Below are positions 1 through 45,900 of a stretch of DNA of 45,900 nt, piece by piece. Both the position numbers and the translations under genes were made by a program. How positions within the stretch are numbered: the stretch's first letter is position 1; each line of letters begins with the position of its first letter. Below the pieces are notes generated by a model. That model saw nothing but the letters and a program-made list of their open reading frames with translations. It had not been told where the DNA came from and did not search any database. Origin of the DNA: a virus; UHGV virus genome UHGV-1347344. The stretch is one strand, 5' to 3'.

Positions 1-962
1 AGATAGAGCTCACCGCTATCGGGGGAATAGCGCATCATAAGGCCTGGGCTGCTTTTTGTTCCCGAAAATGTTATGAGCCTCACTCCGTCAGCATATAACC
101 GTCCAATCTCGACATCGCTCGTTATGATTATGTTGTGTGACGACAACGTGTACCGCGTTCCGTCTTCTTCGACATAAACGCCAAGCGAAGAAAGCAACCC
201 GCCGCTGTTTCGAGCATACATCTGAGTGGCTTTAATATTATTAACATTATGCACAAAATCATGGGCACCCATGATCGTTCCATTCTTGTCGAGCATGAAA
301 AGCCCTAACTCTTGTTTCGTAGCTGGCGCGGCATTGATGAGATCAAGCCTATTCTTGATCGAAAGATTGCCGGTCACCGTCCCGCCGGACAGGGGCAATT
401 TGGACTGTGCGGCATCGTATGCAGTCTTGACAGCAGTTGCCGATGCAGCCGTCGTCGAATCTGTCGAGCTCACGCTGTCGGTCAGCTTCGCCGCGAGAGT
501 CACGTCAGCAGAGAGCGGCCCGCCGCCAGTGAGCCCAGTTCCGGCGATGACCCGCCGCGAATCTGGAACAAAGTCGCCGGAGACAAAAGATGCAAGCGAA
601 ACCCAGTACGTGCGGTTTGCTTGCTGTGCAGGGTCTTTTGCTCCAGTTCCCAATACATCTGGCCCGGAAGGTTGCAACGCGATGTACTCGACATCATCAC
701 TTCCTTTAACATGAGAGCCTGCGATATAGTTCAGCGTAGCTTGCCACGGGTAGACGCATCCGGATTGTTGGAAAAAGGCGTGTTGACCAAGCAAGTTGAA
801 AAGCGCGTTCATCCACGCTCTTTCAACCATGACGCCGCCCGCGTCCGGGTCGACCTGCGTGATGAACGGAAAGAGATCCCGGAAAGAAGGAATACCTTGA
901 CCTGTCGGGGTCGTCTCAGGGATCTGCACGGTATCCGCTGCATATCCCAAGACGTTGGGCAT
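1..962 (-). CDS. tail fibre protein, N-terminal ~320 codons; ORF runs off the window start
   Basis: Minus-strand frame is open from ATG at 962 to position 1. Translation MPNVLGYAADTVQIPE...LTGGGPLSADVTLAAKLTDSVSSTDSTTAASATAVKTAYDAAQSKLPLSGGTVTGNL carries the typical tail-fibre stem motif. It lies directly downstream of the baseplate J and DUF2313-like genes. It is absent from the ORF track because it has no in-window stop. Confidence 0.75.
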   Translation of the reverse strand, partial: MPNVLGYAADTVQIPETTPTGQGIPSFRDLFPFITQVDPDAGGVMVERAWMNALFNLLGQHAFFQQSGCVYPWQATLNYIAGSHVKGSDDVEYIALQPSGPDVLGTGAKDPAQQANRTYWVSLASFVSGDFVPDSRRVIAGTGLTGGGPLSADVTLAAKLTDSVSSTDSTTAASATAVKTAYDAAQSKLPLSGGTVTGNLSIKNRLDLINAAPATKQELGLFMLDKNGTIMGAHDFVHNVNNIKATQMYARNSGGLLSSLGVYVEEDGTRYTLSSHNIIITSDVEIGRLYADGVRLITFSGTKSSPGLMMRYSPDSGELY

Positions 963-966
963 GATA

Positions 967-1650
967 CTAGGAGTCGAGGGAATAGGCATCTACAGGGCCT
1001 CCATACGGCTGAAAAACGCCGTTGTTGAAATTCTGACCGCCGGATCCGGCGAAACCGAAGGTATGTTTCGGGATGACTTGATAGACGTCATAGCCGACGC
1101 CCGCAGGCTTTGGGGGAACGTCATCGCGCAGGAGAAGCGCACGCTCGTATGGCTGGAGCTTGAAGCCGATAACGTAGCGTATTTTCATCGTTCCGACATG
1201 CACGACGGCAATATGACCGCGATCCGAGAAAAGCCAATGAACGATCTTGTTCAAATCTAGGAGGCTGCCGTCGGTGATGTTCGAAGCTGCTTTCATCCAG
1301 ATCAAAAGATGGTATGCGTTATCTTGAAGTATGAACGTGTTCGATTTGCTCTCATATGCAAAAGGACCGTGCCCAAAGTTGCTGAGGTTTGAACCGGAGA
1401 AACCGAACGGCTTGATGTCCGTCGCCTCTACTTCAAGCGTACGCGGAATGGCGACGATGCGTCCCCACACATCAAGCCCCCATCCGAATGCCGTTTCTGG
1501 GTCAAAGACGGACTCATAGAACGCCGCAATATCCGCCGTGGGCTCAATGACGGCATTCATCGATTCGATGAGCGCCAGCAGCCGTTCAGAGTTGTCGTAT
1601 TGCGAAAGTATCGTTTCGCGCCAGTTATCCACGGCCCGACCTCGCCTCAA
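967..1650 (-). CDS. phage tail protein (DUF2313 / Mu gp48 / P2 gpI-like)
   Basis: 227-aa ORF immediately downstream of baseplate J in a conserved Mu-like order (J, I, fibre). Product assigned by position and family resemblance. Confidence 0.6.
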   Translation of the reverse strand: MRRGRAVDNWRETILSQYDNSERLLALIESMNAVIEPTADIAAFYESVFDPETAFGWGLDVWGRIVAIPRTLEVEATDIKPFGFSGSNLSNFGHGPFAYESKSNTFILQDNAYHLLIWMKAASNITDGSLLDLNKIVHWLFSDRGHIAVVHVGTMKIRYVIGFKLQPYERALLLRDDVPPKPAGVGYDVYQVIPKHTFGFAGSGGQNFNNGVFQPYGGPVDAYSLDS

Positions 1651-2878
1651 GAATGTTCACCGTGACGTTGTCGGAGACGAGCGTGGGGGCTTCATCTATA
1701 TTAATGGTGATGTAGTCGCCCCACGTTGGCGAACCTTCACCGACGGGCGCCGCGATTTCGATACTCACCAAGTCGGTGACGCCCGTTCCGAGCACGGCGG
1801 AATAAAAGCGGCTTGCATACGCCGTATCCCCGATATGAACGCGCTGGACCGTATTTCCGCAGGCGTCAGCGGTTTCTCCGTAGAATTCGGCAACAACGGC
1901 GGTTTTGATGAGTTCTTCGACGTTGCTCGGCATTGAGGCATTTTTGCGGATAGTCACCTGAATGCCCACCAGGAGCGATTCCGGGCGCTCAAAGAGTACC
2001 GTCTCGACCGCTCCGGTTACCGGATCGGTCACAGTGACGCTGGTGTTGCCGTTGTAATCACATCCGGCTGAACAACGGGCGTAAATGGCCTCAGCAATAT
2101 CACTATCCGTCGCGCTGCCGACGACCGCCACATAGATTGAGTGCGGCTTGAGCGTAACGCCCTGCACTTCAAGCGGCGCGCTGGTTTTGTTCTCGCGCAC
2201 ACAGACATCAAGCACGCCATCCAGATCGCCGACGTTGGCATAGACGGCGGCGGCGACGCTCCGGGCGTTCTTCGCGACGCTGGCGTAGCGCCGGGACTCG
2301 AACGCGGCCCGGCTCTCGACGTTTTGTCCGGTGATCCCATCGGCGTTTGTGATCGTATCCCACCCGGGGATGGTACGTACAATCGTAGTCACGGTTCCCT
2401 GCCGGATTTCAATCGGCCCCGGAACCTGACAGGCGAACTCCAAAACGATGCTGCCGGACTGCGGGATCGTGCCTCCTGTCTGGCAGATCAAAACATTCCC
2501 GTCCGCATCTTTCGCGAGCGCCGGGGCGTCGCTGCCGATGCCGGGAATGACTGTACCGGGAAGCCCCGTACAGACACACGGAACAACTGTGGAGCGTGCA
2601 GGCTGCCTGGTCAGGAAGTAGATTTTGGCGAGCGCGTCCTGATAGACGCCCGTCGCAGTCTCGGGGTTGAACATGTTTGCGAGAAACAGGAGCTGGCTGT
2701 TCTTGTCCTGCACGATGGCCGTTTCGGATGTGATGAGCTGTCCCTGCGGCGTGGCCGGATCCGGGTTCAGCCGATTGTCGAATGCCGCCTGCCAATTCGT
2801 TTCGACAGCGTCCCGAACGGTCGCGGTATCGGGGACGACCGGGCCGTTTTCGGTAAAATCGATGCTAGACTGCGACAT
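1625..2878 (-). CDS. baseplate J-like protein (Mu gp47 / P2 gpJ family)
   Basis: 417 aa. Position between the gp25/W-like and DUF2313-like genes. Start overlaps the upstream gene, suggesting coupling. Confidence 0.75.
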   Translation of the reverse strand: MSQSSIDFTENGPVVPDTATVRDAVETNWQAAFDNRLNPDPATPQGQLITSETAIVQDKNSQLLFLANMFNPETATGVYQDALAKIYFLTRQPARSTVVPCVCTGLPGTVIPGIGSDAPALAKDADGNVLICQTGGTIPQSGSIVLEFACQVPGPIEIRQGTVTTIVRTIPGWDTITNADGITGQNVESRAAFESRRYASVAKNARSVAAAVYANVGDLDGVLDVCVRENKTSAPLEVQGVTLKPHSIYVAVVGSATDSDIAEAIYARCSAGCDYNGNTSVTVTDPVTGAVETVLFERPESLLVGIQVTIRKNASMPSNVEELIKTAVVAEFYGETADACGNTVQRVHIGDTAYASRFYSAVLGTGVTDLVSIEIAAPVGEGSPTWGDYITINIDEAPTLVSDNVTVNILEARSGRG

Positions 2879-3299
2879 CTGCGGTTTCCCCCGTTTCCGT
2901 GGTGATGCGGATCGTCCCGCTCAAGATGCGTTTTTCAAGCCGAGAAAGCTGCGTATCAGCCTGCGCTACGCCGGGGACTTCAAGCGCACGGGCATTCGAG
3001 CGCGCCCGCACGAGCTCGGCGGGAGGGAGGGAACCAAGCTCGCGCATGAAGTACGGGATTCCGTCTTGCTGCGCGTAGTACGGTTCTCCTTGGAATGTGC
3101 GTACATACGATGCGACATCCTGCACGATGCGCATAGTCCCCCCTGCCGAAGCAAGATTGCCCCCTACGGAGAGCGTCAAATCCCACTGTCTATCAAGACA
3201 TAATGATAGGAGCCCCGAATCTACCACTTCGGCAGTTGCTTGCACTTCATCACGAATATTAGACAGCGCGCGGATATTCAGAACCGCTCGGAAATTCAT
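2865..3299 (-). CDS. baseplate wedge protein (Mu gp46 / GPW / gp25-like), start refined to internal ATG
   Basis: The 230-aa track ORF has a junk-like N-terminus. The ATG at 3299 forms an ATGA overlap with the upstream stop and gives 145 aa (MNFRAVLNIRALSNIRDE...), the expected size and position for gp46/W. Confidence 0.55.
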   Translation of the reverse strand: MNFRAVLNIRALSNIRDEVQATAEVVDSGLLSLCLDRQWDLTLSVGGNLASAGGTMRIVQDVASYVRTFQGEPYYAQQDGIPYFMRELGSLPPAELVRARSNARALEVPGVAQADTQLSRLEKRILSGTIRITTETGETADVAV

Positions 3300-4075
3300 A
3301 AAGCCCCTTCTTCCGCTTTTACAGATTCGGCAAGCCGAGCCTGCGCAGCGGCGACAAGCGTCGCTATGTCCCGCCATTCTCCATCGCCACAGAGCACGTA
3401 GGTGGCTTGCCCGGCGGCTGCGGGCGGAACAAGGCCGCTTGTCCCGGCTGCCGATGCCGTCGCGCCCTCGTATTCGGGCACGGAGATGATGCCGTTGTTT
3501 ACAGTGAGACCGTCGCCGATGCGTGAAGACGACACAATTTCTGACCAAGAAGACCAATCATTACTCGCTAAGCGATACTGCCTGAGGAACATACGTTCTC
3601 TTGCTGATGAATAGGCATATGCTATCTGATACAAATTCTTTGTGAATGCGTCTTTTTTACTGTAAAAAACTTGCAGGAAGGCGGCGCTTCCATCGATTGG
3701 GCCATTCACGCCACCTGTTGCGTTTATTAAGTAAAATCCTGCTTCGGTAACTGTATTGTAGTCTACATTACTCCCAAGTTCTCGTGCTGCCCCGATCTGC
3801 CCCCGCGCACTCGCCAGATCCCCGAGATCCCCACCAATCGCCACGTCCTTCGCGGTGATCACGCCGCCCGCGTCGGCCTGCGTGGTCTTTCCGTCGACAA
3901 GGTTTGAGGCTTGAGCTCGCTCGATCGCCTCGTTTGCAGTGATCTGTGCAGCTATTGCGGTAGACTGTGCTGCGTCTGCGGCTCCCTGCACTTGCTGAAA
4001 GAACCGTGTGGTTTGTCGCTCGAATTCGCTGCCGGACAGCGGTCCTGTAGGCGGCTGGTACTGAAAATCAGGCAT
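3296..4075 (-). CDS. tail-fibre-like / receptor-binding accessory protein inserted between baseplate V and W
   Basis: 259 aa with Gly/Ala-rich repeats and a C-terminal segment GFYLINATGGVNGPIDGSAAFLQVFYSKKDAF...WSSWSEI reminiscent of fibre knob domains. No counterpart at this position in Mu/P2. Confidence 0.5.
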   Translation of the reverse strand: MPDFQYQPPTGPLSGSEFERQTTRFFQQVQGAADAAQSTAIAAQITANEAIERAQASNLVDGKTTQADAGGVITAKDVAIGGDLGDLASARGQIGAARELGSNVDYNTVTEAGFYLINATGGVNGPIDGSAAFLQVFYSKKDAFTKNLYQIAYAYSSARERMFLRQYRLASNDWSSWSEIVSSSRIGDGLTVNNGIISVPEYEGATASAAGTSGLVPPAAAGQATYVLCGDGEWRDIATLVAAAQARLAESVKAEEGAL

Positions 4076-4086
4076 AACACCCCCCG

Positions 4087-4809
4087 TTACTGTGGTTGTC
4101 CGGATATGCCGGAACCGGGCTCGACCCCGGTATGAACATGGGTTTCCAAGACCTTACCGTTGCTCTCAACCGTCCCTCCCGCGTTCGTGAGGCCGCCGGA
4201 GAACCGGGCCGGACCGCCGTCGCCCTGCGCCGTGCCCGTCCATGTTAGAGAGCCGTTGATGCGCACGTCGGCGTTGATGGTGAGTCCATTTTCCGCCGTC
4301 AGGACGGAAGTTTCCCCGTGCATCGTCAGTTTGGCCACTCCTTCGATGGTGACGCCCTCGTCGTCGACCAGCACATAGCGTTCAGGCGCGGCGTTCAAGA
4401 AACCTCCGAGATAGAAGCCGTCGCCTTTGCTCATGGCACGGGCTGACCCAGGATTGACGGTCCCGTCCGCTCCCCGGCTCTCTTTGAGTGATTCCGTGTC
4501 GCGCATGGCGTAGACGGCGAGGCCGATGTCGCCCGGCTGTGGGTCGATGACGAGGGCGTTTTTCCCGCCTTGGACGCGCAGGTACGGGAGCTTGAAGAGC
4601 ACGCTCTGCTCCTGCGCCTTCTGGTCGCCCGTCACGAGGTTGACGAGAGGCTGCACGTCGACGAAGCCCACCGGGGAGACGCCCGAGCCGGAGACGGCGA
4701 CCACACGCACGGGTTCAGCCGTGGCGATGCGCCCGAGCATCTGGCTGATCATGAAGTCCTGCGCGTTGTACTCGCTGGAATTTGTCGAGAGGCCGCGTTG
4801 TCCCTGCAT
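4087..4809 (-). CDS. baseplate spike protein (gpV / Mu gp45-like)
   Basis: ATG at 4809 overlaps the upstream stop (TAATG). Product MQGQRGL...VRVVAVSGSGVSPVGFVDVQPLVN... has OB-fold spike-like features; Mu-like position. Confidence 0.6.
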   Translation of the reverse strand: MQGQRGLSTNSSEYNAQDFMISQMLGRIATAEPVRVVAVSGSGVSPVGFVDVQPLVNLVTGDQKAQEQSVLFKLPYLRVQGGKNALVIDPQPGDIGLAVYAMRDTESLKESRGADGTVNPGSARAMSKGDGFYLGGFLNAAPERYVLVDDEGVTIEGVAKLTMHGETSVLTAENGLTINADVRINGSLTWTGTAQGDGGPARFSGGLTNAGGTVESNGKVLETHVHTGVEPGSGISGQPQ

Positions 4810-5711
4810 TATTTCTTGTCCTTCTTCGGCTTCGCGCCGGGATAGCTTGCCTTGATCTGGCTTACCCACTGCGTTGCTCCGGGATAGCCTGCCTGCAATT
4901 TGTGGCTCAGGCTTACGATCTGCCAGAGGCCGGATGCGCGGGGGACGATGCTCTCAATACGCACCGGGCCGCCGATCTGGAGCTTCGGCTCGTAGATGCC
5001 TTTCACCGTCACGCCTTCGTTGTCGAAGCTCGGATAGCCAATCATGCCGCTTTTCGCGGACCAGACGGGCGTCGAGCCGCCGTCATCGCTGCGAAGCGTC
5101 GCAAGCGGGGAGATGACCATCTCGCCATCGTCCACGATGAGGTCAATACGGGCATCGTGGGCAAGCTGCTGCGCCTGTTCCATCGGGCCCCCGACGATGG
5201 CGACATTGCGAATGGAAACGGACACGCCCCTGTTGACGAAAGCGAGTCCCATTTGCTTCGCGAGCCCCTGCATGAGCGTGGCAACGTCCTGCGCACCCTG
5301 CGCCGTCAACGGCGGCACGGGCGTGATGCTGGCGACGTATCCCGTGATGCACTCAATATCGAAAGAGGGATCAGGGGCGGAATTGAAGTTCGGAACGGCG
5401 CTCACGATATCGCCGGAGAACGCAAGAGACATCCCGTGCTCTTCATCGCCCGCGTACACGGCAATGCGGTTTTTCGACGCCTGCAACGGCTTGAACGCCA
5501 GCGTCGTCAGAGTCTCCATGTCCGCCAATGGCATGTTGAAAATCTTGACCTTGGCCTTGTTCTTCTCTTTGCCGCCGGGCTTCTGGATGTCCACATCCAT
5601 GCCGAGCCGGATGATCTTGGTGTTCGCACCTTGCCCGGTAACCGTGTTGAAGCCGCCCTCGGCGAGCGTGATATGCGCTTCAAGCAGCTTTTGGGTGAAG
5701 CTCGTGTTCAC
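4809..5711 (-). CDS. baseplate hub protein (P2 gpD / Mu gp44-like)
   Basis: 300 aa, located between the tape-measure-proximal small genes and the spike gene. Confidence 0.5.
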   Translation of the reverse strand: MNTSFTQKLLEAHITLAEGGFNTVTGQGANTKIIRLGMDVDIQKPGGKEKNKAKVKIFNMPLADMETLTTLAFKPLQASKNRIAVYAGDEEHGMSLAFSGDIVSAVPNFNSAPDPSFDIECITGYVASITPVPPLTAQGAQDVATLMQGLAKQMGLAFVNRGVSVSIRNVAIVGGPMEQAQQLAHDARIDLIVDDGEMVISPLATLRSDDGGSTPVWSAKSGMIGYPSFDNEGVTVKGIYEPKLQIGGPVRIESIVPRASGLWQIVSLSHKLQAGYPGATQWVSQIKASYPGAKPKKDKK

Positions 5712-6010
5712 AGCGTTTCCCCTTCTTCAACATAAACGAGCTGGAATCGGTCGCCGAGGCCCGCCCAGTACGGATCTTCTTCGCCCTGCATATCGACAAA
5801 GTAGAGCTGCCCCCGGAAGGCGAGATAGTCGTACAGCTTCAAGCCGACGAGGTTACGGCAGATGAACCCAGACCAGATGACCGTCTGGTCAATGGCAAGG
5901 TCGCAGTACAGGTTCACGCCTCGGGAGATAAACCGGAGGGTGCAGTTCTGTTCCCCAAGCACAATCTGGAGGCTCTGGTTCGGCTCCTGTCGGAGCGGTA
6001 CGGTCATCAT
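5708..6010 (-). CDS. small tail/baseplate assembly protein
   Basis: 100-aa ORF translationally coupled (4-bp overlaps) on both sides within the tail operon. Confidence 0.5.
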   Translation of the reverse strand: MMTVPLRQEPNQSLQIVLGEQNCTLRFISRGVNLYCDLAIDQTVIWSGFICRNLVGLKLYDYLAFRGQLYFVDMQGEEDPYWAGLGDRFQLVYVEEGETL

Positions 6011-6564
6011 CCGAAAATCCCCTCGCCCATCTTTTTCAGTGTGCTTTTTTGCGTCGTCTGCCCCTGTTGTTTCCCGGCATCCGTGGTGCTTGCGTCGGTC
6101 GGATTCTTTGCCTGCGCCTTATTGATTGGCTTTATCGTTTCGTTGCTGTACTGCGGCTCGACCTGCCGGATCTCTTGCAGCATGAGCCCTACAAGCAGCC
6201 TGTCCACACCCTTTTCGGCCTTGCGGTCGTAGTCGTAGGAGACAAGGTTGTAGTCGAGAAATGTCTTCTCAGGGGTGACGATGCTCACGAGATCGGTACT
6301 TTCCGCCAGTTTGTCCAGCGCCTCCAGAAAAGCCGCAAGCTCGTCGCTCTTCCCAGTGCGGCCCATCACGACCGACACCGCCGTGGGAGAAGCGACCTTG
6401 TTGTAATCCGCGAAACTCCCTTTCTCGACGGGGTTGGAGCTGATTTTGTTCTCGGACTTGATCGAGCAGGAAAAGAACGTGTCGAAGTCGAGGGCCTTGG
6501 CGCCGTCTTTATCGAAAATCGACCAGTTTCCGGGCTGTCCCGGAGGAAGCGCGCCGAATGCCAT
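6007..6564 (-). CDS. tail protein downstream of tape measure (Mu gp43 DNA-circulation-N-like, by position)
   Basis: 185 aa; the stop of the tape measure gene (6566) abuts its start. Confidence 0.45.
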   Translation of the reverse strand: MAFGALPPGQPGNWSIFDKDGAKALDFDTFFSCSIKSENKISSNPVEKGSFADYNKVASPTAVSVVMGRTGKSDELAAFLEALDKLAESTDLVSIVTPEKTFLDYNLVSYDYDRKAEKGVDRLLVGLMLQEIRQVEPQYSNETIKPINKAQAKNPTDASTTDAGKQQGQTTQKSTLKKMGEGIFG

Positions 6565-6565
6565 G

Positions 6566-8374
6566 TCAGTACCCGAATGCGCTGTCTACCTGCGCGGTTT
6601 GATTACGAAGTGCCGGAACCACTCCTTGGGCCATCCCTTCCGCATCCGTAGCCTGCGTATAGACCTTGACCTCACCCACATTGGTGGTTGACGTCATCTG
6701 ACGCGAATTATTGACGTTGCTCACGCTTCCCGGACGCGCATCCCCGGCGCGCACCTGCGGCGGCAGAATAGACGGGCGGACATCACCAACCCGCATCGAA
6801 TCGGCGACCCCGCCGGGCTTAGCCTCGGCCTTCGTTTCTTCCGGGCGCGAAGACTCATCGCCGCCGAGCCAATCCTTGATCCAGTCGTGAAGCAAATTGT
6901 AGAGCTTCTGGGCTACCCAGTTCAGCATTTCGACAAGCACATCATTGATTTTGGAGATGCCTCCCCAGATCGTTTTGAGGGCTTCGATAACGCCTTTTCC
7001 GTCCCGTGTAAGAACGGAGTTGAAGAGCTTGGCGACCCCCGAAAGGGCATCCCAGACGCCCCCGAGGATACTTTTGATGCCTTCCCAAATAGCCTTGAAA
7101 CGAGCCCCGATTTCATCGCCAGTTCCGAACATCGACCAGAGCCCGGAAAGTGCAGATTCTCCGCCTTTGATGTAGGTAATGAGATCGTCGACAACCAGCG
7201 CGATCGCGCCGATGCCCGCAATCAACGGCGTAAACGGCGCAATCGCAGCCCATGCCGCCGTCGCCATCGCGCTCAACGCCGGGAGCATGAGCGTCGTAAT
7301 GACCCCGGCTAACGCCGTAAAGAAGACGATCACGAACTGCTTGTTTTCTTTCACCCACCCGAGGAGATCGCCGAGCAGTTTCGTCAAAAACGTGATCGCA
7401 GGGGAGACGGTGCTGGCGAAAAGGGCTGAGATGGCCTCCCATGCGTCATTGAGCCGCTGCTGCGCCTCCCGTTGCTTCTTCGCGTTTTCGATGTCCTGCT
7501 TGCTGTAGATGGCTTGAGCCTTCTGGACTTTCAGAAGCTCCTCAATCCCTTTGCGGCCCTTGAGGATGAGCGGGATGGTTTTTTCGTCGAAGCCGATCTG
7601 CGTGAGGATCGAGGTCGCCTTCTGGCGGTCGATTTTTGACGTGGCGTCGGAAAGCCGAAGAAGCCCTTCTTCAAAGGAAACGGCCTTCCCTTTCGCATCC
7701 GTGAAGCTCACCCCCAGGTCTTTGGTCGCGTCCTTAAGCGGCCCGGAGTCGTGCAAAATGAGATCCTGCATCCAGTCGCCCAGATCCATAAACCGAGTCG
7801 AAAGTTCCTCGGCGTCAACCCCGGCGGCGGCTGCCGTCCGTTGCCATGCCTGCCAGTCTTCAATGCTCATGCCGAGCGCGTCCGAAGTCTTCTCGATAGC
7901 CTGAGCCTGCTCGTAATACTGCGCTACGGAGCTTTTCAGGATGGAGACGCCGCCGATGACGGCGAGGGCCTGCGCTGCCACGCTCTTGAGCCGTTCAAAG
8001 CCAAACGCGCCTTTGTCCGCCGCGTCTTCCAGCGAAACGCCCAGTTTTTTCGCTGCATCATCAAGGGCCTCAAGACGTTCTTTTGCCGCTCCGGTGCGGA
8101 TAAGCCCCTCGCGCATCCGCTGATACTCTTTCGTCACCTCGCTGATTTCGCGGCCTTTTTGCACGGCTTCCTCAAAGGCGGCTTGCAACGAAGATGCGGC
8201 ATCGGCAGACTGGTCAAGCCCTTGGGCCCCCTTGACGCCTGCGTCATATGTCGCGCGCCCCGCGTCAACGGCTGCGGCCTGCACGCCGTCCAGTCCTTTT
8301 TGGGCGTTCTGCACTTGAGCTTTGAAAGCCCCTGCGGAGAGGATGAGGGAAACGACGAGTTCACCTGCGTTCAT
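6566..8374 (-). CDS. tail tape measure protein
   Basis: 602 aa with long coiled-coil segments plus an Ala/Gly-rich hydrophobic core (FFTALAGVITTLMLPALSAMATAAWAAIAPFTPLIAGIGAIALVV). Follows the G/GT chaperone pair. Confidence 0.85.
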   Translation of the reverse strand: MNAGELVVSLILSAGAFKAQVQNAQKGLDGVQAAAVDAGRATYDAGVKGAQGLDQSADAASSLQAAFEEAVQKGREISEVTKEYQRMREGLIRTGAAKERLEALDDAAKKLGVSLEDAADKGAFGFERLKSVAAQALAVIGGVSILKSSVAQYYEQAQAIEKTSDALGMSIEDWQAWQRTAAAAGVDAEELSTRFMDLGDWMQDLILHDSGPLKDATKDLGVSFTDAKGKAVSFEEGLLRLSDATSKIDRQKATSILTQIGFDEKTIPLILKGRKGIEELLKVQKAQAIYSKQDIENAKKQREAQQRLNDAWEAISALFASTVSPAITFLTKLLGDLLGWVKENKQFVIVFFTALAGVITTLMLPALSAMATAAWAAIAPFTPLIAGIGAIALVVDDLITYIKGGESALSGLWSMFGTGDEIGARFKAIWEGIKSILGGVWDALSGVAKLFNSVLTRDGKGVIEALKTIWGGISKINDVLVEMLNWVAQKLYNLLHDWIKDWLGGDESSRPEETKAEAKPGGVADSMRVGDVRPSILPPQVRAGDARPGSVSNVNNSRQMTSTTNVGEVKVYTQATDAEGMAQGVVPALRNQTAQVDSAFGY

Positions 8375-8624
8375 GGAATTTGCTCCAGAGGCGTTGGTTA
8401 TGGCCGTCCACGGCGATGATTTCTAGCATCTCGTAGGCATCGGACAGGCCGTACACTGTCTGCATCTCGTGCAGCGTTGCGAGGTTACGGCTTACCGGGA
8501 TGCCGACGCATCCGGGGAGGTTTGCGTAGTCCCGGAGCCCGAGGGGTTGAGGATCTGCGACAGGCGGGAGGTCAAGCCCTCGCCGCCCTGCAAAAAATCC
8601 AGACAAACGGCGATGGCCTCCCAA
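8361..8624 (-). CDS. tail assembly chaperone -1 frameshift extension (gpGT-like C-terminal part)
   Basis: This ORF is in the -1 frame relative to 8492..9001 on the minus strand. It is entered at TTTTTTG (plus-strand coords 8591..8597). The fusion product would read ...CLDFL then FAGRRGLDLPPVADPQ.... Confidence 0.5.
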   Translation of the reverse strand: MGGHRRLSGFFAGRRGLDLPPVADPQPLGLRDYANLPGCVGIPVSRNLATLHEMQTVYGLSDAYEMLEIIAVDGHNQRLWSKFHERR

Positions 8625-9001
8625 CGCAAACGATAGATCGTGCCCACGTCCTCGACATGGGCGTCGAGGTTTTGCGGAGTAAGCCTGATGGCATCATCGG
8701 GCTTGTGGGGGGTCGGGACGCGATAGATCTGCCCGAGAAGCTCGTCATAGAGCGGTTCGGCCTGTTCCCACCGGAGCCCTGAGAGCCCCCGGAGCCCGGC
8801 GGAAAGCAGCGCGGCGGTGTTCGATGACGCTGAAAGAGTTCGGATGTCGGAGGGCATCTCGGAACCGAAGACGGCGAGCAGCGCACGGGCGGCCCATTTT
8901 TCCAGCTTGGTGACGGGCATTTCCTTGACCTTGAAGGTCTTCCCGGCGTCGCGGCCCTTGTCGATGGCAATGATCTTTTCGTTGAGCATGACGGCCTCCA
9001 C
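8492..9001 (-). CDS. tail assembly chaperone (gpG / Mu gp41-like), 0-frame product
   Basis: 169 aa between the tail tube and tape measure genes. Overlaps a -1 frame ORF (8361..8624) at a slippery site. Confidence 0.65.
   Translation of the reverse strand: MEAVMLNEKIIAIDKGRDAGKTFKVKEMPVTKLEKWAARALLAVFGSEMPSDIRTLSASSNTAALLSAGLRGLSGLRWEQAEPLYDELLGQIYRVPTPHKPDDAIRLTPQNLDAHVEDVGTIYRLRWEAIAVCLDFLQGGEGLTSRLSQILNPSGSGTTQTSPDASASR
8591..8597 (-). promoter_or_regulatory. candidate -1 programmed ribosomal frameshift slippery heptamer T_TTT_TTG
   Basis: On the minus strand, GAT TTT TTG CAG in the gpG-like frame; a -1 shift yields TTT TTT GCA GGG and continues into the 8361..8624 ORF. Confidence 0.5.
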
Positions 9002-9004
9002 GGT

Positions 9005-9454
9005 TTAAAGCGGACTCGCGGTCCATTGGTCAAAGGTGATGACGAAGGCGCTCGCCTGCAAGGTCTGAGCGGCGTTGGGGCTGGACTGCACGGAGGTGAG
9101 GCCGCCCCGTTTTCCGGTGATCTTCCGGTTGATGCTCGGCATGGCGAACTCGGCATTGCAGAGCATCACTTCCCGGGCGGTTTCCTGATACGTCGCCCAG
9201 TCTTCCATGATTTGGCGGCTCGGACTGTCCGCCGCGAGAGTGATTGTGACTTCCTTGTTTGTCGGAACCCACCCAAAGGAGGTATGTCCGTCAACGCCCT
9301 TTTCCGCGACGACTGGGGTATTCGTGGCCACGCTGACCATCGCGTCGGTGCTGAACCCCTCGATCTGCACGGGGCTGTCGTAGAGCCCGGGGACCGTCAG
9401 GAAAAGCGTGCAATTTGCCGCTGTAATCGTCATGTTGCCGAAGTTGTCAGCCAT
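9005..9454 (-). CDS. tail tube protein
   Basis: 149 aa, immediately downstream of the sheath gene; contractile-tail order. Confidence 0.75.
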   Translation of the reverse strand: MADNFGNMTITAANCTLFLTVPGLYDSPVQIEGFSTDAMVSVATNTPVVAEKGVDGHTSFGWVPTNKEVTITLAADSPSRQIMEDWATYQETAREVMLCNAEFAMPSINRKITGKRGGLTSVQSSPNAAQTLQASAFVITFDQWTASPL

Positions 9455-9468
9455 GTTTTACCTCATCA

Positions 9469-10974
9469 TCACTGAATGGCCGTGGCGGGCATGACGATTT
9501 GCTGCACGCTGCCGCCGTCCATGTAGTAGAATTTACATTCGGGGGACTGGCGCTGTCCGCGTACGGTCGCGCCGGGGTCCTTGACCTGCATGTACCAGCC
9601 CTGCGTTTCGAGCGTCTGGGAAACGTCCAGCCCGATTTCCGCGAGGAGCTGCACTTTTTGGGTGTTCGAGATGGTCACGCCCGTGCGGATAGCCCCGAAG
9701 TCGAGAAACCGCGTGATGGTGTCGAGACATGCCGTGCGGATCATGCCGTAGCCGCTCTCGTTGTAGGGGATGCAGTTTACGGCCTTGAACAGATCAAGGA
9801 GGTTAAGCTGGAGGCCGTCTTTGATGGCGATGGCGTCAAGGTAGGTGTCGAGCCAGCCCCATTTGCCGGAAACCTGCCCATTCTGGAAAAACTTGAACTG
9901 GCTGGAGGCCGTGGCGAAGTCCGCATAGCAGTTGTAGCCATTGGCGATCAGCGCATCATAGTTCTCGTCGTTGTCGCAGGTTACGGCAAGCCCTTCGCCT
10001 TGCTTGAAGGCGAATGTGAGCCGTCCGTTCGTCTCTTCAAAATTGATTGAGGCCGCCGTGCCCATGACCCACGCGGCGAGCTCAGGCGTGTTGAACACGG
10101 GAACCGTCCCGTCAAGTTCGAGCACCTTGGCGATCTGATACCCCGCCGAGGCCGTGGAACCCGCGACCTGCGCGGCGTTGTCGGTATCCCACATCACATA
10201 GGCGAAACGGGTATCATATCCGGCGCACCATTGTGCGAGCGCGATCTTGTCGTCAAGCTCTGGCTCCCATACCGTGGAGAACGTCACCCAATCGCGGGCG
10301 TACAGGAGCACGTTGGTCATGCAGTCGGGGAGCGTCTGGCCAGCCATGCCTACGGACTGGACGGCACCGGACTGTTCGGTGAGCAGAAGCAGTGCGCCGA
10401 GGTCGGTCCCGGCTTCCGGCGGTGTCGGAAAGGCCACGGCGGAAGTTGCCCCGGTCGTCGGGCTATCGATCTGGAACGCCCCGGTCTGGCTGGAGTACGT
10501 CACCTTCGCCCCAGTCGCGCCCGCCGTCGTGAGCGCGGTCTGGATCGCCTCCGCAACCTGCGAGAAGCTGGTCGCAGCGGACAAATCCACGGAGGAAAGC
10601 GTGTGCGGCGTGTTGTCGATGGAAATGACCATCGCGCCGTTGGTGACGGCCTGCAACACGGCGAGATTGCCCGTATACTTCGCGCCGCGCAGCCATGCGC
10701 CCACGGACTCGCCGTTGTACCGGGCAAAGAAAATCTTGTCCGGGAGGCTCGTCGTATTCACGTAGCCGGAGAAGTACATGGAAGCCATAGTTGCCTCCTC
10801 CGAAAGCGAGCCGAAATAATTCGTCACGGCCTGCGCGCTTGCGAACTGCACGACACGACCTGCGGGCAAAAGCTCGGACTGCGAAAGGATGAGCCCGGCG
10901 AAGGTCAGGCCCGGCGTGCCGCCCTCGATGATGCGGGGGATGATTTGAACCAGTTTGTCGGCATTGACGCTCAT
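9469..10974 (-). CDS. tail sheath protein
   Basis: 501 aa, upstream of the tube gene; size and position typical of Mu/PBSX-type sheath. Confidence 0.85.
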   Translation of the reverse strand: MSVNADKLVQIIPRIIEGGTPGLTFAGLILSQSELLPAGRVVQFASAQAVTNYFGSLSEEATMASMYFSGYVNTTSLPDKIFFARYNGESVGAWLRGAKYTGNLAVLQAVTNGAMVISIDNTPHTLSSVDLSAATSFSQVAEAIQTALTTAGATGAKVTYSSQTGAFQIDSPTTGATSAVAFPTPPEAGTDLGALLLLTEQSGAVQSVGMAGQTLPDCMTNVLLYARDWVTFSTVWEPELDDKIALAQWCAGYDTRFAYVMWDTDNAAQVAGSTASAGYQIAKVLELDGTVPVFNTPELAAWVMGTAASINFEETNGRLTFAFKQGEGLAVTCDNDENYDALIANGYNCYADFATASSQFKFFQNGQVSGKWGWLDTYLDAIAIKDGLQLNLLDLFKAVNCIPYNESGYGMIRTACLDTITRFLDFGAIRTGVTISNTQKVQLLAEIGLDVSQTLETQGWYMQVKDPGATVRGQRQSPECKFYYMDGGSVQQIVMPATAIQ

Positions 10975-10992
10975 TGCGCCCTCCTGTGTTTG

Positions 10993-11478
10993 CTATGCCA
11001 GCGGATGCACGGAAAGTTCCGCGTCGGTAAAAGTATCCATCTCAACGTGTTCAACGCGGTTCGCTTGGATCAGTACATTGAGCATAAAGCGGGGGTTGTA
11101 CTGTTCGTCCCCTTCCACCTGTGTCATGTCCTGCGGGTCTTCGACGTACAGGGGGGCAATCCCGTACGTTTGCAGGAAGCGGCACCCGACGCCGTCGCGC
11201 AGGAGCGTTGCGAGCGTCTGGGCACGGTCGGCGGCGGTCGGGCCGTAGACGTCAAGCTGGACACGGCGGCGCTGCGGCTGCACGATGGCCTCTCCGCCGC
11301 ACTCGGTCTGGTGCAGGTTCATCGAGAGGCGCGTCATGCTCATCGGGGTGACGAGCACGTAGTTTTTCGCCTTCGGCTTGCTCACGCGGTTGACGTAGCC
11401 GCGAACAACAACGGCGGAATCGCCGAGGTAACGCTTACAAAAATCGCCGAGGGCCTGCACGAGGATGCCGTCACTCAT
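10993..11478 (-). CDS. tail completion / neck protein (DUF1834-like, by position)
   Basis: 161 aa, immediately upstream of the sheath gene. Confidence 0.45.
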   Translation of the reverse strand: MSDGILVQALGDFCKRYLGDSAVVVRGYVNRVSKPKAKNYVLVTPMSMTRLSMNLHQTECGGEAIVQPQRRRVQLDVYGPTAADRAQTLATLLRDGVGCRFLQTYGIAPLYVEDPQDMTQVEGDEQYNPRFMLNVLIQANRVEHVEMDTFTDAELSVHPLA

Positions 11479-11902
11479 CGTCTCCCCCTTTGGGCGGTTC
11501 CGTGGCCCCGACTTCCGGCGGCGCGGTTTCCCGGAGCTTCACGCACCGGATTTTCGTCCATCCCGCCGTGGGATTCCAGCGCTCCAGAACTTGATCTACC
11601 TGCCACTCGGCGCCATCCCAGTAGAGAAGATCGCCGCCCTGCTCCGCCGGACGATCAAGGGCCGACCAGTCCCCTGAAAGATAAAAGTCGTGCCAGATCG
11701 TGTTCTGGCGCTGCTGCACGAGAAATTGCAGCGTCTTGTCGGAGACAGGCTGCGGCTGCGCCATGACTTCAACGGCAGGGGCCCATGCCGGGACCTGCTC
11801 ATACTGCGCGTTTACGGTGAAGCCTGTGGAGACGAGAATCACGACCGACTGAAAAGGGTTCACGATGCCGATAAGCGGACGCACAAGTTCATGGAGATTC
11901 AT
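11471..11902 (-). CDS. head-tail joining protein
   Basis: 143 aa within the connector gene block; coupled overlaps. Confidence 0.45.
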   Translation of the reverse strand: MNLHELVRPLIGIVNPFQSVVILVSTGFTVNAQYEQVPAWAPAVEVMAQPQPVSDKTLQFLVQQRQNTIWHDFYLSGDWSALDRPAEQGGDLLYWDGAEWQVDQVLERWNPTAGWTKIRCVKLRETAPPEVGATEPPKGGDDE

Positions 11903-12462
11903 CTTTTGACTACCTCGTAATCGATGGACTTGAGCAGGCTTCCGGAATCGATGAGCGTCCCCTTTCCCGCGCCCTTGGCGTTCTTGCGGCGCTTGGTGGA
12001 TTCGGCGTTGTCCGGGGGCATATTGCTCTTGATCGTTGCCTGAATGTCGTCTGCCATGCGGCGTCCCACAAGCCGCATCGCCTCTTTCGGCGTCCGTCCG
12101 GCTTCCAATGCTTCCGCGAGGTTATCGCACCATGCGTCTGCCTTGGCATCGAGCGTCGAGCGCAGGAAAGGCCGGGAGGGGATGGTGACGGTGTGGGATT
12201 TGACCGACGCATCCTGCGCAAAATCACTTTTGCCCTTCTTCACGAACCGATTCCCGACGCTGCCGTCACGCTTCCGCTTGAAGTACAAGGTTTGCGTCCG
12301 CTCAGGGATTTCGATTGTTGCGCCGTATTCGTTGTACGCCGCATACTCTGCGACGGGAGTACCACCTTCGCCCCGCGTCGCATTTTCGAGCACCCCGGCC
12401 TTCACGACGATATCGGGGGTAATGTACCGCTTGAGCAGCTTTTCGAGTTCTCCGGACACCAT
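11899..12462 (-). CDS. virion morphogenesis protein (HK97 gp10 / Mu G-like), start refined
   Basis: The internal ATG at 12462 overlaps the upstream stop. Product MVSGELEKLLKRYITPDIVVKAGVLENATRGEGGTPVAEYAAYNEYGAT...IPSRPFLRSTLD matches the gp10-type family pattern. Confidence 0.6.
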   Translation of the reverse strand: MVSGELEKLLKRYITPDIVVKAGVLENATRGEGGTPVAEYAAYNEYGATIEIPERTQTLYFKRKRDGSVGNRFVKKGKSDFAQDASVKSHTVTIPSRPFLRSTLDAKADAWCDNLAEALEAGRTPKEAMRLVGRRMADDIQATIKSNMPPDNAESTKRRKNAKGAGKGTLIDSGSLLKSIDYEVVKR

Positions 12463-12893
12463 TACCCCCACGGATGCCAATACCGGGCGGCATAGTAGCG
12501 ACCGCCCACGGCATAGGGCTGGATGGCCTGCCAAAACGTCTGTCCGCACGGCGTCTGCGCGTAAAAGGCTTTCCCGGTGTTCTGGGGCACGGAGAAGCTG
12601 ATGCTGACAGTTCCTTCCGTCGCCGAGGCCACTGGCCCGGCCTGTCCCACTGGCCACAAGGCCAGCGTCGCCAAGTGGCAGACGAGGAGGTACAGGAGCG
12701 TCTTGCGGATCATGACGCCGTGAGCCGGATCATAAGGAACCGGGGATGAGTTTGTGTTGTCCAAGAGCAGACAGGCGACGTCGAACGCCTGCCGAAGCTG
12801 TGCATCGATCAAGAGAGGCTGCCCGATCTTCAGATCGACGAAGCGCGGATAGGCCTCCCGGAACTCCTGCGGGTCAAAGACAACAACAGCCAC
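12462..12893 (-). CDS. head-tail connector protein (DUF4054-like)
   Basis: 143 aa, MAVVVFDPQEFREAYPRFVDL...; typical position upstream of the gp10-like gene. Confidence 0.5.
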   Translation of the reverse strand: MAVVVFDPQEFREAYPRFVDLKIGQPLLIDAQLRQAFDVACLLLDNTNSSPVPYDPAHGVMIRKTLLYLLVCHLATLALWPVGQAGPVASATEGTVSISFSVPQNTGKAFYAQTPCGQTFWQAIQPYAVGGRYYAARYWHPWG

Positions 12894-12896
12894 GGG

Positions 12897-13310
12897 TTAG
12901 AACCCCGCCTTGCTCTGGAGCGGTTCGGTCTGCGCCTTGGGGTCGTTCTCCACATCCACGGGCTCCAGCCCGTTGCGCAGTTCCGCCCTTTCGTCGGCCT
13001 CGTCCACGGCGTCGGCCTTGCGCGCCTGCGCGAAGATAAGCCCGGACTTGAAGATTTCCATGTGCGGGCCATAGGTCTTTTCAATGTATGCCCAATCGTC
13101 GGCGTTCACCCGCGTCAGCCCGAACGCGCCCACGGGCAGCACGCCCTTTTCCTTTCCGCGCAGGCTGGCGGCGTTGCCTTCGATGAGCACTTTGCGTCCG
13201 TCGGGCATGGGGAACGTGATCCCGGTCGTCCGGTTCAGGGCGACCATTACGGTATCCATCTTCGTCGCCTGCGTTGTTTCCGGGGCGGTATTCTTTTTGG
13301 GTCTGGCCAT
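12897..13310 (-). CDS. hypothetical phage structural protein; first gene of the tail operon, start refined
   Basis: ATG at 13310 is preceded by GGAGGG. The late-promoter element at 13366..13383 and a -10-like CATGAT make the upstream in-frame ATGs at 13343 part of the promoter. Confidence 0.45.
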   Translation of the reverse strand: MARPKKNTAPETTQATKMDTVMVALNRTTGITFPMPDGRKVLIEGNAASLRGKEKGVLPVGAFGLTRVNADDWAYIEKTYGPHMEIFKSGLIFAQARKADAVDEADERAELRNGLEPVDVENDPKAQTEPLQSKAGF

Positions 13311-13365
13311 ATCTCTGTATCCCTCCGTTGTTTTGGTCATCATGGCAAAAGAGCCGGGACGAAAT

Positions 13366-13383
13366 CACCGTGAACAAAGTTCG
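13366..13383 (-). promoter_or_regulatory. late-promoter element copy 1 (CGAACTTTGTTCACGGTG on transcribed strand), tail operon
   Basis: 18-bp motif; CATGAT 21 nt downstream; then GGAGGG and the ATG at 13310. Confidence 0.55.
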
Positions 13384-13384
13384 G

Positions 13385-14173
13385 CTATGCGGCACGGCGA
13401 AGGCGGTACTTGCCCAGCATGTTCAGGTCGTTTTTCAGGGCCAGCCGGAAGGCTTCGATCACGTCGACGTGGTACGCCTTCACGCTCCCGAAACGGCTGT
13501 CCTCGATTTCCCGGATTTCGTAATCCATACGGCGGGACATATCGGAAAGCTTGCGTCCCGCGACGGAGTACGCGGCTGGCGTATCTGCGAAGACGTCAAG
13601 GAACCACGGGATGCCCTTCACGGACTTGTAGTCCCTGCCCCGCCCAAGTTCGTTCTCAAGAGCCGCAGCCTTGCGTACGGCTGCGGAGGCGGTTGCCATT
13701 GCGGTGGCCTCGCGGCGTGAACCAATTTCGGCCTTGGTGCGGATTGCCTCGTCGCGCTCGGCTTCGATGCGCCTGATGGTGTCCTGCGCGACCAGCACGG
13801 CGCGGGCAAGGATGGCTTCGGGGGTATCGTCCGGCTTGGCTATCAGGTAGCCGCCCGTCTTGCGGATGGATGGGATGACCTCATGCGTCACCCACCGCTT
13901 GAACGCCTTGGCTTCGGGCTTGCGGGAACGCAGGATGAGGGAATACAGGCCCGGTTCGGAAATAATTGTCATTTCCTGCTTTCCACCGGGGGTGTCCATA
14001 CTATGGACGCCCTTTTCATCCTCATCCAGAAGTGCAAGGCTTGAACGAGGGTTGCCCATTTCAAGAATATCGCACACGTCTTTCGCCACGAACCATGGTT
14101 GCACCTTGCGCTCAACAACGCGAAGGGAACCGAACTTTTCATGCTCGAAAAGAGCCAAGGGGGAATTTTCCAT
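13385..14173 (-). CDS. phage antirepressor (BRO-N N-terminal domain plus KilAC-like C-terminal domain)
   Basis: Start at 14173 (MENSPLALFEHEKFGSLRVVERKVQPWFVAKDVCDILEM...) is preceded by GGAGGTG. The N-terminus follows the BRO-N pattern. The gene has its own upstream copy of the late-promoter element. Confidence 0.7.
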   Translation of the reverse strand: MENSPLALFEHEKFGSLRVVERKVQPWFVAKDVCDILEMGNPRSSLALLDEDEKGVHSMDTPGGKQEMTIISEPGLYSLILRSRKPEAKAFKRWVTHEVIPSIRKTGGYLIAKPDDTPEAILARAVLVAQDTIRRIEAERDEAIRTKAEIGSRREATAMATASAAVRKAAALENELGRGRDYKSVKGIPWFLDVFADTPAAYSVAGRKLSDMSRRMDYEIREIEDSRFGSVKAYHVDVIEAFRLALKNDLNMLGKYRLRRAA

Positions 14174-14226
14174 CGCTGCACCTCCATAGTGTTTTGGAGA
14201 TGATGCAGCATGGCGGCGTGGGGGCA

Positions 14227-14244
14227 CACCGTGAACAAGGTTCG
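14227..14244 (-). promoter_or_regulatory. late-promoter element copy 2, upstream of antirepressor
   Basis: CGAACCTTGTTCACGGTG; CATCAT 21 nt downstream; then GGAGGTG and the ATG at 14173. Confidence 0.55.
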
Positions 14245-14347
14245 TACAGGCAAAAGAAAAGCCCCTTTCGGGGCGGAGGGCGGCGGCGGTGGATTTTTGG
14301 AACGGCCTATGCCATGATAGCCTCATCTATAATAAGGGGGATGATGT

Positions 14348-14947
14348 ATGGCTACCTACATCAAGTTTCTGGCAGGGGACTACGGGAAAGAAGAATATAT
14401 TTACATTAAGAATAAAAACAAGTTGCGTTGCTCTTCAAAAATGTTTGGAGCAAAGGAACTTTTTCTTTCCAGTATTGCCTCTTGCGAAGTAGCCAATGAA
14501 GAATCGGTCAAAAAGCTCGGCGGAACTTTGGGAGGCGCACTTGTCGGCGGCGTCTTGCTTGGAGGCATCGGAGCGGTTGCGGGTGCGGTAGCTGGAGGCA
14601 AGACGACTGAGTCTACCGTCATTATTGAGTTCAAAAATGGAAATAAGGCATTGGCAAAGGTGAATAGCCCCATGATGGAGGTTATCCGCGCACACCTTTT
14701 TGATGACCAATTGGCCCAAGAGCGTGGAGAACCAAACCCGCTTATACATCATGAACGTTCTCAGACGCCCCCTAAAAAAATTGCCCTTATCATTGGAGTG
14801 CTGATAACAGTAGTGCTAGCCGTATTGTGGCTGAGTTGTGCCCTCCAAACGCCGCCCAATACGAATGGGGCCTTGTTATGGGGAATCCTCACTATCCTTT
14901 CCGGACTGTATTCTTGGAAAACCTATAAGAAAATATATAAATCTTAA
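14348..14947 (+). CDS. glycine-zipper membrane protein (hypothetical)
   Basis: 199 aa with GGTLGGALVGGVLLGGIGAVAGAVAGG (GxxxG zipper) and two C-terminal TM helices. AT-rich codon usage. RBS AAGGGGGA. Confidence 0.5.
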   Translation: MATYIKFLAGDYGKEEYIYIKNKNKLRCSSKMFGAKELFLSSIASCEVANEESVKKLGGTLGGALVGGVLLGGIGAVAGAVAGGKTTESTVIIEFKNGNKALAKVNSPMMEVIRAHLFDDQLAQERGEPNPLIHHERSQTPPKKIALIIGVLITVVLAVLWLSCALQTPPNTNGALLWGILTILSGLYSWKTYKKIYKS

Positions 14948-14982
14948 TATATTAACTTGAATCCGAACAGGGAGAGAGGACC

Positions 14983-15363
14983 ATGGATTTTTCGGAAAGA
15001 ATTGCTGAATTGTCGAAAGTAGAGATAGAGTCCGAAGATACCCCACAAGGAAAAGAGCTGGATTCGCGTATAGTCACCACCGAGGAAGAAAAAGAGGCGT
15101 ATTACCTTGTCAAATCGCTTCTGGTGGGCACCGTTGATCCGGCCCGCGTAGCCATGCGGGACAGCATCAGCTACTGCTCCATCCTTCTTGACGACAACAG
15201 GCTCAAGCCTCTGTGCCGCCTGTATTTCAACGGAAAACAGTGGAGGGTCGGACTGTTTGATGGGGAGAATAAAGACGCAAAGGAAGACATCGAAAAACTG
15301 GAAGATATTATCCCCTTTGCGGATCGAATCCGGGCTACGGCCTTGAAATACGATAACAAGTAA
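14983..15363 (+). CDS. hypothetical acidic cytoplasmic protein
   Basis: 126 aa with RBS GGAGAGAGGA; part of the AT-rich cargo island. Confidence 0.5.
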   Translation: MDFSERIAELSKVEIESEDTPQGKELDSRIVTTEEEKEAYYLVKSLLVGTVDPARVAMRDSISYCSILLDDNRLKPLCRLYFNGKQWRVGLFDGENKDAKEDIEKLEDIIPFADRIRATALKYDNK

Positions 15364-15714
15364 AACTTTCCAACGTGGCGTTGCCCGCCAATGATGAAGA
15401 ACATCCAGATGCGGGCAATGCCACTGCTTTTCTCTTTACATTTTCCGAGTTTTGTGCTGTCTTTTGTGCACGGGCTTCAGAACCCCGTAGGCGGACAAAC
15501 GCCACCCGATAGCATGGCGCTTTTTTATGCCCTTTTTCCAAAGTCAAGAGTTTTTCTTGGCTGTCTTTTGGGCTATTATTGCATCCAATGTTTGCCGGGT
15601 GTGGCGGATATGTCCAAGCGAAAGCTAAAGGCCGCCAGCGGTTCCTACGCCGTTCTGAACACCCGGCGCTTTCTATTTCAGAGAGTGCAATTCAGACAAC
15701 GTAGGAGTTGCATT

Positions 15715-16386
15715 ATGGAAATGGCCCTAATCTTCAACGAATTTATCTTCACGCCTGTCACTCACCAAAACAGTCTCTGGATTCGTTCTTCTGAATTGGC
15801 TAAAGCACTTGGCTATTCCGACGACCGCAAGGTTGGTGTGCTCTATGCCCGACATAAGGATGAATTCTCCAATAATATGAGCGTGGTTCTCAATTTGAGT
15901 ACCACGGATGTACCCGCTATGAATCGCATCTTTTCCCTTCGGGGCTGCCATTTGGTTGCGATGCTAGCGCGTACTCCTATTGCCAAGGCGTTCCGCCGTT
16001 GGGTGCTGGATGTGATTGAACAGTACGGCGACAGGGTGCCCGTTGCCGAACCCGTGACGCTCAACGACGAGCTGATCAGTGCGGCGGAACGTGCCGAGCT
16101 CAAGCTCATCGTAGACGCCAAGCTCTCGACATACCCCGCAGCCGTGCAGGGCAAGGCCCGCGCCGAGATATGGGCGAAGCACAACCGCCACTTCCGCATC
16201 GCGGAATACAGTCAGCTCCCGGCCAGGCTTATGCCCGAGGCCCGCGAGTTCCTGCTTTCCGTCCGCGTCCGCGCCATCAATGCCATACCCACGGCGGAAT
16301 CCGCGATTCCGTACCCTGCGCTTCCCGTCGCATCGTCACTATACCGCGACCGCGTGAGGGAGCTTGAACGGCTCGAACAGGATTAG
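15715..16386 (+). CDS. BRO-N domain protein (antirepressor-like), start refined
   Basis: ATG at 15715 follows AGGAG. Product MEMALIFNEFIFTPVTHQNSLWIRSSELAKALGYSDD... matches BRO-N. The upstream part of the 331-aa track ORF is non-coding-looking. Confidence 0.6.
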   Translation: MEMALIFNEFIFTPVTHQNSLWIRSSELAKALGYSDDRKVGVLYARHKDEFSNNMSVVLNLSTTDVPAMNRIFSLRGCHLVAMLARTPIAKAFRRWVLDVIEQYGDRVPVAEPVTLNDELISAAERAELKLIVDAKLSTYPAAVQGKARAEIWAKHNRHFRIAEYSQLPARLMPEAREFLLSVRVRAINAIPTAESAIPYPALPVASSLYRDRVRELERLEQD

Positions 16387-16635
16387 ATGGAACTTGCAGT
16401 CCTGATCCGCGACCGCGCTTATGGACTGGAACGAGACTTCCGCCGAGTGACGCAAGGAACGTATCCCGAACTGCTCCGGCATGTATCGCCATCCGGGAAG
16501 ACGCCCGTTGACGCGCTTATCCAGCTCATGACAGCCCCAACCTACACCGCCCGGCAAAACCTCGAATCCGCGCTTGATGATATACGTCTTGCCATCCGTG
16601 CCGCGAAGACGGCAAACAGGTTGATGCTAGGGTAA
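16387..16635 (+). CDS. hypothetical protein
   Basis: 82 aa, abutting the stop of the BRO-N gene. Confidence 0.4.
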   Translation: MELAVLIRDRAYGLERDFRRVTQGTYPELLRHVSPSGKTPVDALIQLMTAPTYTARQNLESALDDIRLAIRAAKTANRLMLG

Positions 16636-16651
16636 TCCTTGGCAAGCCTAC

Positions 16652-17002
16652 ATGAATCATATAAGACTTTACCAACGGAGGGATTCCCCCATGCTGCTGT
16701 TCGATGATGGGAAAAAGCTTGAAAAGGCCGTCGGCGAGGAAGCCGCAAAAGCCATCGTGGAAGTACTGGAACGCTTTGACGAGAGTCAAAGGAACGCCAG
16801 TGCCACCAAGGGAGATCTGCGCGAAACGGAACTGCGGTTGCAAAAAGAAATTCGGGAATTGGACCTGAAAGTGCAAGCGGAGATCGAAAAAATTCGTGCT
16901 GAAGTGTTGAAGGTCAAGTATGATCTTTTGAAATGGCAAATCGCCATAGGGTTTGCCCTTGTCGCAGTTATGGCCAAGGGCTTCGGCTGGCTCGGATTCT
17001 AA
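16652..17002 (+). CDS. coiled-coil protein with C-terminal TM helix (XhlA / DUF1640-like)
   Basis: 116 aa; heptad-rich LRETELRLQKEIRELDLKVQAEIEKIRAEVL followed by WQIAIGFALVAVMAKGFGWLGF. Followed by a terminator. Confidence 0.45.
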   Translation: MNHIRLYQRRDSPMLLFDDGKKLEKAVGEEAAKAIVEVLERFDESQRNASATKGDLRETELRLQKEIRELDLKVQAEIEKIRAEVLKVKYDLLKWQIAIGFALVAVMAKGFGWLGF

Positions 17003-17022
17003 TAAAGAAAGAATATCGTAGA

Positions 17023-17060
17023 AAAGGGGTGGCTTTAAGAGCCGCCCCTTTTTGTTTTTC
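17023..17060 (+). terminator. rho-independent terminator
   Basis: aaggggtggct-ttaa-gagccgcccctt stem followed by tttttgttttt. Confidence 0.7.
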
Positions 17061-17102
17061 TGCCTCTCCCTTCTGTTACTGACGAGTTAAAAAAGATAAA
17101 AC

Positions 17103-17147
17103 TTTTTTGAAAAAATTGTTTATTTTTTCAAAAAATGGTGCTATTGT
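17103..17147 (+). promoter_or_regulatory. cassette promoter: 33-bp palindrome (TTTTTTGAAAAAAT-tgttt-ATTTTTTCAAAAAA) plus extended -10 TGcTATTGT
   Basis: Perfect 14-bp inverted arms at 17103..17116 and 17122..17135. TGCTATTGT at 17139..17147. RBS AAAGGAGAG precedes the ATG at 17181. Confidence 0.55.
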
Positions 17148-17180
17148 ATTTTCAACGAAAGGGACAAAAGGAGAGTTCTC

Positions 17181-17537
17181 ATGATAACCATCACCACAGC
17201 CAACAACGAAACAACTCTTGAAAACGACAAGGCTTTCTGTGCATATCGTATCGAAACAGAAATCGATTTTGATGAAGATGGTTATGAAGTGGACGGAGAG
17301 CAATATGTGCTCATCGAAAAGCTTTTTGTTCCCTCAGAAAATCGCGGAAACGGCATTGCCCGCCGCCTTCTTCGTGAAGCCGTCTCTCACGCTCGCGCTA
17401 CTTACCCCAGAATGGCGATTAGGTTGGTAGCTGAACCTCTGGATGCCGATACAGATATGGATCGGCTGGTGGCCTTTTATGAAAGCGAAGGTTTTGATGT
17501 GATCGAAGCTGGCGAAATCGTAGTCATGGAACACTAA
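17181..17537 (+). CDS. small GNAT-family N-acetyltransferase
   Basis: 118 aa with acetyl-CoA binding motif A (LFVPSENRGNGIARRLL). Confidence 0.6.
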   Translation: MITITTANNETTLENDKAFCAYRIETEIDFDEDGYEVDGEQYVLIEKLFVPSENRGNGIARRLLREAVSHARATYPRMAIRLVAEPLDADTDMDRLVAFYESEGFDVIEAGEIVVMEH

Positions 17538-17557
17538 ACAGAACAAAGGAGTAAGAC

Positions 17558-17728
17558 ATGACCCGCTATTCTATCCTGCTCACGACTGGCACAACGGGAA
17601 CCATCGATACCGAACAGCATCTTGAAGAGGGCATGGAAGTAGTCATTACCTTGCACGATGAAAACGGAAACAGAACGCAGGAAACCGGACTCATCGCTGA
17701 AATTCTTGACGAAGAATTTTTAGGGTAA
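17558..17728 (+). CDS. small hypothetical protein (56 aa)
   Basis: Strong RBS AAGGAGTAAGAC before ATG. Product MTRYSILLTTGTTGTIDTEQHLEEGMEVVITLHDENGNRTQETGLIAEILDEEFLG. Below the ORF-track size cutoff. Confidence 0.5.
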   Translation: MTRYSILLTTGTTGTIDTEQHLEEGMEVVITLHDENGNRTQETGLIAEILDEEFLG

Positions 17729-17750
17729 TCGAATTAAAAGGAAAAACACC

Positions 17751-18251
17751 ATGAAGCTATACCACGGAAGCATGATTGAACATCTGGCTATCTCTAACTC
17801 AGGAACAGGGTTAGGGTATAACTTCGGAGCGATGTTCTTTGCCCGTACTTACGGACATGCAAAGGAATACGGAAATTACGTCTACCAGTGCGAAATAGAC
17901 ATCAAGGACATCTTCTTGAACGAGGATCTCCCGTATCTTGAAGATGGCGCTGCTGGAACGGCTCTACGTGAAGTTATGGCAGAGCGCGGTATAGACGAAA
18001 AGTATTTTGATCTCTGCTGGTATGCCGTGGTTGAAGAGAAAATTGGTTATCAAGATGAAGACTGGGTAAACCTCCTCAACATGGACGACGATGACGCAAG
18101 TTGGGAGGCTCAGGCCATGCGGATCGCCTTTGCCCGTAAGCTTGGATTTAAAGCTGTGGAGATGGATGACGAATGCGGCAGCATTGCGGTTCTTCCCGAG
18201 TTCATAAAGCTGGAAGCGTCAACGGAGGAGGACGATGAAGAGGAAGACTAA
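17751..18251 (+). CDS. minimal PARP-like (H-Y-E class) ADP-ribosyltransferase domain protein with polyacidic C-terminus (putative)
   Basis: N-terminus KLYHGSMIEHLAISNSGTGLGYNFGAMFFARTYGHAKEYGNY parallels PARP catalytic LWHGSRTTNFAGILSQGL...[20 protein letters not shown] (H-G-S, then GYxFG..YFA, then Y). Candidate catalytic Glu in CWYAVVEEK. C-terminus STEEDDEEED. Confidence 0.45.
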   Translation: MKLYHGSMIEHLAISNSGTGLGYNFGAMFFARTYGHAKEYGNYVYQCEIDIKDIFLNEDLPYLEDGAAGTALREVMAERGIDEKYFDLCWYAVVEEKIGYQDEDWVNLLNMDDDDASWEAQAMRIAFARKLGFKAVEMDDECGSIAVLPEFIKLEASTEEDDEEED

Positions 18252-19626
18252 GATAGACATCGACGATCTTATCGATTTCAGTTCAAAGCTGGTGAACTCG
18301 AATTCCAGCATCGGTATTCGCTTGTCGTCGGGTGCCGCGCTCTCCCTTCCGTACCTGTCCACGAGGACATGTCTTGCGGCAGGGATTTCTATGCCGCTGG
18401 ATACGGCAAACGGGGCCAAGGATGTGGGAAAAGTAAGTGCTCTATACAAAACACTCGAAGAGGGGGAGGAAGGAGAGAAAGCAGATACAGAGGCGGCATT
18501 GAAGAAAATCCGTAAAACAGGATTTGCTAGAAAAACAGAGTCTGTCGACAGACGGATTCGTCAACTGCTCATTCCTAAAGACGTACCCTCTGGGTATGTC
18601 TCTTTGTCTCCCCTCCCCTCCATTGGACTTTCCGTTTTGCTGTTAGGAGCCGTTACAAGGCATAATCAAGATGTCTTTTCAAAAAAGAAGGAAGGTATCA
18701 AAATTCGACGGGCACATCTCGCTTTGGGCGGGGCAAACCCTCAGAATCTAGGATACGCTGCGTCCAAAAAGGCGATACAATATCCTATTTTTCTTTCTAC
18801 ACCCAAATCCGTGCGCGGAAATGCCAGCCGTCAGGCGTCAGGAAAGGGAACTTACCTGATCCTTTCCAATCTCTTTGTGCAAACGGCAAACATCTTGACG
18901 AATTATACTATGCTCAACGGCGCGCCCCTCTTTGCAGCATGGGGGATGGGACATGCACTGGAGCGCGAGATGCATGGTCCCAAGGTTACCGGAGTATGCC
19001 TTGTTGTGCATAGCATCGAACCCCTTGGGGAGCATGAAACCGCTATTTTCGAGCCTAGCCAAAGATTAGGAGCGGCTTTTACTTTTGAAAAATCCCGTAA
19101 CGGGAGCGACTACGCAAAAGGCTCCACACATCTCTCTTTGCAGCCCGGTGCAACGGGGCATATACGGGTAAGCCTTATCTTTGAACTGTCGGAAGCCCTG
19201 CATTCCGTACCGAACGCCGTGGATCTTTTCTTGAACTTCGGAAAGTTCTCCGGTGGGCTGATCACTTCATACGACGCCCCGGCTTTGCATGATGACCGCT
19301 CTACGCTTCTAGAGTGCATTCCCGCCGGGAAAGTTGTTTTGGATCGGCGCGACGTTATGAGTCCTGGAAACCCCATTGAACAGCTTGTAACCGCGATAGG
19401 AACGTACAGCGGAAAATGGCTGTCCGCAACGAATATCGGTTTTTCAGCAATCACAGACTTTCAAGTTCGCGGAGGGGCACGGAACGGACATCTTCATGCC
19501 TTTGCCGAGCCGCTGATCGGCATTACAGAATACGTCTCTACTGAAAAGAGGATACACGGGTATTTCTGGCGCAGCCAGTGGGAAGAAGATAGCTTTTTGA
19601 TGAGGGGAGATTCAACAAATGAATGA
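18235..19626 (+). CDS. 463-aa protein of unknown function (partner of the ART-like gene)
   Basis: Overlaps the upstream gene by 17 nt and the downstream gene by 8 nt (operonic). No P-loop, HEPN, nuclease or macro motif recognised by eye. Confidence 0.65.
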   Translation: MKRKTKIDIDDLIDFSSKLVNSNSSIGIRLSSGAALSLPYLSTRTCLAAGISMPLDTANGAKDVGKVSALYKTLEEGEEGEKADTEAALKKIRKTGFARKTESVDRRIRQLLIPKDVPSGYVSLSPLPSIGLSVLLLGAVTRHNQDVFSKKKEGIKIRRAHLALGGANPQNLGYAASKKAIQYPIFLSTPKSVRGNASRQASGKGTYLILSNLFVQTANILTNYTMLNGAPLFAAWGMGHALEREMHGPKVTGVCLVVHSIEPLGEHETAIFEPSQRLGAAFTFEKSRNGSDYAKGSTHLSLQPGATGHIRVSLIFELSEALHSVPNAVDLFLNFGKFSGGLITSYDAPALHDDRSTLLECIPAGKVVLDRRDVMSPGNPIEQLVTAIGTYSGKWLSATNIGFSAITDFQVRGGARNGHLHAFAEPLIGITEYVSTEKRIHGYFWRSQWEEDSFLMRGDSTNE

Positions 19627-19840
19627 TGCACAAGAAAAAAAGCAGGGTGGACGCCGTAAAGGATCTGGACGTAAAAAAAGGGTTGAAAATCGTGCAACAG
19701 TAAAGACTGTATCTATGCCGGATCATGTCTGGGAACGGCTGAACGATGTATGTACGGATAGGGGTATCCTACGCTCACAGGTAGTACGGGAAGCAGTCGA
19801 GATGTGGCTGGACGCAAATATACAGCAGCTTGGAAAATGA
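19619..19840 (+). CDS. ribbon-helix-helix (CopG/Arc-like) DNA-binding protein
   Basis: 73 aa with a basic N-terminus, beta-strand ATVKTVSMPDHVWERL then helices SQVVREAVEMWL. Last gene before the terminator. Confidence 0.6.
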   Translation: MNDAQEKKQGGRRKGSGRKKRVENRATVKTVSMPDHVWERLNDVCTDRGILRSQVVREAVEMWLDANIQQLGK

Positions 19841-19857
19841 CGCCTGATACGTAAAGA

Positions 19858-19893
19858 AAGCCCCAACCGTTAAACAGGCGGTTGGGGCTTTCG
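19858..19893. terminator. bidirectional rho-independent terminator between convergent cassette and capsid operon
   Basis: Perfect 10-bp stem gccccaaccg / cggttggggc with a 9-nt loop, flanked by A-run and T-run. Confidence 0.75.
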
Positions 19894-19912
19894 CATGGAG
19901 GGAAGGATGGGA

Positions 19913-20926
19913 CTAGGCTCCAGTCATTTGCGCAAAGGCAAAGGGCATGAGCACGATACCGCCGTAGGTGGTGCCGACGAACTTCTGACGGAAGCTGGAC
20001 AGGTCGGGCACGACGCGTCCGGCACGCATCTTTTCTCCGAAGGCCAGCGTGCCGGATCGCTGCCCGTTCACTTCGGGGGCGATGAGGAACATGTTTTCCC
20101 CGGCGGTCATGCTGTGCAGCTCGGGGACGGTCACGATGTCAATGCGGGTGAAGTACCGCTTCAACATATCCAGCACGGACACGTTGAAATCGGTAGCCGC
20201 GCCGAGGCGAACGGCCAGTTCGGGGGAGAGGCAGAGCTTGAGGGGCGTGTCTTTGTCAATGAGGCCGCTGGACTGCTCGGAAAGCTGCGCGAACAGGATG
20301 AGGACGTCATTGTAGATCTGCACCGTGGTCTTGTCGGCCCATTTCGTGGAGCCGCCCGTGCCCGTGGCCCCTGCGGTGATCGCAGCAGGGAGGTTCGGAT
20401 CGTTAAGGATGCCGTAGATTTCCTTCCCGGCGACTCCGCGCAGGTAGAAACGGTTCTGGTCGATGTCGATGACGTTGGCGGCCGCACGCTGCTTGGAGGC
20501 AGCGAGGTTGACTTTTGCCGTGCTCGACATGTCCACTTCAAAGTCGCCGTAGGTGATGGACGTCTGGAAGACGTACTGCACGCGGGTTTGCCATTCGGAG
20601 TTCACGCCCGAAGTCGTGCCGTTGGCATAGTCGGAATACGGCTCGGTCTTTCCGGTCATTTCGTCCACGCGCCACTTCATGTACGGGGTCGTCCAATCGC
20701 CCTTCTTCTCTTCACCGAAGATTTCACGGGCGCGCCGGGGCGCGGTCAGGATTTCGATGACCATCGGGTCGATATACGCCAGAAGCTCGGCGGGGACGGT
20801 CGTGTTCGGAGTAGTGATGAGCGCGGCGTCCTGCGCAATGCGGGCGCGGTTCTCCGGAGTTGCCCACATGCGGGCGCCCGGGAAGATAAAGCCGTAGCGC
20901 TTGGCCTGTTCAAAAGTCGGATTCAT
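19913..20926 (-). CDS. major capsid protein
   Basis: 337 aa, downstream of the scaffold/protease and decoration genes; lambda E-like size. Confidence 0.7.
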   Translation of the reverse strand: MNPTFEQAKRYGFIFPGARMWATPENRARIAQDAALITTPNTTVPAELLAYIDPMVIEILTAPRRAREIFGEEKKGDWTTPYMKWRVDEMTGKTEPYSDYANGTTSGVNSEWQTRVQYVFQTSITYGDFEVDMSSTAKVNLAASKQRAAANVIDIDQNRFYLRGVAGKEIYGILNDPNLPAAITAGATGTGGSTKWADKTTVQIYNDVLILFAQLSEQSSGLIDKDTPLKLCLSPELAVRLGAATDFNVSVLDMLKRYFTRIDIVTVPELHSMTAGENMFLIAPEVNGQRSGTLAFGEKMRAGRVVPDLSSFRQKFVGTTYGGIVLMPFAFAQMTGA

Positions 20927-20936
20927 GTAGTACCTC

Positions 20937-21575
20937 CTACGCTCCGGCGGCGGCTGCGCCGAGGTTGGTGCGGGCCTGTTCCGCAGTGGTTGCGCCAGTT
21001 CCGCCGTTGGCCACGCCGAGCGCTCCGGTGGCGTTGCTGAAATCTTTCTGCATCAGGTTCGAGGTGTCGCCGCCGGATCCCGACGCTGCGGCCTGTCCCC
21101 AATTGCTGATGATGATCGGTTCCCCGATTTCGCCGGGCGTCTTGACGACCCACCCCGTATCGAGGTGCGTGGCGTCGGGGGTCCCGGTGCTGATTGAACC
21201 GTCAGCGGTGGAGGCAAGGACGGCCTGCCCCACCGTGGCCTTGGTCGTGGAAACGGCCCAATAGTCGCCCTTCACAGCCACGGTGAGGTTCGAGCCTGCC
21301 GGGACAGTCAGGGTGCCGTCAGAAAGCAGTTCATAGTTCACGTAGTTGATGACGCGCTCCACGAAGCCGAGCACGGCTGTGGCGGTGCCCGCGACGTTGG
21401 TGGCCCGCGTGTTGTCGATCACGCCGGAATCCACGACAGGGAAGACGAAGCGCCCCACAGGGAGGGCCACCGCCGCCAGAGGGTTGAGCGGGGTGTAGAT
21501 GCTCTGGTCGGGCGTCGCTTTATCGCCCGCAACGCCGGGAGCGACGGAAAGATTGACTTGGGACTGCAAAGGCAT
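20937..21575 (-). CDS. head decoration / head fibre protein, start refined
   Basis: ATG at 21575 preceded by AGGAGG. C-terminus GALGVANGGTGATTAEQARTNLGAAAAGA is a fibre-type motif. Sits between the scaffold and capsid genes. Confidence 0.5.
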   Translation of the reverse strand: MPLQSQVNLSVAPGVAGDKATPDQSIYTPLNPLAAVALPVGRFVFPVVDSGVIDNTRATNVAGTATAVLGFVERVINYVNYELLSDGTLTVPAGSNLTVAVKGDYWAVSTTKATVGQAVLASTADGSISTGTPDATHLDTGWVVKTPGEIGEPIIISNWGQAAASGSGGDTSNLMQKDFSNATGALGVANGGTGATTAEQARTNLGAAAAGA

Positions 21576-21585
21576 GGTGTGCCTC

Positions 21586-23513
<1,928 letters not shown>

Positions 23514-23521
23514 TGTTTCTC

Positions 23522-24307
23522 CTAGTCCCCGAACTCGGGGATTACCGCTCTGTACGTGCATTGGCACCCCGGAAGCTCACCGCAAAGCACTTTGCGCTTC
23601 ACGTCAGAGTCGTAAAGACCTTCCGTGATGACGAACTTTTTCCCATTCATGAGCTGGTGGGTATGGCGGCTCGTTTTCTTCCCCGGCACATGTACCCAGA
23701 TGCCTTCGGTGATGCCGAGTTCCTTATCCTGCACCCGCTTAAGGGCCTCGGTCACCTTGTTGGACTGGTCGCGGGCAATGAATTCTGCCCGGCGCCGGGT
23801 GATCTCGTACCGCTTGTGCAGTTCGTCGGCGAGGAACTCCACGTCCCGGCCCGTGCTGGCGGAACGCATTACAAGCCCGGTAACTTCGGTAATGTACTGC
23901 TGCGGAATGGACTTGATGATACTGTAATTTTCCAGTAGCAACGCCCGTTCCACATCATTCATGGCCCGGGTGCTGGCCTTCATCTTTACCGTGAAGCCCG
24001 CATCCTTGAGGGCCTGCCGCATCCCGGCTTCCGTGCGCCGCCTCGTACTGCCCACGAACTCCCGTGCAAAACTCTCCGCGCTTTCCCTCCACCGCTTCGT
24101 CCAGTACCGGAACAGGCTCTTGAGGCGGTCTTGCAGGTCACTCGCCGGGGACGCATCCTGTGCTATGCGGGTTTCCTGCTTCCTGTACTCGGCGCGCAGC
24201 CACCACACGACGGAACGCTGCATCTCGTCGAGAAGCGACACCAGCCGCTTCCGGTATTTCGCCCGGATGCCCGCGTTGGGCTTGATGGCGCGGATGACCT
24301 TAGCCAT
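23522..24307 (-). CDS. head morphogenesis protein (Mu F / SPP1 gp7 family)
   Basis: Downstream of portal. Contains the Mu-F pattern WWLRAEYRKQ...; start ambiguous between 24307 and 24331. Confidence 0.7.
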   Translation of the reverse strand: MAKVIRAIKPNAGIRAKYRKRLVSLLDEMQRSVVWWLRAEYRKQETRIAQDASPASDLQDRLKSLFRYWTKRWRESAESFAREFVGSTRRRTEAGMRQALKDAGFTVKMKASTRAMNDVERALLLENYSIIKSIPQQYITEVTGLVMRSASTGRDVEFLADELHKRYEITRRRAEFIARDQSNKVTEALKRVQDKELGITEGIWVHVPGKKTSRHTHQLMNGKKFVITEGLYDSDVKRKVLCGELPGCQCTYRAVIPEFGD

Positions 24308-25847
24308 AGACGGCCCCGGCCTTGTCCACATCGTCGATGTCGGGCATCAAGCCCTCTTCCCCGGCTTCCGGCAGGGCATCAGGCATTCCATTGCCCTGCG
24401 GCACTTCCGCCGGGTCGATGTCGGAGAAGCCGCTGTCCGGGTCACTGGCAAGGGATTGCCGGGCTTCTTCCTGAGAGATGATGTCCCGATCCATGTAGAC
24501 GGCGATGGTGTCGGCCTTGGTCTTCTGGAGCGTCGCAAGGGCTGCCCTGTCCTCTTCGCCGAGGGGCGCGAAGTCGAAAGTCACGGAAGGGTCGATGGTT
24601 CCGCGCAGGTAGAGCTGGATACAGTCGAGCGCCTTCTTGATGCCGTCGCGCAGGACTTTCTCCTGCTGGCTCCTGACATGGTCGTAATAGTTGCGGATGT
24701 CCGATTCGCCCGTGGCATTGAACCCTGACGGGCTGATGCCGAGCAGCTTGACCGCCGGGGTTCGGTTCAGGGCGGCGAGGATTTCAAGGGACTGGCGCAC
24801 GATGTCGGTCACGCCTGAAAGCGGGGTTTCCAGCTTGACCACGTCTTCCGATTCTTTGTCGACGGCAAGCACGCCGTCATTGGTCATGGTCTGAATCATG
24901 TACCGGATGCGGGTATCGATCTGAGCGGTGCCCCCGGCTGAGTACAGGATGTCTTCCATCTTCGTCTTGAAGACGGTCAGCGAAAACTTGGTCAGTAGCC
25001 GGGCTTCGGCGGCGCGGCATTCCTGAAAATGCAGGACGTAATCCCAGAGGATCTGCGCCTGCGGGATGCCCAAAAAATTGTAGGCGGGCCGCAGCAGCAC
25101 CGGGCATTCGTTCGCAACCAATCGGATGAGGCGCGAGGCGTGTACCCGCTGTCCGAGCACCCACCACCAGCGCGGGCGGAAGTAGTCCGGCTCAAGCGGC
25201 GAAAGGCTGTTGTAGTCTCCGGGGAAGACGTTCACGGGGTCGATGACGACGAAGCGCAGCACGCCGCCGGGCCTGAGTTCGGCGGAATACGGGCTGACGT
25301 TCAGCGGGCGTTCCAGCTCTTCCCCGACTGCTCCGGTGTCGATGAAAAGGAAGGCCCCGCCCTCGTACCCCACAAGCTCGGTCGCCTCATGGAAAAGGCG
25401 TTGCAGTGCGAACCTCTTACACGCCTGCGCAAGGTCGGTGAGCAATGACTCGTCGCCGCCCTCCCCTTCGCGCTTGAACTCAATCCATGCTCGGGTCATG
25501 TCGTCGGATACCGTCTCGACGCAGGCACGAATCAATCCGTTCTGGGCAAGATTCTGGAGGACGCCGTAGCCCATGAATTGCGGCGCAATCCCGACCCCAA
25601 GCTCAAGCGAGTGCTGGAGCAGGGAATAGACGCCGGAATCCGCAAGCCGCGTATCCATCGCAAGCTGCACCTCTTTGGGCGCGCCGAGCGTCTTCGCAGG
25701 ACCGTACAGCCGACTGATGTCGTCGGGCGTAGGCGGCAAAGACTGAGCAAGGCCGCCGCGCACGTCCGGGGAGAGATTCAGACGGCGCGACGGTTGCACT
25801 TGCGGAGGTATGGAGGTGGCGTGTCGAAAAGTGCGCTTCTTGCTCAT
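24300..25847 (-). CDS. portal protein (DUF935 / Mu gp29-like)
   Basis: 515 aa upstream of the Mu-F gene. Late-promoter element and -10-like hexamer immediately upstream, possibly giving a leaderless start. Confidence 0.8.
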   Translation of the reverse strand: MSKKRTFRHATSIPPQVQPSRRLNLSPDVRGGLAQSLPPTPDDISRLYGPAKTLGAPKEVQLAMDTRLADSGVYSLLQHSLELGVGIAPQFMGYGVLQNLAQNGLIRACVETVSDDMTRAWIEFKREGEGGDESLLTDLAQACKRFALQRLFHEATELVGYEGGAFLFIDTGAVGEELERPLNVSPYSAELRPGGVLRFVVIDPVNVFPGDYNSLSPLEPDYFRPRWWWVLGQRVHASRLIRLVANECPVLLRPAYNFLGIPQAQILWDYVLHFQECRAAEARLLTKFSLTVFKTKMEDILYSAGGTAQIDTRIRYMIQTMTNDGVLAVDKESEDVVKLETPLSGVTDIVRQSLEILAALNRTPAVKLLGISPSGFNATGESDIRNYYDHVRSQQEKVLRDGIKKALDCIQLYLRGTIDPSVTFDFAPLGEEDRAALATLQKTKADTIAVYMDRDIISQEEARQSLASDPDSGFSDIDPAEVPQGNGMPDALPEAGEEGLMPDIDDVDKAGAVYG

Positions 25848-25880
25848 GGGGGCATCATGTTATGAGCGAAGAAGAAAACA

Positions 25881-25898
25881 CACCGTGAACAAGGTTCG
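25881..25898 (-). promoter_or_regulatory. late-promoter element copy 3, upstream of portal/head operon
   Basis: CGAACCTTGTTCACGGTG; CATGAT 21 nt downstream, ending 7 nt before the portal ATG. Confidence 0.55.
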
Positions 25899-25934
25899 GG
25901 TGCATGGATGTCGGACACCTTTCATATTGTATCA

Positions 25935-25980
25935 ATATAGATTAATCTATATATACATGGATACCTTTAGGGAGGTATCC
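25935..25980 (+). promoter_or_regulatory. 18-bp perfect palindrome ATATAGATTAATCTATAT plus RBS-sequestering hairpin upstream of endonuclease I gene
   Basis: Palindrome at 25935..25952. 8-bp stem ggatacct/aggtatcc (25959..25980) encloses the GGAGG RBS; ATG at 25983. Confidence 0.5.
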
Positions 25981-25982
25981 GC

Positions 25983-26729
25983 ATGTACAAAAGCATCATG
26001 GTGTTTTTGCTGGCCGCGCTAGTTATGACGTCCGAGGCGCAGGCCGCGGGCAACGAATGGAACGATTCGTTCAGCAAGGCCAAAAAAACGTTGGAGCGAC
26101 AAATCTATCATGACCACCGGATCACGCTCTACTGCGGGGCGGCGTTCGACGAGAAGAAGAACGTCACCCTCCCGGAGGGTTTTACTGCCGCGAAGCACGA
26201 GAAGCGGGCCGGGAAGGTGGAATGGGAACACGTGGTCCCCGCCGAGAACTTCGGGCAGGCGTTCGCGGAGTGGCGCGAGGGCGACGCGCAGTGCGTGGAC
26301 AACAGGGGAAAGGCGTTCAAAGGCCGCAAGTGTGCCGAGAAGGTCAATAAAGACTATCGGTACATGCAGGCGGACATGTACAACCTGTATCCGGCCATCG
26401 GCGCGGTGAATGCCCTACGCCAGAACTACAACTTTCAGATGTTGCCGGGCGAGGAGCCGGACTTCGGAAGCTGCGGGATGAAGATCGCCGACCGCAGGGC
26501 CGAGCCGCCTATCAGAGCGAGGGGACAGATTGCCCGGACCTACAAGTATATGGCCGACGCCTATGCCCCGCGCTACCGCATGAGCCGCCAGCAGACGCAG
26601 CTCATGGACGCATGGGACAAGATGTATCCGGTTGATGCGTGGGAATGCACGCGGGCCAGACGTATTGAAAGACTACAAGGTAACGAGAACCCTTTTGTGA
26701 AGGAAAGATGTCAAGAAGCAGGACTCTAA
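25983..26729 (+). CDS. endA: secreted endonuclease I (EndA/Dns/Vvn family periplasmic-extracellular DNase)
   Basis: Signal peptide MYKSIMVFLLAALVMTSEAQA followed by the Endonuclease_1 pattern (…YHDHRITLYCGAAF…WEHVVPAENFG…DMYNLYPAIGAVNALR…). Opposite strand to the flanking packaging genes. Confidence 0.75.
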   Translation: MYKSIMVFLLAALVMTSEAQAAGNEWNDSFSKAKKTLERQIYHDHRITLYCGAAFDEKKNVTLPEGFTAAKHEKRAGKVEWEHVVPAENFGQAFAEWREGDAQCVDNRGKAFKGRKCAEKVNKDYRYMQADMYNLYPAIGAVNALRQNYNFQMLPGEEPDFGSCGMKIADRRAEPPIRARGQIARTYKYMADAYAPRYRMSRQQTQLMDAWDKMYPVDAWECTRARRIERLQGNENPFVKERCQEAGL

Positions 26730-26743
26730 CTATTTACATTCAT

Positions 26744-28213
26744 TTATATTCTCCTTCCCATACGTGGATGATTGAGGATGGCGGGGTTGATGCACATAGG
26801 CCGCTTGGTATCGAAATCACGCAGCGCCTGTGTTGTGGCGTCCACTTGGTCGTCGTGGGGCGCACCGGGGAACTGTGTCAGTTCCGCGACGTACTCCCGC
26901 GCCCACGGGCAATGCTCAGGGTGCGGGAGCAGGACGTTCCCGGCCTCGAAGAACGTGGTCACGGCATGGGCCCGGGCCGTCTTGCTGCCGTCCGGCTCCA
27001 CGGGGATGATACCAGGCACAGCATGTTTCAGCGCGTCGATAACCGCCGGGCCGTTGGCCTTATCCTCCACCAGCTTACGGGCTGCGCCGGGCCATTTAGC
27101 GGCGAGCGCCCGGAACGCGGCGACCGTATCCGTAAATCCCATGCGCCGCCGGACCTGATCGAGGAGGTAGCGGTCGGCCCCCTTGCGGCCCCACACCTGC
27201 CCCACAACAAAGTCGGTATCGTCGCCGTCCTTGAACGTCATATCCCACGAGATAAGGAGCTGGTCGAACTGCTCTGGCAGATCTTTGGGGAGCCAGAAGC
27301 GCAACCACTCGGATTTGAAAATGGCGCCGCCGTCTGGCGTAGGCCGCTGCTGGTACAGGGCCTCCCAGTCGCGTGTGCCGAGGGCTTTCTTAATGGCAAG
27401 GAGCTGGCTCAGCGGGTAACGTTCCGGGTGCAGGGCTTCCCCGGCCTTACGATGTGGCTCGTCCGCCGTGGCGATGGCAGGGAAGTCCACCACACGCCAG
27501 TGGTCGCCCTCCCCCCGTGCGGCGGCCTCAAGCAGCCGCCCGGAAAGGTCGGCCATGTGCCAGCGCGTATTGATAATGAGAACCCCCCCGCCGGGCGCGA
27601 GGCGCGTGTACAGCGTGGACGTGTACCAGTCCCAGACGTTCTGGCGGATGGTCGGGGAATCGGCGGATGCCCGGTCTTTGAATGGGTCATCGACGATGAC
27701 GATATGCCCGCCCATGCCCGTGATGCCGCCGCCCACGCCAGCGGAACGGTAGCATCCAGCGTGCCCCACTACCTCGAATATATCTGAGTTGCGGAGGTAG
27801 GAACCGTTCCCCACGGTGCGGATGTTCTTGCCGTACAGCGCCGTGCCGGGAAAGAGTTCCCGGTATTCCGGACTGTCGATGACGCGCTGAACGTCGCGGT
27901 TCATGCGCGAGGACAGGTCGGCGGTGTAGCTCGTGGAAATGACGGATAGATCGGGATAGCGGCCCAAGGCGTAAGCCGGGAAGCGGCGCGAGGCGAGCTC
28001 GCTTTTCCCGTGGCGCGGGGGCATGGTCAGCATGAGGCGCGGGGAACGCCCGGCTACGACATCTGCAAGGAAAGCGTCAAGCTCGGAACAGATTTCCTCA
28101 TGCACCCATCCCATGCAGTAGCCGGGCATGGTGTAGCGCACGAAGGCCGCGAGACAGCTCCGGGCCAGCGCACAACGAATTTCAGCAAGCACCTCACCCG
28201 TCATTCCTCTCAT
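26744..28213 (-). CDS. terminase large subunit
   Basis: 489 aa. ATPase region TMPPRHGKSELASRRFPAYAL (Walker A-like) then a nuclease domain. Preceded by terS. Confidence 0.85.
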   Translation of the reverse strand: MRGMTGEVLAEIRCALARSCLAAFVRYTMPGYCMGWVHEEICSELDAFLADVVAGRSPRLMLTMPPRHGKSELASRRFPAYALGRYPDLSVISTSYTADLSSRMNRDVQRVIDSPEYRELFPGTALYGKNIRTVGNGSYLRNSDIFEVVGHAGCYRSAGVGGGITGMGGHIVIVDDPFKDRASADSPTIRQNVWDWYTSTLYTRLAPGGGVLIINTRWHMADLSGRLLEAAARGEGDHWRVVDFPAIATADEPHRKAGEALHPERYPLSQLLAIKKALGTRDWEALYQQRPTPDGGAIFKSEWLRFWLPKDLPEQFDQLLISWDMTFKDGDDTDFVVGQVWGRKGADRYLLDQVRRRMGFTDTVAAFRALAAKWPGAARKLVEDKANGPAVIDALKHAVPGIIPVEPDGSKTARAHAVTTFFEAGNVLLPHPEHCPWAREYVAELTQFPGAPHDDQVDATTQALRDFDTKRPMCINPAILNHPRMGRRI

Positions 28214-28598
28214 TCTCTTTAAAAGCCTCCCGCGTCAGCTTAAGCAATTCATCGGAGGAAAGATGGGAAAGATCAAGTGCTGGTGCAGGCGACATCGTTC
28301 TATCAGAACTGGAAAGATCAATTTTTTGAATCTCTCGCCATCCCATACGAGTCTTTGCCCAGAAAATAAGAGCGGTTGTGTCACCCGACATAGCTTTGTC
28401 GAAGAGCCGCTTTCCAACTTTCACATTAGCGTTGGTTCTTCCTGTGATAAGCTCCTGCTTATAGAGCTTCACCATCGTATCAACAGACATACCAATCTTT
28501 GCTGCGATTTCATCTTGCGGTACTCCGTATTGAGCCATTGCCTCAACAAGCGCCGCCTTTGTTCCAGATCTTTTTATCGCAGGTCTACCACCGCTCAT
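28194..28598 (-). CDS. terminase small subunit (HTH)
   Basis: 134 aa overlapping terL by 20 nt. HTH-like AAKIGMSVDTMVKLYKQ. Confidence 0.6.
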   Translation of the reverse strand: MSGGRPAIKRSGTKAALVEAMAQYGVPQDEIAAKIGMSVDTMVKLYKQELITGRTNANVKVGKRLFDKAMSGDTTALIFWAKTRMGWREIQKIDLSSSDRTMSPAPALDLSHLSSDELLKLTREAFKENERNDG

Positions 28599-29542
28599 AG
28601 AACGCCTCCGAGCAGGTTGATGTAGTACGGAATCGTTAGTTCAAGCCCCTCATCCAAGCTCGTTGTCGGCTTGAATCCCAAAAGAGCGGACGCTTTTCCA
28701 ATATCAGGAACGCGCCGCGTGGGGTCGTCGTCAGGAATGGGCCGGAATACGATTTTTGATGACGACCTGACTTTTTCGATTATAGTCTTGGCAAGCTCCA
28801 AGATCGTGATTTCTTCGGGGTTTCCAATATTTACCGGACCCGTGATATGACTATCCGACTCCATCAGCCGGACAATCCCTGATATCGTATCGCGCACAAA
28901 ACAAAACGAGCGTGTCTGAGAACCATCCCCGTATACGGTTATATCCTCACCCCGCAAGGCTTGGCAGATGAAGTTAGGAATAACCCGACCATCGTTTATC
29001 GACATCATGGGGCCGTAGGTGTTGAACAGACGCACAACCTTAACCTTGATCCCCTCTTCCCGGTAAAAGTCGAAGAAGAGACTTTCTGCGCAGCGTTTCC
29101 CCTCATCGTAGCAGGCTCGGATGCCGATGGGGTTGACGTTGCCTCTATCAGTCTCTCGCTGAGGCGAAACTAGTGGCTCGCCATATACTTCTGATGTGGA
29201 TGCCTGCAAAACCGTCGCACCATGTACCTTGGCAAGCTCCAGTATATTCAATGCCCCAAGTACGCAGGTCTTTGTAGTCTGAATTGCATTTTTGCCCTGA
29301 TAGTTTAAAGGGCTTGCTGGACATGCGAGATTGTAAATTTCGTCTATATGCTCAGAAGCCTCAAAAGGAGAACAAATATCATGAAGAAAGAACTGAAAGT
29401 TTTTGAGCCGATTGGGGATATTATTAATATTTCCGGTTGAAAGATCGTCTATGCAGATAACCTTGTGTCCTTTTTTAAGCAATTCCCTGCAAAGATGTGC
29501 TCCTAAAAATCCGGCACCACCTGTTACGAGACTTGTTTTCAT
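28595..29542 (-). CDS. uxs: UDP-glucuronate decarboxylase (UDP-xylose synthase family SDR)
   Basis: MKTSLVTGGAGFLGAHLC…NYQGKNAIQTTKTCVLGALNILELAKVHGATVLQASTSEVYG…NPIGIRACYDEGKRCAESLFFDF…VRLFNTYGP closely parallels UXS/ArnA-C (GxxGxxG, YxxxK). Low GC. Confidence 0.85.
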   Translation of the reverse strand: MKTSLVTGGAGFLGAHLCRELLKKGHKVICIDDLSTGNINNIPNRLKNFQFFLHDICSPFEASEHIDEIYNLACPASPLNYQGKNAIQTTKTCVLGALNILELAKVHGATVLQASTSEVYGEPLVSPQRETDRGNVNPIGIRACYDEGKRCAESLFFDFYREEGIKVKVVRLFNTYGPMMSINDGRVIPNFICQALRGEDITVYGDGSQTRSFCFVRDTISGIVRLMESDSHITGPVNIGNPEEITILELAKTIIEKVRSSSKIVFRPIPDDDPTRRVPDIGKASALLGFKPTTSLDEGLELTIPYYINLLGGVL

Positions 29543-30408
29543 GAATCCGCCTTTTGGTATCGAGGGGAAAGGATTTTGGGCGTGCAGTGATTCCAAGAGA
29601 TTTTATGGTGGTATCGCATATACGTATCTTTGAGCGTCGATATTTTCACAGCAGATGGGCACATCATGACAGTATAAAAACTTTTCATATATGTACCATT
29701 TTCAAGATACATATCGGTCAGCCCACCAGCTTGAGATTGTGTCTCAGCTTGATTGATGCACGTATTCCCGAACGAGAAAAACAGCTTGCCCCGATGCCCC
29801 AGAGTGACATACGTGTTAACGTCATCATTCATACGTCCAACGAACTTGAAAGGGCGTAATGTCTTGCAAAAAAACGCGTTCATGGCTTTTCGTTTCACAG
29901 CCAATTTGGGGGAATCAATAGCCCCACCAATGAAATCGCCATTCTGCATAAAGCAGACGCTTAAAGATGGAGTTCTTTCTAAAAAATCTAGATAGGCATC
30001 GAAGACATCATCGAGGCATTGTGGGTATACATATTTCAAGACGCCATCTTTTGCATATCTGTGCTGGAACGAGTCATAATCATCGTCAAGTTCTAAGAAA
30101 AAATCGAGTCCCAAGCCCTCGGCTATTTTGTGACACATATTTCTAGCAAAAAGGACCGTATTTTTCTTCTGGATATTATCACCACGATCAGTAAATCGTG
30201 CTGCATCTTCCTTACAAAAGCGGATCACTTCTTTACCATACCGACGAATATATTCATCACCTGTCGTATCTTCATCATCAATAATGAGGTAAATGGGGCC
30301 TGTATATCCATGCTTTCGGAGTGAACGATATGTTTGCTGATTCTGAGGGCGTCCATACGTAAGTATAAAGCAAGCAAATTTTTCATGCCTCATCGTTCTT
30401 ATCCTCAC
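29539..30408 (-). CDS. putative glycosyltransferase (DxD-type)
   Basis: 289 aa with FILTYGRP and LELDDDYD motifs. 4-bp overlap with the uxs-like gene; AT-rich. Confidence 0.45.
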   Translation of the reverse strand: MRIRTMRHEKFACFILTYGRPQNQQTYRSLRKHGYTGPIYLIIDDEDTTGDEYIRRYGKEVIRFCKEDAARFTDRGDNIQKKNTVLFARNMCHKIAEGLGLDFFLELDDDYDSFQHRYAKDGVLKYVYPQCLDDVFDAYLDFLERTPSLSVCFMQNGDFIGGAIDSPKLAVKRKAMNAFFCKTLRPFKFVGRMNDDVNTYVTLGHRGKLFFSFGNTCINQAETQSQAGGLTDMYLENGTYMKSFYTVMMCPSAVKISTLKDTYMRYHHKISWNHCTPKILSPRYQKADS

Positions 30409-30685
30409 GGATTAAGGCATCTCGAAGTTCATCTATCTGGGAAGAGAGCTCAACAAACCCGTTTTCAATCGCATTATCAATGTCGATGATAACAAGGGCT
30501 GACTGCTCCATAAGTCGCTGCATTTCAGGGGATGCGTTTGCGTAGTACTCTGCGATGTTCTCGTAGTTGAAAACCGTATGCCGATGAGCAGCCGCGAGAA
30601 GAAAGGCTTTTTCTTTCGGAGAAACGGTTGAGTCATGAATGGCCTTTGGCGAGTTCATTATCCTTTGTCTGGTCGTACAGTTCAT
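30383..30685 (-). CDS. hypothetical protein
   Basis: 100 aa, first gene of the low-GC sugar moron; start uncertain. Confidence 0.35.
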   Translation of the reverse strand: MNCTTRQRIMNSPKAIHDSTVSPKEKAFLLAAAHRHTVFNYENIAEYYANASPEMQRLMEQSALVIIDIDNAIENGFVELSSQIDELRDALIREDKNDEA

Positions 30686-31154
30686 CTACGCAAACAGATC
30701 TACCCGTAGGCTCATATATGGGGGTTGTGGCTTTCGCTGTGTACTTATCTTCTACGGGAACATCTTCTTGGGGCTCGAAAAGCTCAGCCTCAAAACCGAT
30801 AAGATCAGTATCAAAATCGGCTAGTTTGAGCTCTTCAAGCTCAAGGGCCAAAAGTTCGTTGTCCCATTCAGCCCAGTTTGCGGACTGATTGGCAAGCAGT
30901 CGAAAAGCCTTGACTTGAACATCACTCAACTCGTCGGCAAGAGCCACAGGGACATCTTTCAAGCCGAGTTTCTGAGCTGCTTTCAGGCGCAGATGTCCAT
31001 CAACGACGGTGCCATCGGACTTAGCGACAATGGGGATACGGAATCCGAACTCCCGGATGGCCGCACACATACGATCAACCTGCGCATCATTTTTGCGCGG
31101 GTTCCTTGCGTAAGGTATCAATCGCTCAATAGGCCATTGCTCGACATTCAGCAT
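30633..31154 (-). CDS. ParB-like nuclease domain protein
   Basis: 173 aa, IERLIPYARNPRKND…VVDGHLRLKAAQKLG (ParB N-terminal / sulfiredoxin-like fold). Confidence 0.65.
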   Translation of the reverse strand: MLNVEQWPIERLIPYARNPRKNDAQVDRMCAAIREFGFRIPIVAKSDGTVVDGHLRLKAAQKLGLKDVPVALADELSDVQVKAFRLLANQSANWAEWDNELLALELEELKLADFDTDLIGFEAELFEPQEDVPVEDKYTAKATTPIYEPTGRSVCVDELYDQTKDNELAKGHS

Positions 31155-31173
31155 TTTTATAGTTCCGAAAAAG

Positions 31174-31449
31174 TTACAGCGTAAAGAACTTCATAATGAG
31201 CGCGCCGAGGCTGCCGGCCGCAGCAGCCACGCCAGCAAGGACGGACAGCCCCCCGGCGCGCTTATTCTCGGCAGCTTCAAGCGCGGCGATACGGACATCC
31301 AGTGCTGCGAGGCGCTTGCCGTGATCCTTGAGCTGCGTAATCACGATGTCGTCGAGGCGCTGGTTGGTGCCCGCGACTTCGGCCTTGAGCCCGGAAAGCT
31401 CGGCCTTCACTTCCCCGATCTCGCGGACAAGCTGCACGTCGTCGTTCAT
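31174..31449 (-). CDS. XhlA-like lysis-associated coiled-coil membrane protein
   Basis: 91 aa: coiled coil plus C-terminal TM (GLSVLAGVAAAAGSLGALIMKFF), inside the lysis cassette. Confidence 0.45.
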   Translation of the reverse strand: MNDDVQLVREIGEVKAELSGLKAEVAGTNQRLDDIVITQLKDHGKRLAALDVRIAALEAAENKRAGGLSVLAGVAAAAGSLGALIMKFFTL

Positions 31450-31769
31450 CTCCCAGCCTCAACGCTCTTGATCCACAGGAGCAGGTTCCCGGCCTCTCCT
31501 GCGGGCAGGTGCACCCACTCGCCGGGCTCGGTGAACGTCTCGCCCCGGTAGGTGTAGGACCACTCACCCGTCACGACGGCCCCCGGCGTCAGAGGAGCCG
31601 GGCTTGTCACGGTGGTCGGCGCCGCCACTGTGCTGCACCCACTCGCCGCCAGCGTCATCACGAACAGCAGCGCGATCAGCCTCGCGGCGTTCGCCGTACC
31701 GTTGACGCAGCCACAGCTTGAGGAGCCCGGCGAGCGATGAAAGGAACTCAAGGACGGCCCGCACATCAC
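31446..31769 (-). CDS. lipoprotein (possible o-spanin-like lysis component)
   Basis: Lipobox LAASGC; true start probably internal or non-ATG. Confidence 0.4.
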   Translation of the reverse strand: MMCGPSLSSFHRSPGSSSCGCVNGTANAARLIALLFVMTLAASGCSTVAAPTTVTSPAPLTPGAVVTGEWSYTYRGETFTEPGEWVHLPAGEAGNLLLWIKSVEAGR

Positions 31770-32056
31770 TTCCCCGTCACGGCCTTGACTTCGGCCTTCA
31801 CGGTTTCGGACTTGCCGTCAGCCACGGCACCCCTATTCTGCCCAAAGTGTGCGGCAAGGGCGTGCGTCCAGCGGTAGAAGACGGCATAAAGCCCGGTCAG
31901 TTCCTTCGGCACGGGCATCCATACGGTGGCCACGGCGCACAGGCCGCACACGGTCATGACCACGCTCAGGGCGGTGACGAGCCACGCCGCATCGGGGTAC
32001 TGCGCGGAAAGGCCCATCAAGGTCGAAAGGATGAAATCAATCACGGTCGCTTCCAT
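31766..32056 (-). CDS. holin-like 2-TM membrane protein, start refined
   Basis: ATG at 32056 overlaps the endolysin stop (TGATG). Product MEATVIDFILSTLMGLSAQYPDAAWLVTALSVVMTVCGLCAVATVW…. Confidence 0.5.
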   Translation of the reverse strand: MEATVIDFILSTLMGLSAQYPDAAWLVTALSVVMTVCGLCAVATVWMPVPKELTGLYAVFYRWTHALAAHFGQNRGAVADGKSETVKAEVKAVTGK

Positions 32057-32442
32057 CAGTACTTGCCTCCATGCTGGTAAAAGGCCACGTCGCGCGGCTT
32101 GTCGGGGTCGTTGTCCACATGGATCCACGTTGGGGCCAGCTCGATGCGCCGGAATCCGACTTCAAGCAGGGCTTGCAGCATGACGAAACGGGAATGGGAA
32201 TCCACGCAGCGGATATCCACGGCATAGCCGCGAGTGTGCGCGGAGGTGGGCACGCCGCCGACCGCCTTGTTGTGCTTCGGGCAGCGGTAGGCGGAAGAAA
32301 GGGGGAACGGGATACCCGCCAGATCACGGGCCTCATCGAGCATCTGGAGCAGATCGGCGTCCATCTTCTCCATGCCCGCGCCGCACCCGCACTTGCAGCG
32401 GAATTCGACCGGGGAGAAGTGGCGCAAGGGAAGAACAGCCAT
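32056..32442 (-). CDS. endolysin, peptidase M15 (L-Ala-D-Glu / D-Ala-D-Ala carboxypeptidase-like)
   Basis: ATG at 32442 preceded by AGGAGG. FSPVEFRCKCGCG… and SAHTRGYAVDI metal-site motifs. Confidence 0.7.
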   Translation of the reverse strand: MAVLPLRHFSPVEFRCKCGCGAGMEKMDADLLQMLDEARDLAGIPFPLSSAYRCPKHNKAVGGVPTSAHTRGYAVDIRCVDSHSRFVMLQALLEVGFRRIELAPTWIHVDNDPDKPRDVAFYQHGGKY

Positions 32443-32489
32443 AAAAAATCCTCCTGCGTCCATTCTCGCACAAGAGAATAGGGGGAGGA

Positions 32490-32507
32490 CACCGTGAACA
32501 AGATTCT
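32490..32507 (-). promoter_or_regulatory. late-promoter element copy 4, upstream of lysis/packaging operon
   Basis: AGAATCTTGTTCACGGTG; GAGAAT 22 nt downstream; then AGGAGG and the ATG at 32442. Abuts the stop of the Mor-like gene. Confidence 0.55.
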
Positions 32508-32898
32508 ACAACAGCCGATATTGCTGCTGTGGTTCCGGGTTCCCGCAAAGCTGCTTTTTGAGCCGACGGACGTACCTAGTGGTCACGCCAAGGGCTTCGG
32601 CGATGGCGTCCGGCTTCTCCCCTGCTTCCAGACGGGACAGGATACGTCCTTTGAACGGTTCACCACGGCGCAGGTTGGGCACGACGATCTGCATCCCCCC
32701 AAATTCTGTACAGAGGGCCGCCATACGCTGCCGACCAAGCAACTCCAGAAGAAAACCTGTGGGCTTCCGGGGGATAAAGTATGAACGTCCACCGCACTGT
32801 GCGCAGAGGATGACCGCCCCCACGTCACCGATGGCCTCTGACAGTTCGAACTGACTCACCCACACGTCACTCATGAGCACCAACCTTGTGTTCCCCAA
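32506..32898 (-). CDS. Mor/C-family late transcription activator
   Basis: 130 aa with GGRSYFIPR and a C-terminal HTH (AIAEALGVTTRYVRRL). The gene ends at the first late-promoter element. Confidence 0.6.
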   Translation of the reverse strand: MGNTRLVLMSDVWVSQFELSEAIGDVGAVILCAQCGGRSYFIPRKPTGFLLELLGRQRMAALCTEFGGMQIVVPNLRRGEPFKGRILSRLEAGEKPDAIAEALGVTTRYVRRLKKQLCGNPEPQQQYRLL

Positions 32899-33127
32899 GC
32901 CATAGCCGCAGTGCGGTCACAGCTACATCGAGGGCTTCGTCGCGGATACGCTCCGGAGTTTCGTGCTCAACGGCGTATACAAGCTCACGGTACTCCTCCC
33001 CGATAACGCCGAGCGCATGGTATTTGCCCTCCGCGAAAACAGGGTGCTTCCCGCGTGCTTCCGACAGCCGCTGCATGAGTGCCGCAAGAGCCTGTTCACC
33101 AAGTATCGTGATGTCGATGTTATGCAC
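32867..33127 (-). CDS. hypothetical protein (GTG start)
   Basis: GTG at 33127 preceded by AAGGAGG, in frame with the 100-aa track ORF. Confidence 0.35.
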   Translation of the reverse strand: MHNIDITILGEQALAALMQRLSEARGKHPVFAEGKYHALGVIGEEYRELVYAVEHETPERIRDEALDVAVTALRLWLGEHKVGAHE

Positions 33128-33302
33128 TGGTAGCCTCCTTGTGGGCGTCAAGCTCGTCGGTATAGGCACAGACGCCGTACCCGTGATGAGTTGCCCTGTC
33201 GCAGTCGTGGACGGGGTAGGCGTAGCGGATCATGAGGAGGCGGCTAACTCCGGTGTAGGCTGTGATGGACTTCCAGCCGAGCAGCAATTTCCGTTCATTC
33301 AT
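33120..33302 (-). CDS. small HTH DNA-binding protein (AlpA/excisionase-like)
   Basis: ATG at 33302 overlaps the RusA stop. Product MNERKLLLGWKSITAYTGVSRLLMIRYAY…. Confidence 0.45.
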   Translation of the reverse strand: MNERKLLLGWKSITAYTGVSRLLMIRYAYPVHDCDRATHHGYGVCAYTDELDAHKEATSA

Positions 33303-33730
33303 TGCGCTTCCTCCTGTGTGTACACGGCTACCTCCCAATGCGGGACTGCTGCGTAGCATTTCGAGCAACGCAGGGACACCACCTGCCTGTCGTCGCCCCA
33401 GAACCCGGTGCGCGACATGGCGTCCTTGAGCTGCTTTGCCATGTTGTCGAGATCCGGTTTCTTCGTGTGGGCGATTTCGCCGCGCAACATGGCCTCTCGT
33501 TGTTTTTTCGTGGTCGATACAGGTATCGGCATCCCCGCGATAAATTCGAGCACGAGAGGGCCTTCCAGCGGCTTTTTCGGGGCGCGTGCCAAAAGCAGAT
33601 CGTCAAGCACGGCTTCCGCGCTCTTCTGCCCGGCAGACTTGTAAACCACGCTGTGCCCACAACGGACGGTGTGCCGGACTCGGGCCTGTGCCGTGGGCGT
33701 GCAGTTCAGGACAAAGCGGTAGGCTGTCAC
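33299..33730 (-). CDS. rusA: RusA-family Holliday junction resolvase (GTG start proposed)
   Basis: …KKPDLDNMAKQLKDAMS…GFWGDDRQVVSL is the RusA signature. GTG at 33730 overlaps the upstream stop (GTGA) and gives 143 aa. Longer ATG starts (33847, 33865) would overlap the upstream gene by more than 100 nt. Confidence 0.65.
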   Translation of the reverse strand: MTAYRFVLNCTPTAQARVRHTVRCGHSVVYKSAGQKSAEAVLDDLLLARAPKKPLEGPLVLEFIAGMPIPVSTTKKQREAMLRGEIAHTKKPDLDNMAKQLKDAMSRTGFWGDDRQVVSLRCSKCYAAVPHWEVAVYTQEEAQ

Positions 33731-34152
33731 TGCTCCATCCCCAACGCCCGGAGATGGGCAAGCTGTTTGTTCAAGGGCATATCCGGCATACCGTGCCTTC
33801 TGACGTCCATCTTCTCCCGCAGGTTTGAGAGAATCTTCGCGCACCATTCTGCGCCTTCTTCGCAACGCTCATCGAACGTCAAAGCATTTTCCGGCAAGGC
33901 TTCGCGGTTCACGGCTGGCGTCAGTTTCCGGGCCTCTTCCACCTGCCGCATCACGTCGGCAGGAACGGGGAAGAACCGCAGGACGGCCTGCGTCCGACGC
34001 ATCCCCTCGCGGAACTCCGCATCGCTCACGTCAGCCAACACGTCGCCCCAAGTCCTGACCAGCAACTCGAATTCCGCCTGCGCGGGCCTCGGCTGCCGAT
34101 AGAGCACAAACGCCTTGCTGAGTTCCAGAGCCAAAAGCTGCAAACTCGCCAT
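33727..34152 (-). CDS. hypothetical replication-module protein; start uncertain
   Basis: The 141-aa track ORF overlaps the O-like gene by 122 nt. GTG at 34029 or ATG at 34002 would be non-overlapping alternatives. Confidence 0.4.
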   Translation of the reverse strand: MASLQLLALELSKAFVLYRQPRPAQAEFELLVRTWGDVLADVSDAEFREGMRRTQAVLRFFPVPADVMRQVEEARKLTPAVNREALPENALTFDERCEEGAEWCAKILSNLREKMDVRRHGMPDMPLNKQLAHLRALGMEQ

Positions 34153-35002
34153 TTCTGTATACCTCGTCGAGTTTCAAAACCTGTTCCGCAAAATCGCCGC
34201 GTTCCGCCGCTTCCACCTGCCTCGCCGTCATAGGGGCGGCTCGCTGCTGGATAGGGCTCGACCTGCTGGCGTTGTTCTGCGCCCGGTCAAGCCATGAGTT
34301 CAGGAACCGCCGTACCCCAGTTTTTGTTTTCCGCTTCCGGGGATTGCTCAGGCACCACGCCCTGACCTGTGCAAGCTCACCAGCCACGTCTACCCCCGGA
34401 TAAGCTGCAGCGTACTCGCTGGCCAAAGATGCGGGGACCGGAAACTCGGAACCGTCAGCAAGCGGGATCATGGCTACAGACTGTTCCTGCTCACCTTCCG
34501 GTTCCGGCGCCGAGGATGCGCCAGCATCGCTCTGCGCAAGATCTGTCTTTCTCTCTTCTTTCTTACTTTCTTTCTTTATATCTTTCTTGTTTGTGGCCCT
34601 CTGCTGGCCCTCTGCTGGCCCTCTGCTGGCCTCTTGCTGGACCTCCTGCTGGCCTTTCTGTTGGCCTTCCGCTGGCCTTTCATCTTGGTATCTATGCCAA
34701 TTTAAAAAAGAAACTACTGTACATCTGTTGGTCGATCTGCTGGACACAATTTCGAGTTTTTTGAGCAGTTCAAAAGCTGTTCTTACCTGCTTTTCACTCA
34801 ACCCCAGATCAGAGGCTGCCTTAGCTCGTCCAAAGATGACTTCCCCCGGCTCAAGATCAAAGACCATGCCCGCAACGATTTGACGATGGTGACGGTATGT
34901 AGTCTTGAGCAACAGGTAGCCAAAGAGCTGCCACGCGGGGCCGTTTTGGAGCAGCCCGCTATCTAGGCATTTCCGCCAGAGCTTGACATATCCTTGTTCC
35001 AT
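34031..35002 (-). CDS. replication initiator (lambda O / DnaD-like winged-helix N-terminal domain) containing the origin iterons
   Basis: N-terminus YVKLWRKCLDSGLLQNGPAWQLFGYLLLKT…. The central low-complexity part is encoded by tandem 11-12 bp repeats. RBS GGAGACAA. Confidence 0.55.
   Translation of the reverse strand: MEQGYVKLWRKCLDSGLLQNGPAWQLFGYLLLKTTYRHHRQIVAGMVFDLEPGEVIFGRAKAASDLGLSEKQVRTAFELLKKLEIVSSRSTNRCTVVSFLNWHRYQDERPAEGQQKGQQEVQQEASRGPAEGQQRATNKKDIKKESKKEERKTDLAQSDAGASSAPEPEGEQEQSVAMIPLADGSEFPVPASLASEYAAAYPGVDVAGELAQVRAWCLSNPRKRKTKTGVRRFLNSWLDRAQNNASRSSPIQQRAAPMTARQVEAAERGDFAEQVLKLDEVYRNGEFAAFGSGTQQGVCALSAAEARAGGIRVAGQDLGRRVG
34595..34681. repeat. iteron array: about 7-8 tandem copies of GGCCCTCTGCT-like 11-12-mer, flanked by AT-rich stretches; candidate ori
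   Basis: Three perfect ggccctctgct copies then ggcctcttgct, ggacctcctgct, ggcctttctgtt, ggccttccgct. AT-rich 34550..34593 and 34690..34775. Confidence 0.6.
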
Positions 35003-35263
35003 AGGTATATTGTCTCCATTGTTTGGTGTTTTTGTTTGGCCTCCTGTTCCAGCAGGGGGCCTTTTCTTTTGCCTATGCCTTAGAACCTTTAAGTTCTACT
35101 TCAAACATATCCGGCCTCTTCTCGCAGTACAGGCGGCAGAAGTTCACGTCTTTGACGAACCCGTTTCGGGACGTCCACGCCGGGACTCCGTACTCTTTCG
35201 ACCAGTCCGCAAAACACAGGACGCGCCGCCCATCACGGTGAAGCCGACCCAAGCGGCACGGGC

Positions 35264-35662
35264 CTACACCCATGCCTGCCCCATAACCTGGTATTCCGGG
35301 ATACCACCCGTTTCAGATTCGCTGCGGAGCTTTTCCCAACAAGCTGAACACCTGTAATTGTTTGTGGGCTTCCCGCAGTCATGGCACTTACGCTTGAAAA
35401 GTGTTGACTGATTGCTCTGTGGATGAGCTTCAAGCCATTCTTCGCGGCTCACCCCGGCTCTGAAAGCATACCCACAAACTTTGTCGCAAAAAGCTGCATT
35501 CCCTTTCGCTGGAAATTCTTTTCCGCAGCACTTGCACTTTTGAGGCCCTCGCGTCTGTGCGGCCTTATCCTTGCACTCTTTTGAGCAGTACTTTGCGGTT
35601 TCGGCAAAGTACCGTTTCACTTCAAACATCCGACCGCACTGTTGGCAAATCAGGATCGGCAT
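35264..35662 (-). CDS. Cys-rich zinc-ribbon protein
   Basis: 132 aa with repeated CxxC pairs (CQQC, CSKEC, CKCC, CDKVC, CHDC, CSAC). Confidence 0.4.
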   Translation of the reverse strand: MPILICQQCGRMFEVKRYFAETAKYCSKECKDKAAQTRGPQKCKCCGKEFPAKGNAAFCDKVCGYAFRAGVSREEWLEAHPQSNQSTLFKRKCHDCGKPTNNYRCSACWEKLRSESETGGIPEYQVMGQAWV

Positions 35663-35811
35663 TTTACTGCCTCGCTTGGTTGTAATCTCGCCTATACCGA
35701 GTGTTCGTCTGGTCTATCTCGTCCTTCCGTTCTTCCGCAGCCTTGGAGACGATGGACGGATGCGCTTTTTCCCGCATAAGCATATTCATCTTTCCGCCAC
35801 ACACGGCGTCA

Positions 35812-36045
35812 TCAGGCTAGTCCATGATTCACCTCTTCGGGTTCGCTGGGAGTATTGGGAGCGGCTATCCGAGACATAGCATCCCGCAGCGCATCAGCTT
35901 TTGCAGAAACCATATCTTTCCTTTCACGAGATAACACGCGAGTTACGGTTACCGGGGTAACACCTGCTTCAAGAGCCAAACGACGAGCAGAAATTTTGTG
36001 CTCCATCAAAAAAAATCGGAGTTCTGAAACGATTCGTGCTTCCAT
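35812..36045 (-). CDS. Cro/C-like XRE-family HTH regulator; first gene of the leftward early/replication operon
   Basis: 77 aa, LMEHKISARRLALEAGVTPVTVTRVLS (HTH). Confidence 0.55.
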   Translation of the reverse strand: MEARIVSELRFFLMEHKISARRLALEAGVTPVTVTRVLSRERKDMVSAKADALRDAMSRIAAPNTPSEPEEVNHGLA

Positions 36046-36064
36046 GCGACAGATCGTACCTTAT

Positions 36065-36085
36065 GGTATTGGTAAAGTAAATACC
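36065..36085. promoter_or_regulatory. candidate operator: inverted repeat GGTATT-N9-AATACC in the divergent control region
   Basis: Seen directly in the sequence between the Cro-like gene and the rightward TTTACT-N16-TATTAT promoter-like element (36104..36131). Confidence 0.35.
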
Positions 36086-36613
36086 GATTTGTAAACTTTT
36101 TGCTTTACTTTGTGTTTCCATTTGGTATTATGACTTCACAACGAACGGGGAATGCGAACACGCCAGGCACCTAGCCGGAAAGTAGCCAGAATGCCCCGTG
36201 AAAAGGAAGCCGGTTTGGGCGGCATGAAGGCCGTAGCGGATACGGTGGGCGGAGCAAGAGGCCGCCCGGAAAGCTCGAAAGAGGCCCGTGAGACTGGTGA
36301 TGTGAAGACAGGCCGCGTAGGGACGGCGGGACGGAAAAACGGCTGAAAAGAAGGCCGAAGCGCAAAGCGCACCGAAGCGACGGGGGCCGAGCCGACCAAC
36401 AGGGCCCACGGTTACGACACAAAGATCGGGCCGTGAAACGATGAAATACGAATTTCTACATCCGGGCGGTCAGTTGACTTTCTGACAATTCACCGCCCCG
36501 CATGAGAGGCGCAGCGACAATGCGCGTTGCGCCGAACCATGCGTTGAGATGTGCCGCATGGGAGCGCGCCCCGGCGGGGATTGGCCCCGTCGGGTGCTTG
36601 CCTTGAATCATCG

Positions 36614-36640
36614 AAGCCCGGAACTACGCCGGGCTTTTTC
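36614..36640 (+). terminator. rho-independent terminator/attenuator 48 nt upstream of the first rightward early gene
   Basis: 8-bp stem aagcccgg/ccgggctt with a 7-nt loop, then TTTTT. Confidence 0.55.
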
Positions 36641-36687
36641 ATTGGTTCTGGGACCCCGGAACGAACTTTAACCAAGAGGATACAGCC

Positions 36688-36954
36688 ATGCGTAACCCCT
36701 ACGAATATGAACCGGAAGATGAGCCCCACGTATGCGCAACCTGCGCCCGCTACTTCGAGAGCGACCAGCTGTGCAATATCTCTTCGGACATGGTGAAGGC
36801 CATCAAGGAACGGTTCGGCATCATGCTTGCCGATGCCGAGGTTGCCATCGACCCGAAGAAGATCACCCACTGCGAGGGATGGGTAAGCGCAGAACTTCAC
36901 GACAGGTACGCGCTGTATCGGGACAAGTTGGAAAAGAGGAGGAACGCGGCATGA
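36688..36954 (+). CDS. hypothetical protein (first rightward early gene)
   Basis: 88 aa with RBS AAGAGGA. Confidence 0.45.
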   Translation: MRNPYEYEPEDEPHVCATCARYFESDQLCNISSDMVKAIKERFGIMLADAEVAIDPKKITHCEGWVSAELHDRYALYRDKLEKRRNAA

Positions 36955-37157
36955 ACGGCACCATTTTCTGCCCGCACTGCAAGCTCAAGTACGACAAGGC
37001 CGTGAGGCTCAGGAGGCACCGCGACTTCTGGATCTGCTCGTCCTGCGCGGAATACTACACCGCCGAGACGCTGGTCACGGCGTGCGAGAACGCCGCACGG
37101 TCGTTTCTGGCAAAGGCCAACTACCTCAAAATCATGGCACGGAGGGCAGCGGCATGA
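36951..37157 (+). CDS. zinc-ribbon protein
   Basis: ATGA coupling. Product MNGTIFCPHCKLKYDKAVRLRRHRDFWICSSCAEYY… (CxxC…CxxC). Confidence 0.45.
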   Translation: MNGTIFCPHCKLKYDKAVRLRRHRDFWICSSCAEYYTAETLVTACENAARSFLAKANYLKIMARRAAA

Positions 37158-37312
37158 TTTCCAACGTCTACATGAAGCACGCCAAGGTATCTTTGGAACG
37201 GCCTAAAAAGGTTGACCGGGCTAGAGTTGCTGCGGTCATCATCTTTATGGCTGTCATGCTCGGTATCTGCATTCTTCCACAGATCTTGTACGGGATGGAG
37301 GCCATGCGATGA
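37154..37312 (+). CDS. small membrane protein (52 aa)
   Basis: ATGA overlaps on both sides; TM segment AAVIIFMAVMLGICILPQIL. Below the track cutoff. Confidence 0.35.
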   Translation: MISNVYMKHAKVSLERPKKVDRARVAAVIIFMAVMLGICILPQILYGMEAMR

Positions 37313-38139
37313 AACCGGAAATGCGGCTCAATGAACCGCCAGAAGTCTACCACGCCACCCGCGCCATAAGCAAAAGCGGTATGGACAAGCTCAGGCAGGC
37401 CCCCGCCAAATTCAAAGCTTGGATGGACGGCGTTACAGAAGAGGAAACGGAAGCATTCCTTTTCGGTTCTGTTTTCCACTGCCTTGCACTCGAACCCGGA
37501 GAATTCGGCAAACGGTACGCCGTAAAGCAATTCAACGGCTCAACCAAGGCGGGCAAGGAAGAAACCGCGACCGCCAAGGCCGCAGGGCTGGAACTGGTGC
37601 CAGCCAAAATACACAATGCAGCTTCGGCAATGGCGGAATCCGTTCTGATTCATCCTTTGATCGGCAAGTTGATGACTGCAAAGGATAAGCGGACGGAAGT
37701 CTCTATATACTGGAGCGAAACCGTGGACGGGCTCGAAATTCCATGCAAGGCCCGGCTGGACATGCTTGCCACCGTGCCGGGGTTCGGGCTCGTCGCCGTT
37801 GACCTTAAAAGCACGGACGACGCCAGCCCGGAAGGGTTGGCCCGCTCTGTACTCAAGTGGGGATATCACAGACAGGCAGTATGGTACCGCCGCGCACTCC
37901 GGGCCGTGGGCATGGACTCCAGCGTGTTCGTGCTCGTCGCCGTCGAGAAGACCGCCCCCCACCTTGTCACCGCCGCCAACGTCAGCGAGGACGCGCAGCA
38001 AGTCGGACTTGAAGAAATCAAGGACGCACTCAGCACATACGCATCCTGCACCAAGTCCGGCCTCTGGCCCGGATACGTTTCTGAAATCATCGATCTTGAC
38101 CTGCCCGAATGGGCTTACAAGAGGAGATTCGCCGCATGA
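37309..38139 (+). CDS. PD-(D/E)XK exonuclease (RecE/YqaJ-like), partner of RecT
   Basis: 276 aa, …GFGLVAVDLKST… (D-x-K). Coupled (ATGA) to the downstream recT. Confidence 0.6.
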   Translation: MKPEMRLNEPPEVYHATRAISKSGMDKLRQAPAKFKAWMDGVTEEETEAFLFGSVFHCLALEPGEFGKRYAVKQFNGSTKAGKEETATAKAAGLELVPAKIHNAASAMAESVLIHPLIGKLMTAKDKRTEVSIYWSETVDGLEIPCKARLDMLATVPGFGLVAVDLKSTDDASPEGLARSVLKWGYHRQAVWYRRALRAVGMDSSVFVLVAVEKTAPHLVTAANVSEDAQQVGLEEIKDALSTYASCTKSGLWPGYVSEIIDLDLPEWAYKRRFAA

Positions 38140-39041
38140 GTCAACTTGTACAGCAGAACAATATCACAGACCTTATCAAATCGCAGATGCCCGCCATTGC
38201 TTTGGTGATGAATGGCACATCGGAAAGGGAGCGGAAAATCAAGGCAGAACGTTTTGCACGTATCTGTCTGACCGCTGTCCGTAAAAATCCAAAACTCATG
38301 AAGTGCTCGCAAGAAAGCTTTGCAGCGGCTCTTATGAACTGTGCACAGCTCAACCTTGAGCCCAATACGCCGCAGGAATTGGCATATCTTATTCCCTATA
38401 AGGATGAATGCCAATTTCAAATTGGATACAAAGGGTTTCTACAGCTCGTATATCGTTCTGGCATTGTCTCATCATTCAATGCCGATGTTGTATACAGGGC
38501 TGAGGTTGAAAACGGTATGTTCGAATACCGTAAAGGGATCACACCAACCATTACCCACAAAGTCGATCTACTGCATCCAGAAGCCCGCGAGGGAGAACTT
38601 ATTGCGGCCTATGCAGCATGTACGCTCAAGGGCGGCGGTGAGGGGATGCTTCGACTTGTTGATAAAAAGGACATCGAGCGCGCACAAAAGACTAGCGCCA
38701 GTCTCGCCGCGAACAAAAAGTATGGAAAGGACAGCCCGTGGATTTCTTCTCCAGAAGCCATGTGGATGAAGACAGCCATCAAACGTCTTGCCGCTTGGCT
38801 TCCTCAGACGGAAATGCTGGCAATGGCCGTTGACCTCGACGACAAGTCAGAACGCGGGGAATCCCAACTTGTTCTTCCTGAATTGACGCCGACAGATGGC
38901 CTAAACGCGGCACTCACGGGAAGCACGCCGGAAGCGCAACCCGTCAATATGATCACCTGTCCGAAAACTGAAAAGCAGGTGAACGACTTGAAGTGTTCCG
39001 AATGTGACCAGCACGCCCAATGCCCGGCGTGGGCAGAATAA
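38136..39041 (+). CDS. recT: RecT-family single-strand annealing recombinase
   Basis: 301 aa with RecT family-wide similarity (…CAQLNLEPNTPQELAYLIPYKDECQFQIGYKGFLQLVYRSG…). Confidence 0.8.
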   Translation: MSQLVQQNNITDLIKSQMPAIALVMNGTSERERKIKAERFARICLTAVRKNPKLMKCSQESFAAALMNCAQLNLEPNTPQELAYLIPYKDECQFQIGYKGFLQLVYRSGIVSSFNADVVYRAEVENGMFEYRKGITPTITHKVDLLHPEAREGELIAAYAACTLKGGGEGMLRLVDKKDIERAQKTSASLAANKKYGKDSPWISSPEAMWMKTAIKRLAAWLPQTEMLAMAVDLDDKSERGESQLVLPELTPTDGLNAALTGSTPEAQPVNMITCPKTEKQVNDLKCSECDQHAQCPAWAE

Positions 39042-39096
39042 CCACCCCGGCCCGGCTCACCACCGGGCCTTTCTTTTACCATAAGGAGAAAGAGCC

Positions 39097-39501
39097 ATGA
39101 GCAGTCCTCTCGACATGCGAACCATGAACAACGGCGGCGTGGTCGAAGCCGTCAACATCGCGCTTGCCAAGGTCGCGGACAACATCGCGGACGTGAACAC
39201 GCCGCCGGACAAGCCCCGTACCGTCACCCTCAAAATCACATTCAAGCCCGACGAGAGCCGGACGCTGATCGCATCCAAGGCCGTTGTGACGACCAACCTC
39301 CAGCCGCAGGAACCGCAGACCATCCCGGTCGTGCTCGACAAGCTCGACGGCGCGCCCATGCTGTTCGAGTCATTCACCGACAACCGCCCCGACCAGTACC
39401 GCTTTGACGGCACCATGCCCTCTGAACTCAGGGGGAACGGCAGCGTGACCGTGAACGTAACCCCGTTCAAGAAGGCTGAGGAACACCCCATCAACCAGTA
39501 A
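39097..39501 (+). CDS. hypothetical protein
   Basis: 134 aa with RBS AAGGAGAAAG. Confidence 0.45.
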   Translation: MSSPLDMRTMNNGGVVEAVNIALAKVADNIADVNTPPDKPRTVTLKITFKPDESRTLIASKAVVTTNLQPQEPQTIPVVLDKLDGAPMLFESFTDNRPDQYRFDGTMPSELRGNGSVTVNVTPFKKAEEHPINQ

Positions 39502-39518
39502 CAAAAGGAAAAAATCAC

Positions 39519-39791
39519 ATGGAAATCAACCGTATTGAAGCTGACAGGCACCTCATCGGCGTAGGCCGGGAACTCGAATCCCTTGACGGCAAGGCCAAGG
39601 CCACACTTCCCATTCATGCCACGGAAGACGGGATGCGGTTCTACAAGCCTATGCTTGAAGGAGAATGGATTCCTCTCCTTGACGCCGCTCAGGGCACGCT
39701 CAACGTGGGCACCTTGCAGGCCGTGGTGGACTACATCAACCAGAACCCCGACGGGGATGGACCTCAGCAAGATCCTTGTCCACGTTTGTGA
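39519..39791 (+). CDS. hypothetical protein, possibly the N-terminal part of a frameshifted gene
   Basis: 90-aa ORF overlapping the next ORF in another frame across a GGGG run near 39757. Confidence 0.35.
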   Translation: MEINRIEADRHLIGVGRELESLDGKAKATLPIHATEDGMRFYKPMLEGEWIPLLDAAQGTLNVGTLQAVVDYINQNPDGDGPQQDPCPRL

Positions 39792-40284
39792 TGTGACTAC
39801 CGTGAAAGTCATGTCCATCCCCTTTGGGGGCTGGAAGCAGCGCACCACGTACATGCGGGCCGACGCCGTCGTCCCTGCCCACCGTTTCGGAAGCTGGACC
39901 TCGCCCGACGAGTTTGTCCCCTATCTCCAGTCCTGCTTTGTCCCCTCGGACGATCTCGACGCGCTCATCAAGATCAGCGGCAATCTCGTGGACACCTCGG
40001 AAGTCCGCGTACAGGACGACGGCGTGTCGCAGGAGGTTTCCATCCGCCAAGGCGCGGCACGCAAGGCCGAAGTGCCCGTACCGTCCCCTGCGGTTATCTT
40101 CCCGTTCAGCACCTTTGCGGAAGTCGCGCAGCCCGCGCACAAGGTCGTGTTCCGGCTCCAGTCCAGCCCGCTGGCCTGCAAACTCATCGAATGCGACGGC
40201 GGCGCGTGGAAGCTGGAAGCCATCGCCAATATCCGCACATGGCTGATTGAAAACCTGCCCGAAGGCGTGAAGGTCATCGCGTAG
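39757..40284 (+). CDS. hypothetical protein, possibly the C-terminal part of a frameshifted gene
   Basis: 175 aa from ATG at 39757; the upstream part of the 233-aa track ORF looks non-coding. Confidence 0.4.
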   Translation: MDLSKILVHVCDVTTVKVMSIPFGGWKQRTTYMRADAVVPAHRFGSWTSPDEFVPYLQSCFVPSDDLDALIKISGNLVDTSEVRVQDDGVSQEVSIRQGAARKAEVPVPSPAVIFPFSTFAEVAQPAHKVVFRLQSSPLACKLIECDGGAWKLEAIANIRTWLIENLPEGVKVIA

Positions 40285-40332
40285 CACCCCACGCCCCGCC
40301 CTCCCCCGGCGGGGCTTTTCATACCCCAAACC

Positions 40333-40599
40333 GTGGGCCGCGCATACGAAGCACGCGGAGATGATATGCAACAAGTCACAAAAGAAAGCGTAAACTGGCA
40401 TGAGTACGCACCAGCAAGAAATTGTGAGAATTGCCAGTATGGTAGACGTATTGATGTATATCAGTGCGTCTACCGCTGTGAGCTTAACGATTGGAATACC
40501 GGAACACTGTCAATCTGCGATAAATGGACGAAAAAGGCGGAATGGCGAAATGGGAAAGGCGGCTCACGTGGGTGTGGGTCGCCTTCTTTCTTTGGATAG
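40333..40599 (+). CDS. hypothetical Cys-rich protein
   Basis: 88 aa. Confidence 0.35.
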   Translation: MGRAYEARGDDMQQVTKESVNWHEYAPARNCENCQYGRRIDVYQCVYRCELNDWNTGTLSICDKWTKKAEWRNGKGGSRGCGSPSFFG

Positions 40600-40650
40600 T
40601 ATGGATGGTGTGCAGGGGCGCGGCTGCATGAACAACGCGCGGAGTGAAAT

Positions 40651-40986
40651 ATGCTGACGGAAAAGGAGCGTGAGTGGCTCACGGTTCGGAAAAAGGCTTG
40701 CGCCCGGTGCGGCAAAGTCCCGTCCCGGTGCAGCCAAGACCAGCGGAACGTCTGCTATAGGGCGGGCTTCCCGCTGTGGGACAAAACGACAGTTACGTTT
40801 GAATCGTACCGCGACGCCGCCGAGTTCGAGGCGAGGGTATCACGGTGTATTGCTGAGAATGTATCAGAACTAGATATGATATCTAACAACTTGCAGTTCC
40901 TTGATGGTTTCAAAGCCAAAAGCCTAGCGTGGTACATCCTGCGGGAAGCGCGTATCGCCGTTGAGGAGAAGATGGACAATGAGTGA
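40651..40986 (+). CDS. hypothetical protein
   Basis: 111 aa containing CARCGK…C. Confidence 0.4.
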   Translation: MLTEKEREWLTVRKKACARCGKVPSRCSQDQRNVCYRAGFPLWDKTTVTFESYRDAAEFEARVSRCIAENVSELDMISNNLQFLDGFKAKSLAWYILREARIAVEEKMDNE

Positions 40987-41182
40987 AACCTCCCTTGAAT
41001 CCATCATGAAGTGCTCGAAAGAGGCGATTGCGCGGGCGTATATGTGCCGGGACTATTATGAAAACATGAAAGAATGCCCTGAGGTTACGCCGATAAGGTG
41101 TTATCTCGGTCACTTCTGCGGAGACATAACCCCGCAGGAGTGGGAAGAAGTGCTGAACAGCGCGCAGGAGCCGAAAGAATGA
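40979..41182 (+). CDS. hypothetical protein
   Basis: 67 aa from ATG at 40979 overlapping the upstream stop. Confidence 0.35.
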   Translation: MSETSLESIMKCSKEAIARAYMCRDYYENMKECPEVTPIRCYLGHFCGDITPQEWEEVLNSAQEPKE

Positions 41183-41670
41183 CCATCACCACCGCAGAAC
41201 TCGCCCGCATCCGTTCCGCCGCCATTGGCGACATGCTCGGAGATCCCGGGGCGCTCGACAAACTTAGTCCGGCGGCTACCATTTTCAGGCTGTGCCGGGA
41301 ACTGGAACTATCGCGGAAACACGCCGTCACCATGTCAGAAGTAGCAGCCGCAGCGTGGGGCGGGGAAATCCCGTCACCGTTGCCCGGTCATACTCACATG
41401 ACCGAAGAAGAATTTACCGAAAGATATAACTGCCCTTGGTGTGGCGGTTCTGGTCACATCGACGATTGCGATGAAGCAGACAAACAGGTCAAGGCTCAAC
41501 TGGAACGGCTGGATCGGGAAGCGGATGTCCTCAGTATCTGGCTTGCAAACGCATATATCGACATTGATTTACTGCCCGAGATCGATTCCGGTGCTATGAA
41601 TCCGCCGTTGCCTGAAGATGTACGGGAAGCCGCACGCGAGGCTGCTAGAAAAGATGAACTCCAAACATGA
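41179..41670 (+). CDS. hypothetical protein
   Basis: ATGA coupling at 41179. Contains CPWCGGSGHIDDCDE. Confidence 0.4.
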   Translation: MTITTAELARIRSAAIGDMLGDPGALDKLSPAATIFRLCRELELSRKHAVTMSEVAAAAWGGEIPSPLPGHTHMTEEEFTERYNCPWCGGSGHIDDCDEADKQVKAQLERLDREADVLSIWLANAYIDIDLLPEIDSGAMNPPLPEDVREAAREAARKDELQT

Positions 41671-41816
41671 AAGAAATGCCGCAAGAGTATGGGCATTGGC
41701 AGAATTGCTTGCAATCTCTGGCGGATGTGAAGGATGTAATCTCAGGGGACTGCACAGTTGTCAGGATATCGTATCCAGAAAACTGTGCTGGATCAAAAAG
41801 GCCGATGAGATGATTA
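41667..41816 (+). CDS. small hypothetical protein (49 aa)
   Basis: ATGA coupling with the upstream gene. Alternative to the 41618..41869 track ORF in another frame. Confidence 0.25.
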
Positions 41817-41843
41817 AAAGGCGCAAGGCCGTGGGGAGGCTAA

Positions 41844-42368
41844 ATGAACTCAACGCCACAAATTCTTGATCCCTGTTGCGGTGGAAAAATGCTTTGGTTC
41901 AATAAAAATGATCATCGTGCTGCATTTTGTGACAGCAGACGAGAAAAGCATATACTTTGTGACGGAAGAGTTTTTGAAGTGAATCCAGATACGGTATGCG
42001 ATTTTCGCAAGTTACCCTTTCCTGACGAATCCTTTTTTCTTATTTGCTTCGATCCTCCACACCTCTTGCAAGCGGGAGAAACGTCTTGGATAAAGAAAAA
42101 ATATGGAAGCCTTAATAGGCTAACGTGGAGCGAAGACTTGTCGAAAGGGTTCGACGAATGCTGGCGCGTCCTCAAGCCCGGAGGGACGCTGATTTTCAAG
42201 TGGAACGAGACTCAGATCAGCTTGCGCGATGTGCTTTCCTGCTTTTCAAGACGCCCAGTTTTTGGACATACGACAACGAAACGCCGAGACACGCACTGGA
42301 TGACTTTTTACAAGGAAGCCGCTCGCGAGGCCGTGGAGGAAGGAGAAGAATCATGCCCGAAGAACTGA
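41844..42368 (+). CDS. small SAM-dependent methyltransferase (DPPH motif; putative DNA N6-adenine/N4-cytosine MTase class)
   Basis: 174 aa with ILDPCCGGK (motif I-like) and FLICFDPPHL (motif IV-like DPP[YFH]). RBS GGAGG. Confidence 0.45.
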   Translation: MNSTPQILDPCCGGKMLWFNKNDHRAAFCDSRREKHILCDGRVFEVNPDTVCDFRKLPFPDESFFLICFDPPHLLQAGETSWIKKKYGSLNRLTWSEDLSKGFDECWRVLKPGGTLIFKWNETQISLRDVLSCFSRRPVFGHTTTKRRDTHWMTFYKEAAREAVEEGEESCPKN

Positions 42369-42700
42369 CGTTGCTACCGTGCCCACTGTGTCAAGCAAGA
42401 GCACACGTTGAATGCCACAATGGAAAGTTCCGTGTGATATGTAAAGGCGAATCAGGATGTCCATTCAGAATGGGCGGAAAGTGGTTTGTTTTTCCCGATG
42501 AGTGCTATGACTGGTGGAACGCCTTCCCCCGAACACTGGAGTGGACGGACGAGCCGCCGAAGGTGCCGGGGTGGTACTGGTATCGCCACAAGCCTAGCCG
42601 TACAATCGCCATGATCAATGTAGACGTCGAGCCAATAGAATATGAATCCCTTCCCGGACAATGGGCAGGCCCCATCCCCGAACCCCGCGAACCGAAGTAG
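42353..42700 (+). CDS. lar: Lar-family restriction alleviation protein
   Basis: ATG at 42353 preceded by GGAGGAAGGAGAAGAA. Product MPEELTLLPCPLCQARAHVECHNGKFRVICKGESGCPFRMGGKWF…ECYDWWNAFPRT matches the Lar pattern (PCPFCGG…AIEAWNRR). Confidence 0.6.
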   Translation: MPEELTLLPCPLCQARAHVECHNGKFRVICKGESGCPFRMGGKWFVFPDECYDWWNAFPRTLEWTDEPPKVPGWYWYRHKPSRTIAMINVDVEPIEYESLPGQWAGPIPEPREPK

Positions 42701-42736
42701 CCCCGAAAGGGGCTTTCCTTTTTTCAGGAGAACCTC

Positions 42737-42916
42737 ATGCCCGAGAAGATTTCCCGTTTCGCTATCCTCGTCCGCGACATGCGGGCGGCCCAGAAACGCT
42801 ACTTCGAAACGCGGGACAAGGCCGACCTGTCCCGTGCCAAGGAACTCGAAAAGAAGGTGGACGACGAAATCACCGTCATCTTTGGCGGTGTTCGGACGCA
42901 AGGAACCTTGTTGTAG
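42737..42916 (+). CDS. small hypothetical protein (59 aa)
   Basis: RBS AGGAGAAC. Product MPEKISRFAILVRDMRAAQKRYFETRDKADLSRAKELEKKVDDEITVIFGG…. Below the track cutoff. Confidence 0.35.
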   Translation: MPEKISRFAILVRDMRAAQKRYFETRDKADLSRAKELEKKVDDEITVIFGGVRTQGTLL

Positions 42917-42927
42917 GAGAACCAATC

Positions 42928-43422
42928 ATGCGAAGACCCATCAACCCCGTAATCCCCTACCCGCACGAGGCCATCCAGCACACTCGCTGTGTTCTGGCCT
43001 TGTCCATGATCACCGTGGCGATTTCTTTCCTCAAGCCGGAAATGCTGGCGCAGCTTGGCGACCTCGGAAAGCAGGTCGAGAAGGTCAACCGCTGGATCGA
43101 CCGATGCGCGGACGACACGCAGAAGCGCAGACTCTCCGCAGGCGCGAAACGGGATCTGGATGCCCGGTTCCATATCCTTGCCGGGCACGTCGGGGATATT
43201 CAGGCGTCTGCCGCCGATGCTTCCCGCTGGACGCAATGGGCCGCCGGGATGTGGGCCGGACTGACCTTCCTTGAGGACTGCCGGAACACCTGCCCTGTCT
43301 ACTTCCGAGGCCTTCACTGGCACAACCTGCTCAAGACGCTGACCACGCTGTGTAATGCGCTCGAAAAGGTCGACCCGCAGATCGCTGAGATTGGGACGCG
43401 GGTGTACGAGCGGGCCGCGTAG
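42928..43422 (+). CDS. hypothetical protein
   Basis: ATG at 42928 preceded by TAGGAGAA; 164 aa. Confidence 0.45.
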   Translation: MRRPINPVIPYPHEAIQHTRCVLALSMITVAISFLKPEMLAQLGDLGKQVEKVNRWIDRCADDTQKRRLSAGAKRDLDARFHILAGHVGDIQASAADASRWTQWAAGMWAGLTFLEDCRNTCPVYFRGLHWHNLLKTLTTLCNALEKVDPQIAEIGTRVYERAA

Positions 43423-43436
43423 GGAGGATAAGAAAT

Positions 43437-43649
43437 ATGGAAACGACAATCTCGGAAATCCGCTCAATCGTACAGCGGCGTCGGGAGTTGGAGATTGAAG
43501 ACCAACGTCTCTACCAACGGTTTCTCGAACTGCTCGAACTCAACCAAGGGACTAGAAAATCTTCCCGCGATAGGCTATCCCCAGAATCAGGGAAGGCGCT
43601 TTTTGCTGGCTTGAAGAGAGGTTCTCATGAGCGTAGCAAAGCGCGGTGA
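43437..43649 (+). CDS. hypothetical protein (possibly excisionase-position gene)
   Basis: 70 aa directly upstream of int, overlapping it. RBS GGGAGGATAAG. Confidence 0.4.
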   Translation: METTISEIRSIVQRRRELEIEDQRLYQRFLELLELNQGTRKSSRDRLSPESGKALFAGLKRGSHERSKAR

Positions 43650-44691
43650 CGGCAGATTTGTCGTCAAGTTCAAAGATGAAGAAGGGCGCTGGAAACAGCG
43701 CTCTTTCCGTACTGATGAAGAGGCCCGGCAGTTCGATGCGGATTGCCAATATGATAAGGTGGAAAACACGCGCCTGACGCTGTTGGAGGCGGTGCTGGTG
43801 TACTTAAAGAACACTGAGTACGCCGAAAAAACCATAGCAACGTACGAGTTTTTGGTCTGTGGCCATGACAGGCAAAACGGCTATCACCGGGAAGGTCCAG
43901 CGGAGTTTATTGCCGACCGTTTTGTTGACACATTGACACGTCGTGACCTCGAAAATGTGCGCGAGAGGTGCAGGAATGATGGCCTGACTATGACAAGCAT
44001 CAACTCCTACGTTTCAAAACTCAAGGCCGCAATCAATTGGTGCGTCGAACAGGATTTGCTCCACGAGAATCCTTGGGGGAAATATCGGCAACTCCCAGGC
44101 GCAAAAAACAAGCCACGGACGGGAACGCTGGAAGACTTCCACAAACTCTTTCCTGTGCTCCCGCCGTGGCTTCAATGGGCAGCCCAAACCGCCATTGCCC
44201 TATGTCTGCGTCCCGGCATATCCGAACTTTTCCGTCTCGAATGGTCGGCATTCGACTGGAAGGCTAGAACTGTGTGCGTTTACATGCCGAAAGTTTGTAC
44301 TACAAAACTTGTATTCCCGCCAGAGGCATATCTTGCCGAAGCGTGGCTACGGTTCAAGTCAGACATGGCAGCTGGAAAAACCCTCGTTTGCCGTGGGAGA
44401 AAAGGCACGGCAGTGACCTCCTCCATGTACCACAAGTCATGGGATAGGGCATGTAAAAAAATCGGCGTACTTATGCCTATGTACGCGTTACGGCATATTG
44501 CTGCTTCCGAAATGCTGGCAAATGGGGTGGACATCGCAGCAGTGGCCGCGCAACTTGGGCACAAGAACATCACCACAACAGGGGCATTCTACACTCATGC
44601 GCTGGCATCATCCCAACGGCGTGCAGCTACATGCCTCCCTGATTGCACCAACTTGGTGCGGAATGGTGCAGAAAAACAATTACATAATTAA
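43627..44691 (+). CDS. int: tyrosine integrase/recombinase
   Basis: 354 aa with a C-terminal catalytic region (…ALRHIAASEMLANGVDIAAVAAQLGHKNITTTGAFYTHAL, R…H-x-x-R…Y). Last gene of the rightward early operon. Confidence 0.85.
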   Translation: MSVAKRGDGRFVVKFKDEEGRWKQRSFRTDEEARQFDADCQYDKVENTRLTLLEAVLVYLKNTEYAEKTIATYEFLVCGHDRQNGYHREGPAEFIADRFVDTLTRRDLENVRERCRNDGLTMTSINSYVSKLKAAINWCVEQDLLHENPWGKYRQLPGAKNKPRTGTLEDFHKLFPVLPPWLQWAAQTAIALCLRPGISELFRLEWSAFDWKARTVCVYMPKVCTTKLVFPPEAYLAEAWLRFKSDMAAGKTLVCRGRKGTAVTSSMYHKSWDRACKKIGVLMPMYALRHIAASEMLANGVDIAAVAAQLGHKNITTTGAFYTHALASSQRRAATCLPDCTNLVRNGAEKQLHN

Positions 44692-44860
44692 TAAAAACAA
44701 TGTATTGAGCATAAAAGCTATCTTCCGTTACGGAAGCGATACTATCTAATCATTTTAATATGTAACGAACATCCTGCACCAAACAGCTTGGTGCAGACGG
44801 CAAAAAGCGTCTTCCCAACGCCTCAAAAAAGTGAGCATCGGTATGCTGTGTGAATGCGAA

Positions 44861-44900
44861 AAACCCCCTCTCGATTCGCGCCGGGAGGGGGATTTTTTTG
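44861..44900 (+). terminator. rho-independent terminator downstream of int
   Basis: ccccctc…gaggggg stem followed by TTTTTTT. Confidence 0.55.
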
Positions 44901-44905
44901 TGTCT

Positions 44906-45136
44906 TCAATCCGACTTTTTCGCCACGAATCGGATCTCATCTCGGTGCTCAGGCAGCCACCTGCATTTGTTCAGGCACCACCACGGAGTGATGATGAACC
45001 GACCATCAGCTTTCGCTTTCCTGTCGGGATGAGCACCCGACACGGCACAGTCCAGAGAACACAGCATCAGGGCTTGAACGCGCTCACCGTGTGGGCAACG
45101 CAAGTTTTCCTCTTCTTCGGGCATGGGTAGTGGCAT
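44906..45136 (-). CDS. hypothetical protein downstream of tfa
   Basis: 76-aa ORF; weak. Confidence 0.3.
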   Translation of the reverse strand: MPLPMPEEEENLRCPHGERVQALMLCSLDCAVSGAHPDRKAKADGRFIITPWWCLNKCRWLPEHRDEIRFVAKKSD

Positions 45137-45188
45137 GACCTTCCTCCTTGTTTCTAAAGAGTCTAGCCATGCCTACGATTTTTGCAAA

Positions 45189-45590
45189 TCACGGCTCTAC
45201 AGGCCACGGACACGCCGGATCATCCGGCCCATTCCACGGAAATCCCGGCTGTTGCGGCAAATCGCGGAGCGCTTGCCGATAGACCTTGATCTCTTCAAGC
45301 TTGTCTTGTGAAATCGGATAGTCCGGTATGACGAGGTAATCAGTCTCAGCAATACGTCTATCACGCTCAGCGCGTACGTGAGCTGCGAGATCTTCGGTTG
45401 TCGGTACGGGAGGGACATAGGGCTGTTCTTCAGTCACGCATTCAGGGTGCGCCTCGGCATAGGCAAATGCCTCGTCCCATTCTTCCGCGAATTCGGCAGA
45501 GTAGGGATAGACATGGTAGGGCATACCATTTTTCGTGATGACGTATGAGTCGTCAAAAGTGCGGTGGATGATTTGCGAAAAATCAATCAT
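45189..45590 (-). CDS. tfa: tail fibre assembly protein (Tfa, Caudovirales tail assembly chaperone family)
   Basis: C-terminal …RRIAETDYLVIPDYPISQDKLEEIKVYRQALRDLP is the Tfa signature. Directly downstream of a tail-fibre C-terminus. Confidence 0.7.
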   Translation of the reverse strand: MIDFSQIIHRTFDDSYVITKNGMPYHVYPYSAEFAEEWDEAFAYAEAHPECVTEEQPYVPPVPTTEDLAAHVRAERDRRIAETDYLVIPDYPISQDKLEEIKVYRQALRDLPQQPGFPWNGPDDPACPWPVEP

Positions 45591-45602
45591 TTTAACCTCT
45601 TT

Positions 45603-45900
45603 TTATGCAACACGAGCACAAAGCCCGGCGACCATGTAGTCTGTGGGTGCGTTCGGGATTACTGTGCCCCCTGCTACATTCGGATAGTATTTCGCAGCGC
45701 CTTTGCCGCCACTGGAGTTGAAGCAGATACACACGACATTATATGTACCACCGGACGGCACGGTGATTTGCGGACCCGAGAGATTGACGACCCATTGCAC
45801 GGCTGGAGCGGCTATCAGAGCTGACCCTGCGCTGTTTGCATAGTTTGCAGTATCAGCGTTCCCAGCAGTATCTGCTTTTCCGTGAACGGCCCTACCGTCG
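45603..45900 (-). CDS. tail fibre protein C-terminal part (ORF open to the window end; in frame with the fibre ORF at 1..962 if the sequence is circular)
   Basis: Minus-strand frame is open from 45900 to the stop at 45603 (DGRAVHGKADTAGNADTANYANSAGSALIAAPAVQWVVNLSGPQITVP…). Followed by tfa. Confidence 0.65.
   Translation of the reverse strand, partial: DGRAVHGKADTAGNADTANYANSAGSALIAAPAVQWVVNLSGPQITVPSGGTYNVVCICFNSSGGKGAAKYYPNVAGGTVIPNAPTDYMVAGLCARVA

Follow-up and report, generated by a model that had tools for sequence, protein, structure and literature searches.

A ParB/Srx-like gene, a TAGT-family glycosyltransferase gene and a UDP-xylose synthase gene ahead of phage terminase genes: a candidate cassette for late DNA glycosylation

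The stretch of gut phage DNA analyzed here (UHGV virus genome UHGV-1347344; 45,900 nucleotides, hereafter the window) carries three ORFs on its minus strand, at 28595-29596, 29539-30408 and 30383-30685, corresponding to the three genes named in a preliminary description of the locus. Their GC contents were 0.48, 0.42 and 0.46, respectively, compared to 0.57 in the rest of the window, which bears out the AT-richness noted there. The low-GC island spans 28194-31154 and includes terS and a ParB/Srx-like gene. Because the small terminase subunit gene, terS (28194..28598, minus strand; phrog_309, E 4e-16), is also low in GC (0.47), the mobile unit is ParB-GT-(UXS)-terS, where GT is a glycosyltransferase and UXS a UDP-xylose synthase. 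The large subunit gene, terL (26744..28204, minus strand; Pfam Terminase_6N and 6C), lies at the downstream end of the operon context and has a GC content normal for the phage (0.64). Directly upstream of the ParB-like gene is a lysis cassette (31174..32442, minus strand) that encodes an M15 endolysin (Peptidase_M15_3) and three small membrane proteins (hydropathy maxima 2.0-2.2), one with the sequence LAASGC, which we read as a probable lipobox.

ATGA start/stop overlaps were read directly at the GT-UXS junction (29542-29539) and the UXS-terS junction (28598-28595), confirming the proposed translational coupling of GT, UXS and terS. From 32442 to 26744 every gene lies on one strand and overlaps or almost touches the next; in this operon context we found no promoter-like site on the minus strand and a single, weak terminator-like site. 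It is therefore plausible that the cassette is transcribed late together with the genes for lysis and packaging, as proposed earlier. A megablast search with 26700-31200 against 50,697 phage records gave zero matches, and no CRISPR array was found beside the Cas8/5f gene.

The gene upstream of terS encodes a UDP-glucuronate decarboxylase/UDP-xylose synthase (28595..29542, minus strand; 315 aa). Its ORF runs back to TTG 29596, and ATG 29542 is the likely true start. We observed a match of 323 bits to human UXS1 (2b69, 4gll; E 2e-95), compared to ~130 bits for the best match not deposited as a UDP-glucuronate decarboxylase, at most 130 for epimerases and dehydratases, and ~65 for ArnA. The decarboxylase assignment already made from the sequence was upheld by this margin. 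The motifs GGAGFLG, STSEVYG, YDEGKR and DDPTRR line up with those of UXS1; we take them to be the GxxGxxG NAD site, the catalytic Thr/Glu pair (TSE), the Tyr-x3-Lys motif (YDEGK) and the C-terminal Arg, respectively. Pfam returned Epimerase and GDP_Man_Dehyd matches. NCBIfam models scored below their cut-offs and did not discriminate between SDR subtypes. The predicted product is UDP-xylose, for which the 4-keto intermediate would be reduced and not set free. We found no ugd gene in the window, so UDP-GlcA must be supplied by the host.

Upstream of UXS is a GT-A glycosyltransferase of the TAGT family (29539..30393, minus strand; 284 aa), for which ATG 30393 is the likely true start of an ORF that runs back to GTG 30408. 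It matches Pfam PF20691 over residues 12-229 (124.8 bits, cut-off 27.5, E 6e-36) and phrog_842 (E 3e-61), and PF20691 is annotated on this protein and on all 120 of its listed homologs. The AlphaFold model (pLDDT 88.8) matched GT-A structures in the PDB (Foldseek), and it aligned to viral TAGT models with a TM score of 0.85 and to the T-even beta-glucosyl-HMC-alpha-glucosyltransferase with 0.67. Residues D39, D42 and D103-D104-D105 are invariant among 44 sequences; together with the GT-A model, the invariant DDD at 103-105 substantiates the DxD glycosyltransferase recognized earlier. The protein is basic (pI 8.6; median 8.57 over the 120 listed homologs). No TM-like segment was found in GT, UXS or the ParB pieces (maximum KD ≤1.36), and these proteins have no signal peptides. 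GT is predicted to be soluble. Pfam scans of the window ORFs returned no Gtr-type or other membrane-glycosylation family, in agreement with the reported lack of GtrABC-type membrane proteins. PADLOC defence-system models did not match GT or UXS.

The third ORF (30383..30685, minus strand) had been described as a separate 100-aa protein. We observed that it is instead the out-of-frame C-terminal domain of a ParB/Srx-like gene of ~256 aa (30383-31154, minus strand) that is broken by a one-base insertion. The fragment, ParB-homologous from ~30646 to 30383, aligns to positions 155-215 of the ParB-like phrog_620, which are its C-terminus, and the same segment continues in frame with the upstream ORF in three relatives (L002, L003 and L004; 83-99% identical by alignment). 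The site of the +1 change is 30645..30647 (minus strand), where the window has AAA and these relatives have AA; the structure model places this site within the C-terminal domain, in helix 163-174. The 173-aa N-terminal ORF (30633..31154, minus strand) comprises the ParB-CTPase nucleotide-binding domain and the linker and stops inside the C-terminal domain. The ParB-like gene, which reaches to 31154 and thus beyond the bounds first given for the locus (28595-30685), had been missed.

The 173-aa ORF matched Pfam ParB_N (PF02195; 27.9 bits, cut-off 26.3), phrog_498 (ParB-DNA methyltransferase; E 1e-41), phrog_620 (E 1e-41) and the N-terminal part of a PADLOC Type II MTase model (E 5e-32). By these matches, the domain is closest to ParB domains fused to phage DNA methyltransferases. 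G53, H54 and R56 are invariant in it, and the GxxR nucleotide-binding motif is present. A structure model of an intact homolog, P0121, matched the folds of Noc, ParB, KorB and Srx; in it a disordered linker joins the nucleotide-binding domain to a helical C-terminal domain, and nothing else is present. An HTH domain was absent from this model and from the Pfam matches, and no ParA partner was found among the scanned window ORFs. The ParB-like protein is therefore not a partition protein.

We considered programmed frameshifting as an explanation for the split gene and rejected it: the site has no slippery heptamer, the relatives are plainly in frame, and other relatives are damaged differently. 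One of these (L095) has a second frameshift in the ParB-like gene, unlike that of the window; in another (L094), a 1285-bp deletion removes the ParB C-terminal domain, GT and the 5' end of UXS. This natural deletion variant shows that the cassette is dispensable. Because the +1 frameshift splits the ParB-like gene within its C-terminal domain, the cassette is probably impaired in this genome.

These lesions raise an explanation that fits any acceptor, namely that the cassette in this genome is a decaying, non-functional remnant in which ParB is disabled and GT and UXS are heading for loss. The location of the frameshift, the different frameshift in L095 and the deletion in L094 all point this way, as does the finding that both ParB domains are needed in a ParB-dependent dioxygenase (PMC13229309). 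However, neither the GT nor the UXS ORF is damaged, and both share ~92-99% identity with their counterparts in relatives whose ParB is intact. The contig has 179x coverage; an intact allele may persist as a minority, or the lesion may be an error of assembly. The two ParB fragments might also both be made, as AGGA sits 2 nt ahead of ATG 30658, and might reassemble. We regard a remnant as an even bet.

The preliminary description had treated the three ORFs as a moron. We observed instead that their core is a widespread pair, and that ParB/Srx-TAGT-terminase is a conserved module across unrelated phages. By tblastn, a ParB C-terminal segment lies upstream of GT in 78 of 80 viral contigs, and ORF clustering of the 80 loci recovered ParB as a single ORF of ~250 aa in 71. 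ParB and TAGT genes also sit side by side in Lactobacillus, Salmonella, E. coli and Haloarcula phages, and among 5426 complete genomes of E. coli, 1580 carry the pair as ynaK and a "GREB1-related protein". A literature search found no functional study of ynaK. Downstream of GT, the terL genes of the loci fall into three clusters and the terS genes into at least two, with a homologous terS after GT in 25 loci. In a scan of genome contigs, the GT relatives were distant (42-51% identity).

Only UXS is lineage-specific, an add-on of the Bilophila/Desulfovibrio-type phages, and many contigs of Bilophila-type phages carry ParB-TAGT-UXS-terS as an intact cassette. The host is likewise probably of Desulfovibrio/Bilophila type, judging from the protein names Desulfovibrio sp. 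An276 and uncultured Bilophila. Elsewhere the accessory slot holds a His-phosphatase-nucleotidyltransferase fusion (23 loci), a second TAGT, a radical SAM enzyme, or a pair of CofD-like and GlmU-like genes. The gene between ParB and GT in 23 loci was considered as a candidate dioxygenase and proved to be the fusion of a His-phosphatase with a cytidylyl/adenylyltransferase. "Phage" records with UXS were considered as analogues; the 3 examined of 10 were bacterial-polysaccharide-like loci or had no TAGT.

Most known pyrimidine hypermodifications, including those with sugars, are added to a pre-existing base hydroxyl (PMC13326640). We searched the 45.9-kb window with Pfam and PHROGs, covering essentially all plausible ORFs, and found no TET/JBP dioxygenase, ThyA-type hydroxylase/hydroxymethylase or C5-methyltransferase, a result that divergent dioxygenases can evade, as they may slip past the Pfam model (PMC13229309). 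The non-structural proteins of the Lactobacillus phage c5, whose genome is complete, also yielded no such enzyme; nor, by inspection, did the 30 most widespread neighbor clusters of the 80 loci. The window also lacks alpha- and beta-GT genes and an hmC pathway. The TAGT family takes its name from association with TET/JBP, or with alpha-/beta-GT and an hmC pathway. The only methyltransferase in the window is small (41844-42365; phrog_954) and, from its DPPH motif, reads as a probable amino-methyltransferase. With no hydroxylated-base pathway found, DNA is no more than a putative acceptor. The authors of a GT survey also considered GT contigs without 5mYOX or ThyS to be less obviously tied to DNA hypermodification (bioRxiv 10.1101/2023.12.21.572611).

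Among the acceptors suggested previously (DNA, virion proteins and host receptors), our analysis favors DNA, because GT belongs to the TAGT family and the ParB N-domain is nearest to those fused to DNA methyltransferases. The characterized phage TAGT members act on DNA (PMC13216743); those of T2 and T6 add a second glucose to glucosyl-hmC DNA (PMC13216743, PMC13390438). Phage GT-A enzymes, TAGT members or not, have been shown to glycosylate 5hmC in DNA, and one subclass relies on an adjacent sugar epimerase (bioRxiv 10.1101/2023.12.21.572611). The phages that carry the module infect E. coli, Salmonella, Lactobacillus and Haloarcula, hosts whose cell envelopes are unrelated; DNA is the acceptor that they have in common. 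The DNA reading also draws support from the UXS identity, the tight coupling within the late operon, the basic pI of GT and its homologs, the changing sugar-nucleotide genes at one slot and the recurrence of the intact cassette.

We tentatively propose that phage DNA is xylosylated late, before it is packaged, with the help of ParB, and that the frameshift in ParB probably impairs this process in the present genome; we place this reading just short of an even chance. The accessory cassette would act from its place in the late operon, with lysis genes on one side and terS-terL on the other. UXS, given its ~323 bits to UXS1 and conserved catalytic residues, would turn host UDP-glucuronate into UDP-xylose. 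The TAGT enzyme would move the pentose onto replicated phage DNA as it is packaged or just before, as its family, gene position and timing suggest. The ParB-like protein may be an activator of GT or its partner in engaging DNA, by analogy with ParB-dependent thymine dioxygenases and ParB-DNA-methyltransferase fusions. A ParB homolog activates a phage T-dioxygenase on dsDNA (PMC13229309), and ParB has been proposed to steer DNA-modification machinery during packaging (PMC8256090). The gain would presumably be counter-defence: a coat of sugars that vary would protect the DNA from restriction and other immunity directed at it. Against the DNA reading, the ParB-like gene of the window is frameshifted, and ParB has been independently damaged or deleted in relatives.

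The acceptor of GT could instead be a protein, either a virion or packaging component such as capsid, portal or terS, or else its own ParB-like partner, with UXS providing xylose for late O-xylosylation. The TAGT family includes a protein O-GlcNAc transferase, the eukaryotic GREB1 (PMC7968844), and the PDB fold neighbors of GT include GTs that act on peptides and proteins (ppGalNAc-T, SunS and ThuS). The cassette is presumably expressed alongside structural and packaging genes, and the failure to find a base-hydroxylating enzyme in the window or the scanned c5 proteins also fits a protein target. However, linkage to ParB is near-universal while the terminase families downstream vary, so no single packaging protein is the conserved neighbor. 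The viral structural neighbors of GT are DNA glycosyltransferases, and the DNA activity of the characterized phage TAGTs likewise argues against this explanation, which we consider unlikely.

A third target would be a host glycan (by seroconversion, receptor masking or TarP-like glycosylation of wall polymers) or a small molecule, with the late-operon site incidental. The nearest cellular structural relatives of phage GT-A enzymes do include TarP and GT2 enzymes, and the island is AT-rich, horizontally acquired, moron-like and dispensable. However, GT, UXS and ParB have neither membrane segments nor signal peptides, and the Gtr-type and other membrane-glycosylation families were missing from the Pfam scans. 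The module also occurs in virulent phages (c5), and its hosts include Gram-negative and Gram-positive bacteria as well as archaea, whose envelopes are unrelated. It is presumably expressed with the late operon and not as a lysogenic-conversion gene, and its constant partner is a ParB/Srx protein. We therefore judge this explanation very improbable. GtrABC modules themselves comprise a membrane flippase, a bactoprenol GT and a serotype-specific membrane GT, unlike the cassette here, which has no such Gtr family or TM-like segment.

We compared the preferred reading, xylosylation of phage DNA, with known systems. The T2/T6 beta-glucosyl-HMC-alpha-glucosyltransferase is similar to GT in its Pfam family (PF20691), GT-A fold and DxD motif, and is phage-encoded, soluble and post-replicative. 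It differs in that it extends glucose on 5hmC made pre-replicatively and works beside an alpha- or beta-GT; the phage studied here has neither that pathway nor those enzymes, and its TAGT is solitary, ParB-paired, partnered by UXS and not reliant on UDP-glucose. In the metavirome C5-MT/5mYOX/GT clusters of subclass II described by Pyle et al., as here, GT adjoins an SDR-type sugar-nucleotide enzyme, the presumed donor source, and ParB and terminase genes were noted as neighbors of their GTs (bioRxiv 10.1101/2023.12.21.572611). However, subclass II has a C5-methyltransferase and a TET-like dioxygenase that make 5hmC, neither of which we found, and its partner is an epimerase whereas ours is a decarboxylase. 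The products reported were hexose, HexNAc, heptose and HexA, and the words "xylose" and "pentose" are absent from the paper text. The kinetoplastid base J glucosyltransferase (JGT) is also a GT-A enzyme, with R...DDD...EDY/F motifs that Pyle et al. aligned with phage DNA GT-As, but it requires 5hmU made by JBP.

The ParB-dependent phage thymine dioxygenases (O'Toole et al. 2026, PMC13229309) share with this locus a short ParB homolog, with nucleotide-binding and C-terminal domains and no obvious DNA-binding domain, beside a DNA-modifying enzyme. The commonest neighbors in those dioxygenase pathways included genes for GT, terminase and sugar epimerase (PMC13229309). Here ParB is paired with GT, our searches detected no dioxygenase, and an activating role of ParB toward GT is putative. 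The sole documented pentose of phage DNA, in arabinosyl-5-hydroxycytosine (RB69, DLP3 and Thanatos), is similarly attached by phage GTs from a phage-made NDP-pentose (PMC13326640, PMC12838424). It differs in that arabinofuranose derives from ribulose-5-phosphate without UXS, that the acceptor, 5hoC, comes from a ThyA homolog with no counterpart found here, and that the GTs belong to other families. Rac-type prophages of E. coli have the same two-gene module (ynaK and a "GREB1-related protein"; GT ~44% identical), which likewise lies between lysis genes and terS but has no UXS and has trkG inserted upstream. "GREB1-related protein" is the NCBI label for these phage GTs; GREB1 itself acts on a protein (ER-alpha).

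A bolder version is that the ParB-linked "solitary" TAGTs are self-sufficient DNA glycosyltransferases that need no hydroxyl or hydroxymethyl handle. The ParB-like protein would engage dsDNA, the target would be a canonical base or sites near the packaging signal, and the sugar would be xylose in this lineage. We think this speculative and distinctly unlikely.

Two recent papers reported a solitary TAGT in 288 of 753 phages and ~65% of GT contigs without 5mYOX or ThyS. They point to a gap, that of the many TAGT/GT-A phages without an enzyme that makes the base such GTs are known to decorate. The window gives this gap a concrete form, with a ParB/Srx partner upstream, a fixed position ahead of the terminase genes and an exchangeable sugar-nucleotide slot, here occupied by UXS. 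If DNA is the target, xylose would join the sugars found on DNA as a new one, and DNA-modifying enzymes of three kinds (methyltransferases, dioxygenases and glycosyltransferases) would share ParB as a general adaptor. If DNA were glycosylated without a handle, a new DNA-modification chemistry would be present in about a quarter of complete E. coli genomes and in Gram-positive and archaeal phages. If the target is not DNA, this very common prophage module would have a function worth finding.

We took gene order from the calls stored for the source contig and from our own ORF list. The window represents essentially all of ENA contig ERZ807456 NODE_2 (45,955 bp, coverage 179) and, because it spans tail genes through to an integrase, amounts to almost the whole genome of a temperate phage. 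The cassette and the flanking lysis and packaging genes are all encoded on the minus strand. Transcription would read an M15 endolysin (32056-32442), three small membrane proteins (31174-32056), a 173-aa ParB_N ORF (30633-31154), a 100-aa ORF (30383-30685), a glycosyltransferase (GT; 29539-30393), an SDR (28595-29542), terS (28194-28598) and terL (26744-28204), in that order. Every junction from the endolysin to terL either overlaps or leaves a gap of ≤20 bases, with ATGA start/stop overlaps on both sides of the SDR gene (with GT and with terS) and the ParB stop 8 nt after the GT start. A consensus scan found no minus-strand promoter-like sites, and its sole terminator-like hairpin was weak and within terS. 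Because the junctions are this tight and internal signals are limited to that hairpin, late co-transcription of the cassette with the lysis and packaging genes, as proposed in the preliminary description, is plausible.

Between terL and portal, an Endonuclease I family gene runs in the other direction (25983-26729, +); its product looks to have an N-terminal signal peptide. This gene is kept at the same spot in three related contigs (L096, L098 and L099), where the portal is lengthened to 757 aa with an LPD3 domain. In a fourth relative, L097, terL encodes 810 aa (11429-13861) with a weak Hint_2 (intein-like) match between the terminase N and C domains.

The 100-aa ORF had been described as a protein of its own; we found it to be a ParB fragment. 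Both it and the 173-aa ORF matched phrog_620 (ParB-like), at positions 155-215 and 7-132, respectively, and relatives carry one gene. Three IMG/VR relatives (L002-L004; 83-99% protein identity) have one unbroken ParB gene of ~256 aa, and the window differs from them by one extra A (GCCAAAGG vs GCCAAGG; site AAA 30645-30647). A single ~250-aa ParB ORF was the second most widespread gene cluster among related loci (71 loci), and ParB is one annotated CDS in Salmonella phage SPF_0923 and Lactobacillus phages c5 and jlb1. The model of an intact allele (P0121) showed a confident ParB-CTPase-fold N-domain (residues 1-126; Foldseek matches to Noc, ParB, PadC, KorB and sulfiredoxin), a disordered linker (residues 127-144) and a helical, highly conserved C-terminal domain. 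The invariant residues G53, H54 and R56 may be read as the GxxR nucleotide-binding motif of ParB, and no HTH was found in the protein.

The frameshift falls inside a helix of the C-terminal domain (163-174), so that neither fragment has a complete domain. We observed two further, separate hits on ParB in near-identical phages. L095 (72-788) carries another frameshift at ~residue 189, and L094 (1-3295) has cleanly lost 1285 bp (window 30716 to 29430), and with them the ParB C-terminus, the entire GT and the 5' end of the SDR gene. The intact allele is by far the commonest, with 46 member sequences for P0121 and P0123 indexed in 224 collection blocks; the cassette is intact in the Bilophila-type phage of L096-L099. 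These three lesions, together with the prevalence of the intact allele, show that the cassette is accessory, dispensable and now and then lost. Whatever its acceptor, we give the cassette an even chance of being impaired in the window genome.

GC content was 0.461 in the island 28194-31154 vs 0.570 in the remaining window. The low GC claimed earlier for a three-gene moron is therefore real; the proposed boundaries did not hold, as ParB (0.50) and terS (0.47) share the island. A Desulfovibrio sp. An276 prophage (L005) has a similarly AT-rich block (ParB, GT and terS at 0.41, 0.30 and 0.47 vs flanks of 0.55-0.58). The mobile unit is thus ParB-GT-(accessory)-terS. On the plus strand, a second low-GC island (14348-19840; GC 0.46-0.50) is inserted where the tail module meets the capsid module and encodes a Bro-N protein, a GNAT acetyltransferase, a weak ART-PolyVal-like ORF and a 463-aa fusion of type I-F Cas8f (aa 10-193) and Cas5f (aa 208-453) (18235-19626, +; PADLOC E ~1e-20; Pfam Cas_Csy2). 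Just upstream is a second Bro-N protein (13385-14326, −). We found no Cas5/6/7 matches among the scanned neighbours of the fusion gene and no repeat array within 14000-21200. A lone Cas8/5f gene on a temperate phage could be a decoy, an anti-CRISPR or a remnant.

The SDR aligned to human UXS1 over 306 residues (323 bits, E 2e-95), with the motifs GGAGFLG, STSEVYG, YDEGKR and DDPTRR. Its best match not deposited as a UDP-glucuronate decarboxylase scored ~130 bits and ArnA ~65; NCBIfam models did not separate the SDR subtype. As first described, the enzyme is thus predicted to be of the UDP-xylose synthase (UXS) type. UXS follows GT only in the lineage of the window (L002-L004, L095-L099 and P0123-type contigs), which, judged from protein names, is probably a Bilophila/Desulfovibrio phage group. 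UXS-like genes were scarce in phage records (10 of 50,697 at E <1e-30). We opened three such records as possible analogues; two (L090 and L092) look like bacterial polysaccharide loci and were set aside, and neither L090 nor L091 gave a tblastn match to TAGT or ParB.

The GT is soluble and basic (pI 8.6 vs a median of 8.57 among the 120 homologs listed). From its match to Pfam TAGT (PF20691, E 6e-36), a family that NCBI names "GREB1-related protein", we assign it to the TAGT family. The DxD glycosyltransferase noted earlier is real: its model has a GT-A fold (pLDDT 88.8), and D103-D105 are invariant, as are D39/D42. Among viral models it superposed best on TAGT proteins (TM 0.85), and it also matched a T-even "beta-glucosyl-HMC-alpha-glucosyl-transferase" (TM 0.67, E 1e-9). 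The T2/T6 TAGT adds a second glucose onto alpha-glucosyl-hmC, and TAGT is "solitary" in 288 of 753 TAGT-bearing phages (PMC13216743; PMC13390438).

We scanned IMG/VR with the GT and kept 80 loci from 146 relatives. A ParB C-terminal segment lay upstream of GT in 78 of these 80, and the usual next gene was terS, an HNH endonuclease or terL (three terL and at least two terS clusters). ParB and GT are the first two genes past the cos site of phage c5, followed by terminase; the same order occurs in jlb1 and in lambdoid E. coli and Salmonella phages, and ParB adjoins GT in Haloarcula virus HHTV-2. Among 5426 complete E. coli genomes, 1580 carried the pair in its Salmonella-phage version (coverage ≥80% in 889), annotated as ynaK (ParB/Srx family) and GREB1-related protein between lysis genes/trkG and terS. 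In E. coli PF9285 (L093, 7001-8717), the pair corresponds to ynaK and the 'GREB1-related protein' of Rac-type lambdoid prophages. The short ynaK of K-12 would presumably be a remnant of this module. A literature search on ynaK found no functional study.

Outside the lineage of the window, other genes occupy the accessory slot: a histidine-phosphatase + cytidylyl/adenylyltransferase fusion (23 of 80 loci), an additional TAGT (with a radical SAM enzyme after it in one case), a methyltransferase, or a CofD-like protein with a GlmU-like nucleotidyltransferase. The fusion is ~320 aa long, has a TagD/RfaE-II-like nucleotidyltransferase part and, in L016, L038, L040, L047 and other loci, sits between ParB and GT. 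It suggests that these phages make the TAGT donor themselves, as an NDP-sugar or NDP-polyol (perhaps with heptose or glycerol phosphate).

Searches of the window turned up no TET/JBP dioxygenase, no thymidylate-synthase-like enzyme and no C5-methyltransferase. Acceptor-making enzymes were likewise absent among the scanned non-structural proteins of phage c5 (complete, 31.8 kb) and, by inspection, among the 30 most widespread neighbour clusters. The only methyltransferase of the window is a small DNA methyltransferase (41844-42365, +; phrog_954, E 1e-75), which lies in the early region beside the integrase and, from its DPPH motif, may be an amino-methyltransferase. Two related neighbourhoods differ. 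In L100 (8162-11603) and L101, ParB-TAGT is closely preceded by a C5 DNA methylase, which stands two genes ahead of ParB, and by a 169-aa ORF that has no annotation. In L102 (10001-13382), ParB is followed by two TAGT genes and then a radical SAM enzyme, while SAM synthetase, dUTPase and DUF5131 lie upstream. Either neighbourhood could hide an acceptor-making step. The absence is strong but not absolute, because phage dioxygenases that have diverged may go undetected by Pfam.

In E. coli, 5hmC is glycosylated by phage GT-A enzymes that carry R...DDD...EDY/F motifs, one subclass of which depends strictly on a neighbouring sugar epimerase; ~65% of GT contigs have neither 5mYOX (5-methylpyrimidine dioxygenase) nor ThyS, and their link to DNA was considered less obvious (bioRxiv 10.1101/2023.12.21.572611). 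One phage thymine dioxygenase is activated on dsDNA by a short ParB homolog that has no DNA-binding domain (PMC13229309), and a role for ParB in guiding the DNA-modification machinery at packaging has been put forward (PMC8256090). According to one survey, the ParB-CTPase fold is frequently fused to DNA methyltransferases in phages; glycosyltransferases are not mentioned there (PMC12704722). The pentose known on phage DNA is arabinofuranose on 5-hydroxycytosine, made via a ThyA homolog and a ribulose-5-phosphate route (PMC13326640), whereas the window cassette has UXS, and no thymidylate-synthase-like enzyme was found.

DNA is favoured as the acceptor by the GT family and its structural neighbours, by the near-obligate ParB/Srx partner (its N-domain most similar to DNA methyltransferase ParB modules), by the fixed place ahead of the packaging genes whatever the terminase type, and by the exchangeable sugar-nucleotide slot. 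The spread over hosts with unrelated envelopes also points to DNA and speaks against an envelope target; we consider an envelope or small-molecule acceptor improbable. Given the lack of a hydroxylated base and the protein target of GREB1, the eukaryotic member of the family, we propose ParB-assisted xylosylation of phage DNA tentatively, at somewhat short of an even chance. The GREB1 precedent likewise argues for a protein target of the GT, which we regard as unlikely. The preliminary description is thus confirmed in part as observation and partly supported as interpretation. The chief value of this solitary, ParB-coupled TAGT with a UDP-xylose synthase is as a clearly delimited case, within reach of experiment, of a question already acknowledged as open.

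Follow-up and report, generated by a model that had tools for sequence, protein, structure and literature searches.

A structured leader RNA fixed to the early promoter of Bilophila phages, and the apparent loss of the neighbouring CI repressor gene

We describe a conserved, structured and previously undescribed leader RNA which, from the comparison of related phage loci, is fixed to an early promoter surrounded by operator palindromes of at least 10 types. The window, a stretch of 45,900 nt, is a complete temperate-type phage genome in which an integrase is present and a CI repressor absent. Its host is Bilophila wadsworthia, judging by an exact leader match in the genome of B. wadsworthia ATCC 49260, where a prophage on NZ_JNJP01000012 shares both leader and core. 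Positions 36104-36640 are, by their layout, the start of the rightward early operon and the counterpart of the lambda PL operon. We interpret them, with a probability of roughly 55%, as the untranslated promoter-proximal part of this operon, carrying a leader that would let transcription pass terminators. The original prediction had seen here a non-coding region with a promoter-like site, a purine-rich transcript and a terminator, all of which stand, and had suggested RNA-based lysogenic control, which does not.

Organization of the early region

The leftward operon opens with a cro-like gene, followed by genes for a Zn-ribbon protein, a DnaD-like loader and RusA. In the rightward operon an 88-aa gene comes first, then genes for a second Zn-ribbon protein, a RecE-like exonuclease, RecT and the integrase (Table 1). 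This order mirrors that of lambda: cro leading away from PR and its operators, CI (in relatives), then operators and PL leading into the leader, the recombination genes and the integrase. An identical copy of the cro-like protein occurs on 17 contigs, where its gene adjoins a divergent CI-like gene. Blastn of positions 35000-38000 against 50,697 phage records returned zero matches, and literature searches on Bilophila phages gave nothing on their regulation.

Table 1. Features of the early region and the rightward operon, with positions in the window.
Feature	Position	Strand	Description	Basis
cro-like HTH gene	35812..36045	minus	77 aa	ORF list; weak HTH matches in Pfam and PHROGs
Putative PR promoter of cro	36053..36081	minus	-35 TTTACT (complement of 36076-36081), 17-nt spacer, -10 TACGAT (complement of 36053-36058)	read from sequence; consensus scan did not detect it
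Operator-like palindrome TACC-TTAT-GGTA	36057..36068		inside PR spacer	inverted-repeat search and operator copies in L016
Putative deletion scar	36081..36096		junction AAATACCGAT/TTGTAAAC at 36088/36089	blastn split of the window
Early PL-type promoter	36104..36131	plus	TTTACT-N16-TATTAT	promoter scan, repeats, comparison of relatives
Operator-like TTCCATTTGGTA	36116-36127		between the early-promoter hexamers	
Leader domain D1	36135..36211	plus	77 nt, long irregular hairpin	MFE folds, covariance model R1
Leader domain D2	36209..36302	plus	variable interior, three hairpins	fold -38.3 kcal/mol
Cargo module 1	36303..36438	plus	three small hairpins in a long irregular stem, then hairpin CACGG...CCGUG	
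Cargo module 2	36439..36612	plus	four hairpin elements	fold z = -2.55
Intrinsic terminator	36613..36640	plus	9-bp stem GAAGCCCGG/CCGGGCUUU (36613-36637), 7-nt loop, UUUUU (five-U run 36635-36639)	fold
First rightward early gene	36688..36954	plus	88 aa	ORF list, Pfam, PHROGs
RecE-like exonuclease gene	37309-38139			
RecT gene	38109-39041			
Integrase gene	43627-44691			
Further terminator-like hairpins	39049, 40293, 40556, 42699, 44864	plus	at least five, up to and just past the integrase gene	

As the original prediction had held, no convincing ORF lies between the cro-like gene and the first rightward gene (36046-36687). The overlapping GC-rich ORFs that it had dismissed as noise appear to be just that, the 64-aa ORF at 36152-36346 having zero family matches in Pfam and PHROGs. 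A protein gene hidden by an unusual start, a frameshift or recoding, for instance one for a repressor, is the least likely of all the explanations that we considered. An external pipeline did call the 64-aa ORF in two relatives (L011 and L012; 51 aa if counted from the ATG at 36191), but that ATG is inside a helix strand of the leader and is missing from other leader types. Every plus-strand frame of 36135-36640 holds 4–7 stops, the longest open stretch in the three frames being 69 codons. Furthermore, the indels between leader types are not multiples of 3 in length, indels of 1, 2, 4 and 21 nt separate close relatives, and tblastn with CI proteins was negative in all frames.

The putative transcript is indeed purine-rich, as predicted: positions 36135-36640 are 59.5% purine and 13% T, compared to 50% purine and 22% T in the whole genome. 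The repeats reported within it are 11–14 nt long, occur in two copies each and all lie within hairpins. ARAGORN found no tRNA or tmRNA in the window.

An early promoter flanked by immunity-specific palindromes

The promoter proposed at 36104-36131 was the sole sigma-70-like site found by a scan of 35500-37200. Its position is conserved across 56 distinct upstream sequences of relatives, with diverging hexamer sequences. In about two thirds of these contexts an automatic scan found a -10-like hexamer whose end lies 3 nt ahead of the conserved TTCAC with which the leader starts, and in the remaining third or so CATACT- or CACACT-type hexamers were read by eye at the same position. The -35 of the scanned relatives most often matched TTGACA at 5 of 6 positions. 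An operator-flanked, sigma-70-type promoter is hence predicted to be positioned to drive a transcript beginning at the conserved UUCAC. Contigs that end at the leader start (e.g., L093) were considered as a mark of the transcript 5' end and rejected, because the boundary between conserved and hypervariable immunity sequence is a place where assemblies break.

Palindromes of at least 10 different types flank the early -35 among the 56 upstream contexts. With such immunity-specific palindromes around it, the early promoter should be off in a lysogen. On the other strand, the cro ATG lies 7 nt past the -10 of the putative PR, so that the cro mRNA would be nearly leaderless.

Structure and conservation of the leader

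The leader (36135-36302, 168 nt) has two domains and was found once per locus in about 125 related loci; its 73 distinct versions come from 126 loci. D1 comprises the helices UUC.C/G.GAA, CGGGG/CCCCG and GGC/GCC, an apical hairpin (H1) and the conserved purine-rich loops GGGGAAKGCGAAC, GAAAG and GGAGGAAGCC, a fold that agrees across the MFE folds of nine leader types. The covariance model R1 gave exactly one match per locus (85 bits in the window), with 51 matches at E ≤ 0.03 in a first set, whose 52nd match (E = 0.44) was a chance one, and 71 matches in a second set. The proportion of paired cells was 86.8%, against 22–46% in slid controls. H1 has changed on both sides, and a hairpin is formed there by four unrelated sequences, including a G-C / G-U / A-U series.

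D2 is closed by the helix CCGGUU (36210-36215) / GACUGG (36292-36297), after which comes a conserved GGUGAUG. Among the 73 distinct leaders this helix reads CCCCA/UGGGG, CCAGCC/GGCUGG or CC[AG]GUU/GACUGG, with compensatory changes at 3–4 positions. The helices of the leader are preserved either by compensatory changes or by wholesale hairpin replacement. D1 is universal and D2 variable, the latter being dispensable in one relative (L121), where a Shine-Dalgarno sequence and an ATG stand directly after D1.

The covariation is confined to a few helices in a set of closely related leaders where most base pairs never vary, and the number of pairs changed on both sides showed no excess over shuffles (5 vs 4.5). 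Thermodynamic z-scores for the leader alone are weak (-0.84 for D1 and -1.83 for D2). RNAalifold, run over the whole leader on a MAFFT alignment in which non-homologous hairpins are misaligned, did not recover the variable helices and returned an alternative closure, UCAC/GUGA, which competes with UUC/GAA.

The Rfam search proposed along with the original prediction gave zero matches at gathering score in the window (Rfam 15). At E ≤ 10, positions 35900-36800 had six chance-level matches to unrelated families, and 11 related loci had matches to tRNA alone. Neither the covariance model nor a motif search found a second copy of the leader of the putR or nutR kind, including after cro. Matches to the leader pattern in Streptomyces, Nonomuraea, a Verrucomicrobia MAG and soil or sediment contigs were discarded as chance; the rest of the leader is absent from them.

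Variable cargo and serial terminators behind the leader

The leader is followed in the window by about 310 nt of non-coding cargo in two modules. Module 1 was found at 52 loci in 28 distinct versions, which vary in loops or by compensatory changes (GCGC-AAA-GCGC vs GGAUG-AGA-CAUCC; CGGC...GCCG vs GCACG...CGUGC). Module 2 contains the hairpins GGGCGGU...ACCGCCC, GCAUG-[GGCGCA...UGCGCC]-CAUGC, CCAUGCG...CGCAUGG and CCCCG.CGGGG. In relatives, the hairpin at 36505-36545 is inverted (L026), swapped for GGGAG...CUCCC (L023) or deleted between CCGCAUG repeats (L029 and L034). Window-type ncRNA makes up 39 of the 87 distinct cargo variants and arrays of 1–5 tRNA or tRNA-like genes another 20, the rest being other RNA or small ORFs. 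Cargo of relatives includes genes for tRNA-Ser, tRNA-Gln, tRNA-Met, tRNA-Leu and tRNA-Phe, as well as a tRNA-like gene whose anticodon loop is 6 nt long. Elsewhere in the phage genome the RNA has complementary matches of at most 14 nt, no more than chance would give. We also dropped a match of 7 nt that links CGCAUGG (36555-36561) to the start region of the 88-aa gene, as phages with another first gene do not conserve it.

Could this stretch be no more than a recombination scar without function, or coding sequence in decay, such as what the deletion left of the CII/CP76-like gene and its neighbours? We consider this very unlikely. The region is mosaic, with breakpoints at short conserved strings, and 36191-36331 coincides with the 5' portion of a 166-aa ORF that gene calling labelled 'Phage_CP76' in two relatives (L001 and L016). 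However, that 5' portion is the leader, and the CP76-like domain starts from an internal Met, which has a separate GGAG ribosome-binding site; tblastn with the CI and CP76 proteins of relatives was negative in the window. Positions 36134-36687 are 89–99% identical in phages of other immunity types, their variation is concentrated in loops or preserves hairpins, including the inverted hairpin and the wholesale swaps, and the leader is invariably positioned at the promoter.

The predicted intrinsic terminator folds well (-20.1 kcal/mol, z = -3.6) and ends 48 nt before the ATG at 36688. It was missed by a simple scan and found by a separate one, which also detected it in many relatives. Of the 87 distinct relatives, 51 have at least one terminator of the window's family within 1.6 kb, often two or three in series. 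Terminator-like sites numbered 19, against 10.0 ± 3.5 expected. Promoter-like sites in the operon were at chance (5 vs 4.6 expected), and none was seen in the conserved 48 nt that separate the terminator from the first gene.

A discrete unit of about 500 nt from promoter to terminator is also what a stand-alone ncRNA gene, or a source of processed stable RNAs acting in trans (in anti-defence, tRNA-related functions or host takeover), would look like. The leader would then serve 5' stabilisation or processing and the terminator would define the 3' end, with downstream genes expressed via leakage or unrecognised promoters. This explanation is possible but doubtful. It is consistent with the genuine stable RNAs (the five tRNA kinds and the tRNA-like gene) that occupy the cargo position of relatives, with a 5' end that is base-paired (UUC/GAA) as in known 5' stabilisers and with a leader that is single-copy per genome; in L121, D1 can be a plain 5' UTR. 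Against it stand the lack of visible promoters in the conserved 48 nt and, beyond chance, in the operon, the lack of extended complementarity to the rest of the phage genome, and the serial terminators of a co-directional operon, which are more easily explained by antitermination. A function in trans and a leader that lets transcription pass terminators are not mutually exclusive.

Apparent loss of the CI gene

The genome had been reported to encode no repressor with an S24 peptidase domain, which we confirmed: tblastn over the whole window with three CI types from relatives gave a best E of 0.37, and 36046-36687 has no ORF with HTH and S24-like domains divergent from cro. Relatives offer a simpler explanation than an exotic immunity system. 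In 23 other loci with the same cro and operators, the distance between the two flanks is about 0.9 kb (in a single case about 2 kb), and the interval holds a 246–260-aa CI-like gene wherever gene calls were made. The cro flank of the closest relatives is 96–99% identical to that of the window. Blastn against L001-L010, L016 and L017 splits the window at 36081-36088, where these relatives have the CI-like gene. The missing 0.9 kb or so carries, in relatives, the PRM region, a 246-aa CI-like gene, a terminator and operator copies. Among 157 loci the junction at 36088/36089 is spanned solely by the window's own contig, and the CI-less junction rests on a single assembly. The region looks empty because the gene that relatives have between cro and the early promoter is missing here. 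We conclude that the missing repressor is explained, as far as sequence comparison can tell, by a deletion of about 0.9 kb and not by RNA-based immunity.

The suggestion that lysogenic control is RNA-based for want of CI was not borne out. We give almost no credence to an RNA that replaces CI through premature termination or a translational block, like P4 CI or P1/P7 c4. It would fit a genome encoding no protein repressor and an RNA that lies in the leader of its potential target operon and stops at a terminator, but relatives that share cro and operators have the CI-like gene exactly at the window's junction. Moreover, a 99% identical RNA occurs alongside an S24-type CI in L011 and a 248-aa CI-like gene in L013. 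Operators of at least 10 immunity types flank the promoter, which should be repressed in lysogens. The RNA matches no Rfam family, C4 included, loop complementarity to the start region of the first gene, assessed by eye, never exceeds 7 nt, and tRNAs or ORFs replace the cargo in other phages with the same leader.

Discussion

The original prediction left a choice between an sRNA of about 500 nt and an attenuated leader; of these, a leader needing antitermination fits best. RNA polymerase starting from the de-repressed early promoter would cross the long untranslated cargo and the operon's terminators. The leader would work in cis, on either the transcription complex or the emerging transcript, like nutL and putL at the same position, and polymerase that reads through would reach the recombination genes and the integrase. 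The transcription start, RNA stability and terminator read-through are all predictions from sequence, and a role as 5' stabiliser or in processing would fit the same anatomy. More speculatively, and with the odds against it, D1 (with D2 where present) may represent a new class of RNA in Desulfovibrionaceae phages, one that acts in cis by processive antitermination or against Rho, is unrelated in sequence to nut and put, and licenses cargo transcription and terminator read-through. The cargo of this proposed class consists of tRNA arrays, a tRNA-like decoy and structured ncRNAs.

Lambda nutL is an N-dependent processive antitermination site just downstream of PL. Similarly, the leader comes right after an early promoter that is under repressor control and points in the same direction as cI, and the terminator-punctuated operon behind it contains recombination genes and an integrase. 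The same untranslated stretch also has an rrn-boxA-like UUCUUUGACAA in some relatives. In contrast to lambda, the window lacks a boxA/boxB pair and a second site after cro, and no N-like protein could be recognised in it. Positions 36100-36700 hold no boxA-like UUCUUUGACAA within 2 mismatches, and the first genes (88, 68 and 52 aa) did not, on inspection, resemble the arginine-rich N. A degenerate CUUUCUGACAAU in the loop at 36478-36489 was too weak to claim as boxA. Lambda nut consists of a 15-nt hairpin and a linear boxA, whereas the leader is 168 nt long and highly structured.

HK022 putL and putR are factor-independent antitermination RNAs, two copies of about 70 nt each with two stem-loops. 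The leader resembles them as a folded RNA that comes straight from the early promoter, with terminators downstream and no conserved partner protein beside it, since the first gene differs among relatives. It differs in being present in one copy and in pairing a 77-nt irregular hairpin with a variable second domain. Model R1, run with filters off against HK022 positions 24000-31000, had a best score of 6.4 bits (E = 3.7), the put sites being unannotated in that record.

Other systems share parts of this anatomy. P4 CI RNA and P1/P7 c4 also lie in a phage operon leader and are followed by termination, but they are made in the lysogen and pair with their own operon, whereas the window's promoter is operator-controlled, its relatives have a protein CI, the Rfam C4 family gives no match and no target complementarity beyond short matches was seen. 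The PR'-6S RNA-tR' unit of lambda likewise combines a promoter, a short non-coding RNA, an intrinsic terminator and promoterless genes; however, it stands in front of late genes and depends on promoter-bound Q, whereas the window's unit precedes early genes and is under repressor control. On the other arm of the window, only 63 nt separate the gene at the Q position from the lysis gene, so no comparable leader is present there. With the boxA leaders of rRNA and tRNA operons the element shares the tRNA arrays that follow it in about a quarter of the distinct variants, the boxA-like motif of some relatives and long untranslated transcripts that are G-rich and U-poor; it differs from them in being phage-borne, located at an operator-controlled promoter and without boxA.

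A phage without CI should be unable to maintain lysogeny on its own, and the window genome is likely a clear-plaque or virulent derivative of a temperate Bilophila phage. Its apparent lack of a repressor needs no exotic immunity, as comparison with near-identical relatives shows that CI has simply been lost. Another variant that lacks CI (L042) is independent of this one and suggests that derivatives of this kind turn up repeatedly in the gut. Should antitermination or RNA protection prove to be its function, the leader would be a third, unrelated solution beside nut and put, and would explain how phage tRNA arrays and other untranslated RNAs are expressed early in infection, here in phages of B. 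wadsworthia, a clinically relevant gut sulfidogen.

Loss of the CI repressor gene

The gap between the cro-like gene and the first rightward gene (36046–36687) is non-coding, as originally predicted: from 36135 to 36640 every plus-strand frame is closed by 4–7 stops, and the 64-aa ORF at 36152–36346 matches no family in Pfam or PHROGs. The predicted promoter and intrinsic terminator were both confirmed in the sequence (see table). Purines make up 59.5% and U 13% of the transcribed stretch; the genome-wide values are 50% and 22%. The suggested Rfam search returned zero matches at gathering score in the window and noise only at E ≤ 10 in 35900–36800, and tRNA genes were not found in the window.

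Features of the gap and the flanking operons (window coordinates)
Feature	Position	Strand or direction	Remarks
cro-like HTH gene	35812–36045	leftward	left border of the gap
Promoter TTTACT-N16-TATTAT	36104–36131	plus	sole sigma-70-like site in 35500–37200
Leader domain D1	36135–36211	plus	long irregular hairpin; helices UUC.C/G.GAA, CG/CG, CGGGG/CCCCG, GGC/GCY; apical hairpin H1
Leader domain D2	36209–36302	plus	variable interior, closing helix
Terminator, hairpin and run of five U	36613–36637 (hairpin)	plus	−20.1 kcal/mol, z = −3.6; ends 48 nt 5' of ATG
First rightward gene	36688–36954	rightward	right border of the gap
Further terminator-like hairpins, rightward operon	39049, 40293, 40556, 42699, 44864	coding strand	

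The leftward operon reads cro, Zn-ribbon protein, DnaD-like loader and RusA; the rightward operon comprises small proteins, a RecE-like exonuclease, RecT and, far downstream, a tyrosine integrase (43627–44691). This order is the mirror image of the lambda layout, which makes the gap the exact expected place of cI, then OL/PL-nutL. Consistent with the original prediction, tblastn with three CI types found no CI homologue anywhere in the window. Seventeen contigs encode an identical Cro protein, followed in those shown by a divergent 246–260-aa HTH protein whose C-terminal half, read by eye, is LexA/CI-like. Using blastn, window 36046–36088 aligned with the cro side of relatives carrying the CI-like gene, and 36081–36331 with their DNA ~0.9 kb further on, 3' of the CI stop. 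Where the related locus L016 reads ...GTAAATACCGAT / ACCATATG..., CI, ...GATACCAT / TTGTAAAC..., the window has GTAAATACCGATTTGTAAAC, and the break point lies inside operator-like repeats of the TACC-N4-GGTA type. Among 157 loci the junction (36088/36089) is spanned by the window's own contig only; the two pieces lie ~0.9 kb apart in the 23 other loci with this cro flank (~2 kb in L046). CI was lost independently in L042, with ~70 bp of palindromic filler instead. We conclude that CI is truly absent and that this reflects a deletion in a genome otherwise of temperate type, not another immunity system. The proposed RNA-based lysogenic control is dropped because CI was simply lost.

Several further observations were made. 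After the deletion, the two divergent −35 hexamers (36076–36081 and 36104–36109) are only 22 bp apart and form an inverted repeat AAAGTAAA/TTTACTTT. The −10 of a putative cro promoter, TTTACT-N17-TACGAT (36046–36081, minus strand), lies just 7 nt before the cro ATG, which would leave the cro mRNA with little or no leader. L042 (~2280–2400, minus strand), which shares the window's immunity type and likewise lacks CI, retains all cro-side operators, and its filler holds the inverted repeat CCAACGCGCC...GGCGCGTTGG in place of the CI ORF. In L011, a relative with an S24 CI, a 293-aa SDH-protease/NfeD-like gene and a 66-aa gene (4213–5294) separate CI from the leader promoter; they occupy the position of lambda rexAB and may be lysogen-expressed accessory genes. 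Mid rightward operon, a 265-aa minus-strand ORF (39057–39854) overlaps plus-strand ORFs 39097–39501 and 39583–40284, the latter two called by an external pipeline; none matches Pfam or PHROG. ENA contig ERZ807456 NODE_2 (179x coverage) equals the window, at 45,955 against 45,900 bp; the 55-bp excess, the size of the k-mer overlap that assemblers typically leave, points to a complete genome in circular form.

A leader shared across immunity types

The stretch 36134–36687 is 99% identical in L011 and 89.5% identical in L013, a phage with a 248-aa CI-like gene; 36296–36687 recurs at 94–99% identity in four further contexts. Pattern scans across collections of viruses, genomes and metagenomes yielded ~125 loci from human-gut assemblies, all sharing the start, TTCACRACGNNCGGGGAAGGCGA, of what we term the leader (the first 168 nt of the predicted transcript, 36135–36302). 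An exact match to the leader motif in the genome of B. wadsworthia ATCC 49260 identifies this species as the host; the remaining genome matches were attributed to chance.

Of 56 distinct upstream sequences, most have a −10-like hexamer ending 3 nt 5' of the leader start. On either side of the TTGACN-like −35 lie palindromes of at least ten kinds, which we read as immunity-specific operators. Hexamers with such varied flanking palindromes have the sequence signature of a repressor-controlled early promoter. From this context the RNA is expected to be transcribed early in the lytic cycle, which speaks against a role in immunity.

Leader structure

Nine leader types, each folded independently (MFE), gave the same two-domain structure. 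In D1 the purine-rich loops GGGGAAGGCGAAC, GAAAG and GGAGGAAGCC do not vary. H1 occurs as four unrelated sequences, every one hairpin-forming, and within one type a single pair runs G-C, G-U, A-U. R1, a covariance model of D1, matched exactly once per locus. In its alignment 86.8% of cells are paired versus 22–46% with slid partners, and 18 cells are changed on both sides versus 8.0 ± 2.1 in shuffles, counts biased towards structure because the alignment was fitted to the model; pairs with changes on both sides did not exceed shuffles (5 versus 4.5). Across 73 distinct leaders the D2 closing helix is CCCCA/UGGGG, CCAGCC/GGCUGG or CC[AG]GUU/GACUGG, forms that are compensatory at three or four positions. 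D2 is missing from L121, which makes D1 the universal part. RNAalifold proposed an alternative closure of the whole leader (UCAC/GUGA), which would compete with the UUC/GAA helix. Taken by itself, the window leader has weak thermodynamic z-scores (−0.84 for D1 and −1.83 for D2); the case for the predicted structure rests on comparative evidence.

Exchangeable cargo

The sequence 3' of the leader, or cargo, is exchangeable, with 87 distinct variants. The window-type core is present in 39 of these, and 20 carry arrays of 1–5 tRNA or tRNA-like genes. Among the genes in these arrays are Ser(UGA) and Gln(UUG), two instances with Met, Leu and Phe, and a class-II tRNA-like gene whose anticodon loop has 6 nt. 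In the remaining variants the cargo is non-coding sequence of other kinds or small ORFs, one of them a CII/CP76-like gene (L001, L016), whose '166-aa' call wrongly counted the leader as an N-terminal extension. Changes in window-type cargo fall in loops or keep hairpins, as in the swaps of GCGC-AAA-GCGC for GGAUG-AGA-CAUCC, CGGC...GCCG for GCACG...CGUGC and GGCGCA...UGCGCC for GGGAG...CUCCC; the GGCGCA...UGCGCC hairpin is deleted in L029 and L034. The equivalent of hairpin GAGGCGCAGCGACAAUGCGCGUUGCGCCGAAC (window 36505–36545) is an exact reverse complement in L026, a hairpin-preserving in-place inversion.

The class-II tRNA-like gene (L046 8509–8597; also L048, L051, L053, L071, L072, L078, L095, L119, L142) has a long variable arm, an encoded CCA end and the 'anticodon' loop UGAAAA, and lies 15–20 nt 3' of the leader in several relatives. 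ARAGORN could assign no anticodon, and the gene scores too low for the Rfam tRNA family; it may be a decoy, or a tRNA mimic that does no decoding. In L090 and L140, 199–802 nt past the leader start, as well as in L043, L048, L052, L053 and others, the same operator-controlled early promoter and leader are shared by arrays with as many as five tRNA or tRNA-like genes (Met, Leu, Phe, Ser(UGA), Gln(UUG)). Long-stemmed RNA-like modules, e.g. GTCGTTGTTTCGAGGGATGGA...TCCATCCACTCGAAACAACGAC, lie between tRNAs in L043 and L053.

Terminators and the role of the leader

No promoter was seen in the conserved 48 nt between terminator and first ORF. Of 87 relatives, 51 have terminators of the window family no more than 1.6 kb from the leader, often two or three in series, and the window's rightward operon has 19 terminator-like sites versus 10.0 ± 3.5 expected, with promoter-like sites at chance. 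The operon thus appears to depend on transcription passing terminators.

The leader is fixed at the transcript start, the position of nutL and putL, which favours a cis-acting role: by analogy, it would allow early transcription to continue through terminators and untranslated cargo. It differs from nut and put in their defining features: each phage has a single copy, cro is not followed by a second one, and the leader model finds nothing similar in the early region of HK022. The window also lacks the boxA of nut, having only a degenerate CUUUCUGACAAU in a hairpin loop (36478–36489). In some relatives an rrn-boxA-like UUCUUUGACAA follows a hairpin in the untranslated stretch; the form UUCUUUGACAA(U/G)CAGCG is seen in cargo of L042 (1784–1794), L046 (8603–8613), L047 (2188–2198), L124 and L142, preceded in L042 and L047 by hairpin GCGGGAUGCCCGC. 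The same anatomy fits the main rival, stable RNA(s) acting in trans with the leader as 5' stabiliser or processing module, which is compatible with a cis role. The original interpretation is partly supported: the attenuated leader survives, lysogenic control by RNA does not.

We conclude that the leader is an undescribed RNA motif, limited to Bilophila phages in the collections searched, whose candidate function, favoured here, would be to sustain early transcription in cis.
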